Shown: positions 1-64,000 of the stretch, in pieces
Layout: every line of letters starts with the position of its first letter
Numbering within the stretch: position 1 is the stretch's first letter
From: Dictyostelium discoideum
Taxonomy: Eukaryota
NCBI GenBank assembly: GCA_000004695.1
Contig: CM000153.2
Coordinates: 5,312,001-5,376,000 of the forward strand
Length of the DNA stretch: 64,000 nucleotides
Direction: 5' to 3'
The notes under the pieces: generated by a model
What the model saw: the letters and a program-made list of their open reading frames with translations, nothing else
Databases searched by the model: none
What the model was told of the DNA's origin: nothing
Position numbers and translations under genes: made by a program

Positions 1-367
1 CATTTACTGATAAAACTAAGGCAATTTCAGCTGTGTACTCATTAACCATCCCATAACCCATATGTAGTGTTTTAATAACCAATAATATAATACGTCTTTC
101 ATTATCAATAATTTTTTCAGTTTCTGTCATTGAGTACTTATCAAGACCACTATTAAGGAAATGCATACCATTTAATCTAAATTGAATTGGCTTCCAACCT
201 GAAAATGGGAAAATACTTTCATCACCTGTAATCCACCATAGATCAGTCTCTGTATTATTAAATATCTTTGAATTTATTTCTTTATCTACATAATTTTTTT
301 TATTAAAAAATTGAATAAATGAATTGGCCACTTCATTTAGGTTTAAATTATTATTATTTTTATCCAT
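1..367 (-). CDS. NTF2/SnoaL-like small protein, paralog 1 of 3 (C-terminus cut by window start; ATG = complement of 365..367)
   Basis: rc translation [67 protein letters not shown]... is collinear with the 1189..1680 and 2330..2800 ORFs (FxQFFN, DQWWxSGDxNxYPF, GYDKYS motifs). Confidence 0.5.
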
Positions 368-809
368 TTTTTATATATATATATTTTATTAATTTTTTTT
401 TTTTTTTTTTATACAAACAAAAATAAAAATACAATACAAATTTAATTTTTTTTTTTTTATATCTAAAAATTCAAAAAAACAAAACAAAACAACATGAATA
501 CATTATGAATAACAAATAATTTATAATAATTAATATGTGTAAAAAGACAAAAATTTATGAACTTTTTTATTATTACAAATTTATAATATTAATATATTTA
601 TAGAAATATATTATTTACATACGTTAAATTAAATAATAGATATTACAAAAACAATTAGACTAAAAGTATTATATTTTATTAATTTTTTATGTATTTTTTT
701 TTTATTTTAAATAATAAAAGTTGTGTGGTGAATTTTAATTTTTTAGTTATTGGTTTTTTTATTAATCACTTTATAATTTATGAATATGAATTTTTAAGTT
801 TGTTTATAA

Positions 810-880
810 ATTAAATATGATATAGTTATTAAATACAACAACAAAATTAAATATGATATAGTTATTAAATACAACAGTAA
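810..880. repeat. Tandem duplication (2 x ~36 bp: attaaatatgatatagttattaaatacaaca..)
   Basis: Identical 31-bp core at 810..840 and 846..876, about 70-130 bp upstream of the tRNA gene. Confidence 0.8.
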
Positions 881-946
881 AAATTTAGTAATTTAAAACA
901 TTTCATTGAATCCTATTGTAGTAATAAAGTTATATATTTCATAAAG

Positions 947-1029
947 CCGGCTTTGGCGCAATGGTAGCGCGATTGACTGTAGTAACGAAAGTGATCAATC
1001 GGTTGCTAGTTCGAATCTGGCAAGCCGGA
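947..1029 (+). tRNA. tRNA-Tyr (anticodon GUA) with ~11-nt intron (about 984..994) 3' of the anticodon
   Basis: Acceptor stem CCGGCTT/AAGCCGG, D-arm GCGC-AATGGTA-GCGC (A-box TGGCGCAATGG), anticodon stem ATTGA/TCAAT with loop CTGTAGT (GTA), T-arm GCTAG-TTCGAAT-CTGGC (B-box), discriminator A, T6 terminator at 1031..1036. Confidence 0.85.
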
Positions 1030-1058
1030 CTTTTTTAAAACAAAAATAATATAGTCAC

Positions 1059-1072
1059 AGGTTCAATTCTCG
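1059..1072 (+). promoter_or_regulatory. External B-box (ex-B box) downstream of the tRNA gene
   Basis: aGGTTCAATTCTcg matches the B-box consensus GGTTCGANTCC and lies ~30 bp 3' of the tRNA, as is typical of Dictyostelium tRNA genes. Confidence 0.55.
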
Positions 1073-1188
1073 ATAAAAAATAACGATAATTCATATATGA
1101 ACCTATTAATTCCTTTAATAAACATTGATTAATATATAAAAAATTTAATTATTTTAAAAAAAATTTATTTGTTATTTAAATTGTTTTT

Positions 1189-1680
1189 TTAATCTCTTGA
1201 TGTTGGGGCAAAAGAATCTGGGAAAAAGTTTTTGAATATTCCTTGCAAAGATGGAGTACTTTGGGCCATTTTTAAATATGCACTTGGGTCAAAATATTCT
1301 TTAATTGCACAAATTTTACCATCTTCATTAACAGATATGATGAATGCATATTCATTAGAATATTCCTTTGTCATTCCGAATCCCATTGATACAGTTTTAC
1401 CAACAACTAACATAATTCTTCTTTCATGGTCAATAATTTGATCAATAAGAGTCATTGAATATTTGTCATAACCATTTTGAAGAGTTTGGAATCCATCTAA
1501 TCTTTTTTGAATAGAATCAGAACCAGCAAATGGGTAAACATTTTTATCACCAGATACCCACCATTGATCTGTTTCTGTGTTATTAAATAGTTTAGATTTA
1601 TTTTCATAATCTTTATTGTTAAAAAATTGAATAAATGCATTGGGAATTTCACATAGTGTTAGTTTTTTATTATTCTCCAT
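1189..1680 (-). CDS. NTF2/SnoaL-like small protein, paralog 2 of 3 (163 aa)
   Basis: Intact ORF; the C-terminal DGKICAIKEYFDPS-type motif is characteristic of the NTF2-like/SnoaL/ketosteroid-isomerase-like superfamily; family assignment is by eye only. Confidence 0.5.
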   Translation of the reverse strand: MENNKKLTLCEIPNAFIQFFNNKDYENKSKLFNNTETDQWWVSGDKNVYPFAGSDSIQKRLDGFQTLQNGYDKYSMTLIDQIIDHERRIMLVVGKTVSMGFGMTKEYSNEYAFIISVNEDGKICAIKEYFDPSAYLKMAQSTPSLQGIFKNFFPDSFAPTSRD

Positions 1681-2169
1681 TTTTTTTTATTTTAATTATT
1701 TCAATTTAGTTTCAATGAAAAAAAAAATAAAAAATTATAAACAATAAAAAAACTAGGTTATGCAAAAACAAATAAATTTAATTTAATTAATAATATTTAA
1801 TAAAAAATATTATTTTCTTATTATAAAAAATTATTAAAAAATAATATTTATAAAAATTTAAAATAAGTTTTTTTTATAATTAAAGATTTAAAAAATAAAT
1901 CTCTAATTAGGGGAATATTTATCTATTATTCAAAAAAAAAAAATTATTAATGTTTACTAATTAATTATAATATGCAATTTTAAAAAATTTGATTGTTGCA
2001 CCTAATTGTTTCATTATTTTTTCAGATCTATTAGGAAAAAGTTTATGGATTATTATAATTAAAAAAATAAATTATTATTTTATTTTTTCAAAAATTTGAA
2101 TTTTTATTGATATTTTTGGTAAAATAAATGATAGTGTTTGTTCATATAATAAAATGGAATATCAACATT

Positions 2170-2214
<45 letters not shown>

Positions 2215-2329
2215 GAGTTTATTTCCTAATACTTTTTTTTTTCCCACCGTCATAAATACCAATATAAAATAGTAGAATTTTATTATTTTTTTTAGACATT
2301 ATTTTAAAATATGATTTATTTTGTAAATA

Positions 2330-2800
2330 TTAAACTTTGTGATACAATTCTGTTAATTTTTTATTACTTAAAGAATACTTTAAAATTTCACTTGGATCAA
2401 AATATTCTTTAATTAAACAAATTTTTCCATCATTATTTACTGTTAAAAAGAAAGCATATTCATTTATGTAGATATTGTCTCCATAACCAACTGCACTTGT
2501 TCTTGCTTCCATAATTATTAAATTTTTTTCAATATTAAATGTTTTGTTTGATTCTGTAAATGAAAATTGATCATAACCATGAATTAATGGGATCATGTCG
2601 TTTAATCTTTTTTGAATTGGTTTCCAACCTGAAAATGGGTACATATTTTCATCTCCAGACATCCACCATTGGTCTGATTCTGGGTTATTAAAAATTTGGG
2701 ATATTAATTCTAAATTGTTAAATTCTCTATTATTAAAAAATTGAACAAATGAATCTGCAACTCTATTAAGTCTCAAAATGTTGTTTTCTTTACTTTCCAT
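2330..2800 (-). CDS. NTF2/SnoaL-like small protein, paralog 3 of 3 (156 aa)
   Basis: Intact ORF collinear with paralogs 1 and 2 ([48 protein letters not shown]). Confidence 0.5.
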   Translation of the reverse strand: MESKENNILRLNRVADSFVQFFNNREFNNLELISQIFNNPESDQWWMSGDENMYPFSGWKPIQKRLNDMIPLIHGYDQFSFTESNKTFNIEKNLIIMEARTSAVGYGDNIYINEYAFFLTVNNDGKICLIKEYFDPSEILKYSLSNKKLTELYHKV

Positions 2801-3240
2801 TTTATTTAAAAGTTTTTTATAAATTAATAAATTTCAATTGTTTTTATGCTTGTCTTTAATAAAAAAAAAAAAAAAAAAATTTCTGGTTAATTATGTTTAA
2901 AAATTTCTGTTTAATTATGTTTAAAAATATTTAAAGTTAATAAATTTCCATTAAAACAATTATTTTTAAAACAAAAATATACTACTAATTATTAATACTT
3001 TAAACTTCTATGGGGAGTTAATTTTTTTAAAAATTATTAATTATTACTTGTTTAAATATTAAATGATAACAGATGGAATGGTTTTTAATTTTTAAAATGT
3101 ACAAAATAATTAAAAACCAAAATAAGTAAATTTAATTTTCTGAATCTATTGGTAATATAAAGTTTTTTAAAAAATAAGTAATTATTAAACAAACGTTTCA
3201 AATATTTTTAAATTTTTAAATTTATATATTTATTTATTTA

Positions 3241-4431
3241 TCATTTATTATAATAATTATTTAGTGAGTTTATAAGCATTTCATTTGTAATTATATTTTC
3301 AATTGAATCAGATTTAGAACAATGATTTGATTCCGAAATTGATTTATTTGATAATAATAAAAGTTGTGAGAAAGAATTTTGATATCTTGTATATTCAATT
3401 TGAATTGGTAATAGCTTAATACAAGATTGGAAATTTGAAGATTGAATTAATGAAAACCATTCAATATATTCAACTTTTTCACAATTGAATTGTGATCCTA
3501 ATATATTATTAATATTCTCAATTTGTAATGGTTTTTCAACTCCAATATTGATAATATTAAAGCAACGATGTTGTTCTTGTATGTAGCTTTCAATATTAAT
3601 TAGACAATTTGAAATTGTTGTTGATAATGATGAAATTGGGGATGTTAAAAATGAGAATTCTATATTTGGATATGACTTGATTTCAATACATGATTGTAGA
3701 TATAATTGAACATAATCATTTGGATTTGAGAAAATTGAAGGGGTTCTTAATATAATTGTATTCAAATTGAATTTATCAGAAGCTTGTTTTAATAAATGTT
3801 CAGAGACTGCTTTAATTTGTAATGAACCATTTGAAAGTTGAGAAATTTTATCAACTGGTATTAAGGTTTCAAAATCTACAGTACTACTACTATTATTTCT
3901 ACCTAAATTAACATATAATGAAGATATCATTAAAATTTCTTTTATACCATTAGTGATTGAAAATTTAATAATTTCCTTTACAGTTTCGATTTTATATGAT
4001 TCATTTATATAGGTTGAATTTGTTGATTCTACTGCATCACTATCTTGATTAATAATTATTGAATTTACATTATTTGAAAGTATATTCAATTCATCAATTG
4101 GTAAACCAAAGTTATTCTTTGATGAATCACCAAAATAAACATGAATCTTTGAAATTTCAAATTCACTTAATTGTTCATAAAGTTTATATTGTTTAAAACT
4201 ATTTAAAATTTCATCATTTGAATTAATAGAATTAATTCTATCTTTTAATATATAATAAATATTTGAACAATTTGAATCTTTAACTAAATTAAATAATAAA
4301 TGAGTTCTTAAAATTCCAATTGAGCCAATTAATAAAATATTTTTGTTATTATTATCTAATTTTTGATGATGATTTTCATTGTTATTATTATTATTAATAT
4401 CTAATTTAATTTGATTCTCCCAAAATAGAAT
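3241..4431 (-). pseudogene. Detached 3' portion of the minus-strand PKS gene: C-terminal thioester-reductase (R, NAD-binding_4/SDR-type) release domain, separated from the ACP by a transposon insertion
   Basis: Reading frame open from 4431 to the stop at 3241; encodes ILFWENQIKLDINNNN..KNILLIGSIGILRTHLLFNL (TGxTGFLG-type Rossmann motif of terminal R domains). It joins in-frame to ...KYIAGGD at 7798 when the transposon plus one TSD copy is removed. Confidence 0.65.
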
Positions 4432-4436
4432 ATCAC

Positions 4437-4582
4437 TGTTGTAGGGAATTTTCCATAAAATTTCACTACAGTAGCGTAGTGAATTTTATTATTTAATTTC
4501 ACTACAGTAGCGTAGTGAAAAAAAAAAATCACTGACCTTAAATTTTTTTTTTTTTCAAAAAACAAATAAAGTTTATTAAATT
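4437..4582. repeat. Left terminal inverted repeat of the transposon (contains a twice-repeated near-palindromic TTCACTACAGTAGCGTAGTGAA motif)
   Basis: Reverse-complement match to 7652..7797 with only ~2 mismatches over 146 bp. Confidence 0.9.
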
Positions 4583-4639
4583 GAAATTTTATTTTTTGTT
4601 TTAATTATTATTTTATTTATTTTTATTATAATTATTGTT

Positions 4640-4672
<33 letters not shown>

Positions 4673-4813
4673 CAATTTTTTTTTTTTAAATTTTTTTCAA
4701 TTTTTATTTGTTTATTAAATTGTAATTTTATTTTTTGTTTTAATTATTATTTTATTTATTATTATTGTTAATTTTTTTTTTTTTTCAATTTTTTTTTTTT
4801 TAATTTATTTTTA

Positions 4814-6373
4814 TTAATTTATTTTTATTAACTCCCTGAGTTGTTCAATTGCTTGATTTACCATATCACTGTAAACACTGCACACAATTGAATTTTTTCT
4901 AGCTTTGTTACCTCTGGTGCATTTGATGTTTTTGCATTTTCCTTTGTATACAAAAAAGTCCAAATATAATTCGTTTTCTATTACAGTTTTTACACAATGT
5001 TGGTGAAATTGTTTTGATTTTAAGTGGAATGTTGGTAACATCATATTTGGATTTTTAACGATTAAAGCATCACCACTATTGACATATAGTACTTTGGGGG
5101 CTTTTTGGAGGAATTTAGTCAAATTTTCCTCTGAATCTAACTAATCTTCATTGCCATATTCAATGGATAAATTTTTTAAGAGTTGTATCGAATATATTAA
5201 TTAAGCGATCATTCTTTTTTTTTGAAATTTTTTTTTAATCAGATTTAGCAATTTTTTTTTTTTATCAAGTTTTTTCAATTTTTAATAAGTAATATTTTTT
5301 TTTATTTTTAATTATTTGTGTTAACAAATGTAATTTTTTTTTATTGATTTCAACACTTTGTTTTTATTTAATAATTTCCCCATACCCCCTTCTATTAATG
5401 CAACCAAATCAAGTTCTAATTTTTGTGTCCTTGTTGACTTTGTTTTTGCAACTTTTTTTGAAGGTATCACATTAACGATTTTTCCTATTGATGGTGATTT
5501 GGAAGGTGATTTAAATGGTGATTTAAATGGTGAATTGGAAGGTGATTTAAATGGTGAATTGGAAGGTGAAATGGATGGTGATTTGGAAGGTAATTTAAAT
5601 GGTGATTTGGAAGGTGATTTAAATGGTGATTTAAATGGTGAATTGGAAGGTGAAATGGATGTTGATTTGAGAGGTGATTTGGATGTTGATTTGAGAGGTG
5701 ATTTGGATGGTTTAGAATGTGATTTTAAAGGAGGTTTATTAACAATTGGTATCTTATGAGGACGGCCTCTGAGACGTTTAACAGTTGTTACTATACCACT
5801 ACCAGATTGTGGTATAGTATATGATGGTATTATTTGCACTTGAGGTATTGGTGGTACTATTTCTTTTAAATTCATATCCTTTCTCAAACAATTCATTAAA
5901 TTTGGCGCTGTTGGATTATTATTTAAAAATGGGAGTATTTCTTCTTGTTCCATTTCATTATTGAGTTTGTGTTGAAATGGATTATCGTTAATGATAGGTG
6001 GAATATTTGATGGATTGTTAAGAGCATCTTCCAAAACCCTAAATGGATCATTTTGTGTTACCAATTGATGCAAGTTGAAATTGGATAAATCCTTACCAAG
6101 ATTTTTAATAAACTGAACCAGAAATTCAATAACTTTCCCATCATTATTTAAATAAAGACCAGAAGTAAAAGAATCAATATCTTTTTGTATGTTTGGCGAT
6201 GTTCTAAAAATATCAACTGTTGATTGTTTATAAAGAACCAACTTGTTACCTCCTACAAAACCAGAGTATAAACCTTTTTTTTGAAGGCTATTGATTCCAT
6301 CTTCCAAAAATTCAAGTTTATAAAGTTGTTTAGTGTCTTCCTGTATTACCTTATGAATTTTACACAAAATCAA
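4814..6373 (-). CDS. Additional transposon-internal ORFs (350 aa with RGRP AT-hook and SPxK repeats; 102 aa Cys-rich)
   Basis: ORFs 5321..6373 and 4814..5122 lie on the same strand as the integrase fragments inside the TIR-bounded element; function unknown. Confidence 0.35.
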
Positions 6374-6443
6374 TATTTTCTATTAGAATTAAATATAAAA
6401 TTTGTTAATTATTACTGTTTCATATATTATTAATCTTTATGTT

Positions 6444-7287
6444 TTAATTACTTACATTATTTTTTTTAATTTCTAGAAAGAGTACAGTATCACCAACTTT
6501 CAATCCCTTTGGTGGTTTTGAATTCCATTGATTTTGGTAACTTGTGAGATTTTCAAGAATAATAGCTGTTATTTCTTCTTTTGAAACATCTGAAACACCA
6601 ATTGATTGAGAGTCTTGTTCTGATTGCACATTAATAAACAAAGGTACAATACCAACAGCTTGAGATGGTGTCATTTTAATTGTTCTTGTTTTTGTATTAT
6701 TGTAATCATACAAAGCTTGTTTTAATAGTTCAGAAAGAGACCTAGAAGTACCATCAAGAAAACTAAAATTTATTTATAAATGATTAATTAATAAACATAT
6801 CGATAATTTATATTGTTCAAAATATCATACTCTTGTTGTTTTAATTTTGAGATCCTCTCCTTGATAGTTCGATTCAATCTTTCTACCATACCTTGAGTTG
6901 TTGGTGTACGAGGAGCTCCATGTGCTGACTTGGAGCCTGGAAAAAGTTTTAGGAATTCTTTTTGGACTTTGTTTTTAAATTCACGTCCATTATCGCAGTG
7001 CCATACTTTCACAGAGTTTTAATATAAAAGTTACAAAACATCATATAAAAAATGATTGATACCAAACCTTTTATTCTATTTCGTTGGCAAATGTCACACG
7101 TATCTACTGCATCAGATACAAAAGAATACAATCCCATATTATAATATTTAGTCTTGTAGTTCCCATAGGTTGCATCTCTTCCTATATGACCTTTATGCAT
7201 TTCTTCCCAGAGTGATACCATTCTATAATCATTAATTACTTCTAAACACACTTCTTTTGATATATTTCTATCTCCGCCACAATTCAT
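6444..7287 (-). pseudogene. Transposon integrase-like ORF fragments (HHCC zinc finger, DDE core second Asp and Glu, C-terminal part) split over three frames
   Basis: 7287..7009 has HKGH...CDICQRN (HHCC). 7012..6788 has WHCDNGREF...HGAPRTPTTQGMVERLNRTIKE (second D and E of DD35E). No first catalytic Asp block is found between them, so the copy is probably deleted or degenerate. Confidence 0.7.
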
Positions 7288-7651
7288 GACTTTTTTTTCA
7301 ATTCTAAATAATTTTTCTTTTCTGTTTCTGTTTTTTATTGGTCAGAATTTAAAAAATGATTGTGTTATGGTAAGGAAAAATATTTACTCATCATGTAAAA
7401 ATTTATAATTTTTATGTTTAGTATTTTCAAAATTATTATCTTCAATAAATTTTAAATAATTTATCTTGTTTCATTTTGGGAAAATGAAAATAAAAAAAAA
7501 AAAAAAAAAAAAAAAAGTTTTGTTGGGGAAAAAAAAAAAAAATTTTGGCGCAAAAAAAAAAAAAAAAAATAAAATAAAAAAAAAAAAAAATAAAATAAAA
7601 AAAAAAAAATAAAAAAACTTAAATAGAACTAATAATCAAATAAAAGATAAT

Positions 7652-7797
7652 AATTTAATAAACTTTATTTGTTTTTTGAAAAAAAAAAAAATTTAGGGTC
7701 AGTGATTTTTTTTTTTCACTACGCTACTGTAGTGAAATTAAATAATAAAATTCACTACGCTACTGTAGTGAAATTTTATTGAAAATTCCCTACAACA
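7652..7797. repeat. Right terminal inverted repeat of the transposon
   Basis: Reverse complement of 4437..4582. Confidence 0.9.
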
Positions 7798-10700
7798 ATC
7801 ACCACCTGCAATATATTTATATTCAGTTTTATCATTTGGATCATTTTTTGTTGTTGTTGTTGTTTTTGCTGTTATTGGTAATAATTTTTCATCCATTTCT
7901 TTTTTCTTTTTATCTAATGAATCATTTATAATTTGATAAACCATACCAATTGAATTTGATTGAATTTGTTGAATTGTAATAAGATGTGGAGACCATTCTT
8001 TATCGACCCAATTCTTTAATTGTACTGTAATTAATGAATCAGCACCATAGTTTATCATTTTAATATTTGTATTAATTTTTGATGGATCAATTGAAAGAAG
8101 TTCAGAAACTTTGTTTAAAAATTTATTTTTTACATTTGTTGATGATGATGATTGATTGGTATCATTTTCCATTGATATTGAATTATCAACATTAATTGGA
8201 TTTAAAATGAAATCAAATTTTTGATGAAGTTTTTGTTTAAAACTTTTGAATAATGGCCAATTGAAATTATTAACAAATGCATTGGTTGGCATATTTGGAT
8301 TTTGAATTTGTAAATCTAAAGTACCCAATAATTGATTTGGTGATATTAATTCAACACCTTGACCACCTAGTACTGCTTCAACAAGTTTATGTCTTGAAAG
8401 ATAACCTCTATCACTTACACCACCAATGTTAATTGTAAATGATGGTAATCCAATTGATTTACGATATTGTGATAACGAATCCACTACACAACATGCTGAA
8501 ACATAACTACATTGATCAAATGAACCTAATACTGAAACTACTGATGATGCTAAAATGAAATTAATAATTTTCCAATCTCTTTTAATTGATAAATTATGTA
8601 AATTAACTGCACCAAACGTTTTTGCACTATGCGAAACATTTAAACTATTCATATCAATATCTTTAAGTTTTTTATTAATTTGTAAAGCTGCAAAATGAAA
8701 TATTGAATCAATATTTGTAATTGTTGGATTATCTTTTAAAACTTGATCAATTGTTTTATTAATTAAATTCCAATTACTAATATCACATTTTTTGAAATGA
8801 TATTTAATTTTATTGTTATTATTATTATTATTATTGTTGTTGTTATAATTCATTAAAAATTCTAATTCCCATTTTAATGATGATTTTGAAAGAATAATTA
8901 TATTTTCAACAGTTGAATTATATTTTGTTATCCATTTTAAAACTTCTAAAATTAAACCAGTTTGACCTGTAACCAATACATTTTTACCAAGATTTTTAAT
9001 TTTATAATCTGATTTTAATATTGAATAATCAATCATTGATTCTTTTTCAATTAATTTATCTATGATATCAGTATCATGTGAAATTACAATTTTACCAACA
9101 TGTTTTCTTTCTTTAATTGATTCAATTGATTTTTTAATATTTGAATTTGAAAATTCTGTAATTGGTATTAAAGCATTTAAAGTTTCATTTTCAATTGATT
9201 TTGAAATTGACTGTAATAATTTCTTAATTGTTGATTTTCCAACTTTTAAAATTTCAATACTATTATAACCAATATTATATCTATATCTACTATTATCAAT
9301 AAATTCATTTGGATTTAAATGAGTAGTTGTTAAATCTACAATTCTACCTTTTGGATTTAAACATTTAAAATTTGTATCCATAAATTCACTTGATAAAGTA
9401 TTAATAATTAAATCAACACCATGAGTTTCATAACCTAATTCAATTAATTTGTTTTTAATTTGTTTTTGATAATTTGTGTCTCTTGTTGAATAAATTCCAG
9501 TAATTAAATCACCATAGGTATTAATTAGATATTGTTTCTTTTCTTCTGATCCAACTGTAACAAATATTGGTGATGAATGATTATTTGATTTTAATATTTC
9601 CAATCCTGATAATCCAACACCACCAGATCCTGAATGAATTAATACTGATTCTTCATCTCTTAAATTACCAACATCATATAAACAATAAAGTGATGTTGAA
9701 TAAACTGCTGGAATTGAAGCTGCTTGAACATGTGTAATCTTTGATGGTTTATGACATGCTAATAATGAATCAATAATAATATGAGATGATGATGTTTCAT
9801 ATGCAATACCATAAACTTGATCACCAACTTTAAATTCTTTAGATGATTTAATTCCAACACGACTTACTACACCAGAAAAATCAAAACCAATACCAGCTTC
9901 ATTTACTTTTATCATTTCATTATATTTCAAATAATCTTTATAATTTATACCAGTTGCTTTAACTTTTACTTCAATTTCATATGGTTCTAAATCAATTTGT
10001 TTTGAATTTAATTGATATTCAAAATGTTCATCTAATTTTGAAACTAATTGATCTTGTTGTTTTGATAAATCATGATATGATTCAGATTTATAAGAATTCT
10101 TTAAATTTTTTAATTCTTTTTTATACATTTCAAAATAAACAGTACCACTATTTTTTATATAAAATTCTCTTTGAATATTATTTTTTGGATTAATTAAATA
10201 ATCAATGGTTTTGAATAAATCCAAATCATTTGTTAATGAATCTTTATCAAAATCCAATGTAAATAATTGTAAAGTTGGAATTTCATCAAAGTATCTTGCT
10301 GCACCTAAAACTGATGATGATAAATAATTACTTGATTGTGAATCACATGTAATTAAAACATGAGTACATTTTGATTTTAATTCATATAATTTTTGATTAA
10401 TTTGAACATATTCAAATGTTACTGATTTAAAGTTTTCCAATGTTAATTGTTCAATTGATTTAATAAAATAAATGATTGAATTATTTGTAATTGTTGTTGA
10501 TAATTTGTAAAATTCTTCAATTGTTGATACTTTTATTATTTTACAATTATTATAATGATTTTCAAATTTATTAATTAATTGTTGTTGTTGGAGTTGTTCA
10601 TCTTGATAACAATATAAAATTACTTGATCAAATGTGTTTATTGTTTTTGGTTGTAATTTTAATGATGGTTTTTGAGCTTGAATAATAATTGATTTAATAT

Positions 10701-10803
10701 CACTATCAGATATACTTGAAGATTTAATCATTATATCAGAATTGAAATTACAATTAACCAATAAGTTTTTCAATGATTCTTTATTATTTTCATTATTTAA
10801 TAG

Positions 10804-10868
<65 letters not shown>

Positions 10869-13800
10869 CATTTATTATTAAATAACCATTTGGTGTTAAA
10901 ATTTGATAAATTTGATTTAATGAATATTCAATATCTTTTGTTAAATTTGAAATATTTGAAACAATAATTAAATCATAATATGATGGATTTAATTTTTGTT
11001 TTTCTAATAATGAATTATCAACATCTAAACCTAATGAACGATAAAGAATACTTAAATAACCCTTATCTACTTTTGATAATTCTAATTTAGCATCTTTTAA
11101 AATTGATGAATTATTATCACTCCATGTATATTCAATATCAATTTCATAATGTGGATTTTCTTCGAGTAATGAATTGATTTCATTCAATAATAAAGTTGAT
11201 TTTGATAAATTATTACCACCAAATTCTAAAATTCTAAATTCCATCTTTCTATTAATTAATGGTTTAATAGTTTCTATAACAACATTTGGAATTAATAAAC
11301 CATCATCTACTTGATTATTTTGATAAATTGATTTAAATTCTAATGGTGATTGAATTTGTGAATCTTTTGATTGAAGATATGGTGTATAAATAAAATCAGA
11401 TGGAGTTTCAATTAATAATGGATCTTTAACTGGTGTTAATGATTTAACTACCAAGTTATCAACTTCAATGATAACAGTACCATCTTCTAACATAACAACG
11501 ATAGATGAAGAGAGTAAATCATCAGATGGAGATGATTTTAAAGTTGAATAAATAAAGATACTTGAATGTTCATCTCTATTTTTTGGAATATTTGAAGCAT
11601 AATATCTTAAACCTTCAACTTTATCTGTTACAATTTTACAATTCTTTTGAATGTATAGAATAACGGTACCATGGAAACAAGCATCAATGAGTGGACAATT
11701 GAAAAATGATTGTTCATCATGAAAGTTTTCAGGTAATTCTAAGGATATTTCAGTTAATGAACAATTATCACCAATATAACATTCAACTACTTTACTAAAA
11801 ATACCATAAAAGTTTGCACCCAATTGAGTTTTCATTAGTGAATAAAATTCATCCCATGGAATTGATGATAAATTACATTTTGTTTGTTTAATATCTTGAA
11901 TATCCAATTTTTGTTTTTCTTCATGATAATTATCATTACTATTTAAGTGGAAATTAGAATTTGAAGTATTTATCCATTGATTATTCATTTCATCTTTTAA
12001 ATGAAATTGTGCTCTATATTCACTTTTACCAGTTTGATAAACATTTGTTTGTAAACATTGCCCAATACCATCGGTTAATACAAATGGTACCTTAAATTCA
12101 ATTGAATTAATTGTTAAATCTTGATTTGGATATAATTTAAATATATTATCAATATAACCTGTTCCTGGGAAATAACATTTATCAGATACATTATGACCTT
12201 TTAAATATTTGAATGCATCTTTTCCAGTATCAATTATTGTTTGATATGATTTAATAAATGGATTTGAATCTTGCATTGAATTACCGAGAATTGAAATTGG
12301 TGGTCCAATTAAATTATTTTTATGTTCAATTGATTTATTTAACCAATAATGTTGATCATCCCATTGATATAATGGTAAATTAAAATTACTAATAGCCTCA
12401 ATATTGCTATTTATATTATTAAATTGACATTTAAAATTAATATCATAAGCATCATCACAAAATAATTGTGAAATTGATTTTTGAAATTCTTCAACATCAT
12501 TCTTTTTCTTGTGAAGTGTTGAATAAACTGATATTGATTCACCATTTCTAAAGTATTGTGATTGTTTTGGAATCATTTGTTTTAAATAAAATGATAATGT
12601 TGGATGTGGTGCAATTTCAATGAATACAATATTTGAACCGATTTGATTATCTTCAATATGTTTATATAAATTTGAAATTGTTTGAGTGAATGAAACTGGT
12701 TTTGAAATATTATCAAAGAAATATTCAGAATCAAAAATAGTTGATTCATTAAATAAATTTGATGTAACTGTTGAAAATGTTGGAATAACAGGTTGACTTG
12801 ATTGAATATTTAAATTTAAAATATCATCTTTAATTATATTTTGACTACTTGTATGAAAACTTGATAAACTTCCTAACATTGCTGAGAATATTTCTTTTTC
12901 TTTTAATTCTTTTGAAATTTCATTTAAAATTTGTTCATTACCTGCGATTACAATTGATGATGGTGAATTATAACATGCAATTTCAATAGTTGGGTAACGT
13001 GACATATAGTTAGTTTTATATTCATCTGAACTAATGTTAATTGATAACATTTTACCTGACCCATTTGTTCTTATTTGTAATGTTGATCTATGATAAATTA
13101 AATAACATAATTGGTCAATATCAATCATACCTGAACAATAAGCAGTTGTTACTTCACCAAGACTATGACCCAACATAAATGATGCTTTTATACCCCAATG
13201 TTTATAAAGTTCATATAATGATACTTGAATAATTACAGTTGATGGTTGTGCCATTGTTTGTTCATGAACTGAACATTTATCACTATCTTGAATTGCTCTT
13301 AATTTCTCTAAAATTGAATATCCAAAATAATTTTTCATTTTATTATCTAGCATATCCATCGAATTTCTAAATACTTTTTCATTTTTATATAATTCTAATG
13401 CCATTGTATTATATTGTGATCCTTGACCACAAAATACAAATACAGTTATTGGATTATTATTTTTATTTGTAATTGTAATATTTGAAGAAGTACTACTTGA
13501 AGTTTGATATTTAACTTGATTTTCAACATTATTAAAATCATTCCAATCTTTTGCAACAATTACTGATCTTTGATAAAGTGATGTTGATTTATTATAAATT
13601 TGATTTTTAACAAATTCTTCAAAACTATATTGTGATTCATATTCTTTATTTTCAATAATTAATGATTGATATTTTTTTAATGATTCAACTGAATTTGCTG
13701 AAAATGGAATTAAATAATTATTTATTTTTATATTATTATGATTATGATTATGATTATGATTATTATTATGATTATTTATATTATTATTTATAGTATTATA

Positions 13801-14489
13801 ATTAAATTGAGATAATACTAAACAACAATTTGAACCAGTTGCACCAAAATTATTAACAACCATTGAAGTATTTTTAAATTTATTAAATGGAATTGGTTCA
13901 GTTACAACTTTTAAATTCCATTCTTTAAATTTAATTGCTGGATTTGGTGTTTTAAAATGAATATTTGGTGCAAAACATTTGTTTTTATACATTAAACAAC
14001 ATTTGATTAATGAAGCAATACCAGAAGCAGCTTCACAATGACCAATATTTGATTTAAATGATCCAATTAATAATGGAGTATCAGTTGAACGAGTATCTTT
14101 AAAAACTTTTGAAATACCTTCAACTTCAATTGGATCACCAGTTGGTGTACCAGTGCCATGTGCTTCAACATAATCTATATCAGATGGTTTAACAGTTCCA
14201 TTGGTTGATTGAATTGCATTTTTTAAATTTTCAGATTGTGAAATTGATGATGGTGAATAGAAATTTGATTTATCAGAATAACCAATACCATCAACATTTG
14301 CACTTGCACCATTTATTGTACAATAAATTCTATTACCATCTTTAATTGCATCTTTTAAATTCTTTAAAACCACAACACCAATACATTCACTTCTTACATA
14401 ACCATCAGCTGATGCATCAAATGATTTACATCTACCATTTGATTTACTTAATATATTCAATGAAGAATATGCTTTAAAAAAGTAAGAGT
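7738..14489 (-). CDS. Type I iterative polyketide synthase, exon 2 (KS C-part, AT, DH, ER, KR, ACP); the reading frame now runs into the transposon TIR and stops at 7738
   Basis: Motifs GHSLGE (AT), HNVSDKCYFPG (DH), HSGSGGVG (ER), [10 protein letters not shown] (KR) and YGADSL (ACP). (CAA)26 poly-Gln tract at 10803..10867. The last 23 codons (DCCREFSIKFHYSSVVNFII*) are encoded by transposon TIR sequence. Confidence 0.85.
10803..10867 (-). repeat. (CAA)n microsatellite encoding a 26-Gln tract inside the minus-strand PKS
   Basis: (TTG)21 on the plus strand; the paralogous position in the plus-strand PKS reads NEQQPNNENNENNE. Confidence 0.9.
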
Positions 14490-14566
14490 CTAATAAAATT
14501 AAAAAATTTAATTAATAAATAAATATAAAGATAAAATTAAAAAAACTATTAAAAAAAAATACATAC

Positions 14567-15230
14567 CAAGTAATATATTAACACCACCAACAATTGACAT
14601 TTTTGATTTTTTATTTTTGATTGAATCATATCCTAATGCGATTGCATTTAAAGATGATGAACATGCAGTATCTAGAGTTATTGAATTACCATGAAGATCA
14701 TAACAATAGGAGATTCTATTTGAAATCGCATGATTTAAACTTGAGAATACATTTGATTTTACTTCATTTTTATTGATATTATGATAGTCACTTTCGGTAC
14801 AACCAATGAAAACCGAAGTATCTGTACCTTTGATTGAAATTGGATCAATTAATGAATCTTCTAATGCTTCCCATGTACATTTTAATAATAATCTTTGAAT
14901 TGGGTCAATGGTTGGTGCTTCATTTGGATTAATACCAAAAAAGAGTGGATCAAATGATTTAACTTCATCCAATGGTAATAGTCCTGAATAATTATTTGCA
15001 ATTTCATGATTTTTGAAAAAGTTATCATTGAATCTTTCTGATGTTTTCACTACACCATCGAAACCATTTATTAAATTATTCCATAATGTTTGAGGTGTAT
15101 TGTTTCTTTCATTTTCAATACTTCCACTTGGTAATCTAAAGCCAACACCAACAATTGCAACTAAATTTTCTTCAACATGTTTATCATCAACTTGTAAAAT
15201 TTCTGCTTTATTTATTTTATTTTGTTTCAT
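14567..15230 (-). CDS. Same PKS, exon 1 (KS N-terminus; ATG = complement of 15228..15230). Intron 14490..14566 (77 nt, GTATGT..AG, phase 1)
   Basis: [12 protein letters not shown]...[13 protein letters not shown]...[35 protein letters not shown] then GTATGT donor. Exon 2 resumes D-SYFFKAYSSLNILSKSNGRCKSFD, parallel to the plus-strand paralog. Confidence 0.75.
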
Positions 15231-15639
15231 TATTTTTTATAAATAAATTATTAATTAATTTTTATTTTAATTGAGTGAAGGCTTTTTAAATAATATAAAA
15301 TAAAATAAAATAAAAAGAAAAGCTACTATTTAATTTTAAAACCAAATACTCTTTTATTTTTATTTTTTTTTTTATTTTTTTTTTTTATAATAATATAGTA
15401 TAGTAATAATACAAACCTTGATCTTATCATAATTAATAATGATAACAAAAAAAAAAATTTTATAAAGATTGGAGATAATGGTTATTAATATTAATAGTTA
15501 AATAAAAAACACTATAAAAGGATCCTTTATTTTTTTAGATAATATGGTTGTGGGGTCGTAAAAAAAAAAAAAAAAAAATAAATTAATGAAAAATAAAAAA
15601 AAATAAAAATTAAGTATTTTTTCTATAACAATTTAATAA

Positions 15640-15702
<63 letters not shown>

Positions 15703-15780
15703 TGATTAATAGTTAAAATTACCTAAATTTAGATATCAATTACCTGTTAAATTATAAAATTCCTCGAACATCCATTATTT

Positions 15781-15837
<57 letters not shown>

Positions 15838-16049
15838 TTCCTATAAATATCTCATTATTTTTTTTTTTGATTAATAAATTGATTATATTTTAGTAATGTT
15901 TAAAATTTTAAATATTTTTTTTAAAAAAAAAAAAAAAAAAAAACAAAAATTATTCATCTTTTATTTAACAAATTTAAACATTTTAAATATTTTTTTAAAA
16001 AAAAAAAAAATTAATTTTTTTTGGATGGATTTAAAAAAAAATTTTAAAT

Positions 16050-16886
16050 TTAAAAATATTTTTTTTTTATTCTTAATAATGGAGTATTATTATTAATATT
16101 AATAATTCCATCAGTACCATTTTCATAAGAAATTTTAAAAATTCCATTTGTATAGTAATAGAAACCTTCGTCGAATTTTAAAAAAAATACAAGACCAGTT
16201 AATATATTTGAAAATTCTACGAAATAATTTGCAGAATATTTCAATTGACCAACTGAAATTGGATTTAAATTAAAAGAGAAAACATTTACAAAATCATTTA
16301 AAGAATTTGTTTTTTCTTGATATATTAAAACACCATTTTCAGTTTCACTTTCAATGATTCTATATATTTTTGTATTATTTGTTAATTTTGGAGATTGACC
16401 AATTTCATTGCCAATTTCAATTGGAAAATAACAAGATAGAAAAGTGAAACAAGCATCAACCAAGTATTTTTTATTCTTAAATTCCATTACATTGCAATAA
16501 TGAAGTCCGATATTTGGGTATACCAAATTCTCTCCACCGTCAATTGCTTTAATTAATTGAACTTTTATTCCAAATTCTTGTAATAACATACCAAATAATA
16601 TATTATGGTTTAAACAAATATTGCCAACCTCTTTCTCTATCATTGTTTCAACAATATAATCCATATCGATTGTTGGTCCATCTTTTAAAACGTCAATATT
16701 ATTATATGGAAAATGTTCTGCAAATTTCACCATTAACAATTCAAAATCATCCAAACAATTTAATTGAAAATCAATTTCTAAATTTAATTTTGGTAATATA
16801 ATTTCTTTAAAATTATATTTTTTATTTGCTAATTTTAATTCTTCATAACTGAAATGTAAAAAATAGTCTTTGTCATTAATTTCCAT
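16050..16886 (-). CDS. Arylamine N-acetyltransferase (NAT)-fold protein, 278 aa, in the spacer between the divergent PKS genes
   Basis: Catalytic-triad geometry matches NATs: Cys91 in VGNICLNHNILFG (cf. RGGYCFExN), His128 in GLHYCNV, Asp143 in YLVDACF (cf. YIVDAGFG). Cys-to-His spacing is 37 and His-to-Asp is 15, as in human and bacterial NATs. Confidence 0.65.
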   Translation of the reverse strand: MEINDKDYFLHFSYEELKLANKKYNFKEIILPKLNLEIDFQLNCLDDFELLMVKFAEHFPYNNIDVLKDGPTIDMDYIVETMIEKEVGNICLNHNILFGMLLQEFGIKVQLIKAIDGGENLVYPNIGLHYCNVMEFKNKKYLVDACFTFLSCYFPIEIGNEIGQSPKLTNNTKIYRIIESETENGVLIYQEKTNSLNDFVNVFSFNLNPISVGQLKYSANYFVEFSNILTGLVFFLKFDEGFYYYTNGIFKISYENGTDGIININNNTPLLRIKKKYF

Positions 16887-16896
16887 TTTTTTTATT

Positions 16897-16932
<36 letters not shown>

Positions 16933-17079
16933 CAAAGTATTGTTTATTTTAAATGAAATTATAATTAAATATAAAAATTAGAGGAATTAAATATATTTTA
17001 AGGGTATAATTTAATTTTTTAAAAATTAATTTATAAAAATTAATAATTTTTATAATAATACCCAAAATTATCTGTTGAT

Positions 17080-17121
<42 letters not shown>

Positions 17122-17407
17122 AACGAAAATCCCAAATTATTTATAAAAATGGTGTGTCATTGTTCGTGGATTCAGGACCCAAAAAATAAAATAATAAAAA
17201 AACAATTCAAGTTCCCATTGAGGAACTTGTTCTTAAATGGGTAATTTTTGAGAAAACTTTATTATTTTTATCAGATAATAGATATAATTTATCTTTTAAT
17301 TACTTTAATACCATTAAATTATTAATAATTTAAAAAAATAATATTATTTATTATTTCCTACACAATTTTAAAAATTAAAAAAACAATTATAAAAAAAAAA
17401 TTTTAAA

Positions 17408-17488
17408 AATAAAGAAGTGAGATTAATATTTTTCCACAACTTGGAATTCTAAAACCAATACAAATGTGCATTATCTCACTTCTTTATT
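17408..17488. repeat. 16-bp perfect inverted repeat (AATAAAGAAGTGAGAT ... ATCTCACTTCTTTATT) with 48-nt spacer
   Basis: Read directly; located in the divergent PKS intergenic region. Confidence 0.8.
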
Positions 17489-18550
17489 TTTAAAATTTTT
17501 TTTTTATATTTGCCATACCTTAATAATCTATTATTTTTTTTCATTTTCACAATTTTAATTAATTAAGCTATTTAATTTATCATTCATTTTTAAATTTTAA
17601 TTTTAATTAAACAAAATTTTTTTTTTTATTTTTAAAAATTTATTTTTGTTATTAGTATTTGTTTATAAATGATCTTTTTTTTTTAAAAAAATTAATTTAA
17701 ATCTTTGAATCTGTGTCTATTAATTTATTTTTATTTTTTTTTTTTTTTATAAAAAAAAAAAAATTTGATGTGCAAATCGGGTTAAAAAAAAAAAAAAAAA
17801 AAACAAATGGATTTGTTCTATCTAAATAGGGTTAATAGAAAAAAAATTTAGGTTTTCAAAAAAAAAAAGTTCTGTATTTGTTATTGTGGTAACTTTTTTT
17901 TTATAATTTTTCATTTTTTTTTTTTTTTCCATTCATTTACATTTTTAACACCACACCAAAAGTTTAAATATATACAAAGGTTTTTTTGAAATGTGGTGTA
18001 TTGTTGTGAGATTCAATGGTTAAGTGGATATTAAATTTTAATTTTAAAAAATTTTTAATAACCTAATAGTAATCAATAACTCAAATTTTAGAAAAAAAAA
18101 AGAAAAGTAGTATCAATAAAGTGGAAGAAAAAAAAAAAAAATTTTAAACCACCAATTTATAATTTCATATAAAAAATTATTAATGCTTAGTAAAAGAATA
18201 CAAAATTTTTTTGCTTCCCATTGAAACTTTCACTAGATAATCCAGTGATTTTTTTAACATGTAATCTAACACTTTAAAAGAGTAAAAATTATGTAAGCAA
18301 TACTATAAACACGTGATACAATTTATTTATTTATTATTAATAATAAGAAACAAACCACACCAAAATTTTTATTAATATAAGAAAAAACCACACCAAAATT
18401 TTTAAAGATAATATTAAAATATAATTTACTAATTTATATTAATATATTATTATTTTTTAAAAAAAAAAAAAAATAAAAATTGATTTAAAAACAAATTTTA
18501 TATATTTTTGATTTTATATATTTATCAAACCAATAAAACAATTTTTAATA

Positions 18551-19238
18551 ATGGATAATAGTTATTTAAATAATCCCCAATTTGATATTAATAATGGTAA
18601 TAAAGAAGTTACAGATGATGATAATAATAAAAATAATCAAGATAATTTAGTAGCAATTGTTGGTGTTGGTTTTAGATTACCAAGTGGTGAAAATGAAAGA
18701 AATAATACACCTCAAGCATTATGGAATAATTTAATAAATGGTTTCGATGGTGTAGTGAAAACATCGGAAAGATTCAATGATAACTTTTTCAAAAATCATG
18801 AAATAGCAAATAACTATTCAGGACTATTACCATTGGATGAAGTTAAATCATTTGATCCACTCTTTTTTGGTATTACTCCTAATGAAGCACAAACTATAGA
18901 TCCTCATCAAAGATTATTATTAAAATGTACATGGGAAGCATTAGAAGATTCATTAATTGATCCAATATCAATCAAAGGTACTGATACTTCTGTTTTCATT
19001 GGCTCTTCAACAAATGATTATCTTACATTAAATAGAAATGAAGTAAAATCAAATGTGTTTGGTAGTATGGCTCATTCAATTGCAAATAGAGTATCCTATT
19101 GTTATGATCTTCATGGTAATTCAATAACTCTAGATACTGCATGTTCATCATCTTTAAATGCAATCGCATTAGGATATGATTCAATCAAAAATAAAAAATC
19201 AAAAATGTCAATTGTTGGTGGTGTTAATATATTACTTG
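18551..19238 (+). CDS. Type I iterative PKS (plus strand), exon 1; intron 19239..19324 (GTATGT..AG, phase 1)
   Basis: [10 protein letters not shown]...[20 protein letters not shown]...GGVNILL then GTATGT donor; paralogous to minus-strand exon 1. Confidence 0.8.
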
Positions 19239-19324
19239 GTATGTATTATTTTTAAAATTTTTTATTATATTTTATTTTTTACAAAATTATTAATTAAAAT
19301 TATATTATTATTTTTTTTTAAAAG

Positions 19325-22300
19325 ACCCATATCCATATAAGGCATTCTCAATTTTGAATATGTTAAGTAAATCAAATGGTAGATGTAAATCATTTGATGC
19401 ATCAGCTGATGGATTTGTTAGAGGTGAATGTATTGGTGTTGTTATTTTAAAGAATTTAAAAGATGCAATTAAAGATGGTAATAGAATTTATTGTACAATA
19501 AATGGTGCAAGTGCAAATGTTGATGGTATTGGTTATTCTGATAAATCAAATTTCTATTCACCATCATCAATTTCACAATCTGAAAATTTAAAAAATGCAA
19601 TTCAATCAACCAATGGAACTGTTAAACCATCTGATATAGATTATGTTGAAGCACATGGCACTGGTACACCAAATGGTGATCCTGTAGAAACCGAAGGTAT
19701 ATCAAAAGTTTTTAAAGATACTCGTTCAACTGATACTCCATTATTAATTGGATCATTTAAATCAAATATTGGTCATTGTGAAGCTGCTTCTGGTATTGCT
19801 TCATTAATCAAATGTTGTTTAATGTATAAAAATAAATGTTTTGCACCAAATATTCATTTTAAAACACCAAATCCAGCAATTAAATTTAAAGAATGGAATT
19901 TAAAAGTTGTAACTGAACCAATTCCATTTAATGAAAATAAAAATACTTCAATGATTATTAATAACTTTGGTGTTACTGGTTCAAATTGTTGTTTAGTATT
20001 ATCTCAATTTAATAATACAAATAAACAAAAACAACAAATGAAAACAAAAATAAATAATTATTTAATTCCATTTTCAGCAAATTCAGTTGAATCATTAAAA
20101 AAATATCAATCATTAATTATAAATAGTAAAGAAAATGAATTAAAATATAGTTTTGAAGAATTTGTTAAAAACCAAGTATTTATTAAACCAACATCACTTT
20201 ATCAAAGATCTGTAATTGTTGCAAAAGATTGGAATGATTTTAATAATGTTGAAAATCAAGTTAAATATCAAACTTCAAGTAGTACTTCTTCAAATATTAC
20301 AATTACAAATAAAAATAATAATCCAATAACTGTATTTGTATTTTGTGGTCAAGGATCACAATATAATACAATGGCATTAGAATTATATAAAAATGAAAAA
20401 GTATTTAGAAATTCGATGGATATGCTAGATAATAAAATGAAAAATTATTTTGGATATTCAATTTTAGAGAAATTAAGAGCAATTCAAGATAGTGATAAAC
20501 GTTCAGTTCATGAACAAACAATGGCACAACCATCAACTGTAATTATTCAAGTATCATTATATGAACTTTATAAACATTGGGGTATAAAAGCATCATTTAT
20601 GTTGGGTCATAGTCTTGGTGAAGTAACAACTGCTTATTGTTCAGGTATGATTGATATTGACCAATTATGTTATTTAATTTATCATAGATCAACATTACAA
20701 ATAAGAACAAATGGGTTAGGTAAAATGTTATCAATTAACATTAGTTCAGATGAATATAAAACTAACTATATGTCACGTTATCCAACCATTGAAATTGCAT
20801 GTTATAATTCACCATCATCAATTGTAATCGCAGGTAATGAACAAATTTTAAATGAAATTTCAAAAGAATTAAAAGAAAAAGAAATTTTCTCAGCAATGTT
20901 AGGAAGTTTATCAAGTTTTCATACAAGTAGTCAAAATATAATTAAAGATGATATTTTAAATTTAAATATCCAATCAAGTCAACCTGTTATTCCAACATTT
21001 TCAACAGTTACATCAAATTTATTTAATGAATCAACTATTTTTGATTCTGAATATTTCTTTGATAATATTTCAAAACCAGTTTCATTCACTCAAACAATTT
21101 CAAATTTATATAAACATATTGAAGATAATCAAATCGGTTCAAATATTGTATTCATTGAAATTGCACCACATCCAACATTATCATTTTATTTAAAACAAAT
21201 GATTCCAAAACAATCACAATACTTTAGAAATGGTGAATCAATATCAGTTTATTCAACACTTCATAAGAAAAAGAATGATGTTGAAGAATTTCAAAAATCA
21301 ATTTCACAATTATTTTGTGATGATGCTTATGATATTAATTTTAAATGTCAATTTAATAATATAAATAGCAATATTGAGGCTATTAGTAATTTTAATTTAC
21401 CATTATATCAATGGGATGATCAACATTATTGGTTAAATAAATCAATTGAACATAAAAATAATTTAATTGGACCACCAATTTCAATTCTCGGTAATTCAAT
21501 GCAAGATTCAAATCCATTTATTAAATCATATCAAACAATAATTGATACTGGAAAAGATGCATTCAAATATTTAAAAGGTCATAATGTATCTGATAAATGT
21601 TATTTCCCAGGTGCAGGTTATATTGATAATCTTTTAAAATTATATCCAAATCAAGATTTAACAATTAATTCAATTGAATTTAAAACACCTTTAATATTAT
21701 CAGATGATAATGGTCAATTTTTACAAACAAATGTTTATCAAACTGGTAAAAGTGATTATAGAGCTCAATTTCATTTTAAAGATAATAGAACAAATGTATG
21801 GGTTCAAACATGTACTGCTAATTTTCAATTATATAATAATGGTAAAGTTGATAAATTAAATTTAGAAGAAATTAAATCAACAAAATGTAATTTATCATCA
21901 ATACCATGGGATAAATTTTATCCACATATAAAAAATAGAACTGGTTTAAACTATAAAGACAAATTTCAAAATACAATTGAATGCTATCTTGGTGATAATT
22001 GTTCATTAACTGAAATATCATTAGAATTACCAGAAAACTTTCATGATCAAGAATCATTTTTTAATACACCAATTTTAGATATTTGCTTCCATGGTTCAAT
22101 TGTTTTAATTAAGGATAATTGTAAACTTGTTTTGGATAAAATTGATGGTTTTAAATTATATACATCAAACATTCCAAAAAATAGATTTGATCATTTAAGT
22201 ATTTTTGTATATACAACTATGAAATCAACAAAATCAAATTCATACAATTCAACATACACAGTAATGTTAGAAGATGGTACTGTTATACTTGAAGTTGAAA

Positions 22301-25300
22301 ATTTAATATGTACATCATTAACACCAGTTAAAGATCCATTATTAATTGAAATTCCAACTGATATGTATTATACTCCATATCTTCAATCAAAAGATTCACA
22401 AATTCAATCACCATTAGAATTTAAATCAATTTATCAAAACAATCAAGATAATGATAGCTTATTAATTCCAAATGTTGTTTTAGAAACAATTAAACCATTA
22501 ATTAATGAGCAAATGGAATTTAGAATTTTAGAATTTGGTGGTAATAATTTATCAAATTCAACTTTATTATTGAATTCAATCAATTCATTACTTGAAGAAA
22601 ATCCACATTATGAAATTGATATTGAATATACATGGAGTGATAATAATTCATCAATTTTAAAAGATGCTAAATTAGAATTATCAAAAGTAGATAAAGGTTA
22701 TTTAAGTATTCTTTATCGTTCATTAGGTTTAGATGTTGATAATTCATTATTAGAAAAACAAAAATTAAATCCATCATATTATGATTTAATTATTGTTTCA
22801 AATATTTCAAATTTAACAAAAGATATTAAATATTCATTAAATCAAATTTATCAAATTTTAACACCAAATGGTAATTTAATAATAAATGAACAACAACCAA
22901 ACAATGAAAATAATGAAAATAATGAAGATTCATTGAAAAACTTATTGGTTAATTGTAATTTCAATTCTGATATAATGATGAAATCTTCAAGTGTATCTGA
23001 TAGTGATATTAAATCAATTATTATTCAAGCTCAAAAACCATCATTAAAATTACAACCAAAAACAATAAACACTTTTGATCAAGTCATTTTATATTGTAAT
23101 CAAGATGAACAATTCCAACAACAACAACAATTAATTAATAAATTTGAAAGTCATTATAATAATAATTGTAAAATAATAAAAGTATCAACAATTGAAGAAT
23201 TTTATAAATTATCAACAACAATTACAAATAATTCAATCATTTATTTTATAAAATCAATTGAACAATTAACATTGGAAAACTTTAAATCAATAACATTTGA
23301 ATATGTTCAAATTAATCAAAAATTATATGAATTTAAATCAAAATGTACTCACGTTTTAATTACATATGATTCTCAATCAAGTAATTATTTATCATCATCA
23401 ATTTTAGGTGCAGCAAGATACTTTGATGAAATTCCAACTTTACAATTATTTACATTTGATTTTGATAAAGATTCATTAATTAATTTAGACATTTCGGTTA
23501 TAGATCATTTGATAGATCCAAAACAAAATACATTGATTGAATTCTTTATTAAAAAAAATGGTAAAGTTTATTTTGAAAGATTTAAAAAAGGTTTAAAGAA
23601 AAATTCTTTTAAATCAGAATCATATCATCAAATTACAAATGAACAAGAAATTTTAATTTCAAAATTAGATGAAAATTTAGATTATCAATTAAAATCAAAA
23701 GATTCAATTTTAAAACCATATGATATTGAAGTAGAAATTAAAGCAACTGGTTTAAATTATAAAGATTATTTAGTATATAGTGGTTTAATAAAATTAAAAG
23801 GTGATAGTGTTGATTTTGGTCTTGATTTTTCTGGTAGAGTTAGTCGTGTTGGAATTAAATCATCAAAAGAATTTAAAGTTGGTGATGAAGTTTATGGTAT
23901 TGGACAATCAACATCATCATCTCATATTATTATTGATTCAATGCATGCATGTCATAAACCATCAAAGATTACACATGTTCAAGCAGCTTCAATTCCAGCA
24001 GTTTATGCAACTTCAATTCATTCTTTATATAATATTGGTAATTTAAGAGAAGGAGAATCAATTTTAATTCATTCAGGATCTGGTGGTGTTGGATTATCAG
24101 CATTGGAAATATTAAAATCAAATAATCATTCATCTCCAATATTTGTTACAGTTGGATCAGAAGAAAAGAAACAATATCTAATTAATACCTATGGTAATTT
24201 AATCACTGGAATTTATTCAACAAGAGATACAAATTATCAAAAACAAATTAAAAACAAATTAATTGAATTAGGTTATGAAACTCATGGTGTTGATTTAATT
24301 ATTAATACTTTATCAAGTGAATTTATGGATAGCAATTTCAAATGTTTAAATCCAGAAGGTAGAATTGTAGATTTAACAATTACTCATTTAAATCCAAATG
24401 AATTTATTGATAATAATAAATTTAAATATAATTTTGGTTATCATAATATTGAATTATATTATTGTGAAAAGCCAACAATTAAGAAACTATTACAGTCAAT
24501 TTCAAAATCAATTGAAAATAATACATTAAATTATTTAATTCCAATTACAGAATTTTCAAATTCAAATATTAAAAAAGCAATTGAATACATTAATGAACGT
24601 AAACATGTTGGAAAAATTGTAATTTCTCATGATACAGATATTACTAATAAATTAATTGAAAATCAACCTAAAATTGATTACTCTTTATTGAAATCAAATT
24701 ATAAAATTAAAAATCTTGGTAAAAATGTATTGGTTACAGGTCAAACTGGTCTAATTTTAGATATTATAAATTGGATTATGAAATATAATTCAACTGTTGA
24801 AAATATAATTATTCTTTCAAAATCATCAATGAAATGGGAAATGGAATTTTTAATTAACAACAATAAGACAAAAATTAAATTCTATTATAAAAGATGTGAT
24901 ATTGGTGGTGATTCAGATTCAATTAATAAAACATTTGATAAATTGTTTACAGAAAATCCAACAATTACAAACATTGATTCAATATTCCATTTTGCAGTTG
25001 TACAAATTACAAGAAAAGTAAAAGATATTGATATGAAATCATTAAATATTTCACATGATGCAAAAACAATTGGTGCAATTAATTTACATAATCAATCAAT
25101 TAAAAGAGATTGGAAATTAAGTAATTTCATATTAGCATCTTCAATTCTTTCAAAAGTTGGTTCATTAGATCAATGTGGATATGTTTCAGCATGTTGTGTA
25201 CTTGACTCATTTTCAAAATATCGTTTATCTATTGGATTACCTGCATTATCAATTAATATTGGTGCTATGGGTGGAAGTGGAATGGTTGCAAGAAGTGAAC

Positions 25301-25779
25301 TTGTTGAAACTGTACTTAATGGTCAAGGTTATAATTTAACCTCAACAAACCAACTATTAGGTACAATTGATTTATTAATTCAAAATCCTGGTCAAGAATC
25401 AAATAATTTAATGGTTGGTAATTTTAATTTCCCAGTTTTTAATAATTTCAAACAAAAGATTCATCAAAAATTTGATTTTATTTTTAATGCTCTTGATTCA
25501 AACTCTGAAAATGGTGATGGTAGTAATATCAAAAATTCAACAAATATTAAAGATAAATTTTTAAACAAAGTATCAGAATTTCTTTCAATTGATTCATCTA
25601 AAATTAATAATGATATTAAATTAATGAATTATGGTGCTGATTCATTAATTACTGTTCAATTAAAGAATTGGGTTGATAAAGAATGGTCTCCAAATTTAAT
25701 TACAATTCATCAAATTCAATCAAATTCAATTGGTATGGTTTGTCAAATTATAAATGATAATTTTGAAAAAAAAAAATAA
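19325..25779 (+). CDS. Type I iterative PKS (plus strand), exon 2: KS-AT-DH-ER-KR-ACP, ending 26 residues after the ACP with no release domain (total 2380 aa)
   Basis: Same motif order as the minus-strand PKS. Ends ...LMNYGADSLITVQLKNWVDKEWSPNLITIHQIQSNSIGMVCQIINDNFEKKK*. Confidence 0.85.
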
Positions 25780-25931
25780 ATTAAATAATCAAAATATCTA
25801 CCTTGTTTTTCAATCCCCTCTCTCTAATTTATCTTTCTTAAATTATTAAATAAAAAAAATAAAATAAAATAAGTTTAAAAAATGTTATTAAAACAAACAT
25901 CAATTATTGATTTATTTTTTGTTTTTTTAAT

Positions 25932-25967
<36 letters not shown>

Positions 25968-26337
25968 CTCACTGAGAAAATTATCAAACGTTATCAAATA
26001 AATAAGTTGATTTGATAATAACGTTTCTTTAAAGAAAAAATAATAAAAAAAAAAAAATCAATTATTATCAAATTATTAAGTTAATAAAAAGAAACGTTAG
26101 GTAACAAAATCATTCCCAAAGATATTTCAGATTTTTTTAATTCAACGAATTACAAATTTTTATTTTTTTAAATTTTTTTTTTCAATAAAAAAAAGAAAAA
26201 TCATCAAACAAAAAAACAAGATATTTTCCATGGTTTTTTTTTATTTTTTTTTTTTTTGCTTTTATATAAATAACGTTTATTTTTTTTTATTTTTTTTTAT
26301 TATTTTTTTATTTAAACTAAATAGTATAATAAAAAAA

Positions 26338-26401
26338 ATGGAACAAGAAAATAATAATAACAAAGACATAAAAACAATTGATAGTATCAATATCAATAAT
26401 G

Positions 26402-26472
<71 letters not shown>

Positions 26473-27834
26473 TTTGGTAGAAGGAACAGAAATAATAGAC
26501 CAAATGGTCAAAACCGTAGAGACTATGACGATAGAAGAAAGATTATATCTGAAAAACCAGAAAATCAACCAAGAAGTAATAATTATCATGGTAAAGGTAG
26601 AAGATACAATGATAGAAATAATTTAAATGTAGCTTCGTTGAATCAAAATGAATCCGTGGCAACTTCCAATACAACAACAACAACACCAACAACAACAACA
26701 CCAACAACAACACCAACAAACATAAATTCGAGTATAGAGAAAATTGAAAAAACTACATTATCAATAAAAGGATGGGGAGATAGATTACCAAAAATTGGAA
26801 AAACAATAACTTTTTTAAATTTTGAAAATTTAAGTATTCCAATTCCACAAGGTTATATACCAAATACAGTTACAAAAATTAAATTTGGTAGAATGTATAA
26901 TTGTGAATTATCGGTTGGTTCAATTCCAAATAGTGTTACCGATATACATTGGGGCAAAGGTGCAATTCCATTAGGAGGTGTGATACCAAATTCAGTTATA
27001 AATCTATCATTTAGTGATCAATTCTATCAAGATATAATACCAGGTAGTATTCCAAACTCTGTTAAATCAATTACCTTTGAAAATAGAATTGGTATTACTA
27101 AATTTGAAAGAGCCTATCATGGAAACCAAGTTAATAATGAAATCTCACCAAATGTTACACCAGTTTTACAAATTGGATCAATTCCATCATCAGTAACAAG
27201 TATTGAATTTGGTAGTTATAATTTTATTCCAAGTCCAGGTTTACTTCCAGATAGTATTAAATTATTGAAATTTGGTAAAGATTATACCCAAAAACTTTCA
27301 ATTGGATCAATACCAAACTCTGTAACAGATTTAGAACTTTCAAATAACAAATTCACATCAGAAATGATACCACCATCAGTAATAAATCTTTCATTTTATG
27401 AATGTTTTGGTGATTATGTTAATGTTGGCTCAATTCCAAATACAGTTAAATCAATTTCATTTGGTGCAAATTATAATAAACCAATCATTCAAGGAATGAT
27501 TCCACAATCAGTTGAAACAATAATATTTGGTAGAAATTTCAATAATACAATTTCACAAGATTCATTACCAAAAAATCTTAAAACATTAATATTTGGTAAT
27601 AGTCATAATCAAGTTTTTCAACCCAATGTATTACCACCATCATTAACAACTTTAGAATTTGGTGAAAGTCAAAGATTTAAAATTGATGAAAAATCATTAC
27701 CATCATTAAAAAACTTTAAATATAATAATAAAATATATGCTCAAGAAATTCCAAATCCGCCACCACTCCCAGAAGGTTCAGGTTATTTTTATTTGCAATT
27801 TAAACATTATAATGATAGAGGTTATAAAGATTAA
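26338..27834 (+). CDS. FNIP-repeat-containing protein (about 498 aa)
   Basis: About 12 tandem ~22-aa repeats of the form IPNSVTxLxFGxxFNQ (e.g. SIPNSVTDIHWGKGAIPLGGVIPNSVINLSFSDQF). N-terminal poly-Asn. The ORF-track start at 26230 is poly-T junk; the real ATG is at 26338. Confidence 0.8.
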
Positions 27835-27862
27835 AATAAAAAAAATAAAAAGTATATGGATT

Positions 27863-27899
<37 letters not shown>

Positions 27900-27910
27900 T
27901 ATTTTTATTA

Positions 27911-28579
27911 TTAATTTGTTAAATAAATTGGATTTAAAATTTTTGAATCTGATAAAGATAAATTTAATTTAATTACTTGACAATTATTTAATGGTAAATC
28001 ATGAGGTTGAGTAAAATAATAAAAGAAATCTGCATGACCAACTATAGCAATACTTGATTCAGGTCTAGTTAATAAGAATTGTTTAAATTGTTCAACACGT
28101 TTTAAAAGTGATGATTCAGATTCTCTAAATGGAATTTTCTTAAAGTATTGATCTGTATCAATTGAAAAATTTGTTTTTAATTCAATTAATTCTTCCATTT
28201 CTGGTATCCACCATCTTTGATCGTTAATTAATGAAAAATCAAATTCTGGATATTCATTCTCAATAATTGATTTAACTCTACCATTATCATCACTTGTTGT
28301 TAATAATTCTCTATGAATTGATGATACTAAACATTTGATTGATTTATCTTTAATTAATTGTAATAATGCAATTTTAGTTGTATCTAATGCTCTTGTTAAT
28401 GGTGATGTAATCACTAATTCAATATTATTTAATAAACTATTAACATTTTCTGATAATTGATTTGCTTGTTCCTTTCCAAGTTCTGTTAATCTTGCATCAA
28501 ATAAATATGGATCTTCAAATTCATTATAATTTTTATTAAATGTTGATTCACCATGTCTAATAATATATATTTCTTTCAT
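27911..28579 (-). CDS. Histidine phosphatase superfamily (phosphoglycerate-mutase-like) protein, 222 aa
   Basis: N-terminal IYIIRHGESTFN (RHGE catalytic His motif) and the downstream IAIVGHADFF second His block. Confidence 0.7.
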   Translation of the reverse strand: MKEIYIIRHGESTFNKNYNEFEDPYLFDARLTELGKEQANQLSENVNSLLNNIELVITSPLTRALDTTKIALLQLIKDKSIKCLVSSIHRELLTTSDDNGRVKSIIENEYPEFDFSLINDQRWWIPEMEELIELKTNFSIDTDQYFKKIPFRESESSLLKRVEQFKQFLLTRPESSIAIVGHADFFYYFTQPHDLPLNNCQVIKLNLSLSDSKILNPIYLTN

Positions 28580-28989
28580 TTTTTTATTATTTTTTTTTTT
28601 ATTTAATTAATATCATAATTAAATTTTTTTTTTTTTTTTTTTTTTTTTTTCAAAAAAAAAATATTATTTGTTTTTTCTCTATTTCCCTTTTTTTTTTTTT
28701 CTCTTTTTTTTTATTTTTTCTCTATTTCTCTCTTTTTTTTTACTCTTTTTTTTAAATTTTTTTTTTTTTTTTTTCAATTATTCAAGTTCTTAAAATAAAA
28801 ATAAAAAAAAAATAAAAAATAAAAAAAAAAAAATTGAAAATACGAAAATTAAAAATAAACACCGTCTTTTTTCAAGTTTTTATAAAAATCAAGATATTTT
28901 TTTTTTTTTTTATAAAAAACATTAATTATTAATAAAAACATTCAAATAAGAAAAAAAATAAAATAATAATAATAATCAAAAATATAATG

Positions 28990-29195
28990 ATCATTTATTT
29001 TATATTTTATCTTTTTGTGTATTTTGAGTGCTCTATTTTTGTATACTAAATTAATATTAAAAAAAATAAAAAAATAAAAAATAAAAAATAAAAAATAATA
29101 GAGTGATTACATTGATTTTTTTTATAATTTATATCATTTTGTGTATTTTTGAGTACTCTATTTATCTATACTGAATTTATATTAAAAATAATTAA
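28990..29195. repeat. Two direct copies of a ~65-bp element (..TTTTGTGTATTTTGAGTGCTCTATTT..TATACTAAATTAATATTAAAAA..) 240-440 bp upstream of the beta-helix gene A
   Basis: 28990..29065 and 29125..29195 are ~85% identical. Confidence 0.6.
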
Positions 29196-29429
29196 AAATA
29201 AATCATTTATTTATAAAAAAAAAAAAAAAAAAAAAAAATAATGAAAAGTAAAATGAAAAAAACAAAGGGGTTTGTGTTGTGAAAATATATTTTTTTTTTT
29301 ATTTTTTTATTTTTTTATTTTTTTATTTTTTTTTTTTTTTTTTTATTATCCAAGAGGCTTTCAATATTTTTTTTTTTTTCATTTTTTTTTTTTTTCAAAA
29401 CCAACAACAAAAAAAGATAGGATGTAATA

Positions 29430-29790
29430 ATGGGAAAAAATATTATAATTTTATTTATATTATTATATATATTTTCAATTATTAGACATAGCCACCAACA
29501 ATATACAAATAATGAAATCGATTTATATGTAAATAAAAATGGAAATGATACAAGTGGAGATGGTACAATAAATTCACCATTTTTCAGTATATGTAAAATA
29601 ATAAATGTAATAAATCAAACAATATCCTCTTCTTCTTTTTCTTCTTTTTCTTCTTCTTCTTCTTCTTCATCATCATCATCATCATACCAATCGATAATTG
29701 TTAATATTGGTATTGGTAATTATTCATGCTTGGGATGCCCAATTTATCAATTAAATAATTTTAATGAAATTATATTTCAACAATATTATT

Positions 29791-29861
<71 letters not shown>

Positions 29862-30876
29862 GAAGTTATAATTTTAGATTTAAATTTAATAGTATTAAAT
29901 TCAAAAATTATAATTAACGGTATTCAATTTTTATATGAAAATAATAAAGAAGAAAAGATTAATTTTTTAATTAAAGATGAATCAGAATTTATAATGAATA
30001 ATTCAAATATTTTTATAAAATCACATTATTTATCGTTTTATTTTCAAAATAATTCAAAATTAATTATTTTTAATGAATCAAAATTTCAACAAAGTGAATC
30101 TCTTCAAAGTGATTTATATTTTGAAAGTTCAATAATAATAGTTAATAATTCAATATTAGATAATCATTTATTTTTATTTAGTAATGATCAATATATTAAA
30201 ACAATTCAATTTTTAATTAGTGATTCAACATTTTATAATTCACATATTTATATAACTGGTAATTCAAAAGTTAATTTTTTAAATTCAAATTTTAGTGGTA
30301 CAATTGATTTATCATTATTTGGTTATAATTCAATTAATAATTATAATAATAATAATAATAAAGATTCAAATAATAATAATGAATTTAATATAATTAATTG
30401 TAATTTAAAATTTAAAAGAATTATTGGAAATATTGATGGTAAAAATATATTTCAAATTGGAGGTGGTATAATTTTTAAAATTATAAATTCATTTTTAGAA
30501 ATTGAAAAAGAAGAACAATTTATTGATCAAGCGATAATTGGAAATGAAAATTCAATGATTATATTAGATAATGTTGGATTTAGTGGATTCAATGTTTATG
30601 GATCATTTTTAATATTAAATCAAAGTAAATTAATAATGAATCAAATATCAGGTATTGATATTAAAGCCAAATCATTCATTAGAGTTTATTCAAATAGTGT
30701 TTTAGAATTAAATTCAATACATTTATTAAATTTTCAAGATTTTGAATTTATAGGTGAAGGAATTGAAAAGAATTTTGCATTAATTGATATTAGATCATCA
30801 TGTAATCTAACCATTTCAAATGTTAATTTTCATTTTAATGGTTTTCCAATTTTAATGAATAATGGTGGTGGTGAAT

Positions 30877-30934
<58 letters not shown>

Positions 30935-33932
30935 TCAAAGTATAATTAATGTTTTAAATTCAACATTTTCAAATATTCAAGGATTTAAATTTCATAATTC
31001 ATTAGTTTGGTTTAGTGATGTTTCAATTGAATCAATTAATAATGTTGAAAATTTAATTAAATTATTACAGGGTACAAATTTTCAATGTAAAAATTGTTTA
31101 TTTAAAAATCCAATACAAAGTAGTAATATTTATTTATTTTCAGTATCATCAGAATCAATAGTAAAGTTAACAAATTCAATAATTAGAAATTCATCATTAA
31201 TTGCATTAATTGATGAGAAATCAAATGTAACATTTGAAAATTGTACATTTTTAAATCTTTATTCAGCAAAAGGTGAAATTTTTAAATGTTTATCAAGTTC
31301 ATCATTAACATTTGAAAATTGTAATTTTAATCAAGTTTATTGTATAACAAATGGATTTATATTAATTTCAAATTATTCAATAATTAATATTTATTCATCA
31401 CAGCAACAACAAGGAGTGTTTAATAATGAATTTAAAAATTTTGGTATTGGTATGGAACCATTTGCAAAACTAATAAATAATAGTATTGGTACTATTAATG
31501 GTATTAATATGAGTACTACAGTATTTCAATCACAATTGTTTTTAATTGATGGTGAATCACAAATTGAGATTAATAATTCAAAATTTAAAGGATTATTTAA
31601 TTTTGGTGAAATGTTTACAGTGAATGGTAGATCAACTTTAAAATTTAAAGGTTGTTCATTTATTAGTAATAGATTTTCAATATTTATTTATTCCACTCAA
31701 TCAAATGTATTTATTAATGGTATTGAATATTTGGATAATTTGGGTACATTAATTTCAAGTGATAGAGATTATATTGAATTGAATTCAATTTTAATTGATA
31801 GTGAAAATAAATCAATTTATTTTAATTATTTATTTTATTTTTTTAAATCAAATATTGGAATTAGTAATGTAACCATTTCAAATAATTATTTTATGGGTAG
31901 TATTTTAGAATCCTATGATAGTACTATCAATTTTTTTGATTTTAATTTCATTTCAAATGAAAATTTATTAAATTTAAATGAAAAGAATAATGTTAGAGTT
32001 TCATCGACAATGTTATTTAAATCATCATTTATTACATTTAGAAATTGTGAAATTTCATTCAATATTCAAAATAGTGGTGATTTTTTAACAGTGATCGATA
32101 GTGGTGTCACTAAATTTATATCAACAAATATAACAAATAATCGAATTGAAATCAATGGTGGTTATTTAGTTAGAGTTAGTGATGGACCGATGGTTAGTTT
32201 TATTAATAGTTTAATTAGTTCAACCAATTCAATAACGGGTTTAATTGGTTTATTTATCAATTCAATGGTATCATTTGATAGTAGTATTTTTATAAATAAT
32301 TCAAATTCTTATCTTGGTGGTGTAACATATTTCGATAGAAGTTCAAGATATTATGAATTAACAAGATGTTCATTTCAATTGAATTCAGCTTCAGTTGGTG
32401 GTGTATTTTATACTGAAAATTTTATTTTTAATTTTTATCAAATTTTAAAAAATAATAAATTTTATCCATATAATAATTTCACTTTAAATAAAGCAATCTA
32501 TGGTGATTTTGTTGCATCATCACCAACTCTAATTAAAATTGAATTACCAGATTTAAATTCAAGTTTAACAAAACCAACAATTAAAATTCAAGATGATTAT
32601 TTAAATTTAGTTTCTGATAAAATTTATTTTGCAAATATTATAATTACAACTGTTTATTTTAATAATTCAAATTCAAATGAAGAAGCACAACAACAACAAC
32701 AACAACAAAATAAAACAAAATATGAACAAATTTTAATTAAAGGTGGTTTAGGTACATTTAATTATAATTTTAATGCACCAATAAGTGTTAAATATTTTGT
32801 AATTAATGTAACGATTATAGATGATGTAAATGAATTTCTTTCAATTGAAATTATAAAAAATAAAACTATTTGTAAAGATTATCAATTATATAATAGTGAA
32901 AATGGTGAATGTACAACATGTCAAGTTGGATTTTATAATTATCAAGGTTCATGTATAGCTTGTAATGAAAATTTAATTTGTATGGAAGGTGATATTCATT
33001 CAATTGATGGTTATTATTTAATTAATAAAATTAATTTTAATGATAATCAAACAAATGAAATTCATTATCAAGATAGTAGTGATGATGATAGTAGTGGTGA
33101 TAATGGTATTGGAAAATTAAAAGTTTATGAATGTCCAATTGGAATTTGTTTTGAAAATAATAAATGTCCAAATGATTTATATTATGGTATACTATGTTCA
33201 AGATGTATTAATGATACAGCGATTTGGGATAGAGATATTGATAGTTCATCAAATGGAAAGAATTTAATTAGATGTTGTAAAGAATTTAAACCAATTTTAT
33301 TAATACCTTTTATAATATTTTTAATTTTATTTGGACTTTTCATTTCATTATTTAAATATAATTTAACAACATTAATAATACCAATGATTTTAATGATTCA
33401 AATTAATTCAATAATTTTCATTTCATATCCTGCTATTTACATATTACCATTATCAAGATTCTCATTCGACTTTTTTAATGATATTTGTAGTTTTAGAATG
33501 GAATATATTTGGAAATCATTTTTATCAATGATATCAATGGTATTTGTATTTTTAATTGGTTGTTCAAATTTATCATTTATAACATTAACTACAATACCAT
33601 TTTTAAAATCATTTTCACAAAAAAGTAATATCATTAAAAATAATATCGAATTTCATTATAAATATTATTATGATAATTTTAATTTTAAAAGAAATTTAAA
33701 ATCAAAATTTAATATAATCATTTTATTATTTCAACCATTTTTATTCAATTTAATTTCAATGATAATTTCAAAAGAAATTAATTCAATTAATTATTTATTA
33801 ATTGATATTTCAATTTTATTTAAAAAATCATCATCACATTACTTTTTTTTTTGTTTTTATTTAATTTTATTAATTTTAATATTTTTAATTTTAATAATTT
33901 TAATTTTAAATTGTTTTTTTTATAAAATAATT

Positions 33933-33986
<54 letters not shown>

Positions 33987-34451
33987 TATAAGAAAAAATT
34001 TTATTTTATTTTTAAAATTATTTCAATTGGTTCAACTTATTTATTATTTAATAATAATAAAAGATCAATTGAATATAAAGATCAATTTAAATGGTGGGAT
34101 TTTATTATAATTTTAAAATCAATAATAATTATAATAATTTCAATTTCAATGTTATATAATTATAAATATTATCTTTTAGTATTATCAACTATTCAATTCA
34201 TTTTCTCTTATTTACAATTTGTAATTTATCCACAAAAGAAATCTTTTAATTATAAATTAAATAATTTATTAAATTTATTACAATTAATAATTTTAGTAAC
34301 TGTAGATTCAAATATTATTATTAAAAATTTATCACTTTATAATATTGGTTTATTTATCACAATCTTTACTTCATTTTCTTTAATTTTTTCTATAATTTAT
34401 TATAATTATTTTTTAAAAATTAATAAAAATAATAAAAATAAAAAAAATTAA
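29430..34451 (+). CDS. Large secreted/membrane protein A (1673 aa): signal peptide, ~1000-aa parallel beta-helix region with Pmp-like GGV[FY]/FxxN repeats, Cys-rich EGF/TNFR-like stalk, multipass (>=7 TM) C-terminal domain
   Basis: MGKNIIILFILLYIFSIIRHS signal peptide. Recurrent NSxF.NN..GG(V/A)(F/I)Y.. repeats (VGGVFYTENF, LGGVTYFDRS). CKDYQLYNSENGECTTCQVGFYNYQGSCIACNENLIC. Hydrophobic helices from LLIPFIIFLILFGLFISLF onward. Confidence 0.7.
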
Positions 34452-34714
34452 TATTAAATAATTATTATTATTATTATTCATATAAAAAGTTTTTTTTTTT
34501 ATTTTTTTTTTTTTTTTTTCGTAGTTGTATTCTTTTTTTAATATAATAAATTTATTTTGATCAGAAAAAATTTATTAAATTAAAAAAAATTTTTTTTTTT
34601 TTTTTTTTAAAAAAAATAATACAATTTCGGAAAAAAAAAATGATTGGTTTGTGATGTGTGGAAATGAAAACCCAAATAATCAAGTGACGTGTTCAAAAAA
34701 AATTAAATGTTACT

Positions 34715-34746
<32 letters not shown>

Positions 34747-34954
34747 AAATTAAAAAAAAAAAAAAAAAAAAAATATCTTGTTGACCTTTTTTTCATTTTT
34801 TTTTTTTTTTTTTCGTAACGTCTTTTCACAAAAAAAAAAAATAAAAAAAATAAAAAAAAAAAAAATAATAATAAACGTTGACAACAATAACAACAATACA
34901 TGAAAGGAATAATACTGATTTAAAATTTCCAAAAATAAATTATATAATAAATTA

Positions 34955-35054
34955 NNNNNNNNNNNNNNNNNNNNNNNNNNNNNNNNNNNNNNNNNNNNNN
35001 NNNNNNNNNNNNNNNNNNNNNNNNNNNNNNNNNNNNNNNNNNNNNNNNNNNNNN
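34955..35054. other. Assembly gap (100 N)
   Basis: Run of n characters. Confidence 1.
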
Positions 35055-35673
35055 AATAATAATAATAATATAATAACAAAAGATATAATAGATTATAATT
35101 TTAATAATCATATTAAAAATGATAATAGTAAATTTAATAATATTTTAAAAAAATACCAAATTAATAATAATACTTTTGAAAATGGTGCAATATTAGATTT
35201 AAATGATATTGGTAGTAATATTTTATATAAAAATGAAGATAAAGAAAAAGATGAAGAAGAATATTATTATTATAAAGAAAATCAAAATATATATAATAAA
35301 ATTGGTAATGATTTAAATTATAATTTTCAATATAATGAATATATTGAAAATAATGATTTCGAAAACAATCAACCAATTGATAATTTTAATGTAGAAGGTA
35401 GTGGTGGTGGTAAACAAATAATTTCTTATTATTTATCAAAGAATGGAAATGATACAACAGGAAATGGTACAATTAATTCACCATATCTTAGTATATGTAA
35501 AATTGTAAACATAATAAATAGTTATAATGGAATTAATATATTTAAAGTTTTTATTGAAATTGGAAATTATGAAGCAGTTGAAGGTTGTACATTAAATATT
35601 ATAAATAATTCAGTAGTTAGCTTAATTTACTTTACAAAAAATGAAATAATAAATAATAATAATAATAATAATT

Positions 35674-35719
<46 letters not shown>

Positions 35720-38127
35720 TAATTATAATAATAATAAATCAAATCTTATAATACCAAATATAATAAATTTAAATATAAATTTAAAAAATTCAACATTTTT
35801 TTTAAATTATATTAATTTACATTATTTTAATGAAAAAGTTATAAATATAACATATGGTATAAATACATTTCAATTTTTAATTGAAAATAGTAATTTACAT
35901 TGTGTAAATCCAAAATTACCATATTGTAATATTTTATTTAATAAATTAAATCAAAGTTTAATCATTAATGATGATAATGAAGCAATGATTTTAATAAAAA
36001 ATTCAAATATTATTAAATTTGATTTTTATTTTAATATTATTGAAATGAATGTAGAGAATTCAAATTTATATTTTACAAGTTTATATTCATTAATTAGTCA
36101 AAATTTAACATTTTCAAAATCATATTTTAATAATACATTAATTTATTTGGTTGAATATCAAGCAATAAATGTTTCAATTGATCATTGTAAAATGATTTAT
36201 GATTTTTCAAATAATATTCAAGTGTTTTTAATGGGAACAGGGAATATATTAACAATTTCAAATTCACAAATGGAAAGTACAGGTGAATTCTTTTCATCCT
36301 ATATCACTTGTAAGAATGCAAAAGTTCAATTGATGAATGTACAATTTATAAATTGGTATTTACTTAGACCATTTATAAATCTTAGTTTAAATTCAACATT
36401 AATTATGGAGAATGTTTTTGCAAGGAAAATGTATATACCAGCATTTATTGAAATTGGTAATAGTGAACTTATAATTGATACATTGGAAATTAGTGGTAAT
36501 AAATTGGTACTAATAATTATTGAAGGTCCATCAGTGATTTCAATTAGTTATTTGACATTAAAATATCAATCAGAACAAGGTTCACCAATTATGATGAATT
36601 TTCCAGGTGGTGGATTTGGAATGAAAACTATAATCAATATCACTTCTTCAAATTTTATAAATATCGATGGTTTCACATTAAAAGATGCTCAATTAACTTT
36701 ATTTAACGTTTCAATGCATAGTGATAGTATAAATAGTTTATTTGCATTATCATCAAGTCAACTATTTTCAAGTAAAAGTACATTTAGTAGTAGTTTAATC
36801 GTTGGTAGTTATTTTTTATTTTCATTAGATTTCACATCACTAGTTGATTTAGATCGTTGTATTCTTACAAATTCATCATCACTTTTTCAAGCAAATTCAT
36901 TTTCAAATATTACAATTACAAATTCATTAATTGATTCAGTATTCTCAAGATCGGTTGCAATTGAAATTCAAGGCGGTTCATCATTTACAATGATAAATTC
37001 AATTATTAATAAAACTTATGTTGTTAGTCAAAGTTTTATATATAGTTCTTCAAATTCTGATATCATAATTCATAAATGTAATTTCTTACAATTTGTAATG
37101 GGTTTAAAACCATTGGGTAATTTTTTAAATAGTAATGTTTTCATTGATCATTTGTTATTATATCAATCATTTTTTCAAAATCAAATTTTCGTTGCAACTT
37201 CATCAATTATGTATATTAGTGATACAAAGTTATTTAATAATTCAATATATGGTAGTGAAATGTTTTTATTAAATAATCAATCTTATCTATTAATGAATAA
37301 TTCTTTAATTTATGGTAATTCAATTTCAGTTTGTTTTTCAAGTTCTCATTCATTGGCAAATATTCATAATGTTACATTTCAAAATAATTCAGGTATTTTC
37401 TTATATAGTGTTGATAGTAAAATTAGTTTATCATTATTAGAATTTTCAAAGAATCCAATTTCATCATTATATTATTTATTTTATTTTACAAATTCATCTG
37501 CAACCTTTCAACAATTAACAATCGATTCAAATTATTTTATGGGTAGTGTAATTGAAGCTCATTTCTCTGAAATTTTATTTACAAATTTAATATTTTCATT
37601 AAATCAAAATGTTGATAATTTATTAAAGGATAGAGAATCACCATCATTAGTTTTCACTCATTCAAATGTTAAAATTATAAATTCAACAATTAATTCAAAT
37701 TCACAATGGTCTTTAGATTTAATTTGGTCACAAAAATCAATTTTAATAATTAAAAATAGTTTATTCAATTCAAATTCAATACCATATAATGGTTATTTAA
37801 TTAGATTAGAAACTTGTCATCTTTCTTTAGATCATTGTTTAATATTTGGTACTCAATCAATTGAAGGTACAATTGGTTCATTTAATTCAATAATTAATGC
37901 TACAAATAATTTATTCTTACAAAATAATGCTCTTGAAATGGGTGGTTGTTTTTTTCTTTCAAATTCTCAAATTTTATCATTTTCAAATAATTCATTTTTA
38001 AATAATACTGCTTCAATTGGTGCTGCAATCTTTACAAATGGCACTTTAATTAATAATACTTTAATTATTAAATCAAATAAATTTTTAAATAATAATGCAT
38101 ATGAATATGGTGATAATATTGGTTCAT
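35055..38127 (+). CDS. Beta-helix/Pmp-like membrane protein paralog B, 5' coding part; true start unknown because it is lost in or upstream of the gap; ends at a GTAAGT donor (phase 1)
   Basis: YLSKNGNDTTGNGTINSPYLSICKIVNIINS is collinear with YVNKNGNDTSGDGTINSPFFSICKIINVINQ in paralog A. GGCFFLSNS..IGAAIFTNG Pmp-like motifs. Confidence 0.55.
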
Positions 38128-38197
38128 GTAAGTTTTTTATTATTATTATTATTATTTTTTATTTTTCATTTTTAATTTAAAATATATATTAATCTAT

Positions 38198-38248
<51 letters not shown>

Positions 38249-38253
38249 AATAG

Positions 38254-40299
38254 ATCCAACTTGGATTAGTGTTGAATATCCAGAAGATTTTGATTCAACA
38301 ATAAATTATATTAGATTATATGATAATTATTCAAATTTAGTTGCAGATAATTTTTATACAGCAAATATAATAATTTATGATTCAAGAGTTAATGAAAATA
38401 TAAGTTTAACAACATTTATTAGAGGTGGTAGTGGTGATTTTAATTATTCATTTAATGTATTTTCAATTTATGATTTTCAAATTTCAATTAATATTATTGC
38501 AGATGGATTTAATATTAATTATCTTAAATATAAAAGTCCACCAAAATGTTTAAATTTTCAAACTAGTACATTATCTGATGGTTGTATATTTTGTCCAATT
38601 AATCAAGCTGCAACACCTGAAAAAGGTGAATGTACAAAATGTGATACAAATAAATTGGTTTGTTTAAATAATGATGTTCATACATTACAAGATTATTTTA
38701 TGATTAATAATGATGTTTCAAAAGTTTATCAATGTCCATTTGGTTTATGTTCTGGTCAAAATAATTGTAATAGTAATTTATTTTTATTATCAAGTTTACA
38801 AAGTCCATTATGTTCAAGGTGTTTAAATGATTATAATAATGAAAATGATGATGAAAATCAATTTAAATATAATAATAATGAAAATAGTGGTAGTAGTGGT
38901 AATAGTAATAATAATGAAAATAGTAATAGTAATAGTGATAGTAATAGTAATAGTAATAGTAATAGTAATAGTAATAGTAATAGTAATAGTAATAGTAATA
39001 GTAATAGTAATAGTAATAGTAATAGTAATAGTAATGAAAATAATTATAATGGTGGTGATGATGATGATGATGAAAAAAATATTAATAATTATAAACCATC
39101 AAAATCAAAGAATGGATTATATTGTTGTAATAAATTTCAACCATTATTATTAATACCATTTATTTTTTGGATTTTATTTTTTGGATTATTTTTATCATTA
39201 TTTAAAAATGTTATAACTGGTACAATGATTGGTCAAATTATATTATTTTTACAATTAAATTCAATTGTATTTTATCCATTACCAAATATTTATGGTTTAC
39301 AATTATTTAGAATGTCAATTGATTATTTTGATCGATATTGTTTATTTAAATTAGATTATATTGAAAAGATTTCAATTTCATTAATCTCAATATTTTTAAT
39401 TTATTTAATTGGTATTTCAGATGTAACATCAAGATTAATTTTATCAATTTTAAAAAGATCTTTAAAATTAAAGAAACTGATTCCATTGGTAATTGAAAAA
39501 CAACTTCGAAAATTTGAATATTATAAAATGAATAGAATTAATACAAGATTAAAATCAAATTGGAATATTTATTTAATGTTAATTCAACCATTATTTCATT
39601 GTTTAATATCATTAATTGTACCAAAATCAATTGGTTCAACAACTTATTTATCAATTGATTTAACAATACTATTCATTTCAACACCAATTCAAATTGTTTT
39701 CTTTTTTTCAAGTATTGTAATTTTATTTTTATTAGGTATAATCATTCCATTGATTATATTTGTNNNNNNNNNNNNNNNNNNNNNNNNNNNNNNNNNNNNN
39801 NNNNNNNNNNNNNNNNNNNNNNNNNNNNNNNNNNNNNNNNNNNNNNNNNNNNNNNNNNNNNNNAAATCATTATAGAAAAGAATTTAGATGGTGGGATTTA
39901 ATATTTGTTTTTAAAACTATACTATTCACTTCACTATCTGTAACTTTATTGTATAATCCACCCGTTTATTTTTCAGCTTTAGTAATTTGTCAAATTGTTT
40001 ACTCTTATTCACAATTTGCATTCTCACCACAAAGAAAAGATCATATGTATAGAGTTGAAAATTTATTAAATCTATTTCAACTTTCAATATTAATCGTAAT
40101 TAATACTTCAATAATTAGAAATTTATCTTTTAATTTAATTGGTATTTTATTTACTATTGTAATTTTCTCTTGTTCTTTAATAACAATAATTTATAAATTA
40201 TTCTTTTATAAAAAATTAAAAACTATTAAAAATCATAGACTTTTAAATTTAATTATAAATGTTGATGATAATAAAAAAAAAACAAATAAAAATAAATAA
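38254..40299 (+). CDS. Paralog B, 3' exon (Cys-rich stalk plus multipass TM domain), interrupted by a 100-N gap at 39764..39863
   Basis: Intron 38128..38253 (GTAAGT..TAG). The spliced ..GDNIGS-Y-PTWISVEYPED.. aligns with ..GDFVASSPTLIKIELPD.. in A, which has no intron at this site. (AGTAAT)n-encoded (SN)n tract. Confidence 0.6.
39764..39863. other. Assembly gap (100 N)
   Basis: Run of n characters. Confidence 1.
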
Positions 40300-40562
40300 A
40301 TAAATAAAAAAAAAAAAAACAATTATTTAAAAACAAATAAAATAAAATAAAATAAAATAAATATTTAAATAATAAAAAAAAAAAATTTATTTAAACTTTA
40401 TAATTAATTTTTAAAAAATAAACTATTAATAATGACAATGATTGTCACTCCATTGGCAATTTGATAAAACACAACTTAATTTACCTTTAATTGATTCACA
40501 AAACTCTTTAAAAGAAAAAAAAAAAAAAAAGTTAATAAAAGTTTTATATTAGTATTTAATTA

Positions 40563-40822
40563 TTATAAAAAAAAAGGAAAAATAATTCTTTTAAAATTCT
40601 TACTCTTTAAACTTTCTTGTTCACCTTCAACTTTATTACATGATTCATTTTCCCATTGACAACCATATTGTGAACTTTCATTACAAATTGATTCGGAAAG
40701 ATAAGAACAAACACTATTACCTTGGTATTCTTCAGTTACTTCAACTGCATTTTCAATTGCATCAAGAGCTGATTCTCTTCTAATTGTAACACAAGCAAAT
40801 TTATTATGACCTAAAGCTTTCC

Positions 40823-40824
<2 letters not shown>
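40563..40824 (-). CDS. Small secreted Cys-rich protein, exon 2 (the two-exon gene is ~126 aa total)
   Basis: ..WKALGHNKFACVTIRRESALDAIENAVEVTEEYQGNSVCSYLSESICNESSQYGCQWENESCNKVEGEQ..*. Joined to exon 1 through intron 40825..40954 (GTAAAT..AG, phase 2). Confidence 0.45.
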
Positions 40825-40859
<35 letters not shown>

Positions 40860-40954
40860 TTTTTAAATAATAAATAAAAAAGAAAAATTAGTATTGATGA
40901 TGATGGTGGTGATGACAAAGATAGAATGAAGATTTAATAGAATTAAATATTTAC

Positions 40955-41073
40955 AAGCATGGTGGAGAATTTAATGCACAATAAAATGCATTTCTATTTG
41001 ATGAACAGCTTGCAGCATTTGTAATACCAACAAATAATAATACAGCAACTAATAAAGATACAATGAATTTCAT
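40955..41073 (-). CDS. Small secreted Cys-rich protein, exon 1 (signal peptide)
   Basis: MKFIVSLLVAVLLFVGITNAASCSSNRNAFYCALNSPPC then GTAAAT donor. Not in the ORF track because it is split by an intron. Confidence 0.45.
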
Positions 41074-41823
41074 TTTTTATGAATAACTTTGATTTAATAA
41101 TTCTACAATAAAAAAAAAAAAAAAAAAAAAACAGCAAAGAAAACAAAAAAAAAAAAAAGTAAAAAAAAAATAAAAAAAATAAAATTTTGGTTTTATCCCA
41201 CCAGGCTATGAGATATTTTTTGAAACCCACAAAAAAAAATTTTTAAAAATTGATCAATTTTTTTTCGGCTTCAAATAATTTTATTTTAAAAATAAAAATT
41301 TCGTGGTATTCAAAATTGAATTGAAATTTGATTATTTAAAAATTTTATGTAATGCTTAATCTTTTATTTTATTTTTATTTTCTTAATCTTTTATTTTATT
41401 TTTATTTTCTTTTATTTTTTTTTTTTCTTTTTTTTTATTTTTTTTTTAATTATTATTTTTTTCTTTTAAAACCTTTATCAACGAGCAAAATTGTCAATTC
41501 TAAATTAAATAATAATAATAAAAATGACAGAAGCAACAATGATTGCACTTAAACAAATAATGCAAATTTAAAATTAAAAAAAAAAAAAAATTTAGTTTTA
41601 AAAAAATAATGGTAATAATTTAGTAAAAACAACAATTAATTTTTCAAATCTTTGTTTTATTGTTTCTTATTGAGTAACATTTAATGATGATTGTGGTTTA
41701 TAATTTACAAAAAGTTTTTTTTTTTCTTTATTTTAATCTTATCATTATTTTTGAAATAAAAGTTTTATTATATTATATAATTGTTGTTTTTACTAAATTT
41801 TCTTTTTATATATAAATATTTGT

Positions 41824-42075
41824 TTATTTCTTTTCATCTTTTGAATTATCTTTATCTCTAAACTCTGGTTTTAATTCATATAAATGATGGTAAGGTCCTC
41901 TTTTGTTTAAGATACAAACTTTCTCTAAAATTGTCTTTAAATGATTCTTTGGTTGTTCTGTAAATGATTCCAATGTTTTAAGATCTAAATGTTTCTCTGC
42001 TCTAAATGCACTGAAGATAAGATCAAGAACTTCATCTTCTGGTAATTTTTCTTTTTTGTCTGTAGATTTCTTTTT
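41824..42075 (-). CDS. gtf2f2: General transcription factor IIF subunit 2 (TFIIF-beta/RAP30), exon 3
   Basis: KKKSTDKKEKLPEDEVLDLIFSAFRAEKHLDLKTLESFTEQPKNHLKTILEKVCILNKRGPYHHLYELKPEFR (cf. human ..VLDMLFSAFEKHQYYNLKDLVDITKQPVVYLKEILKEIGVQNVKGIHKNTWELKPEYR). Confidence 0.75.
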   Translation of the reverse strand, partial: KKKSTDKKEKLPEDEVLDLIFSAFRAEKHLDLKTLESFTEQPKNHLKTILEKVCILNKRGPYHHLYELKPEFRDKDNSKDEKK

Positions 42076-42187
42076 CTTTATAGTTTTGATATAAAATGAG
42101 AATTAATAAAAATTTTTATTTATTTTTTTTAAAAAAAATAAAAAATAAAAAATAAAAAATAAAAATAAATAAATAAATAATACTTAC

Positions 42188-42502
42188 TTGAGTAATACCA
42201 ACAGTACTAACTTTAACTTTATTTGCATCGAAAAGTGTTGGAGTGAATAGTTCGGATTCATCAATGACTTGAGTCATTCTAGTTTTAGTATTATATTTAG
42301 TATGTCTTGATTTCATTAGATCTCTATATTGTGGTGATTCAACATCAATCTTTATATCACATCTTAACCCTATATTACCTTCCAATGCTAATGCACCATC
42401 TTTATCCTCTGAAAATATTTTTAATGGTTGATTATCTAATGTATTTGCTGTTGTAATTAATTGAAATTCTTGTCCAACATCTGGTCCATATGATAATGAT
42501 AT
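42188..42502 (-). CDS. gtf2f2: TFIIF-beta, exon 2 (introns 42076..42187 and 42503..42601)
   Basis: ISLSYGPDVGQEFQLITTANTLDNQPLKIFSEDKDGALALEGNIGLRCDIK... in frame between TATAG acceptor and GTAAGT donor. Confidence 0.7.
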
Positions 42503-42601
42503 CTATATAAAATAAATAAATAAATAATTAAATAAATAAAACTTTTATATATTTATATCTATACTATATATATATAAAGAAATAAAGAAATAAATTCTTA
42601 C

Positions 42602-42760
42602 ATTGTCACCACCTTTTATATGAATTTGACCAATTTCACCTTGACCAATCTTTTGCCAACTTTCTGATAAAAACTTTGGTACTTTAATTAACCAAACTTG
42701 ATTATCTGCATTATCTGTATTAACTTCACCTACTAAAGCATCATTCTTTTCTTCGCTCAT
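42602..42760 (-). CDS. gtf2f2: TFIIF-beta, exon 1
   Basis: MSEEKNDALVGEVNTDNADNQVWLIKVPKFLSESWQKIGQGEIGQIHIKGGDN (cf. human RAP30 GVWLVKVPKYLSQQWAKASGRGEVGKLRIAK); GTAAGA donor. Confidence 0.75.
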
Positions 42761-43377
42761 TATTTTCTATTTTAATATATATTTAAGTGTTTTTGTGGTG
42801 AAATTAAAATGAAAATAAAAATAAAAAAAAAAAATAAAAAAAAAAAATGAAAAAGTTGGGAATAAAAAAAAAATAAAAAAAATAAAAAATAAAAAAAAAA
42901 AATAAAAAAAATAAATTAAAAAAAAAAAATAATTACATTCAATTAAATTAGATTATTAAAAAGAAGATTATTTTATTTTTTTTTTATTTCAATTTTTTTA
43001 TTTATTTTTTTATATATTTTTTTTTTTTTTATTTTTGTTTTTTTTTAAAAAAAAAATAATTAATAATTTTTAAAAATATGGAGTTTATTATTTAATTTTT
43101 TTTTTTATACATAGATAATTAATTTAATAAAACCAATTAAATTTTATTTTTTATTTTTTTATAAATATATATAATACAATTAAATTAATTATATTTTTTT
43201 TTCTTTTTTTTTTTTTAATTAAATTAATTATTTATTTAATTAAAAAAAGTGGAAAGATTTTTTTTTTTTTTTTTGTTGGAAATTCGATTTCCAACAATTG
43301 TTGAAATTTTAAAATAAATATATACATATATATATAAATTGACATGAACCTTTTTGGAAAGAAAAAAAACTAATCAA

Positions 43378-45627
<2,250 letters not shown>

Positions 45628-45663
45628 TTTATTATTATTTAAATTTTAAAAAAATTTAAATTG

Positions 45664-45705
<42 letters not shown>

Positions 45706-46265
45706 TATTTAAATATTTTTTATTTATATAATTTACAAATGTAAAGATAGAATGAAGATAATTATTTTTATTTACAAATTTTACAATAATTTTAATTTAT
45801 AAAAAAAAAAAAAACAATAAAAAAAAATAAAAAAAAAGATATGTAATGTTGTTTGTGAAAAAAAAAAAGTTTAAAATAGATTTTTTGATTGAAAAAAAAA
45901 AAAAATTAATAAAAAATTTAATTAAATCTTTTGATATTGTAAATTTAACTTTAATTGGTGGAGTTTTTTTATTTTTATTTTTTTTTTTTTTTTTTATTTT
46001 TTTGAAATTTTATGAAAAAAAAAAAATAAAAAAAATAAAAAAAATAAAAAAAAATAAAGATATATATAATTGGTTGAAATTATGTGTTGAATTGTTTTTA
46101 TTTACAGATATATTGTAATTTTACAGTAATTAATTTTTTTTTTTTTTTTTTTTTTAATGATGAGAAAAAAGGAATTTAATTTTTTTATTTAATTTTTTTA
46201 TTTAATTTTATTTATTTTTTTATTTTTTTTTTTTTTTTTTGTTATTTTATTTTTAAAATTATTTT

Positions 46266-46301
<36 letters not shown>

Positions 46302-47560
46302 CAAAAATTTGATCACCCCCAATTTTTTTTTTTACCTTTATTATCAAAAAAAATATTGTTACTCATTCAATGTGGTTTCAAATATAAACACATTGTTTTG
46401 TGGTGGTGTGGGGTTATTAATATAATTTTTTAAAAAAAAAAAAAAATAATAAAAAAAAATAAAAATATTGGCCTCAACCAAATCACAAATAGAATTGAGT
46501 GTTTGTTTTCAAATTATAGTGTGAACCTTTTATGAAAATAAATTAAAATTGTTTTTATCACCACTAAATCCTTGAATCAAAAAAAAAAAGATTAAGTTAT
46601 TTTTAGCATATCAAAAAAAAAAAAAAAAAAAAAAAATTATAAAAATAAATAAATTAAAAAAAATAAAAATAATAAAAAAAGATATAAAAAGAAAAAAAAA
46701 AAAATTAAAATTATTAATATGGAATTACCATTTTTGTTGCAAAGCTTTATTTTGAAAATATTTTAAAAAAAAAAAAAAAAAAAATTATATGATGATATTT
46801 TTAGTAAGATTAATTGAGATTTTTTTTTTTTTAAAAAATATCTATATTTTTTTTTTAAAAGATCCAATGAATTGAAAATTTTAAATATTTTTTTTATTAA
46901 AAAAAAAAGATATTAAAGTGGATTTTTAAATTATCAAATAACTAAATAGGGTAAAATCTTTAAAAAATAATCTCAATTCAGTGTTTTTTTTTTTTTTTTT
47001 TTGCCATTTAAATTAAAATAACAATTGACTAGATTTTTATACCAATTATTTAATTTTAAATCTATCCAATTGATTTTTTTTTTAATTAAGGCTAAAAATT
47101 TAAAATTATCCATTTTTTTTTTTTTTTTTTTTTCCTTTTTAAATATAGGCTTTAAAAAATTGTTAAAATAATAAATAAAAAAAATAAAAAAAATAAAAAT
47201 AAAAAAAATAAAAAAAATAAAAAATTTGATATACAATTAAATAACAAAAAACTTGTTTTTTTGAACTTAATATCTATTTTTATATAAAAAAATAAATAAA
47301 TAATTATTAAAAAGAAAATGTGGTTTTGAAAAAAAAAAAAAAATAAAAAAAAAAAATAGTCCAAATCAGGTGGTTTGGATAATTTTATTTTTTTTATTTT
47401 TTTTTTATTTTTTTTTTATTTTTTTAATAAAAAAATAAGAAAATGATTTTTTTTTATTTTTTTTTATTTTTTATTTTTTTTTTATACATAAAATTTTTTA
47501 TATTTTTTTTCTCAACAAATAATAAAAAACAAATAAAAAAAAAAATTAAAAATTAAAGAA

Positions 47561-48251
47561 ATGATATTATTATATAATAATCATTTTGATGAAAACGAGA
47601 TAGAAAAAGGAATGAAAGAAATCAATAATAATAATAATATTAATATTAATAATAATATAAATAATAATAATAAATCACAAAATATAAAAAATGAAATGTA
47701 TACAATTAAAAAAAAAGAAATTATTGATATTAAATTAATAAATGATGATAATAATAACAATAATAATAATAATAGTAATTGTAGTTGTAGTAAAGAATCA
47801 TCAACTTCTTCAACATCAATTATATCACTGTCATCATTTTTTTCAAGTATAAATAATATTTATGATGAAGATGAAATTGAAAGAGCAATTGGTTTAAAAA
47901 AAAGTAATAAAATTTATAATAATACAATTATTTATAGATCAACAAGTCAACATAAAAATTTAATACCATTATATGAACATTATTATAAAGTTTCAAAATC
48001 AACTAAATTAATTTTTACAACAGATCAATTCGACCCAAAAGTTGATATAGATAATGATAATTTAATTGTATTTGCCAAAGGATTAGAACCTTTAATTCAA
48101 GAGAATTTTGAATTTTATTGTTCAGAATTAATTCATCTCTTTGAAATTTTAAAAAAACATAATGCAAATAATATGAAAATTTTATTATTATCATTAAATT
48201 CACAATATAATTCATTTTTAAATTCATCATTAATTGGTTTAATTAAATATT

Positions 48252-48316
<65 letters not shown>

Positions 48317-48712
48317 CAATTCATTTCAATTGATTTCGATAATAATTCATATTATAATAATAATATTTTCAATAATATTGAATTAATTATGACGAATTTT
48401 ATTAATTATAATAATATAAATAATAATAATATAAATAATAATAATAATATAATTCAAATTATAAATAATAAAATATTTAAAGAATATAATCAAATGATTG
48501 ATGAAAATTTTAATAATAAAAATAAAATCGATAAGGAAGATGATAAATTTGGTAAGACAGTATTAATTACGGGTCAAGAAGGTTTATCATTACAATTTTT
48601 AAAATGGATTATAAATAAAAGAAATACCAATATAAAAGATATAATTGTTGTATCAAAATCATCAATTGATTGGGAAATTGAAAAATTAATTGAATATTGC
48701 ACCACCAATAAT

Positions 48713-48786
<74 letters not shown>

Positions 48787-48928
48787 CGATAATCAAATTA
48801 CAATTCATTTCAAAAATTTAGATATTTCAAAAATGTATTCAATTAAAAATTTATTAAATCAAATTTATAAAGATAATAATATATCACCCGTTGAATCTAT
48901 ATTTCATTTCTCTAATAATAACAATATA

Positions 48929-49012
<84 letters not shown>

Positions 49013-49255
49013 TTTAAGAAATTTCATGATTGTAGTTCAAATGGTTCATTAAATCTACATCAAATATCAATTGAAATGAAATGGAATTTAAAAACATTTT
49101 TATTAAATGGTATGAATATTAGCAACAACAATAATAATAATCTTGGTGAAATTAGTTCAAATGAAGTTTTAGAATCATTAAATAATTACAGAAAATCAAT
49201 TGGATTATCATCAAGTTTAATAAAATGGTCACCATCAAATATTTATGATAGTAAC

Positions 49256-49289
<34 letters not shown>

Positions 49290-49351
49290 TTGAAATTATT
49301 GAATTTTTAATTAATAATAAAGAAAATTATTCAAATATTAGTATTTTGTAA
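47561..49351 (+). CDS. Stand-alone PKS-derived KR-like fragment gene (or pseudogene), extremely Asn-rich, 596-aa ORF
   Basis: KFGKTVLITGQEGLSLQFLKWIINKRNTNIKDIIVVSKSSIDWEIEKL ... ISPVESIFHFSNN and NLHQISIEMKWNLKTFLL..NNYRKSIGLSSS are collinear with PKS KR segments ([77 protein letters not shown]). Confidence 0.55.
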
Positions 49352-49509
49352 ATAATAAAAATAAAATAAATTTTTGTAAATTAAAATATTCTTTTTATTT
49401 ATTTAATAAAATAATAATAATAAATTGATTATAAATTTTGTTTTTTTTTTTTTTAATTTTGTTTTTTTTTTTATTTATTTTCTTTTACGAAGATTATTAT
49501 TATTATTTA

Positions 49510-49591
<82 letters not shown>

Positions 49592-49881
49592 TGATTTTGA
49601 AATAAGTAAAGACATTAAACTTGAAAAAGAATCACTCTTATTATTTAATAATTCAATTGCATAATTATAAGATTCATCTTTTGAAACACCAAATGCTTTT
49701 GAAACTTCTGTCGAACCTGTTTTTATAATGGTTGAATAAAGTGGAAAATCATTTTTTGGTGGGATTGTTCTTTTTTAAAAAAAATAAAAAAAAAAAAAAA
49801 AAATTATAATAATAATAATATTAATATTGTTTTTTTTTTTTTTTTTTTTTTTTCTCATGTATATTTTTAAAAATTTAATAA

Positions 49882-50514
49882 TTACTTTATAATTGGTGGT
49901 TCTAATTTAAAATTTGAAAAATTTTTAATTAAAATTGATTCAGGTTTATTTAATATAAAAGATTCTAAAGATTGTTGGGGTTGTCTTAAGATTTGAGTAT
50001 GAATGAAATTACGAACAGTTTTAAAATCAGTTTCTAAATAAAGTGCACCAATGAATTTAATTAAACAACGATATGAATAATGACTAAAATAAATTGATTT
50101 ATAAAATGAATTTGAATTAATTTGAAAACGAATAAATTCTGATAAACCAATATCTTTACAACGTTCTCTTAAAAAGTAAGAACTTTTAATTGATTCTCTA
50201 AACTCTTCAAATATTGATTGATCATTAAATGAAAATTCTGAATCTGAAATTGAATGTCTATAACATAATTCTCCAAAAAATCTTAATTTATTTTGTTCTG
50301 CTTCATTTTGTAAACTTGGACAATGTGTTAAACTATCAATTATAATTTTTGGAATTTCAAAGTCATCATTGCCATTTTTTGAAAATTTAATATTTAAATC
50401 TTTTAATAATTTTAATAAACTTGGTTTAAATTCTGTTTCCATATCTTCATTAACTTTTTTACCATATAATTCAGAGGTGGTGGTGGTTGTTGTTGTTATT
50501 GTTTTATCAATTTG

Positions 50515-50547
<33 letters not shown>

Positions 50548-50787
50548 TCCATTCGTTATTGTTATAACTTTTGAATCATTTATATCAATACCTTCAACAT
50601 CTAAATATAATGGTTCTAAATCATCAAATTGTTCGGTTGTTTTTATTATATTTTGAGTTTTTAAACGAATAAATCTTTTATTATTATTATTAAAATTATT
50701 AAAATTATAAAATATATTTTTATTTTCAATAAATAAATTTTTCCTAATATTACAATTATTTGTAATTTTAATAATATTTTTAATCAT
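49882..50787 (-). CDS. RNase III-domain-like protein (degenerate signature; possibly a mitochondrial ribosomal protein L44/L3-type)
   Basis: NKLRFFGELCYRHSISD (cf. ERLEFLGDA) and IKFIGALYLETD (cf. FEALIGAIYLD); basic N-terminus MIKNIIKITNNCNIRKNLF. Confidence 0.35.
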
Positions 50788-51023
50788 TTTATTTTTTTTT
50801 TTTTTTTATTTTTTTTTTTTTTTTAATTAAATATAACTTTTTTTTAAAAAATCTGTAAAAAAAAAAAATATAAAAAAAAAAAAAAAGGCAAAAAAAAAAA
50901 AAAATATAAAAAATAAAAAAAAAAATTATGAAAAAACGTAAAAAAACGAATCTCTGTTTTTTTTATTTTTTTTTTTTTTTTTATTTTAAATTAACTATAG
51001 TTTTTTTTTTAAATTTATTTTAT

Positions 51024-51512
51024 TTATTTTAATTTTTTATTATTATTTTGATTTTGATTTTGGTTTTGATTTTTTTTTGAAAAAATTATTAATTTAATAA
51101 ATAAAAATATATTTATAAAGAAACCTAATGTTAATACAAAGATTCCAAAAAATATGAAAACATATTTAAGTAAACAAAAGTTTGAACCAAAATAAATAAA
51201 AGTATCAATTGATGATGATGGATAATTTTTTAAAATTTGATAATGACAATAATTTTCAAGTTCATCAAAAATTAAACCTAAAATTGGTATTAAATTATAA
51301 AGGTCACTAAATGATTTTTGATTTTCATAACCCAAGATTGGGTATGTTTTTGATAACATTGAAATTACAATAATTGCTAAAAGAATTGGAAATATAATAT
51401 CATAATAACTTGTATACATTGTCATATATAAATCTCTACCTTTTGGTCCTAATAATTCTAATGTTTGAATTGCTTGAGTCTTTGTATAACCTATTAAATA
51501 TGAATCTAATAA
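51024..51512 (-). CDS. Multipass membrane protein of unknown function, exon 2 (gene ~207 aa)
   Basis: Frame open upstream of the ORF-track Met: LLDSYLIGYTKTQAIQTLELLGPKGRDLYMTMYTSYYDIIFPILLAIIVISML...; several hydrophobic helices. Confidence 0.45.
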   Translation of the reverse strand, partial: LLDSYLIGYTKTQAIQTLELLGPKGRDLYMTMYTSYYDIIFPILLAIIVISMLSKTYPILGYENQKSFSDLYNLIPILGLIFDELENYCHYQILKNYPSSSIDTFIYFGSNFCLLKYVFIFFGIFVLTLGFFINIFLFIKLIIFSKKNQNQNQNQNNNKKLK

Positions 51513-51615
51513 CTTTTTTTTTTTTTTTTTTTTTTTTTTATTATTTAATATTTTTAATAATAATAATAAGAAAATATAAATAATTTTTTAAAAATAAAAA
51601 ACACTCAATACTTAC

Positions 51616-51750
51616 ATTAATACTTAATTGTGACATAATTTTTGTTGACATTAAATTGAAAATAAAAAATGCCAAAACTAATGTAGGAAATAATACATAT
51701 GGTGAACCTGTTAAATTTCTTAACTTGTTTGATAAACTTCTTAAAAACAT
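51616..51750 (-). CDS. Same membrane protein, exon 1; intron 51513..51615 (GTAAGT..AG)
   Basis: MFLRSLSNKLRNLTGSPYVLFPTLVLAFFIFNLMSTKIMSQLSIN then GTAAGT. Confidence 0.4.
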
Positions 51751-52282
51751 TTTATTTTTACTTTTATTATTATTATATATAAATATATAAAACCATACAA
51801 TTAAAAAAAGAGTGAAAAAATAAAAAAACTAAAAAAAAATGAATTTGGTTTTTTTTTTTTTTTTTTTTTTTATAAAAATAAAAAAATTTTCCATTTTTTT
51901 TTTTTTTTAATTATTTTTTATCATTATTTGATTATTAAATAAATCAATAATAAATCAAATTAATAATAAAAACTTTATATTATGTCTCATTTAGAAATTA
52001 TAATTTCCTTTTTTTTTTATAAAATAATTAAAAACAAATATTAATTTTTTTTTTGGAAATATTATTAAACAACCAAAATATTCAATTTAGATAATAATAA
52101 AAAAAACATGATTAATTAAAAAATTAAAATTTTAGATTTTATAAAAATAAATTATTTTATTTAATATTTTTTTTAAAATATAAAAAAAAAACCCCACAAA
52201 GCTAATTAAATAATAAAAAAATACTAATGTTAGAAACTAATTTAGAAATATTATTTAATATTTAATTTATAAATATTTAAAT

Positions 52283-52375
52283 GGTTATTATCAGACAAAA
52301 ATTTTGTACACGTAATGTTTCTATCCGCAAATAAAACTCAGTCCGCTCGTCAAGGGTTCACATCATTAAATAACC
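52283..52375 (-). ncRNA. Box C/D snoRNA (1 of 3)
   Basis: Minus strand reads GGTTATTtaATGATGTgaaccc..gcggaCTGAg..ttgtCTGAtAATAACC: terminal stem GGTTATT/AATAACC, C box AUGAUGU, D' CUGA, D box CUGA 4 nt before the 3' stem; ~93 nt. Confidence 0.6.
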
Positions 52376-52570
52376 AAATAAATCAATACTAATTAAAAAT
52401 TATAAAAAAGAAATTAACATACCAATTAAAATGCAGTTATATAGCAAGACTTTAAAACAAAGAGCTAGTTATTTTTTTATTTGTACAGGTTCTAAATTTT
52501 AAATTAAAAAATAATATTAATAACTGATTTTTTTTTTAAAAAAAAAAAAAAATAGAAAATTATTAAAGGA

Positions 52571-52660
52571 CCAATTGATAAATCAGACGTGTTAAAAAAG
52601 ATGTCCTCATTTTACAATCAGACATATGCTTGTATGAAAATCATCATATCTATCAATTGG
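52571..52660 (-). ncRNA. Box C/D snoRNA (2 of 3)
   Basis: Minus strand reads CCAATTGATAgatATGATGAttttcatacaagcatatgTCTGAttgtaaaatgaggacatcttttttaacacgTCTGAtTTATCAATTGG: perfect 10-bp terminal stem, C box, D' and D boxes. Confidence 0.65.
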
Positions 52661-52884
52661 TTCGAATAATTGTAATTTAATTCTTACCTTTATTTCATGA
52701 GGGGAAAAAAAAGTTTTTAAAAACTAATTTTTTTTTTTGGAGGCATCTGCATACCAAGAATTAAACTGAACTATTAAACAAGGCAATTTTCTAGAAATAA
52801 ATAATAAAAATAATATGTTAATAATTTAATCTTTTTTTTTTTATAAAAAAAAATGATTTATTTAAATAATTATTTTTTTTGAGA

Positions 52885-52980
52885 TATTTTGTCAGATGTT
52901 ATAGAAGAAGTAATGTTTTTATTTCATCATTCTCTTTAAGATGTCCCTAACAGGTTTTCATCATATAAATAATCCCAAAA
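52885..52980 (-). ncRNA. Box C/D snoRNA (3 of 3)
   Basis: Minus strand reads TTTTGggattatttatATGATGAaaacctgttagggacatcttaaagagaATGATGAaat..ctataacatCTGACAAAAtatctc: C box, internal C' box, D box with a 5-bp terminal stem. Shares the GGACATCTT element with snoRNA 2. Confidence 0.5.
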
Positions 52981-53261
52981 ATAAATTATTCTTTAAAAAA
53001 AAAAAAATATATTTTAAAACTTACTCTTAACCTTAAGACATTTTATTGGTGCACCACAACAAATTGATTTGAATGAATTTTATTTTTTTTTTTTTTTCTT
53101 TTATAAAAAAAAGTGGAACGAAAAAAAAATTTGAAAAAAAAATTTGAAAAAAAAAAGTAAAAAAAAAGAAAAGTAAAAAAAAATAACGTTAAATTCGAAA
53201 AAAAAAAAAAACGTAGTTCTTAAAAATAAAATTAAGCCAAAATTTCCTCATTTTTTTTGTC

Positions 53262-53300
<39 letters not shown>

Positions 53301-55031
53301 TATTATTAACTTTTACAGAAATATTTCAATAAACACAAATAAAACTCAATCAAATGGTATATAGAAGTAATTTATTTAATTTTTTATTTTTTATTTTTTT
53401 TTTTCTCTTTTAAATTGTTCTATGTAACAAAAGCATCACTTTATCACTTTAAATATTTAAGTAAAATCCATTAAAAATTCTTTTCCTTTTTTTTCTTTTT
53501 AATTTTTTTTTTTTTTTTTTTTTTTTATTAATTATAAATTTTTTAAAATAATAATCTTTTTATAATGTTTTAAAAGTAGATTAAAATAATAATAGTTTCA
53601 AATGATTCAAGTAATTCGACCAATGTAAATAATAATTGAAATAATTCTTGAAATAATAGTAATAAAGGTCCAAATTTTTATTGATTATTTTATTAATTAT
53701 TGTGATTTTGAAATTGAATATCCAAAACCAATAGTTTATACTATTGGAGGGAATTTAACAGTCTAATAACTTTTATATTATATTTCAAATATTACAATAG
53801 AGGTTAATAATCAATTACAAAGTAATAATATTTAATTTATAAATTTAACAACAATAACATGTAATTTACCATCAATTAATGAAACAAGTCAATCATCAAT
53901 AATAAACATCTACTGCCAAAAAACACTATAACCACAATTTTTAGAAAAAAGTTATTATTAAAAATAGCATTTGAAAGTAAATCATGGAGTGGATATATTT
54001 TTCAATATTCTAAAGATGAAATTCTGTATAATAAAAGTTATAATTCAAGTGATAAATCTTTTAATTAATAGCACAAATAATAATAATAATAAACAAAACA
54101 AGGAAAATGGAATTAATATATAAGTACAAAAGCACAATTGTGTTAATTTGTACCTTTGTGCCTTCAAGTATAGCTATAATAGTATATTTGATAAAGATTT
54201 TCTTAATAAGAAAAAGAACAAATAAATTATTACATAAATCTTAAAAAAAGAAATTATTTATCACAAGAACAAAAAAGAAATAGGTCGTGCAAAAGTAAAA
54301 GAAGTTGACGAAAAAGATCCAAGAAACAAAATTTGAAAATAAACGTTTAATGCTTCAATATGCTACCAGGAATGCAAAATATAGAAGCACTGTAGCATGG
54401 ATGGAAAAAGAGTTTGAAAAACAAGAGTTTGAAAAATAAGAGTTTGAAAAACAACAAAATCAATCAAAAAATGATAATATTGAATGTTCAAGTAGTGGCC
54501 AAAGCCAACAACAAGATTTTGAAAATAAAAATGAAACAACGTCTCAATTACCACCATCACAACTACCACCACAGCTACCCTCATCACCACCACCATCACA
54601 ACTACCACTACCACAGCTACCCTCATCACCACCATCACCACAGCCACCATCATCATCACCACCACCTACCTTCATCACCACCATCACCACCATCACCACC
54701 ATCACCACCATCACCACCATCACCACCATCATCATTATCATCACCATAAAATAATTCTGAAATTAAAAATAAAATAAAATAAAATAAAAAATAAATTAAA
54801 TAATCCCATTTATTATTTTAATATATATATTTGTTTTATTTTGATTGGTTTGAAATTCTACTTGTTGTATTGTACCATATGACGTTCTACAAATTTGAAT
54901 GTAAATCTATTTTGAAATTCAATTGATTTAAAAGTAACATCTGTATATTGATATAAATTAATTTTAACTTATAAAATTCTACCTGTACCTATGGTTCTAT
55001 TTTGAGCGCTACTGATCTATGGTATGTAAAT

Positions 55032-55245
55032 CCATTTGAAGAATTTCCTTGGCTCTGGTACACCGAGTGGAACGAATTCTAGATCCATTTGATCATAATG
55101 AGTATCAAGAGCTTGCATATATTTGGAGAAAGAAATTAACCAATTGATGGATGGGAAATGTTTACGTTGTGCTAATTTTTTATCTAAACCCCAGAATACT
55201 TGGACGATACCTAAAGTGGCAGCAGTGACTGGATCAGCAAAATCT
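55032..55245 (-). pseudogene. 214-bp duplicated fragment of the vatA coding region (copy of 58722..58933), embedded in a 110-aa ORF
   Basis: Nearly identical to 58722..58933 apart from a 2-bp indel; encodes [54 protein letters not shown]. Confidence 0.8.
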
Positions 55246-56601
55246 ATATTATAAAAATTAATAAAATTAGTAAAATATTCAAATTTTTTCAAAGTTGCCA
55301 TCTTAAAAATTTTGGCATACCTCCACCAGAGGTTTAACTGCACCGACAACTTTAACGTGAAACAAGTTATAAATTAATTAATTAATATTAAAAAATATTA
55401 ATTGTAAATGCAACTTGCATTTACAAATAAATAATTTTTTTTTTTTTCTTTTTTTTTTTTTTCCTTTTTATTCTTTTTGTAAGTTTAATTATAAAAAATA
55501 AAAAAATAGAAATACCTTAAAATTTTATTTTTATTTTATTTTATTTTTTTATTTTATTTTATTTATTAATTTTTTTTTAAAACTAAAATATGGAAAAAGA
55601 AAAAAAAAATAATTTCAATATAAAAATAAACCCTCAATTGAATTTTAAAAAAATAAACCCTCAATTAAATCTTAATAAAATGGTAAAGGGTTATTTTTTT
55701 TTTTAAGGTGTTTTTGACTATTCAAGAATTTTACCACATTATTCAAAAAAAGAAATTAAGTTATGACATAGTTATTTAAATTGATATATCATTCATTCAA
55801 ATGAGAAGAAAAGATGGTAATACCTAAAATCAAGGAAAAGAATCGAGATTGGATATCTAACAGGTAATAAACATATTCAAACATATCGATTACTTGCAAA
55901 AATTTTTTAAAAAAAAAAAAAAAAAAAGATGATGATTAAATAAATAATAATGGTTAATCATAATAAGACATTCCTATTTTTTTAATTTTTAATTTTTTAT
56001 TTTTTTTTTATTTATTTTTTTTTGTTTAAAGATTAAAATTTTTTAAATAAGGAAGTTACACTTTTTATACTAAAAATAATAAATCCAAAAATTAATCTAA
56101 AATTCTTTTTTTTATTTTTTTTTTTTTTTTCTAAAATTTTTTTCACCAAATTTCTTGGAAGTGTTTTCAAAAATCTGTATTTGGAATTTTTTTTTTTTTT
56201 TTTTATTTTTTTTTTTTTTTTTATTTTTTTTATTTTTTTTTTTAATTTAATATATTTTTTTTTATTATTTTTATTTTTTTTTTAGTTTTAATATGATTAT
56301 TTATAGAAATGATGGCCGTTTTAAATATTTACCAGGCCGCTGAAATTATGAATGCTACATTGGTTATATAATATCAAATAATTTGGAATAAAAAGTTAAT
56401 TAAAGAAACAATGCAATTACAATTTGAATATTGTGAAAAAGTGTCAAGAAGACTTTCAATTAAATGGTTTAGAAAATTTTTTTATAAATTACATTTGCAC
56501 CAAAGGTGATGATTCAATTATATCGGGCAAACTGTTCCAACTTTTGATCTTAGACTTAAAGGCATGAAAATCCTACAACTGGTTGTTTAAAGGTTAGAGC
56601 T

Positions 56602-57403
56602 ATGATGGCAGTTTCCAACATATACTATGCAGAAATTATGAATGCATGCATAGGTTCTTTGATGGCAAATAGTTTAGAATCAGATTTAATTAAAGAAACC
56701 AATGCAATTACAAATTTGAATATGTCATCAGGTCCAATTAATACTTTGGCTGTAAAATCGAATTTATTTAGAAAGTATCACAGCAAATCCTATAAAACTC
56801 AAACTGTTAAATATGGTGATCTCTTTTGGTCCAAAAATGATGATGAAACAATTAAAGGATTTGAGAAAGTTTTGGAAACTGAAAGTTTATTAATTGGTCC
56901 ACATTTAATTATGCATAGTGAATATTATAAATTTCGTGAAAAAAATAACGATCCAATTAAATTTGTTCAAAATCCAACTATTTAATATAAAAACACATGT
57001 AAGAATGATATTTTTTCAAGATAGAGCAGTAATACCACTTCAAAACAAAACAAATCCATCATACAAAAAAACTAATTCAAGGAATATCGGTGAAGATTTA
57101 CCAAAATCCTTTACATTTGAAATTGATAAAAATTTAAAAATAGGAGCAATGGCCTATATGTACAAACATCTTATAGATTCACTTGGAAATGATGTCGAAA
57201 TTATTAAAAAGTACCTCCAACCCTATTATAAAACAAAAATTGAAACCAAAGAGGAATTTAAATCTTATGTAGGCAAACTTATAATGATGGTAATACAAAA
57301 AGAACATGGAAACTGTATTATAGGAGAAGATACAGACTTAAAAATAAAGGGATTGGTTAATGAATATCTTTTGAAAAAAGGTATTTTACAAAAAAAAAAT
57401 TAA
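56602..57403 (+). CDS. Hypothetical protein; two overlapping ORFs in different frames (127 and 161 aa), so possibly frameshifted or a pseudogene
   Basis: ORFs 56602..56985 and 56918..57403. No canonical intron of plausible length joins them. A decayed copy of the first ~120 nt lies at 56310..56430. Confidence 0.3.
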
Positions 57404-58323
57404 AGTTGAAAAAGTGGTTGGTTAAGCAAAATCTTTAAAACTTTACAATCATTATTTATTCTAACTAATAATCTAAAATAAAAAAATAAAAAAAACACTT
57501 TTAAATAGTACATTCCTTCTTTTTTATTTAATATTTATTCAAAGATTAGTAATGACAGACGAATTAACCGAGTCGAAAATATTTAAATTGAATCTATTAA
57601 TTTTTTTTAATAACTATTATATTAATTTTTTTTTTTTTTTTTTCTAATTTATTATTTTTTTTTTTAATCAATATATATCTAAATTATTATTAAAATTATT
57701 TATATATTTATTTTTTTTTTTTTCTTTATTTATATTTACCTTATTTACTTTACTATTTATATACTCTTATATTTATATATTTTATTTATTTCTTTATTAT
57801 ATTAAAATAATTTTTTTTTTAGGACAGTCATTCGTAGTGATAAACACTAACAAGACGGGATATTCACTAATTTTTATTATGTTTATCAAACAAGAATATG
57901 AATTGAATTTTTTTTTTTTTAATTAAATAACCTACCAAAGAAAATGCTAACTAAAAAGTATGGATAAATTAAATATATATATTCTTTATTGATATTTCGA
58001 AGATATCAAACACTATATAAATTATATTTAAAAGCTAAAATGCAAAATCACGTTTACAAACAATTCGTTGTAAATTAAAAAGAGGTATCAATCAAGCTGC
58101 TCCTCTTAATAAATGAGTACACCACCATAATCTCCTCTATCATGCTAAATAATAAAAATAAAAATAATAATAAAAAATACAGCAAACACAACCTGAGAGG
58201 AATCTTTAAAAAAAAAAAAAAAAAATGATGCAAAGTATAATTATTGTTTTGGTTTAGATTACTTTTTTTATTTTTTTATTTACTATTATATATTTATATT
58301 ATTTTTTATTAATATCATTTATT

Positions 58324-59966
58324 TTAAACTAAATCACTAAAGTTTCTGAAAGCAGTAATGATATCTTCATTGAGAGTTGAGAAATGAGCAGTTAAAGTTT
58401 GTTCACCGTCAGTTGGATCTTGGAATTTCATTGAAGTAATTCTGTGAATGATTTCTTTTAATTCATTTTTAATTTGATTCCAAGTAACTTTATTATCAGC
58501 GGTACTTGATTCAACAGCTTTTTGTGCTAAATTGTAGAAAGTCATCATATTCTTTAACATCCAAACGGTCTTGAAGAATGGACAACATTTATCGTATGGA
58601 GAGAAACCATTTTGTTGAAGGAAATCATCACGAATAATACGAGCGACTTCAATGGTAATCTTTTCAGATTCACCTAAAGAATCTTGACCGACCAATTGGA
58701 CGATTTCAGAGAGATCTTCTTCCATTTGAAGAATTTCCTTGGCTCTGGTACGGAGTGGAACGAATTCTGGATCCATTTGATCATAATGAGTATCAAGAGC
58801 TTGCATATATTTGGAGAAAGAAATTAACCAATTGATGGATGGGAAATGTTTACGTTGTGCTAATTTTTTATCTAAACCCCAGAATACTTGGACGATACCT
58901 AAAGTGGCAGCAGTGACTGGATCAGCAAAATCTCCACCTGGGGGAGAGACTGCACCGACAATTGTAACTGAACCAATACGAGTTGGATGACCAATACATG
59001 ATACACGACCAGCTCTTTCATAGAAAGATGCAAGACGAGCACCCAAGTAAGCTGGATAACCAGAATCTGCTGGCATTTCAGCTAAACGACCAGAAATTTC
59101 ACGAAGAGCTTCAGCCCAACGAGAGGTAGAATCAGCCATCATAGCAACATTTAAACCCATATCACGGAAATATTCTGCCAATGTAATACCAGTGTAGATA
59201 GAAGCTTCACGAGCAGCTACTGGCATATTTGAAGTGTTGGCAACTAAACAAGTACGTTGCATAATTGGTTCTTCTTTATCACCGACTTTAGTATGGAGTT
59301 CTGGGAATTCCATAAGTACTTCAGCCATTTCATTACCACGTTCACCACAACCTACGTAAACAATTGCATCAGAGTTGGAGAATTTAGAGAGAGATTGAGA
59401 AATTACAGTCTTACCACAACCAAAAGCACCTGGAATAGCACATGTACCACCTTGTACGCATGGGAAAAGTGAATCAAGTACACGTTGACCAGTTAATAAT
59501 GGATAATTACATGGAAGTTTTTCAATGACTGGACGTGCACTACGTACTGGCCAATTGTGAACCATAGTTAATTGTTTACGTTTACCATCGAATTCAATGG
59601 TTAAAAGTGCATGATCCAAAGTGTATTCACCAGCTGGTGCAATCTCTACGATGGTACCCATTTCCTTTGGTGGAACCATAATCTTATGGATGATTAAATT
59701 ATTTTCAACAACTTGACCAAAAATATCACCACCACTAACATTGTCACCAACTTTTAATTTGGTATCTGGTTGATATGGCCATTTAATAGTTCTATTTAAT
59801 GATGGAGTATTAATACCTCTTGGAATATAAATACCTTTTGTAATCTCTGCAATTGCATTTAATGGACGTTGAATACCATCAAAAATATTATTCATAATAC
59901 CTGGACCTAATTCAACTGTTAATGGTTTATGAGTTCTTAATACTGGATCACCAACAGTTAAACCAG
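58324..59966 (-). CDS. vatA: V-type proton ATPase catalytic subunit A, exon 3
   Basis: ..[36 protein letters not shown] ... GAFGCGKTV (Walker A) ... [30 protein letters not shown] ... [12 protein letters not shown]. Acceptor TAAG at 59967..59970. Confidence 0.9.
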
Positions 59967-60065
59967 CTTATTAAATAAAAAATTAAAAAATATATATATT
60001 AATATTATTTTATTATTAATATAAATATATATATTATATATTTTATTTTTTTTAATTGTACTTAC

Positions 60066-60276
60066 AAGTTTCTTCGTAAACTTGAATTGTGGCAGTATCT
60101 TCTTCTAATCTAATAATTTCACCAACTAATTGATTGTGACCTACACGAACCAACTCGTACATAGCAGCACCAGCTAATTGATTAGCAATTACGACTGGAC
60201 CTGATACTGATAATACAAAACCTTGTGAATTATCAGCTTCAGTTGAAGCGAATGATGGTAAACCTGAATTTTTTGA
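60066..60276 (-). CDS. vatA: vatA exon 2 (introns 59967..60065 and 60277..60640)
   Basis: [70 protein letters not shown] then GTAAGT donor; preceded by TAG acceptor. Confidence 0.8.
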
Positions 60277-60640
60277 CTAAATATTATTATTTTTTGGAAA
60301 AAAAAATTATGATTAATATTAAATTATTATTATTATTATTATTAATCTAAACAAACAAAATAAATAATTATTTGGTGTGTGTGTATATATATATTATTGT
60401 GAGTGAATGAATGATCGTAAATTGTGTGAAGTATGTTTTTATTTTTAATTTATGATTTAGCATGCAATGAAAATATAATCAATCATTTGGTTTAAAAAAA
60501 AATTTTAATCATTTGATCTTTATAAATATATTGATATATCATCATTTAATAAAAAAAATTATATTATTTTATTGTTATTTTTAATTTTTCCTTTAAAAGG
60601 AAATTAAATAAAAATATATTTTTTTTTGGTTGGTTCTTAC

Positions 60641-60643
60641 CAT
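60641..60643 (-). CDS. vatA: vatA exon 1 consisting only of the ATG codon (caaaATG|GTAAGAacc)
   Basis: The only ATG immediately followed by a consensus GTAAGA donor upstream of exon 2, which starts directly after a TAG acceptor and has no in-frame Met. Total 1+70+1+546 = 618 codons. Confidence 0.55.
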
Positions 60644-61500
60644 TTTGTATGTTTTATGTTACAAAAAGTTTTATTAAAAATAAAAAAAAAAAAAATAAAA
60701 AAAAAAATAAAATAAAAAAAACTTTGTGAATAAAAAAAAAATTAGATTTTCTGTAAAAAAAAAAAAAAAAAAATTACAAAGAAAAAAAAAAAAAATTTAA
60801 AAAAAAAAAAAAAAATTCTAAACCCTGGTTGGGGAAATAACGAATGAAAAAAAAAAAAAAAAAAAATGGTTTGAGCCTGTAATTGTTGACAAGTTTTATG
60901 ATCGATTTGGAAACTAAACAATTAAACATTTAATTATCTAATTTCCTCTTTTTTTTTTTTTCTTTTTTTTTTTTTTTGGTGAAATTTTGTTTAGAAAAAT
61001 AAAAATATCCTTTTTGTGTGGGCAATAGATTATTTTGAATTGTTTATTTATATTTTTATTTTTTTTATTTTCATTTTTATTTTTATTTTTTTTTTTTTTT
61101 TTGTGGAAATGAAAAAAAAGGTAATAAAAATAAAAATTTTGTGTGTATATATGATATTAAGTTTTAGTTTTTTTAACATACCATTATTTTTTATAGTTTT
61201 TTTTTTTTTTCTTTAAAAAAAATATATATAAATAATAAATAAATAATAATTAAATAATGGGAAAAAAAAAAAAAAACTTTGTTTCTTTTATAACAATGAA
61301 TTTAAAACAATTTTAATTTATGCTTTTTTTTTTTTTTTTTTTAATTTAAAAAAAAAATTTTAAAAAAAAATTTGGAAAATTTTTCCAGCCCGGTTTAATT
61401 TTCCCCCGGGGTTTTTTTTTTTAAATTTAAAATTTTTAAAATTTTTTTTTTTTTTTGAGCGTTTATTTTAAACAGAAAAAATGGTGATTTGACTCTGTTT

Positions 61501-61561
<61 letters not shown>

Positions 61562-61705
61562 AAACAAATTCCAAAACTTTTTTTTTTTTTTTTATAAACT
61601 TTTTTTTTCTTTTTTTTTTTTTTTTTTTTATTTTTATTTTTTTTTTTTATTTCATAATTAAAAATCTTTGAGTTTTGAAGTTAATTATTTATTTTAAACC
61701 AGCCC

Positions 61706-61737
<32 letters not shown>

Positions 61738-61749
61738 TCAATTAATTAA

Positions 61750-61789
<40 letters not shown>

Positions 61790-62000
61790 TTATTTTTTTT
61801 TTCTAAAAATAAAAATATGAATTTTTTAATTATAGAAGTTCGTCGTTAGTTTTTTTTTTTTTTTTAATTTTTTTTTATTTTTTTATTTTTTTTAATTTTT
61901 TTTTTTTTTTTTTTTTTTTAAAAATTTTTTTTATTTTTCGTCAAAATTTTTTTTTTTTTTTTTTTTTTTATTTTTTTTTATATATATAAATTAAAAAAAA

Positions 62001-63464
62001 ATGAATAAAGAAATTTTTAATTCAAAATTATTTGAAAAATTAGATAAAGATAATTTAATTGAAAATTCAAGAGAATGGAGTAATGAAATTGATTCAACAT
62101 GGAATTATAATGATGTTGTTGGAATTTTAAAAAGTTGGGAATCATTAAATACAATTAGTTTAGAATATATTGATTCAATTGTAAATTGTTTAACAGAAAC
62201 TGGTAAAGATATTTTAATTAATGGATCACCAGAAGCAAAATTATATAATATTTTAACAGAACAAGGTATGTCACCAGCTGATGCCAATAAACAATTTGGT
62301 GCAACAGCATTTGGATCAGCCAAAAATAAAGGTTGGATTGAAGTTAAAGCTGGTAAAATCTTTAAAAAAGTTGAATCAATTAATGATATTGTTAAATCTG
62401 ATCTTTCAATTCCAGACCTAAGTAAATTGGATTCGAAAACCTTAGAACAATATAAGAAATCAAGATTTATTGAAGAAAAGAAATTATCATATTATCGTGT
62501 TACCAAAGGTGAACAATATAATAAACGTTCAAAGGAATTATCAGATTTAACAATTGAAATGTTAAAAGATGATTCATGGGAAAAAGAATCATTCAAAGTC
62601 AATATCAATGCAATGGGTGTTGTACCAGAACAAGGTTATCGTCATCCATTGAATAAAGTAAAGAATGAATTTAAACAAATCTTTTTAGATATGGGTTTTG
62701 AAGAGATGCCAACTTTTAATTTCGTAGAGAATGGATTTTGGAATTTCGATGCTCTCTTTCAACCACAACAACATCCAGCTCGTGAACTTCAAGATACATT
62801 TTTCATAAAGGATCCAAAGACAAGTCATGATTTCTCTGATGAATATTGTGAACGTGTTAAACAAGTTCATAGTGTTGGTGGTTATGGTTCATTGGGTTGG
62901 ATTTATGATTGGAAACTTGAAGAAGCTGAAAAGAATATTCTTCGTACTCATACCACTGCTGTTAGTGCTCGTATGTTATATAAATTGGCTCAAAATGGTT
63001 TTAAACCAAAGAAATACTTTTCAATTGATCGTGTTTTCCGTAATGAAACTTTGGATGCAACTCATTTAGCCGAATTTCATCAAGTCGAAGGTGTTATTGC
63101 TGATGTTGACATTTCTTTAGGTCATTTAATTGGTGTTATCTCGGAATTCTTTAAACGTCTTGGTATTGATAATGTTCGTTTTAAACCAGCTTTCAATCCA
63201 TATACTGAACCATCAATGGAGATTTTCGGTTATCATCCAATTCTTAAACGTTGGGTTGAATTGGGTAATTCTGGTATCTTTAGACCTGAACTTTTATTAC
63301 CAATGGGTATTCCTGAAAATGTTAGAGTTGCTGCTTGGGGTTTATCACTTGAACGTCCAACTATGATTAAATATGGTTTAGATAATATTCGTGCAATCTT
63401 TGGTAATAGTATTAATGTAAACTTTATTAAAAATAATCCAATTTGTATGTTTGAATCAAAATAA
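62001..63464 (+). CDS. phesA: Phenylalanine--tRNA ligase alpha subunit (cytoplasmic), 487 aa
   Basis: Class II aaRS motifs FRNETLDATHLAEFHQVEGV and GLSLERPTMIKYGLDNIR. FWNFDALFQPQQHPAR is identical to the human FARSA block. Confidence 0.9.
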   Translation: MNKEIFNSKLFEKLDKDNLIENSREWSNEIDSTWNYNDVVGILKSWESLNTISLEYIDSIVNCLTETGKDILINGSPEAKLYNILTEQGMSPADANKQFGATAFGSAKNKGWIEVKAGKIFKKVESINDIVKSDLSIPDLSKLDSKTLEQYKKSRFIEEKKLSYYRVTKGEQYNKRSKELSDLTIEMLKDDSWEKESFKVNINAMGVVPEQGYRHPLNKVKNEFKQIFLDMGFEEMPTFNFVENGFWNFDALFQPQQHPARELQDTFFIKDPKTSHDFSDEYCERVKQVHSVGGYGSLGWIYDWKLEEAEKNILRTHTTAVSARMLYKLAQNGFKPKKYFSIDRVFRNETLDATHLAEFHQVEGVIADVDISLGHLIGVISEFFKRLGIDNVRFKPAFNPYTEPSMEIFGYHPILKRWVELGNSGIFRPELLLPMGIPENVRVAAWGLSLERPTMIKYGLDNIRAIFGNSINVNFIKNNPICMFESK

Positions 63465-63778
63465 AAAAAAAAAAAAAAATAAAAAAAAAAAAAATAAAAT
63501 AATTAATTTATTATTATTATTTAAAATAAAAAAATAAAATTAAATAAAATTAAATTAAATAAAATAAATTTTAAAAAATATTTAAATAATTTATTTTTCA
63601 AAATTTTTTTGATTATTTTTTTTTTTTTTTTTTTTGAAATACAATTTTATATCTAAAATTTGATGGTTTTTATTTTTTTTTAAAAATAATATTATTAGAT
63701 TTAAAGTTTTTTAAGCGAAAAATGAAATTATTAACCCCACCAATTAAAAAGATTTTTATAATTTTATTTCGAATTCTA

Positions 63779-63821
<43 letters not shown>

Positions 63822-64000
63822 ATTTTCCTTTTAAAAAACTCAAATATCCAATAATATGGTTGTTTTAATAAAAAAAAAAAAAAAAAAAAAAAATGAAAAT
63901 ATCTGATTTGGATTATTTTAATCTGATACTATCTTTAATAGTATTTTCTTTAAAATCGTAGCTTGAAATATATTATAATCAATTGAAATGTTTGGTGTTT

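Follow-up and report, generated by a model that had tools for sequence, protein, structure and literature searches.

Within a 64,000-nucleotide window of Dictyostelium discoideum DNA, two neighboring genes, designated here A and B, are two old paralogs in tandem and belong to a family of polytopic slime-mould (Eumycetozoa) glycoproteins presumed to lie at the cell surface. Judged by sequence, the Cys-rich stalk and nine-helix (9-TM) bundle of this family are the "conserved core" by which the cysteine repeat modular proteins (CRMPs) of Apicomplexa and ciliates are defined. On this analogy, A and B would most likely serve as CRMP-like surface sensors of contact or adhesion. CRMPs are needed by malaria and Toxoplasma parasites to invade host cells.

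Gene structure and genomic setting

Gene A was confirmed as a single uninterrupted open reading frame of the length given in a preliminary description of this DNA. Gene B (~35058-40299) lies head-to-tail 3' of gene A and contains one intron and two assembly gaps, leaving 1527+144 visible residues (Table 1). The frame of gene B stays open from 34878, across the first gap, to 38127. Compared to gene A, the visible part has an N-terminal extension of at least 115 extra in-frame residues, with no methionine. A signal peptide had been assigned to both proteins; this agrees with the hydrophobic N-terminus of A, which would presumably be cleaved, while the corresponding part of B is hidden by the gap. 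The intron is present in B only, as previously described: in the A/B alignment, the gene A frame runs on at the homologous site. Once it is spliced out, the reading frame continues and the match to A resumes (YGDNIGS joined to YPTWISVEYP in B vs. YGDFVASSPTLIKIELP in A).

The two genes are collinear, and global alignment gives an identity of about 36%. In tblastn comparison, identity was 27% over 969 aa (E 7e-36) and 39% in the TM region (E 3e-28). Their low-complexity inserts differ as reported, (SN)n in B and D/S-rich in A, and sit at different places, that of A separating the two Cys modules. The searched protein collections contained neither sequence as such, and a paralog was detected on a contig of D. 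discoideum AX4. The region is of D. discoideum nuclear type; its GC content is about 20%, and PKS genes and an FNIP-repeat gene are located nearby.

Table 1. Features of genes A and B (positions within the window).
Feature	Position	Strand	Basis or remark
Gene A CDS, complete, single exon	29430..34451	+	1673 aa + stop; ORF list and translation
Gene A signal-peptide-like hydrophobic N-terminus, aa 1-24, MGKNIIILFILLYIFSIIRHSHQQ	29430..29501	+	Kyte-Doolittle peak aa 1-19
Gene A beta-helix ectodomain, aa ~27-1000	29508..32429	+	Several poly-N/poly-S inserts
Gene A N-cap motif YVNKNGNDTSGDGTINSPFFSICK	29526-29615	+	Inside beta-helix ectodomain
Gene A Pmp-type FxxN...GGxx(Y/F) pairs, aa 954-995, FINNSNSYLGGVTYF ... 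FQLNSASVGGVFYT	32289..32414	+	Motif scan
Gene A beta-sandwich linker domain, aa ~1013-1143	32466..32858	+	AF2 strands, construct residues 543-671, pLDDT about 70-85
Gene A Cys-rich stalk, aa 1148-1283	32871..33278	+	13 Cys; Cys positions
Gene A nine-helix membrane domain, aa 1288-1663	33291..34418	+	Hydropathy; AF2 helices, pLDDT about 90; CRMP-core profile homology
Assembly gap over gene B 5' end (start codon, signal peptide)	34955..35054	.	100 N
Gene B exon 1, visible part after gap	35058..38127	+	Open frame; alignment to A
Gene B N-cap motif	35427-35468	+	
Gene B Pmp-like motifs, exon 1	37911-38042	+	
Gene B intron, 126 nt, phase 1	38128..38253	+	GTAAGT...TAG; sequence; T-rich, then A-rich
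Gene B exon 2, first part: beta-sandwich, Cys-rich stalk, insert, CC pair, TM1 into TM5	38254..39763	+	
Gene B Cys-rich stalk	from 38544	+	
Gene B (SN)n + poly-D insert	about 38922-39074	+	(SN)n about 38922-39040
Gene B CC pair and TM1	39117 onward	+	
Assembly gap within gene B cytosolic loop after TM5	39764..39863	.	100 N
Gene B C-terminal part, YRKEFRWWD motif and TM6-TM9	39865..40299	+	144 aa + stop

Beta-helix ectodomain

The dozens of ~25-aa repeats with GG[VA][FIY] and FxxN motifs reported in the preliminary description were not recovered. A single match to the strict pattern GG[VA][FIYLV] was present in the helix region of A and none in that of B, FxxN was no more frequent in A than in shuffled sequences (14 vs. 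17.3 +/- 3.6), and the ~25-aa periodicity was weak (z about 2-3). Only two FxxN...GGxx pairs per protein are recognizable, at the C-terminal end of each helix; in A, their positions are kept in the family consensus FxxNxxxxGG ... NxFxxNxAxxxGGVxY. Enrichment was observed for the looser rung pattern [FIVL]xN[NCS]x[FAIVL] (22 vs. 6.6 +/- 2.5 in shuffles).

A beta-helix was predicted for A, in an AF2 model starting after residue 473, and exon 1 of gene B also holds one. AF2 is reported to over-predict confident beta-solenoids for repeat sequences (bioRxiv 2024.10.30.621056). The Pfam search suggested earlier gave no match for A or B at E<=1, though relatives do match: Beta_helix was found in 6 of the 28 family members (best 2.4e-13) and Chlam_PMP in 5 (best 9e-8), so the fold is supported independently of AF2. 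The family profile also pulls out Chlam_PMP and Beta_helix proteins. The lists of structural matches were filled by beta-helices, the best being passengers of bacterial adhesins and autotransporters (Vag8, pertactin, Fap2, PfbA, and Ag43). Conservation within the family is lowest in the helix region, with a mean column identity of 16-18% over full-length alignments. For A and B, the term "Pmp-like" thus covers no more than the fold and a distant similarity of profiles; they have no Chlam_PMP match, each retains only about two canonical motif pairs, and the autotransporter barrel, the defining feature of Pmps, is absent.

Cys-rich stalk and membrane domain

The stalk of A consists, in order, of an ephrin-receptor/GCC2_GCC3-like CxxC module, the D/S-rich insert, which is disordered, a module resembling DUF7630 (YECPIGIC...LCSRC), and a CC pair immediately N-terminal to TM1. 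Both strings formerly quoted for the Cys-rich module are present. Seven cysteines are nearly invariant across the family (C1235, C1240, C1246, C1259, C1282, C1283, and C1353 in gene A numbering).

The earlier count of at least seven TM helices was raised to nine by hydropathy and AF2. In A, an extracellular beta-hairpin, YLLIDISI, is predicted between TM4 and TM5, and the motif YKDQFKWWD precedes TM6; the domain also has a poly-N cytosolic loop. The charge distribution follows the positive-inside rule, with 20 K+R residues inside vs. 6 outside.

Family distribution and relationship to CRMPs

Among 1.84 billion proteins searched, the family comprised 26 representatives from several Dictyostelium species, Tieghemostelium, Acytostelium, Heterostelium, and Physarum. 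A paralog family, suggested earlier as a point to check, does exist, with several members in D. discoideum itself. Other dictyostelid paralogs with a beta-helix and nine TM helices scored from 1e-40 to 1e-138 against the family TM profile, and some are automatically named "Right handed beta helix domain-containing protein" in UniProt. Beyond the family, the TM profile matched Anaeramoeba P0043 at 4e-17, as well as two eukaryote-like contig proteins, P0039 and P0044, in which strong Chlam_PMP repeats (1.6e-33 and 1e-30, respectively) occur together with the same TM domain. An hhalign comparison of the family with P0033/43/48 gave 98.7% (E 3.6e-16). Family members weakly matched DUF7630, Ephrin_rec_like, and TNFR_ELAPOR1.

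The TM profile also recognized the core of D. discoideum Q86I19 (2.4e-21), the whole core of TgCRMPA (7.2e-10), Gregarina CRMPA (2.3e-5), and Chromera proteins (5e-5 and 1e-4); TgCRMPB did not match it significantly (E 1.3). Alignment of the family with the CRMP alignment by hhalign gave 97.0% (E 1.1e-10) but spanned only the C-terminal 115-137 columns. DUF7630 matched the TgCRMPA core at 8.7e-18. Since A alone has no Pfam match and phmmer with A found no CRMP, the link is visible with profiles only. Q86I19 and "two additional" Dictyostelium proteins with similar 9-TM models have already been named CRMP homologs, Q86I19 serving as homolog/outgroup (Singer et al., 2023; PMC9815656). The design once considered unusual is therefore neither unusual nor new: beta-helix, Cys-rich module, and nine TM helices form the standard layout of a eukaryotic family that includes dictyostelids, Physarum, Anaeramoeba, and eukaryote-like contigs.

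Possible mode of action and alternatives

Each protein is built, from the N-terminus on, as a signal peptide (visible for A alone), a beta-helix rod, a beta-sandwich, a stalk rich in disulfides, and a 9-TM bundle, in a type-I-like arrangement with the N-terminus of the bundle outside and the C-terminus inside. The rod is a parallel, right-handed beta-helix reaching about 1000 aa and resembles the passengers of autotransporters and Pmps. We propose that it may recognize a ligand on a surface, probably a glycan or the surface of another cell or of prey; the rigid stalk could then relay the binding event to the 9-TM core, and signalling from this core would be directed at the cytoplasm or at the exocytic machinery.

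It is unlikely that A and B are passive adhesins or coat proteins with the helix as a structural or adhesive rod, as in chlamydial Pmps, Ag43, and pertactin, on a non-signalling 9-TM anchor. The structural matches to bacterial passengers and the Pmp-type motifs kept at the helix end would suit such a function; however, conservation within the family is highest in the TM core, and a plain anchor would need neither nine helices nor such conservation. The YLxIDxS hairpin, the FKWWD...R motif, and the loop cysteine C1353 are common to relatives from slime moulds to Apicomplexa. For a polysaccharide-active enzyme, that is, a membrane-anchored glycosidase, lyase, or epimerase of pectate-lyase fold with polysaccharide of the slime sheath, stalk, or spore coat, or the cell walls of prey, as its substrate, the probability appears low. 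The structural matches (7-15% identity) reflect the generic fold, the best one being a non-enzymatic passenger; no glycosidase or lyase Pfam family was matched by any of the 28 members, a brief inspection identified no catalytic-site conservation, and the presumed catalytic region would be the least conserved one.

The membrane domain could instead be a divergent fungal Flc/Pkd2 "TRP" domain (PF06011), conducting Ca2+ or another solute in response to pulling on, or binding to, the ectodomain, which we regard as rather doubtful. Flc/Pkd2 proteins, such as S. pombe Pkd2, share the broad layout of signal peptide, extracellular domain, central multi-pass domain, and cytosolic tail, and S. pombe Pkd2 is reported to be Ca2+-permeable under membrane stretch. 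Distant proteins found with the Cys+TM profile match PF06011, namely P0033 (7e-10, above the curated cut-off) and P0043 (precomputed annotation), and Physarum P0025 scores 0.0019. However, the P0033 match is confined to the last third of PF06011 (positions 278-402 of 426), only 1 of the 28 family members matches it, below the cut-off, and A and B do not at E<=1. The cores of TgCRMPA, TgCRMPB, and Q86I19 likewise lack a match, A and B have no ML-like TRP_N domain, and no pore or selectivity feature was identified; the relationship to Flc/Pkd2 is at best remote and partial. A divergent G-protein-coupled receptor is highly improbable. Pmp-like N-termini do occur on the class C GPCRs GrlP, GrlQ, and GrlR of Dictyostelium (PMC1885808). 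TgCRMPA and PfCRMP1 receive a GPCR-like PANTHER call, but the authors of that work themselves hold that CRMPs are not bona fide GPCRs (PMC9670195); the helices are nine, not seven, and neither A and B nor the family members match any 7tm Pfam family.

Comparison with known systems

Unlike chlamydial Pmps and type V autotransporter passengers (Vag8, pertactin, Ag43), A and B are eukaryotic, have about two motif pairs each, lack the Pmp middle domain and C-terminal beta-barrel, and are anchored by alpha-helices via the Cys-rich stalk. A second precedent in Dictyostelium for a Pmp-like ectodomain on a multi-pass receptor is provided by GrlP, GrlQ, and GrlR, encoded on chromosome 5, with a Pmp-like region in the long N-terminus (PMC1885808). 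These proteins, compared here by description, are family 3 (class C) GPCRs, in contrast to the nine-helix A and B.

Close counterparts are Q86I19 (XP_643780.1), with signal peptide, PbH1 repeats, Cys-rich core, and TM helices, and the other dictyostelid paralogs, among them DDB_G0272102/Q55A59, the DDB_G0272352 locus, and D. purpureum F0ZYZ5, all of the same architecture. Compared to them, A and B are more AT-/Asn-rich, at most about 30-37% identical, and arranged as a tandem pair.

A and B have several features in common with CRMPs (TgCRMPA/B, Plasmodium CRMP1-4, and Tetrahymena CRMP1/2): the ectodomain is large and modular, the Cys-rich stalk is ephrin-receptor/EGF-like and includes the DUF7630 module, the 9-TM core has the same orientation (N-terminus outside, C-terminus inside), and the motifs YLxxxxSxxC, Yxx(F/Y)(W/Y)W(D/E)...R, and QPFxxR recur. 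The make-up of the ectodomain is not the same: CRMPs carry MAR, Kringle, lectin, and EGF modules, A and B an almost pure beta-helix of about 1000 aa. The host of A and B is a free-living amoebozoan without rhoptries or mucocysts, unlike the CRMP organisms; to our knowledge, Dictyostelium has no rhoptry-like organelle, and the analogy may therefore not transfer. CRMPs are required for rhoptry and mucocyst exocytosis and have been proposed to act as contact sensors (PMC9670195). MIC15 and TSP1 are partners of CRMPs. PbH1 (SMART parallel beta-helix) repeats, documented for Q86I19, are among the domains of the proteins analyzed in PMC9815656. CRMPs, like A and B, occur as paralog pairs; CRMPA associates with CRMPB in a complex, and a heterodimer of the two TM domains has been predicted (PMC9815656); A and B might pair as a heteromer in the same manner.

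Gene structure and paralogy of A and B

Gene A encodes a protein of 1673 aa in one open reading frame (ORF). Gene B lies head-to-tail behind it; its frame is open from the first assembly gap to position 38127, where a phase 1 intron begins, and exon 2 ends at the second gap, followed by a 144-aa tail up to position 40299. The spliced junction of B (YGDNIGS/YPTWISVEYP) aligns to YGDFVASSPTLIKIELP of A, which is intron-free at the corresponding position. A and B are collinear end to end, with a global identity of about 36% (tblastn: 27% over 969 aa, E 7e-36; TM region: 39% identical, E 3e-28). ORFs, splicing, alignment and tblastn together confirm the tandem paralogs with a B-only intron that the preliminary description had proposed. 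A third copy within the window was ruled out by tblastn.

The gaps hide the start codon of gene B and part of its TM5–TM6 loop, and the frame shifts across the second gap. The conserved N-terminal motif of B is preceded by at least 115 in-frame residues. Since the start codon of B is hidden, the signal peptide initially assigned to both proteins can be claimed for A only, from hydropathy. The Cys-rich strings and low-complexity inserts are present as described, but the inserts occupy different positions in A and B.

Features of genes A and B and of the surrounding window (nucleotide positions in the window; aa, residues of protein A)
Feature	Position	Details	Basis
Gene A	29430-34451 (+)		ORF
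Gene B	about 35058-40299 (+)	tandem paralog of A	
Assembly gaps	34955-35054 and 39764-39863	exactly 100 N each, both within gene B	
Gene B intron	38128-38253	126 nt, GTAAGT...TAG, phase 1	
A, continuous stack	aa 503-998	three-stranded rungs	AF2, pLDDT about 90
A, beta-sandwich	aa 1013-1143		AF2
A, small disulfide-type modules	aa 1153-1273	D/S-rich insert disordered	AF2
A, helices	aa 1288-1672		AF2, pLDDT about 90
A, TM1-TM3	aa 1288-1308, 1316-1335, 1359-1378		hydropathy + AF2
A, TM4-TM6	aa 1419-1443, 1468-1498, 1556-1573		hydropathy + AF2
A, TM7-TM9	aa 1578-1599, 1605-1625, 1636-1663		hydropathy + AF2
FxxN...GGxx pairs	A, aa 954-995; B, 37911-38042		motif scan
tRNA-like gene	947-1030 (+)	4-base anticodon (gtag)	ARAGORN
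Type-I PKS	7738-14460 (-)		Pfam
Short ORF upstream of PKS	14508-15230 (-)		
Short ORF upstream of PKS	18551-19255 (+)		
Type-I PKS	19354-25779 (+)		Pfam
FNIP-repeat protein	26230-27834 (+)	6 repeats; directly upstream of A	PF05725, 1.6e-67
Histidine-phosphatase-superfamily ORF	27911-28579 (-)	directly upstream of A	
749-aa ORF	43378-45627 (-)	mostly poly-N/poly-T/poly-S	no Pfam match
596-aa ORF	47561-49351 (+)	partial weak KR match, model positions 2-89	PF08659, 1.3e-6
V-type ATPase catalytic subunit A	58324-59895 (-)	coincides with GC peak of 0.34 at 58-60 kb	
Phenylalanyl-tRNA synthetase alpha	62001-63464 (+)		

Genomic surroundings

The GC content of the window is about 0.12–0.34, mostly near 0.2, and spliceosomal GT...AG introns together with two exact 100-N runs identify it as a gapped nuclear assembly. 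Its genes are typical of Dictyostelium: two type-I PKS, an FNIP-repeat protein, a histidine phosphatase and the housekeeping genes for V-type ATPase subunit A and phenylalanyl-tRNA synthetase alpha. A bacterial or HGT-contaminant origin of A and B was ruled out by the spliceosomal intron, the Dictyostelium base composition and the neighbouring genes.

The two large PKS genes are divergently oriented and highly similar, another tandem or inverted paralog pair within the window, with the domain order KS-AT-DH-MT?-ER-KR-ACP (Pfam). As each long ORF starts within the KS domain, the short upstream ORF probably contains the N-terminal exon. The 596-aa ORF may belong to a PKS, as a fragment or pseudogene, or encode a divergent short-chain reductase. 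The low-complexity coding sequence of the 749-aa ORF is of a kind typical of Dictyostelium. For the tRNA-like gene, a false positive and a Dictyostelium tRNA with an intron are both conceivable.

Predicted structure and membrane topology

The AF2 model covers residues 474–1673 of A (A number = construct residue + 473) and was built with a 30-row family alignment; the mean pLDDT was 82.5 with this alignment and 38 for the single C-terminal sequence. Hydropathy and AF2 agree on nine TM helices. The loops of A carry 20 K+R residues on the predicted inside vs. 6 on the outside, counts that predict an outside ectodomain and a cytosolic C-terminus. A PDB sequence-profile search with the C-terminal alignment gave no match at E ≤ 10. 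Overall, the architecture originally read from A and B was borne out, and the feature is real.

The "dozens" of GG[VA][FIY]/FxxN repeats did not survive a motif scan: strict GG[VA][FIYLV] occurs once in A and not at all in B, the FxxN count of A (14) is no higher than in shuffles (17.3 ± 3.6), and recognizable FxxN...GGxx pairs, only two per protein, are degenerate and confined to the membrane-proximal end of the helix region. Enrichment is seen for a less strict, rung-like pattern, [FIVL]xN[NCS]x[FAIVL] (22 vs. 6.6 ± 2.5 in shuffles), and hydrophobic autocorrelation is only weakly periodic at about 25 aa (z about 2–3). The N-terminus has a conserved motif, (Y)VxxxGxDxxGxGTxxxPFxS(I/L), which may be akin to the cap usual at that end of bacterial beta-helix proteins. 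If unbroken along about 970 aa, with about 24 aa to a rung, the rod would comprise roughly 40 rungs.

AF2 can hallucinate beta-solenoids from repeats (bioRxiv 2024.10.30.621056), so independent support is important, and Pfam and profiles supply it. A and B themselves have no Pfam match at E ≤ 1, PF02415 (Chlam_PMP) included. Among the 28 family members, five match PF02415 (best 9e-8) and six match Beta_helix (best 2.4e-13), and the family profile also retrieves Chlam_PMP and Beta_helix proteins. The "Pmp-like" label is thus apt as to the beta-helix and the Chlam_PMP matches of relatives, but its motif detail was overstated for A and B.

The family in slime moulds

The C-terminal profile, run as an HMM exhaustively against 1.84 billion representative proteins, matched only 26, mostly of 1300–1950 aa and matched at their C-terminus. 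The suspected genome-wide paralog family exists: D. discoideum has several members, including DDB_G0272102/Q55A59 and a full-length form of the DDB_G0272352 locus. Further members occur in D. purpureum, D. firmibasis, D. dimigraforme, Tieghemostelium lacteum, Acytostelium subglobosum, Heterostelium album and Physarum polycephalum. Some bear the automatic UniProt name "Right handed beta helix domain-containing protein". A literature search by locus tag and accession found no mention of the family members so queried, and no record matched the exact sequence of A or of DDB_G0272352. Whole protein A retrieved no relatives from a word-indexed database, since poly-N and hydrophobic words took up the list of candidates; a Cys+TM fragment retrieved one paralog only, DDB_G0272352, annotated outside the window on the 8,484,197-bp D. 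discoideum AX4 contig.

The AX4 model of this locus (P0001, 313 aa) resembles a C-terminal fragment missing some TM helices, and its counterpart in another D. discoideum strain (P0002, KAM9971439.1) is a full-length family member of 1655 aa; truncation or a wrong prediction in AX4 is probable. Two T. lacteum members, P0014 (DLAC_10210) and P0017 (DLAC_10212), have near-consecutive tags on the same 540,962-bp contig; thus neighbouring paralogs may recur in the family.

The best-conserved part of the family is the core, i.e., the Cys-rich part plus the nine TM helices. Near-invariant residues are C1235, C1240, C1246, C1259, C1282, C1283 and, in a loop, C1353. Two family members weakly match Ephrin_rec_like or TNFR_ELAPOR1. 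A compositional artefact was ruled out by the conservation of Cys and TM motifs across species of ordinary composition.

Wider relatives and the link to CRMPs

Searching with the 28-sequence profile missed the family itself but revealed distant Pmp/TRP-type relatives. Both the full-length profile and a local TM-only profile detect proteins of Anaeramoeba (P0043, 4e-17 with the TM profile) and of eukaryote-like contigs. On the same TM domain, the relatives P0039 and P0044 carry nine (1.6e-33) and ten (1e-30) Chlam_PMP repeats, respectively. The dictyostelid core aligned by hhalign to P0033/P0043/P0048 with 98.7% (E 3.6e-16, 307 columns) and to P0030/P0045 with 97.5% (E 5e-12); of the latter pair, P0030 is strongly Pmp-like. 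Common motifs are, after TM4, an extracellular hairpin (Y/F)LxxDxS and, before TM6, Yxx(F/Y)(K/R)(W/Y)W(D/E)...R. In all wider relatives the beta-helix or Pmp repeats are followed by a Cys-rich module and then the same multi-pass domain, and the architecture is therefore a recurrent eukaryotic design, found also in the literature, rather than the unusual one that it first appeared to be.

Toxoplasma CRMPs have a Cys-rich region and nine C-terminal TM helices (PMC9670195, PMC9815656), and Cys-rich modules plus nine TM form the conserved core of the CRMP-like superfamily (PMC9815656). The family TM profile matched the cores of D. discoideum Q86I19 (E 2.4e-21), TgCRMPA (E 7.2e-10; profile 4–384, CRMPA 2–468), Gregarina CRMPA (E 2.3e-5) and two Chromera proteins (E 5e-5 and 1e-4); the match to the TgCRMPB core was not significant (E 1.3). 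An hhalign comparison with a five-sequence CRMP alignment gave 97.0% (E 1.1e-10) and covers only the C-terminal 115 columns. From these profile matches, A and B are classified as uncharacterised CRMP-like superfamily members of a beta-helix form. No experimental structure was found for the CRMP 9-TM core.

The Dictyostelium–CRMP link is already in print, in passing: Singer et al. name Q86I19 and "two additional" Dictyostelium proteins as CRMP homologs, and A or B may be one of the two (PMC9815656). In their SMART table, Q86I19 has PbH1 (parallel beta-helix) repeats between a signal peptide and TM helices among its features. Q86I19 differs in sequence from both A and B.

Proposed function and alternatives

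What is documented here for A and B is their gene models, their paralogy, their fold and predicted topology, and the family and superfamily to which they belong; their function can be proposed by analogy. In Toxoplasma and Tetrahymena the CRMP core is required for triggered exocytosis, and a contact sensor has been proposed (PMC9670195, PMC9815656). A and B would reach the surface through the secreted pathway, each with a rigid beta-helix projecting from a disulfide-locked stalk joined to the conserved 9-TM bundle. They are most likely sensors of contact or adhesion, coupled to a response in the cytoplasm or at the membrane. CRMPA is complexed with CRMPB, and their TM domains are predicted to form a heterodimer (PMC9815656); A and B, too, may act as a pair.

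A passive adhesin, with the TM domain as a mere anchor, seems unlikely: the core is conserved far above the ectodomain, which speaks against this role and fits a sensor. That the bundle is a TRP-like channel is quite improbable. The distant relatives P0033 and P0043 do match PF06011 (TRP; fungal Flc/Pkd2), but only over the last third of the model (P0033: 38.7 bits, positions 278–402 only). A and B have no PF06011 match at E ≤ 1, the best family member, P0025, reaches 17.5 bits vs. a gathering cut-off of 28.5, and CRMP cores and Q86I19 have no match; the TRP link of the core is remote and unproven. We give very little weight to a membrane-anchored glycan enzyme and hardly any to a GPCR (class C Grl or any other 7TM protein), whose seven-helix bundle contrasts with the nine helices of A and B; A, B and the 28 relatives match no 7tm Pfam family.

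The sensor reading can be extended, at the price of becoming rather unlikely as a whole: the CRMP core would be older than Alveolata, an ancient module by which eukaryotes sense contact, and A and B a CRMPA/CRMPB-like heterodimer whose beta-helix rods recognise prey or cell-surface glycans and elicit regulated secretion, Ca2+ entry or adhesion signalling. If so, Dictyostelium would offer a tractable free-living genetic model for how apicomplexan CRMPs trigger rhoptry discharge. The core occurs in Amoebozoa as well as in Alveolata, Anaeramoeba and eukaryote-like contigs and is therefore unlikely to be an adaptation to parasitism. In Dictyostelium and related slime moulds, the present analysis places a multi-paralog family in which this core bears a simple beta-helix ectodomain; it also improves the annotation of a number of proteins named "hypothetical" or "right-handed beta-helix" and supplies candidate receptors for adhesion or prey recognition. 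It revealed no new mechanism; its value lies in annotation and hypothesis, and mainly in a tractable model of the CRMP core, whose role can be addressed in a haploid organism with easy knock-outs.

Comparison with known systems

With chlamydial Pmp and other type V autotransporters, A and B share a right-handed parallel beta-helix of the passenger type. The multiple FxxN and GGA(I/L/V) tetrapeptide repeats of chlamydial Pmp (PF02415) are lacking in A and B, and no autotransporter Pfam family was matched by A, B or the 28 relatives. In place of the C-terminal outer-membrane beta-barrel of autotransporters, A and B have nine alpha-helical TM segments. The juxtamembrane Cys module of CRMPs, DUF7630, which follows an ephrin-receptor/EGF-like module, is strong in the TgCRMPA core (8.7e-18) and weak, below the cut-off, in three family members (0.0005–0.004); A and B themselves have no Pfam match, but their Cys pattern aligns. 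With bona fide CRMPs, A and B share profile homology of the core and nine TM helices in a predicted orientation with the ectodomain outside and the C-terminus in the cytosol.

Follow-up and report, generated by a model that had tools for sequence, protein, structure and literature searches.

In a 64,000-nucleotide stretch of the Dictyostelium discoideum genome (GCA_000004695.1, contig CM000153.2, forward strand; hereafter the window), an open reading frame at positions 47561-49351 on the plus strand probably encodes a lineage-restricted, domesticated and non-catalytic pseudo-ketoreductase that would act in a binding or scaffold role and that is built from the KRs-KRc unit of a type I iterative polyketide synthase (PKS). 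We assign this reading a probability of roughly 65%. The gene is under purifying selection, which acts most strongly on KRs, the non-catalytic half of the protein. A literature search for a description of the gene returned none.

Genomic setting and homology of the reading frame

The genome of D. discoideum holds ~40 PKS genes, and two type I PKS genes in divergent orientation are found in the window, which has a GC content of ~20% and is rich in poly-Asn. Their ORFs extend from 7738 to 14460 (-) and from 19354 to 25779 (+), and in each gene a large exon comes after a small KS-N exon; the domain order is KS-AT-DH-(MT)-ER-KR-ACP. The nearest PKS ORF ends at 25779, 21.8 kb from the reading frame studied here, and when both PKSs were compared by tblastn with the remaining sequence of the window, no further PKS remnants appeared in the flanks of the ORF or elsewhere outside the PKS pair. 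The original prediction of a free-standing unit ~22 kb from the PKS pair therefore holds, and the search of the flanks that it suggested brought up no additional remnants. The immediate neighbors are a 749-aa low-complexity gene and TFIIF-beta on one side and an RNase III-like gene, vatA and PheRS-alpha on the other. Note that the protein encoded by the PheRS-alpha ORF of the window (62001-63464) and that of D. discoideum AX4 are identical.

As evidenced by the ORF list, the frame is intact, as had been claimed, and comprises 596 codons in a single exon, from an ATG at 47561 to a stop codon at 49349-49351. At the local composition of ~14% GC, with ~0.109 stops per random codon, a stop-free run of this length has a chance probability of ~1.6e-30. 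Asparagine makes up 190 of the 596 residues (32%), with eight runs of at least five, and together with a perfect (AAC)25 tract this bears out the inflation by poly-Asn and (AAC) repeats that was noted at the outset. Methionine 18 at 47612 provides an alternative start that would yield a product of 579 aa; several genome annotations use it, and exactly this 579-aa product (47612-49351) is annotated as a gene in the D. discoideum assembly GCA_054883475.1. The ORF list contains no long frame on the opposite strand that overlaps 47561-49351, and an Rfam scan of 45600-49900 gave no match. The 596-aa ORF and the orthologous ORFs were also sought as exact matches in the protein collection and its clusters. 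No record other than the version starting at M18 was found, an absence that carries no weight because called orthologues are missing there too. A first homologue search with the ORF was swamped by poly-Asn words.

In a Pfam scan, the KR domain PF08659 was detected in residues 333-451 with 28.9 bits, above the gathering score of 22.6, and no other Pfam domain was found in the ORF, ADH/ER included. BLASTP gave an alignment of residues ~312-551 with the KR region of the PKS at 7738-14460 (-) at E=2e-23 and 35% identity, and the KR region of the PKS at 19354-25779 (+) was matched with E=4e-20. The conserved motifs are collinear, namely ITGQEGL in the ORF versus VTGQTGL in the PKSs, SKSS, (V/I)(E/D)SIFHF, NLHxxSI(E/K) and YRKSIGL, so that the proposed KR similarity and the motifs quoted for it are confirmed.

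The orthologue profile extends this homology towards the N-terminus. It matches Pks16, a D. discoideum PKS of solved structure (PDB 9nju), in two collinear stretches, profile positions 127-317 to Pks16 residues 1656-1841 with 7.7 bits, which is weak if taken alone, and positions 317-530 to residues 2210-2418 with 96 bits (E 1.5e-26). The same two-stretch match is obtained with both window PKSs, where the first stretch scores 15.7 and 14.9 bits (E ~1e-6; in PKS_A it covers residues 1194-1433 with 15.7 bits and E 3.8e-7), and in other dictyostelid PKSs this stretch reaches up to 47 bits. On the basis of these collinear matches to Pks16 and other PKSs, residues 116-310 (47906-48490) are assigned to KRs, the KR structural subdomain or psi-KR, and residues 330-596 (48548-49348) to KRc, the catalytic-type subdomain on which the Pfam, BLASTP and profile matches converge. 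Residues 1-115 (47561-47905) form a low-complexity extension that has no PKS counterpart in the profile searches and a predicted pLDDT below 30.

Between the two matched stretches the PKSs carry their ER domain, which lies between residues 1841 and 2210 in Pks16 and between 1433 and 1767 in PKS_A. The ORF has a linker of ~20 residues (311-329, 48491-48547) in place of these ~330-370 residues. An alignment of 14 sequences is collinear from the first strand of KRs to the last strand of KRc, where the C-terminal IEIIEFLINN..NISIL of the ORF aligns with LLGTLDLxIQN...(L/I)(I/V) of the PKSs; the ORF ends at this point, and there is no ACP. Judged by these alignments, the ORF represents a complete KRs-KRc didomain, with no ER between its halves and neither ACP nor any other PKS domain attached. 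Neither the N-terminal PKS-derived half (KRs, residues 116-310) nor the absence of the ER had been part of the original prediction.

This collinearity indicates that the gene descends from a type I iterative PKS. Its identity to the PKS KRs sampled is 28-35%, versus a mean of 43% among the PKSs themselves, and as it is roughly equidistant from all of them, no parental PKS can be named. The ORF may have originated from a PKS that lacked an ER, or it may have undergone an ER deletion of its own.

Structure prediction is in line with a KR didomain. Two AF2 models calculated from shallow alignments have mean pLDDT values of 45 and 47, with 70-88 in the KRc core and ~50 in KRs, and at this low confidence both halves show an alternation of beta-alpha-beta elements. 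A Foldseek search with the better model returned Pks16 (9nju, E 2e-12) as the top match, followed by the KR of human FAS, with an rmsd of 4-5 Å over ~205-235 columns, and the first AF2 model matched the KR didomains of bacillaene and macrolactin synthesis. The models thus lend weak support to a KR fold.

Active site and poly-asparagine loops

All three catalytic residues of the KR are replaced. Counting from the alignment of the orthologue profile to Pks16, the position of the catalytic lysine (K2351 in Pks16) is Ser492 (49034-49036), that of the serine (S2377) is Met518 (49112-49114) and that of the tyrosine (Y2390) is Glu530 (49148-49150), while lysine, serine and tyrosine are kept in 11 of 11 aligned dictyostelid PKS KRs. 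In the orthologues, the lysine position holds serine or asparagine and the serine position methionine, isoleucine, alanine or a gap; at the tyrosine position, the six aligned orthologous ORFs all have glutamate. The asparagine of the catalytic tetrad, N534 (49160-49162; N2394 in Pks16), located four residues past the tyrosine position, is retained and invariant. With lysine, serine and tyrosine all replaced, canonical KR activity is not expected, and the protein is predicted to be catalytically dead as a KR.

The nucleotide-binding elements have fared better. Sixty-three alignment columns are conserved in at least 10 of 11 PKS KR didomains, and the ORF retains 42 of them, including T337, G338, Q339, G341, S365, S367 and D421; the 21 lost columns include the three catalytic positions and the loop between serine and tyrosine. 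The glycine-rich Rossmann motif for NADPH binding, T337-G-Q-E-G-L342 (48569-48586; TGQTG[LI] in PKSs), reads TGQEG in D. discoideum and D. citrinum and TGQND in D. firmibasis, where G341 is replaced by aspartate. An inspection of the catalytic triad and the NADPH motif, as suggested at the outset, thus had a divided outcome: Ser-Tyr-Lys are gone altogether, and the cofactor motif is kept in two of these three species. The retention of TGQxG, S365/S367 and D421 may reflect residual cofactor binding or an unconventional activity.

The poly-Asn segments are placed non-randomly. They are found after the RYF motif in KRs (48254-48316), after strand beta4 with its FHFS motif, between the serine and tyrosine positions, and in the lid that follows the WG motif. 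In KRc, N457-484 (48929-49012), encoded by (AAT)n with (AAT)33 at 48913-49012, replaces the segment that leads from beta4 to the catalytic lysine in PKSs; N522-527 (49124-49141) takes the place of the G..Q loop between the catalytic serine and tyrosine positions, with G becoming N523 and Q becoming N527; and N565-576 (49253-49288) substitutes for the lid region. Residues 1782-84, 2335, 2385-86 and 2428-38 of Pks16, all in the KR and close to its active site, touch the ACP in AlphaFold 3 models (PMC12828403). The poly-Asn segments appear to cover the equivalents of these very residues, which suggests that asparagine tracts of variable length have replaced loops which in Dictyostelium PKSs surround the active site and serve in ACP docking. 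A further tract, N383-409 (48707-48787), contains the perfect (AAC)25 repeat (48713-48787) and comes after the WEIEKLIEY helix. It is absent from all orthologues and is therefore a recent expansion. The helix itself, W371-EIEKLIE, corresponds to residues 2272-2283 of Pks16, which make up the DH/KR interface helix of KRc (PMC12828403); W371 is invariant, and the conserved Asn 2279 of Pks16 is a glutamate or aspartate in the ORF and its orthologues.

This pattern raises the question whether the cofactor site might still be in use. A selective retention of nucleotide-motif positions alongside the loss of catalytic ones, in a gene under purifying selection, is what would be expected of a cofactor-sensing pseudo-SDR, a protein that binds NADP(H) without catalysis and regulates in a redox- or nucleotide-dependent manner, in analogy to the atypical SDRs of the NmrA and HSCARG type. 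We nevertheless consider such a sensor unlikely, as G341 is an aspartate in D. firmibasis, large poly-Asn insertions directly follow beta4 and adjoin the nicotinamide site, and neither the Pfam scan nor the HMMER search showed sequence similarity to NmrA-type proteins. Moreover, the strongest constraint rests on KRs, the subdomain to which NADPH is not bound in KR didomains (PMC7327777).

The same residues, together with the invariant E530 and N534 and the purifying selection on KRc, could also be taken to indicate that the protein is still an enzyme, a reductase, epimerase or other activity that would operate in trans on PKS- or FAS-bound intermediates through non-canonical residues (Glu530, Asn534) and the retained NADPH site. 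This is a doubtful proposition, less probable than the sensor, in view of a serine position that varies between Met, Ile, Ala and a gap and a lysine position that varies between Ser and Asn, of a lid, Ser-Tyr loop and post-beta4 segment that consist of poly-Asn of variable length, and of the glycine motif that is broken in D. firmibasis. Note that both epimerization and reduction by PKS KRs require the tyrosine and the serine (PMC7327777).

Orthologues and selection

The gene is intact, syntenic and single-exon in seven genomes, three of D. discoideum, two designated 'D. cf. discoideum', D. citrinum and D. firmibasis, and no stop codon or frameshift disables it in any of them. The orthologous single-exon gene models in the six other genomes encode 540-629 aa, and their tracts vary widely in length but always remain in frame.

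By the method of Nei and Gojobori, applied to 395 ungapped codons with poly-Asn masked, every pair has an overall dN/dS between 0.19 and 0.38, and dS reaches 0.41. The regions of the protein differ. KRs is the most constrained part at 0.10-0.20, the KRc core follows with 0.24-0.29, and the N-terminal extension has values of 0.5-1.0; PheRS-alpha and the upstream gene served as controls and yielded 0.13 and 0.18, respectively. As this method may be biased in AT-rich genomes, neutral evolution was also simulated, with as many differences as had been observed and with the substitution spectrum of the data. In none of 2000 replicates did the frame remain free of stops, neither for D. citrinum nor for D. 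firmibasis. The neutral expectation for the non-synonymous fraction was 0.84 and 0.86 (sd 0.03-0.04) versus 0.60 and 0.63 observed, and third codon positions, expected to account for 0.30 of the differences, held 0.54 and 0.49. Intact frames, low dN/dS and the departure from the neutral simulations together lead us to conclude that the gene is maintained for its protein product, and the substitution pattern points to translation of the ORF. The intergenic flanks could not be used as a neutral contrast, since in blastn comparisons with the orthologous loci AT-rich intergenic DNA also aligns between close species.

The original prediction had left the choice between a decaying relic of a third PKS and a domesticated stand-alone ketoreductase-like gene. 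Synteny, seven intact genomes and purifying selection uphold the domesticated and stand-alone part of the latter, but canonical ketoreductase activity is not to be expected after the replacement of lysine, serine and tyrosine. The absence of the catalytic residues, from which a simple pseudogene was to be concluded, is real, but given the conservation of the gene this conclusion does not stand. A third-PKS fragment that drifts neutrally and is still open by chance might account for the lost catalytic residues, for active-site loops overwritten by expandable poly-Asn, for the long branch that separates the ORF from PKS KRs, for the near-neutral N-terminal 115 residues and, were it informative, for the missing record of the exact 596-aa protein, but it is very improbable, the least probable of the readings considered, in the face of a frame that is intact across a dS of ~0.4, of simulations that never stayed open, of dN/dS values of 0.10-0.29 in both domains that resemble those of the neighboring housekeeping genes, and of differences enriched at third codon positions.

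The distribution of the gene is narrow. An exhaustive HMMER search of 1.84 billion representative proteins retrieved 39 proteins at E up to 1e-3, among which the orthologue cluster scored 1050 bits and all others, with at most 148 bits, were PKSs or fragments of PKS gene models. No close paralogue and no annotated orthologue beyond the clade was present among these representatives, and unannotated copies elsewhere are possible. The protein P0012 of D. purpureum was considered as an orthologue and rejected; it lies within a PKS cluster, is non-syntenic and represents the KR portion of a PKS whose gene model is split. The gene is so far known only from the group of D. discoideum, D. citrinum and D. 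firmibasis, constraint on it is known for this young clade only (dS up to ~0.4-0.57), and the gene could be young and its role marginal.

Comparison with known systems and proposed role

The closest counterpart of the ORF is the KR didomain of Dictyostelium type I iterative PKSs such as Pks16 and the two window PKSs, to which both of its subdomains are homologous and collinear and with which it shares the motifs TGQxG, SKSS, WE(I/L)E.LI, ESIFHF, NLHxxS, W.LK.F and YRKSIGL. In contrast to these PKSs, in which the ER splits KRs from KRc, it is free-standing and devoid of KS, AT, DH, MT, ER and ACP, and at ~32% identity it differs from their KRs by the replaced catalytic residues and the poly-Asn loops. 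In the contiguity of KRs and KRc the ORF resembles the ER-less dictyostelid PKSs (P0038/P0055 of D. citrinum and P0034 of D. dimigraforme), which have a linker of similar length and align in one stretch. These are, however, full PKSs (KS-AT-...-MT-KR-ACP) with catalytic K, S and Y intact, and in sequence they are no nearer to the ORF than are ER-containing PKSs.

In the nomenclature for modular PKSs, a KR without both serine and tyrosine is a fully inactive 'C1-type' KR, and such domains are presumed to have a purely structural role (PMC7327777). The ORF has lost both residues and, like C1-type KRs, appears to keep the KR fold. Unlike them it retains the tetrad asparagine and most of the glycine motif, and whereas C1-type KRs are located in cis within a module of a bacterial assembly-line PKS, it is a free-standing eukaryotic gene 22 kb from the nearest PKS.

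The trans-acting reductive partners of iterative PKSs, of which the trans-enoylreductase LovC is an example, are catalytically active. Their cofactor and catalytic sites are intact, and they occur in a cluster with their PKS. The product of the ORF is likewise a discrete protein with kinship to a reductive domain of PKSs and with a gene separate from that of the megasynthase, but it is without catalytic residues and not clustered with a PKS.

The non-catalytic pseudo-ketoreductase that we favor would have arisen when a KRs-KRc unit was cut from a type I iterative PKS, leaving a short linker and no ER. Lysine would then have changed to Ser or Asn, serine to Met, Ile or Ala, and tyrosine to Glu, and poly-Asn would have taken over the active-site and ACP-docking loops, while the core that determines the fold and much of the Rossmann motif were kept. 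Excised from their PKS, KR didomains show notable stability as separate proteins (PMC7327777), and mainly from its sequence we infer that the present protein, too, folds as an autonomous KR didomain. It may act without catalysis as a binding or scaffold protein, and binding would probably involve surfaces away from the erased active-site face, with the constrained KRs and the conserved WEIEKLIE helix, which contacts the DH in PKSs, as candidates.

That the binding partner is itself a PKS is speculative. In a specific version of this idea, the dead KR didomain would act in trans on the PKS or FAS megasynthases of Dictyostelium, with, for example, the face of KRs or the WEIEKLIE helix docking to a DH, MT or ACP, and so modulate reductive programming or assembly. 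We rate this version as unlikely, on a par with the cofactor sensor. If PKS binding in trans were true, it would provide a handle on the control of reductive programming in iterative PKSs, and a protein that acts in this way on megasynthases would be the first pseudo-ketoreductase to regulate an iterative PKS as a free-standing protein.

Pipelines that mine genomes for PKSs by counting KR domains would mis-score this gene as a PKS fragment or a pseudogene. Read as a domesticated pseudo-ketoreductase, it would instead be a natural case in which a domain was excised from a megasynthase, lost catalysis and was then kept by selection, that is, the birth of a gene by domain exaptation. At the same time it would amount to a natural loop-replacement experiment, in which poly-Asn has taken the place of loops at the active site and for ACP docking, while the KR core, and KRs in particular, is still constrained, and this replacement hints at what a KR scaffold does without the chemistry.

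Start codon and asparagine tracts of the KR ORF

A perfect (AAC)25 tract lies at 48713-48787, inside the coding region of the Asn-rich, free-standing KR ORF (47561-49351, + strand), and is missing in every orthologous ORF compared, two further D. discoideum assemblies included. The triplet must, judging from these sequences, have expanded very recently and in this genome alone. All poly-Asn tracts of the ORF vary in length from genome to genome, and the D. firmibasis orthologue carries an Asn run of 102 residues in another loop.

Note that the start of the ORF is ambiguous within 47561-47611. The gene models of three genomes (L006, L007 and L008) begin at the Met matching M18 (47612), and upstream Met codons are present in D. 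citrinum and others, together with the conserved peptide HFDE.EIEKG.

Surroundings of the KR ORF

Upstream of the ORF, a GC-richer intergenic island at 46300-46560, containing gatcacccccaa... and ggtggtgtggggtt, is embedded in intergenic DNA that is otherwise more than 85% AT. An Rfam search of the island yielded no match, and it falls outside the D. firmibasis blastn alignment. The downstream neighbour (49882-50787, - strand) encodes an RNase III-like protein with faint matches to PF14622; the gene models of this protein and its orthologues P0013-P0017 show a large spread in length across genomes, from 359 to 521 aa.

The PKS pair and its inverted repeat

The two PKS genes of the window are divergently oriented (7738-15230, - strand, and 18551-25779, + strand), and each consists of a short KS-N exon and a main exon with a small gap, the size of an intron, between the two. 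The KR didomains of the two PKSs share 78% identity. An ORF of 278 aa (16050-16886, - strand) sits between them, and a gene for an FNIP-repeat protein (26230-27834) comes after the pair.

An inverted repeat with arms of 269 nt and 84% complementarity is found at 4437-4705 (+) and 7529-7797. When translated, its first 57 nt (4437-4493) match the C-terminal 19 residues of the PKS ORF 7738-14460(-) with 100% identity. From its sequence, the arm at 4437-4705 looks like a tiny duplicate of the PKS 3' end and UTR, some 3 kb past that ORF, and, in contrast to the KR ORF, like a true PKS relic.

PKSs without an ER domain in related species

Two proteins of D. citrinum (P0038 and P0055) and one of D. 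dimigraforme (P0034) are full-length PKSs in which KRs and KRc are contiguous and the enoylreductase (ER) domain is lacking, whereas all 40 D. discoideum PKSs were modelled with an ER in the study of Pks16 (PMC12828403). Because of this difference, ER loss may have been a repeated event in this clade, or else the three ER-less proteins may be artefacts of gene modelling.

Follow-up and report, generated by a model that had tools for sequence, protein, structure and literature searches.

What kind of transcription unit releases the three small RNA genes that lie side by side on the minus strand of Dictyostelium discoideum chromosome 4, and what do their second antisense arms do? The genes fall in a window of 64,000 nucleotides (chromosome 4, 5,312,001-5,376,000), by which we mean the whole stretch of DNA analysed, and all positions are given within it. 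They are the box C/D snoRNAs CD26, CD18, and CD28, a trio already known from Diesend et al. 2022 (Sci Rep 12:1952, PMC8817022), where it is one of two three-gene clusters, is classed as intergenic, and has its second antisense arms left unexplained. As a gene discovery, the trio thus adds nothing, with snoRNAs, targets, and clustering all published in 2022. New here are two proposals: judged from sequence signals, each snoRNA appears to have an intron to itself within a short non-coding host gene that is not annotated, and the "orphan" D arm of CD28 carries an invariant GUGUACAAA complementary to 17S rRNA just 5' of the target, as in yeast snR70. We take the published trio, complemented by accessory pairing of CD28 and a non-coding host gene with one snoRNA per intron, to be the best explanation of the locus, with a probability of about 0.6; the two new elements held jointly, i.e., one snoRNA per spliceosomal intron and a CD28 arm that serves as an accessory rRNA-pairing element rather than as a targetless guide, are likewise judged rather probable.

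The identity of the three units is certain, because every line of comparison agrees: published primer-extension oligos match the window exactly (52896-52919 for CD26, 52587-52606 for CD18, and 52295-52317 for CD28), a single constant offset of 5,312,000 puts all three published coordinate pairs on the window, lengths and GC contents agree with Table S5 to two decimals, and C boxes, D boxes, and C-D gaps equal the values of Table S4 (PMC8817022). Chromosome 4 coordinates, strand, guides, and targets are also the same, and the RNAs themselves differ in nothing from those published; intron architecture and CD28 accessory pairing are proposed only here. The three minus-strand box C/D units of the initial annotation, which was made from the letters alone, are therefore real and correspond to expression-validated genes (RNA-seq read counts >100 and primer extension, PMC8817022), and both stems it claimed, the perfect 10-bp stem of CD18 and the GGTTATT/AATAACC stem of CD28, are present. 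It had also noted locally raised GC, which we find at 0.24-0.30 locally vs 0.09-0.13 in the flanks, and a position outside the ORF track, where indeed no ORF of 30 aa or more occurs from 51790 to 53257 (Table 1).

Table 1. Features of the CD26-CD18-CD28 locus, with putative exons and introns of the proposed host gene (positions in the window; in splice sites and junctions a slash marks the border)
Feature	Position	Strand	Remarks
CD26, box C/D snoRNA, 78 nt	52890..52967	-	guides 26S-Cm2603; chr4 5364890-5364967 (Table S5); GC 28.21%
CD26 C box ATGATGA	52964-52958	-	
CD26 D' guide UGUUAGGGACAU	52952-52941	-	duplex in Fig. S6 (PMC8817022)
CD26 D' box CUUA	52940-52937	-	
CD26 C' box (A)UGAUGA	52930-52924	-	
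CD26 D arm	52923-52896	-	without known target
CD26 D box CTGA	52895-52892	-	C-D gap 62 nt
CD18, box C/D snoRNA, 71 nt	52580..52650	-	guides 17S-Am28; chr4 5364580-5364650 (Table S5); GC 29.58%
CD18 C box ATGATGA	52647-52641	-	
CD18 D' guide region	52640-52622	-	UACAAGCAUAUGU pairs with 17S; duplex in Fig. S6 (PMC8817022)
CD18 D' box CTGA	52621-52618	-	
CD18 C' box TGAGGA	52609-52604	-	
CD18 D arm	52603-52587	-	without known target
CD18 D box CTGA	52586-52583	-	C-D gap 54 nt
CD18 external 10-bp stem CCAATTGATA/TATCAATTGG	out to 52660 and 52570	-	
CD28, box C/D snoRNA, 81 nt	52289..52369	-	guides 17S-Cm1715; chr4 5364289-5364369 (Table S5); GC 35.80%
CD28 C box ATGATGT	52366-52360	-	
CD28 D' guide	52359-52342	-	UUGACGAGCGGA pairs with 17S; duplex in Fig. 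S6 (PMC8817022)
CD28 D' box CTGA	52341-52338	-	CCGA in D. firmibasis
CD28 putative degenerate C' box UGCGGA	52329-52324	-	assigned here
CD28 candidate accessory element GUGUACAAA	52311-52303	-	
CD28 D box CTGA	52294-52291	-	C-D gap 65 nt
CD28 stem GGTTATT/AATAACC		-	
Putative exon 1 of non-coding host	53025..53080	-	5' end not defined
Putative exon 1, 3' end block AAAATGTC(T/A)TAAG	directly 5' of invariant GTAAGT	-	conserved in 5 genomes
Putative intron 1, 234 nt, holds CD26	52791..53024	-	5' splice site GTAAGT at 53024, invariant in 5 genomes
Intron 1 branch-like TTAAC; 3' AG	52821-52817; 52792-52791	-	AG kept in 5/5 genomes
Putative exon 2, 103 nt	52688..52790	-	GC 26%; no ORF
Putative intron 2, 196 nt, holds CD18	52492..52687	-	5' splice site AAG/GTAAGAAT at 52687
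Intron 2 branch-like TTAAT; 3' AG	52520-52516; 52493-52492	-	
Putative exon 3, 69 nt	52423..52491	-	GC 25%; 57-69 nt in other genomes, poorly conserved
Putative intron 3, 221 nt, holds CD28	52202..52422	-	5' splice site TTG/GTATGT at 52422
Intron 3 branch-like CTAAC; 3' AG	52233-52229; 52203-52202	-	alternative AG ~52223
Putative last exon	52150..52201	-	AATAAA 52161-52156; 3' end not defined
Predicted spliced junctions, short form			TTAAGGTTAAGA/AAAATTGCCTTG, ATGAAATAAAG/AACCTGTACAAA, CATTTTAATTG/CTTTGTGGGG
Predicted spliced junctions, search strings			TGTCTTAAGGTTAAGA/AAAATTGCCTTGTTTA, CTCATGAAATAAAG/AACCTGTACAAATA, CTGCATTTTAATTG/CTTTGTGGGGTTTT

Each unit has a C box, a D box, and a terminal stem (5 bp in CD26, 10-11 bp in CD18, 7-8 bp in CD28), and internal D'/C' boxes were identified in all three, the C' box of CD28 being putative. 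C boxes, D boxes, and D' guides are invariant in five Dictyostelium genomes, and the 3' half of the CD26 D arm (UUCUUCUAUAACAU) is conserved. The published duplexes (CD18/17S-A28, CD26/26S-C2603, and CD28/17S-C1715) reproduce the window sequence letter for letter, and in each the antisense element pairs over about 9 bp or more with the methylated nucleotide at +5 upstream of D' (register verified by hand). That the three RNAs guide methylation has been shown in published experiments, with RiboMeth-seq detecting methylation at 26S-Cm2603, 17S-Am28, and 17S-Cm1715 (PMC8817022). The objection that the initial annotation raised against itself, namely that rRNA complementarity 5 nt upstream of a D or D' box might be missing, is answered by this published complementarity upstream of D' together with the methylation at the three sites. 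Each snoRNA assembles with fibrillarin, Nop56, Nop58, and Snu13 into a box C/D snoRNP, in which the element upstream of D' pairs with pre-rRNA and brings the nucleotide opposite position +5 to the methyltransferase site. Across the 64-kb window, a scan for C-box...D-box arrangements with a terminal stem of at least 5 bp gave four matches, three of them in the cluster, vs a mean of 0.1 in first-order Markov simulations of the window. The fourth (37392-37467, minus strand, with CCCATAA upstream) lies antisense within an 1100-aa ORF, has a stem made up of A/T only, no GC island, and Rfam matches at noise level, and was rejected as a chance occurrence.

Two details of that first reading fared less well. 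A CUGA D' box, claimed for every unit, holds for CD18 and CD28 but not for CD26, where D' is CUUA and CTGA occurs only once in the unit. The element GGACATCTT, described as lying next to a box in two units and hence as a sign of related targets or duplication, does occur in both, but at non-equivalent positions: in CD26 it straddles the border between D' guide and D' box (GGACAU followed by CUUA), and in CD18 that between C' box and D arm (UGAGGA followed by CAUCUU). Moreover, it is not conserved in CD18, which reads GGACATTTT at this place in D. firmibasis and D. citrinum, and the targets differ (26S-C2603 for CD26 vs 17S-A28 for CD18); we therefore regard the sharing as coincidental and reject both relatedness and duplication.

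Orthologues of all three target sites, and of their guides, exist in yeast, human, and plant (PMC8817022), the yeast counterparts of 26S-Cm2603, 17S-Am28, and 17S-Cm1715 being the sites of snR64, snR74, and snR70, respectively. The Rfam check that had been recommended found no family at gathering score at the locus, and only a tRNA at gathering thresholds in the whole window. Below threshold, CD18 scored 35.3 bits against SNORD27 (RF00086; E = 4e-4 in a 1.1-kb search; gathering score 52), and because guide and target are the same, CD18 is a functional orthologue beyond the reach of the curated SNORD27 model: SNORD27 (U27), yeast snR74, and AtU27 have the same D' guide core ACAAGCAUAUGUCUGA to SSU A27/A28 and the same box order. 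Human U27 is intron-encoded, its host being the non-coding gene SNHG1/UHG; the Dictyostelium gene sits in a different, unannotated putative host. CD26 scored 26.0 bits against Afu_335 (RF01513; gathering 50) and 22.9 bits against SNORD74 (RF00284; gathering 41), with both matches covering the CD26 guide and having CCUGxUAGGGACAUCUUA in common with it. Correspondingly, SNORD74 (U74), yeast snR64, and Aspergillus fumigatus Afu_335 have the D' guide CCUG(A/U)UAGGGACAU of CD26 followed by the same non-consensus CUUA D' box, and SNORD74 and snR64 share with CD26 its target cytidine in LSU rRNA (yeast C2337, human C3820), whereas the D arm of CD26 is unrelated to theirs and to that of Afu_335. For CD28 (52289-52369), no Rfam match appeared even at E <= 10, the SNORD43/snR70 families included; snR70 (RF01238) matched only inside CD18, at 14.5 bits. 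SNORD43 (U43), yeast snR70, and AtU43 target the same SSU cytidine as CD28 (yeast C1639) with a likewise short guide, and it is by this target site only that CD28 may be called their orthologue. At curated thresholds, Rfam is thus blind to these three genes, and the sequence-only reading was right.

The short guide of CD28 bears on the question of its second arm. This D arm holds a 9-nt complement to the target flank, with complements of at least 9 nt in only 19 of 20,000 arm shuffles, the 17S sequence 5' of the target being taken from universal 18S conservation and not from D. discoideum rRNA. The 9-mer GUGUACAAA is invariant in five genomes, and neighbouring arm positions vary. By analogy with yeast snR70, we infer that GUGUACAAA, in the non-guiding D arm, pairs with 17S UUUGUACAC, which directly precedes the target. 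This pairing and that of the D' guide would jointly clamp ~20 contiguous nucleotides of 17S and compensate for a short guide with an A/C mismatch. Thirteen yeast snoRNAs, snR70 among them, have a conserved extra-pairing element beside the target, and such pairing raises methylation about five-fold. In snR70 and CD28 alike, a conserved additional element is complementary to the rRNA directly ahead of the target; the element lies in the loop between D' and C' in snR70 and in the D arm in CD28, as van Nues et al. describe for snR75. A similar pairing considered for the CD18 D arm (AUCUUU vs 17S AAAGAU) was rejected, as it spans only 6 nt, is equalled in 1913 of 20,000 shuffles, and includes a C that is not conserved.

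How the three RNAs are released is the second matter. In five Dictyostelium genomes, every snoRNA copy (15/15) is preceded by a conserved 5' splice site and followed by a branch-point-like motif with a 3' AG, the genomes being close relatives and the 15 instances not independent. Within the ~1.3-kb region, every genome has exactly three strict 5' splice-site hexamers in sense and none in antisense, each 40-61 nt upstream of a C box; such a motif lies 30-65 nt upstream of a random window position with a chance of 0.012, for a motif set chosen after the sequence had been seen. A YTRAY motif stands 23-35 nt before the AG, itself 75-111 nt downstream of each D box, and as both are common in A/T-rich DNA, they carry little weight alone. 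The implied introns measure 188-243 nt, and nearly all invariant G/C columns outside the snoRNAs fall within the 5' splice-site motifs. Variation is of the kind expected of splice sites: the 5' site of intron 3 is GTATGT or GTAAGT depending on the genome, both canonical, and at intron 2, where AGGTAAGAAT is invariant, four genomes have TAG as the 3' site and D. citrinum has CAG.

The segments between these frames behave differently from the snoRNAs. Putative exon 2 ranges from 92 to 149 nt across species with little alignable sequence, the putative exons evolve faster than the snoRNAs, and the longest ATG-initiated ORF of the spliced models has 9-15 codons and is not conserved; an AATAAA-type motif is kept at the last-exon site in 5/5 genomes. 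Splice-signal frames in 15/15 cases, separated by poorly conserved, ORF-less segments, suggest one snoRNA per intron, all on the same strand, of a ~330-nt host RNA. The cluster would then be a short Pol II host gene with four small, non-coding, fast-evolving exons, from which splicing, lariat debranching, and exonucleolytic trimming to snoRNP-protected ends would free each snoRNA and leave the spliced RNA as a by-product. Exon-intron periodicity would also produce the "equal spacing" of cluster genes remarked upon in PMC8817022.

An unspliced polycistronic precursor, with spacers cut by an endonuclease (RNase III-type or other) and ends trimmed by exonucleases, is what the Dictyostelium literature assumes and has precedents in plant and some yeast clusters, and Diesend et al. 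(PMC8817022) place the trio as a cluster in intergenic DNA. The locus has no annotated host gene, and no lncRNA model at chr4 5.364 Mb is among those listed in the Rosengarten 2017 supplements, a catalogue that may overlook a short, unstable RNA. Earlier RT-PCR work found primary transcripts that run through bi-cistronic Dictyostelium snoRNA units, but RT-PCR across adjacent snoRNAs would pick up an unspliced host pre-RNA just as well. A search of the spacers for stem-loops of the RNase III type gave folding that is not significant against shuffles (z = -1.85 and +1.36); another endonuclease may act there. On knock-out of the RNase III DrnB, methylation hardly changes overall and is unaltered at these three sites (PMC8817022). 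Such a precursor also gives no reason for the conservation of sense-only canonical 5' splice-site hexamers 40-61 nt upstream of all 15 snoRNA copies. We consider it unlikely, if still a serious competitor.

Much less probable, in our estimate, are three independent transcription units whose GTAAGT-like blocks would be promoter or processing elements. Diesend et al. raised independent transcription as a possibility for another tri-cistron, CD16-CD23-CD5, whose primary transcript had not been observed, and the published orphan OR4, ~20 kb away beyond the window end, looks independently transcribed, with an upstream DUSE ([AT]CCCA[CT]AA, ~63 nt upstream of the transcription start of Dictyostelium ncRNA genes). 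At the cluster, however, sense-strand CCCAYAA is absent from 52000-53300, a single match close by (52193-52199) is antisense and not conserved, and DUSE matches in the window number 7 vs 13 expected by chance. The three upstream blocks share only the 5' splice-site consensus, varying exactly within its degeneracy (GTAAGT vs GTATGT), and each is followed, at a regular distance, by a branch-like motif and an AG. OR4, in turn, lacks a splice-site pair, and intron organisation is thus not universal.

Introns as such could also belong to another transcript, and a small part of the probability given to the intron-based reading goes to three introns of the 207-aa membrane-protein gene downstream (ATG 51750, minus strand), whose long 5' UTR would hold them. 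In 5/5 genomes, this gene follows the cluster as its immediate downstream neighbour in the same orientation, but its ATG is separated from the last putative 3' splice site by ~450 nt of promoter-like sequence rich in poly(A)/poly(T) and by the conserved AATAAA (52161-52156), and no further splice-site pair is evident in this interval; we think this variant improbable.

A separate non-coding host gene, the preferred reading, has parallels elsewhere. Vertebrate UHG/SNHG1 and GAS5 are non-coding host genes with one snoRNA per intron. Mitrovich et al. are said to have described non-coding snoRNA host genes in fungi in 2010. These hosts and the present locus have in common one snoRNA per intron, short, poorly conserved, ORF-less exons around conserved snoRNAs, and regular spacing between the snoRNA and the 3' splice site that follows it (here 75-111 nt); the introns here are predicted from sequence. 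For Dictyostelium, such a one-snoRNA-per-intron host organisation is not described in the literature searched; in the current description, 46 of 47 snoRNA genes are intergenic, half of them polycistronic.

If the CD28 pairing is true, it gives a function to an antisense arm left open by Diesend et al., and pairing of the snR70 type would be conserved between yeast and Amoebozoa. The intron model, in turn, would explain the small effect that deleting the nucleolar RNase III DrnB has on these snoRNAs, and if it holds, the description of Dictyostelium snoRNA genes as intergenic and half polycistronic needs revision. It would also suggest that some other "equally spaced intergenic" Dictyostelium snoRNA clusters are host genes too, and would place splicing-dependent snoRNA biogenesis of the UHG/GAS5 type in Amoebozoa, extending this type of host gene beyond animals and fungi.

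Reading the minus strand of 52000-53300, with boxes located by script, revealed three box C/D units, A, B, and C (Table), as the initial annotation had claimed from the sequence, together with its two enclosing stems (a perfect 10-bp CCAATTGATA/TATCAATTGG around unit B and GGTTATT/AATAACC around unit C) and its locally raised GC content (0.24-0.30 across the units vs 0.09-0.13 in the surroundings). Its assignment of a CUGA D′ box to every unit holds for units B and C but not for unit A, which has a single CTGA and a CUUA D′ box, also a feature of Afu_335. No ORF of at least 30 aa was found between 51790 and 53257. Scanning the 64-kb window for the architecture (C and D boxes separated by 50-100 nt and closed by a terminal stem of 5 bp or more) returned four matches, three of them in the cluster, against 0.1 expected from Markov simulations of the window, so the observation is real and far beyond chance. 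A C/D-like architecture at a distance from the cluster (Table), with a DUSE-like heptamer (CCCATAA, 37537-37543) upstream, was judged a chance occurrence: it lies antisense within a 1100-aa ORF (plus strand, 34878-38180), lacks a GC island, and drew only noise-level Rfam matches.

Features of the window, with putative assignments worded as such
Feature	Position	Strand	Description
Unit A (CD26)	C box 52964-52958; D box 52895-52892	minus	C box ATGATGA; D box CTGA
Unit B (CD18)	C box 52647-52641; D′ 52621-52618; C′ 52609-52604; D box 52586-52583	minus	D′ CTGA; C′ TGAGGA
Unit C (CD28)	C box 52366-52360; D′ 52341-52338; D box 52294-52291	minus	C box ATGATGT; D′ CTGA
Putative 5′ splice site, CD26 intron	53024	minus	GTAAGT, canonical motif
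Putative 5′ splice site, CD18 intron	52687	minus	AAG/GTAAGA, canonical motif
Putative 5′ splice site, CD28 intron	52422	minus	TTG/GTATGT, canonical motif
Synteny anchor ORF	49882-50787	minus	301 aa
Intron of 207-aa gene	51512-51616	minus	downstream membrane-protein gene
C/D-like architecture	37392-37467	minus	ATGATGA, 68-nt gap, CTGA, 7-bp all-A/T stem
tRNA gene	947-1029	plus	Rfam tRNA, 57.8 bits; intron-containing, 14-nt insertion after anticodon loop
110-aa ORF	55017-55349	minus	resembles C-terminal part of V-ATPase subunit A
His-rich, SPPSPP-repeat ORF	54414-54749	plus	reading of GC island

The three snoRNAs are already known and published, and the finding of the initial annotation is correct. 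Diesend et al. 2022 (PMC8817022) described 30 new D. discoideum snoRNAs of the box C/D class, and the oligos used there for primer extension of CD26, CD18, and CD28 match exactly at 52896-52919, 52587-52606, and 52295-52317, each being antisense to the minus strand. The rest of the oligo set has no match in the window. A single offset of 5,312,000 places all three coordinate pairs of their Table S5 on the window (chr4, minus strand: CD26, 5364890-5364967; CD18, 5364580-5364650; CD28, 5364289-5364369), and the sequences thus extracted agree exactly with the paper in length and GC content (78 nt and 28.21%, 71 nt and 29.58%, and 81 nt and 35.80%, respectively), with C and D boxes and C-D gaps (62, 54, and 65 nt) equal to those in Table S4. 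Since oligos, offset, lengths, GC, boxes, and gaps all agree, the window is chr4 5,312,001-5,376,000 and the cluster is CD26-CD18-CD28, one of two three-gene clusters mentioned in that paper.

Rfam, to which the initial annotation had looked for confirmation, returned nothing at the cluster when the whole window was searched at curated thresholds, the tRNA gene being the sole gathering-level match. Sub-threshold resemblance emerged in E-value mode only, lying in the guide, for unit B (SNORD27, 35.3 bits vs a gathering score of 52) and unit A (Afu_335 and SNORD74), and unit C had no match even in this mode. Published data supply both rRNA complementarity and small-RNA reads for all three, the points on which the initial annotation had staked its claim. 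In the published duplexes, the D′ guide is the arm used: UACAAGCAUAUGU-CUGA of CD18 pairs with 17S UCAUAUGCUUGUC, with A28 opposite +5; UGUUAGGGACAU-CUUA of CD26 pairs with 26S around C2603; and for UUGACGAGCGGA-CUGA of CD28 the partner is 17S ACCGCCCGUCGC around C1715, position +6 being an A/C pair. RiboMeth-seq shows methylation at each of the three sites, which correspond to yeast Am28/snR74 and human U27, yeast Cm2337/snR64 and human U74, and yeast Cm1639/snR70 and human U43, respectively (PMC8817022).

Elsewhere in the window, the 110-aa ORF has the look of a pseudogene or a truncated duplicate, the complete vatA gene lying on the same strand (minus) at about 58.3-60.7 kb; the annotation of one D. 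cf. discoideum assembly has a comparable extra fragment (5173-5715 of the fetched locus). A ~50% GC island with extreme C skew (54500-54750), in DNA of 10-25% GC, coincides with the His-rich ORF, which is probably a low-complexity coding exon.

Orthologues of a neighboring ORF (the synteny anchor) allowed the locus to be compared with those of D. firmibasis, D. citrinum, and two divergent D. cf. discoideum assemblies. The cluster was found in all four relatives with order and orientation kept, the V-ATPase A gene lying on one side and a gene for a small membrane protein on the other. In the alignment of the five genomes, none of the three D′ guides varies, and the boxes are likewise unchanged apart from the CD28 D′ box, which is CCGA in D. 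firmibasis. The anchor orthologues are longer than 301 aa (359-396 aa in most other assemblies, 521 aa in D. firmibasis), so the anchor ORF is probably the last exon only. They carry a weak RNase III-like domain (PF14622), which mitochondrial ribosomal proteins typically have, and the position of this gene ~1.5 kb from the cluster is probably coincidental.

The element GGACATCTT, from which the initial annotation had suggested related targets or duplication, does occur in both CD26 and CD18, but it forms the guide end and D′ box of the former and the C′ box and D arm start of the latter, and CD18 of D. firmibasis and D. citrinum has GGACATTTT at that place. Homology was rejected because the element occupies different parts of RNAs with different targets.

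The D arm of CD28 holds GUGUACAAA (52311-52303), complementary to UUUGUACAC, which we take to lie directly before ACCGCCCGUCGC in 18S rRNA, the flank being drawn from universal conservation (exemplified by the 1391F primer, GTACACACCGCCCGTC) and not from D. discoideum rRNA itself. Complementarity of 9 nt was reached by only 19 of 20,000 shuffled CD28 arms, and GUGUACAAA is invariant in 5/5 genomes while neighboring D-arm positions vary. Thirteen yeast snoRNAs, including snR64 and snR70 (whose guide is among the shortest), have conserved elements complementary to target-adjacent sequence, and this extra pairing raises methylation up to five-fold (van Nues et al. 2011). From this rarity, invariance, and precedent, we infer that CD28 most likely uses yeast-type accessory pairing with rRNA beside its target, although its element lies in the D arm and that of snR70 between D′ and C′. 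The equivalent complementarity in the CD18 D arm was 6 nt and not significant in the shuffle test. In some CD RNAs, one antisense arm lacks a target (PMC8817022), and none is published for the CD26 D arm, the 3′ half of which, UUCUUCUAU(A/U)AACAU (52896-52910, minus strand), directly upstream of the D box, is conserved in 5/5 genomes. As a guide, this arm would methylate a U in ...AUGUUAUAGAAG...; it may have a target beyond the mapped rRNA sites or serve as an accessory element, as in yeast snR64.

Diesend et al. described the genes as intergenic and 'equally spaced', and clusters as poly-cistronic units. The spacers suggest that this cluster would be a short host gene, non-coding and with a single snoRNA in each intron (probability about 0.6). 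Each snoRNA is preceded by a putative 5′ splice site (Table) at the 3′ border of a patch richer in GC and followed by a YTRAY motif (TTAAC for CD26, TTAAT for CD18, CTAAC for CD28) and then a TAG, 87-99 nt past the snoRNA 3′ end in D. discoideum. No other strict 5′ splice site hexamer occurs in the 1.25-kb region, and a random window position has a chance of 0.012 of being preceded by one at 30-65 nt. Across the five genomes, the spacers are barely alignable except for splice-like elements: GTAAGT, AGGTAAGAAT, and GGTA(T/A)GT are kept in 5/5, and almost every G/C column that is invariant outside the snoRNAs falls in them. Each genome, in a set of close relatives whose 15 snoRNA instances are not independent and with motifs defined after inspection, has exactly three sense-strand 5′ splice site motifs, lying 40-61 nt from the C box that follows, and no antisense-strand ones in the cluster region. 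The implied introns span 188-243 nt, with variation (GTATGT/GTAAGT, TAG/CAG) staying within splice-site degeneracy, and the segments between them differ in length (92-149 and 57-69 nt) and sequence. The putative spliced RNA would be 311-366 nt with a longest ORF of at most 15 codons, and AATAAA follows the last putative exon in 5/5 genomes. No sense-strand DUSE was present at the cluster, and spacer folding gave no significant structure. DrnB knock-out has almost no effect on methylation (PMC8817022), as a splicing-dependent route would predict. Among the entries listed in the lncRNA catalogue, on the other side, nothing was found at the locus.

That the downstream 207-aa gene has the putative introns in its 5′ UTR instead seems unlikely, as 450 nt of promoter-like sequence and an AATAAA intervene. 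The intron of that gene starts with GTAAGT and ends at AAG after a long A run; a TAG 21 nt further on would bring an in-frame stop codon, and this example shows that sequence alone does not reveal which 3′ splice site is chosen in such A/T-rich introns. Within the proposed host gene, the end of putative exon 1 (53031-53045, minus strand; alignment columns about 251-265) carries AAAATGTC(T/A)TAAG in 5/5 genomes, which can be read as a mini-ORF of two codons (ATG-TCN-TAA) whose start has the Dictyostelium AAAATG context, its sole change, TCT to TCA, being synonymous. This block could be an initiator/promoter element or a minimal uORF marking the host RNA for decay.

In OR4, an orphan snoRNA that is also published (chr4, minus strand, ~8.4 kb past the window end; about 20360-20580 of the fetched locus), a perfect DUSE (tCCCACAAa) precedes the C box by ~135 nt, which is ~70 nt more than the usual 63-nt DUSE-to-start distance predicts for an 88-nt RNA; given this excess, OR4 may have a primary transcript with a ~70-nt 5′ leader or be longer than annotated. 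With a DUSE upstream and no splice-site frame of the cluster type at OR4, both organisations seem to exist. The intron-hosted reading and the CD28 accessory pairing, neither of which we found in the literature searched, would be modest additions to the published account of these snoRNAs.
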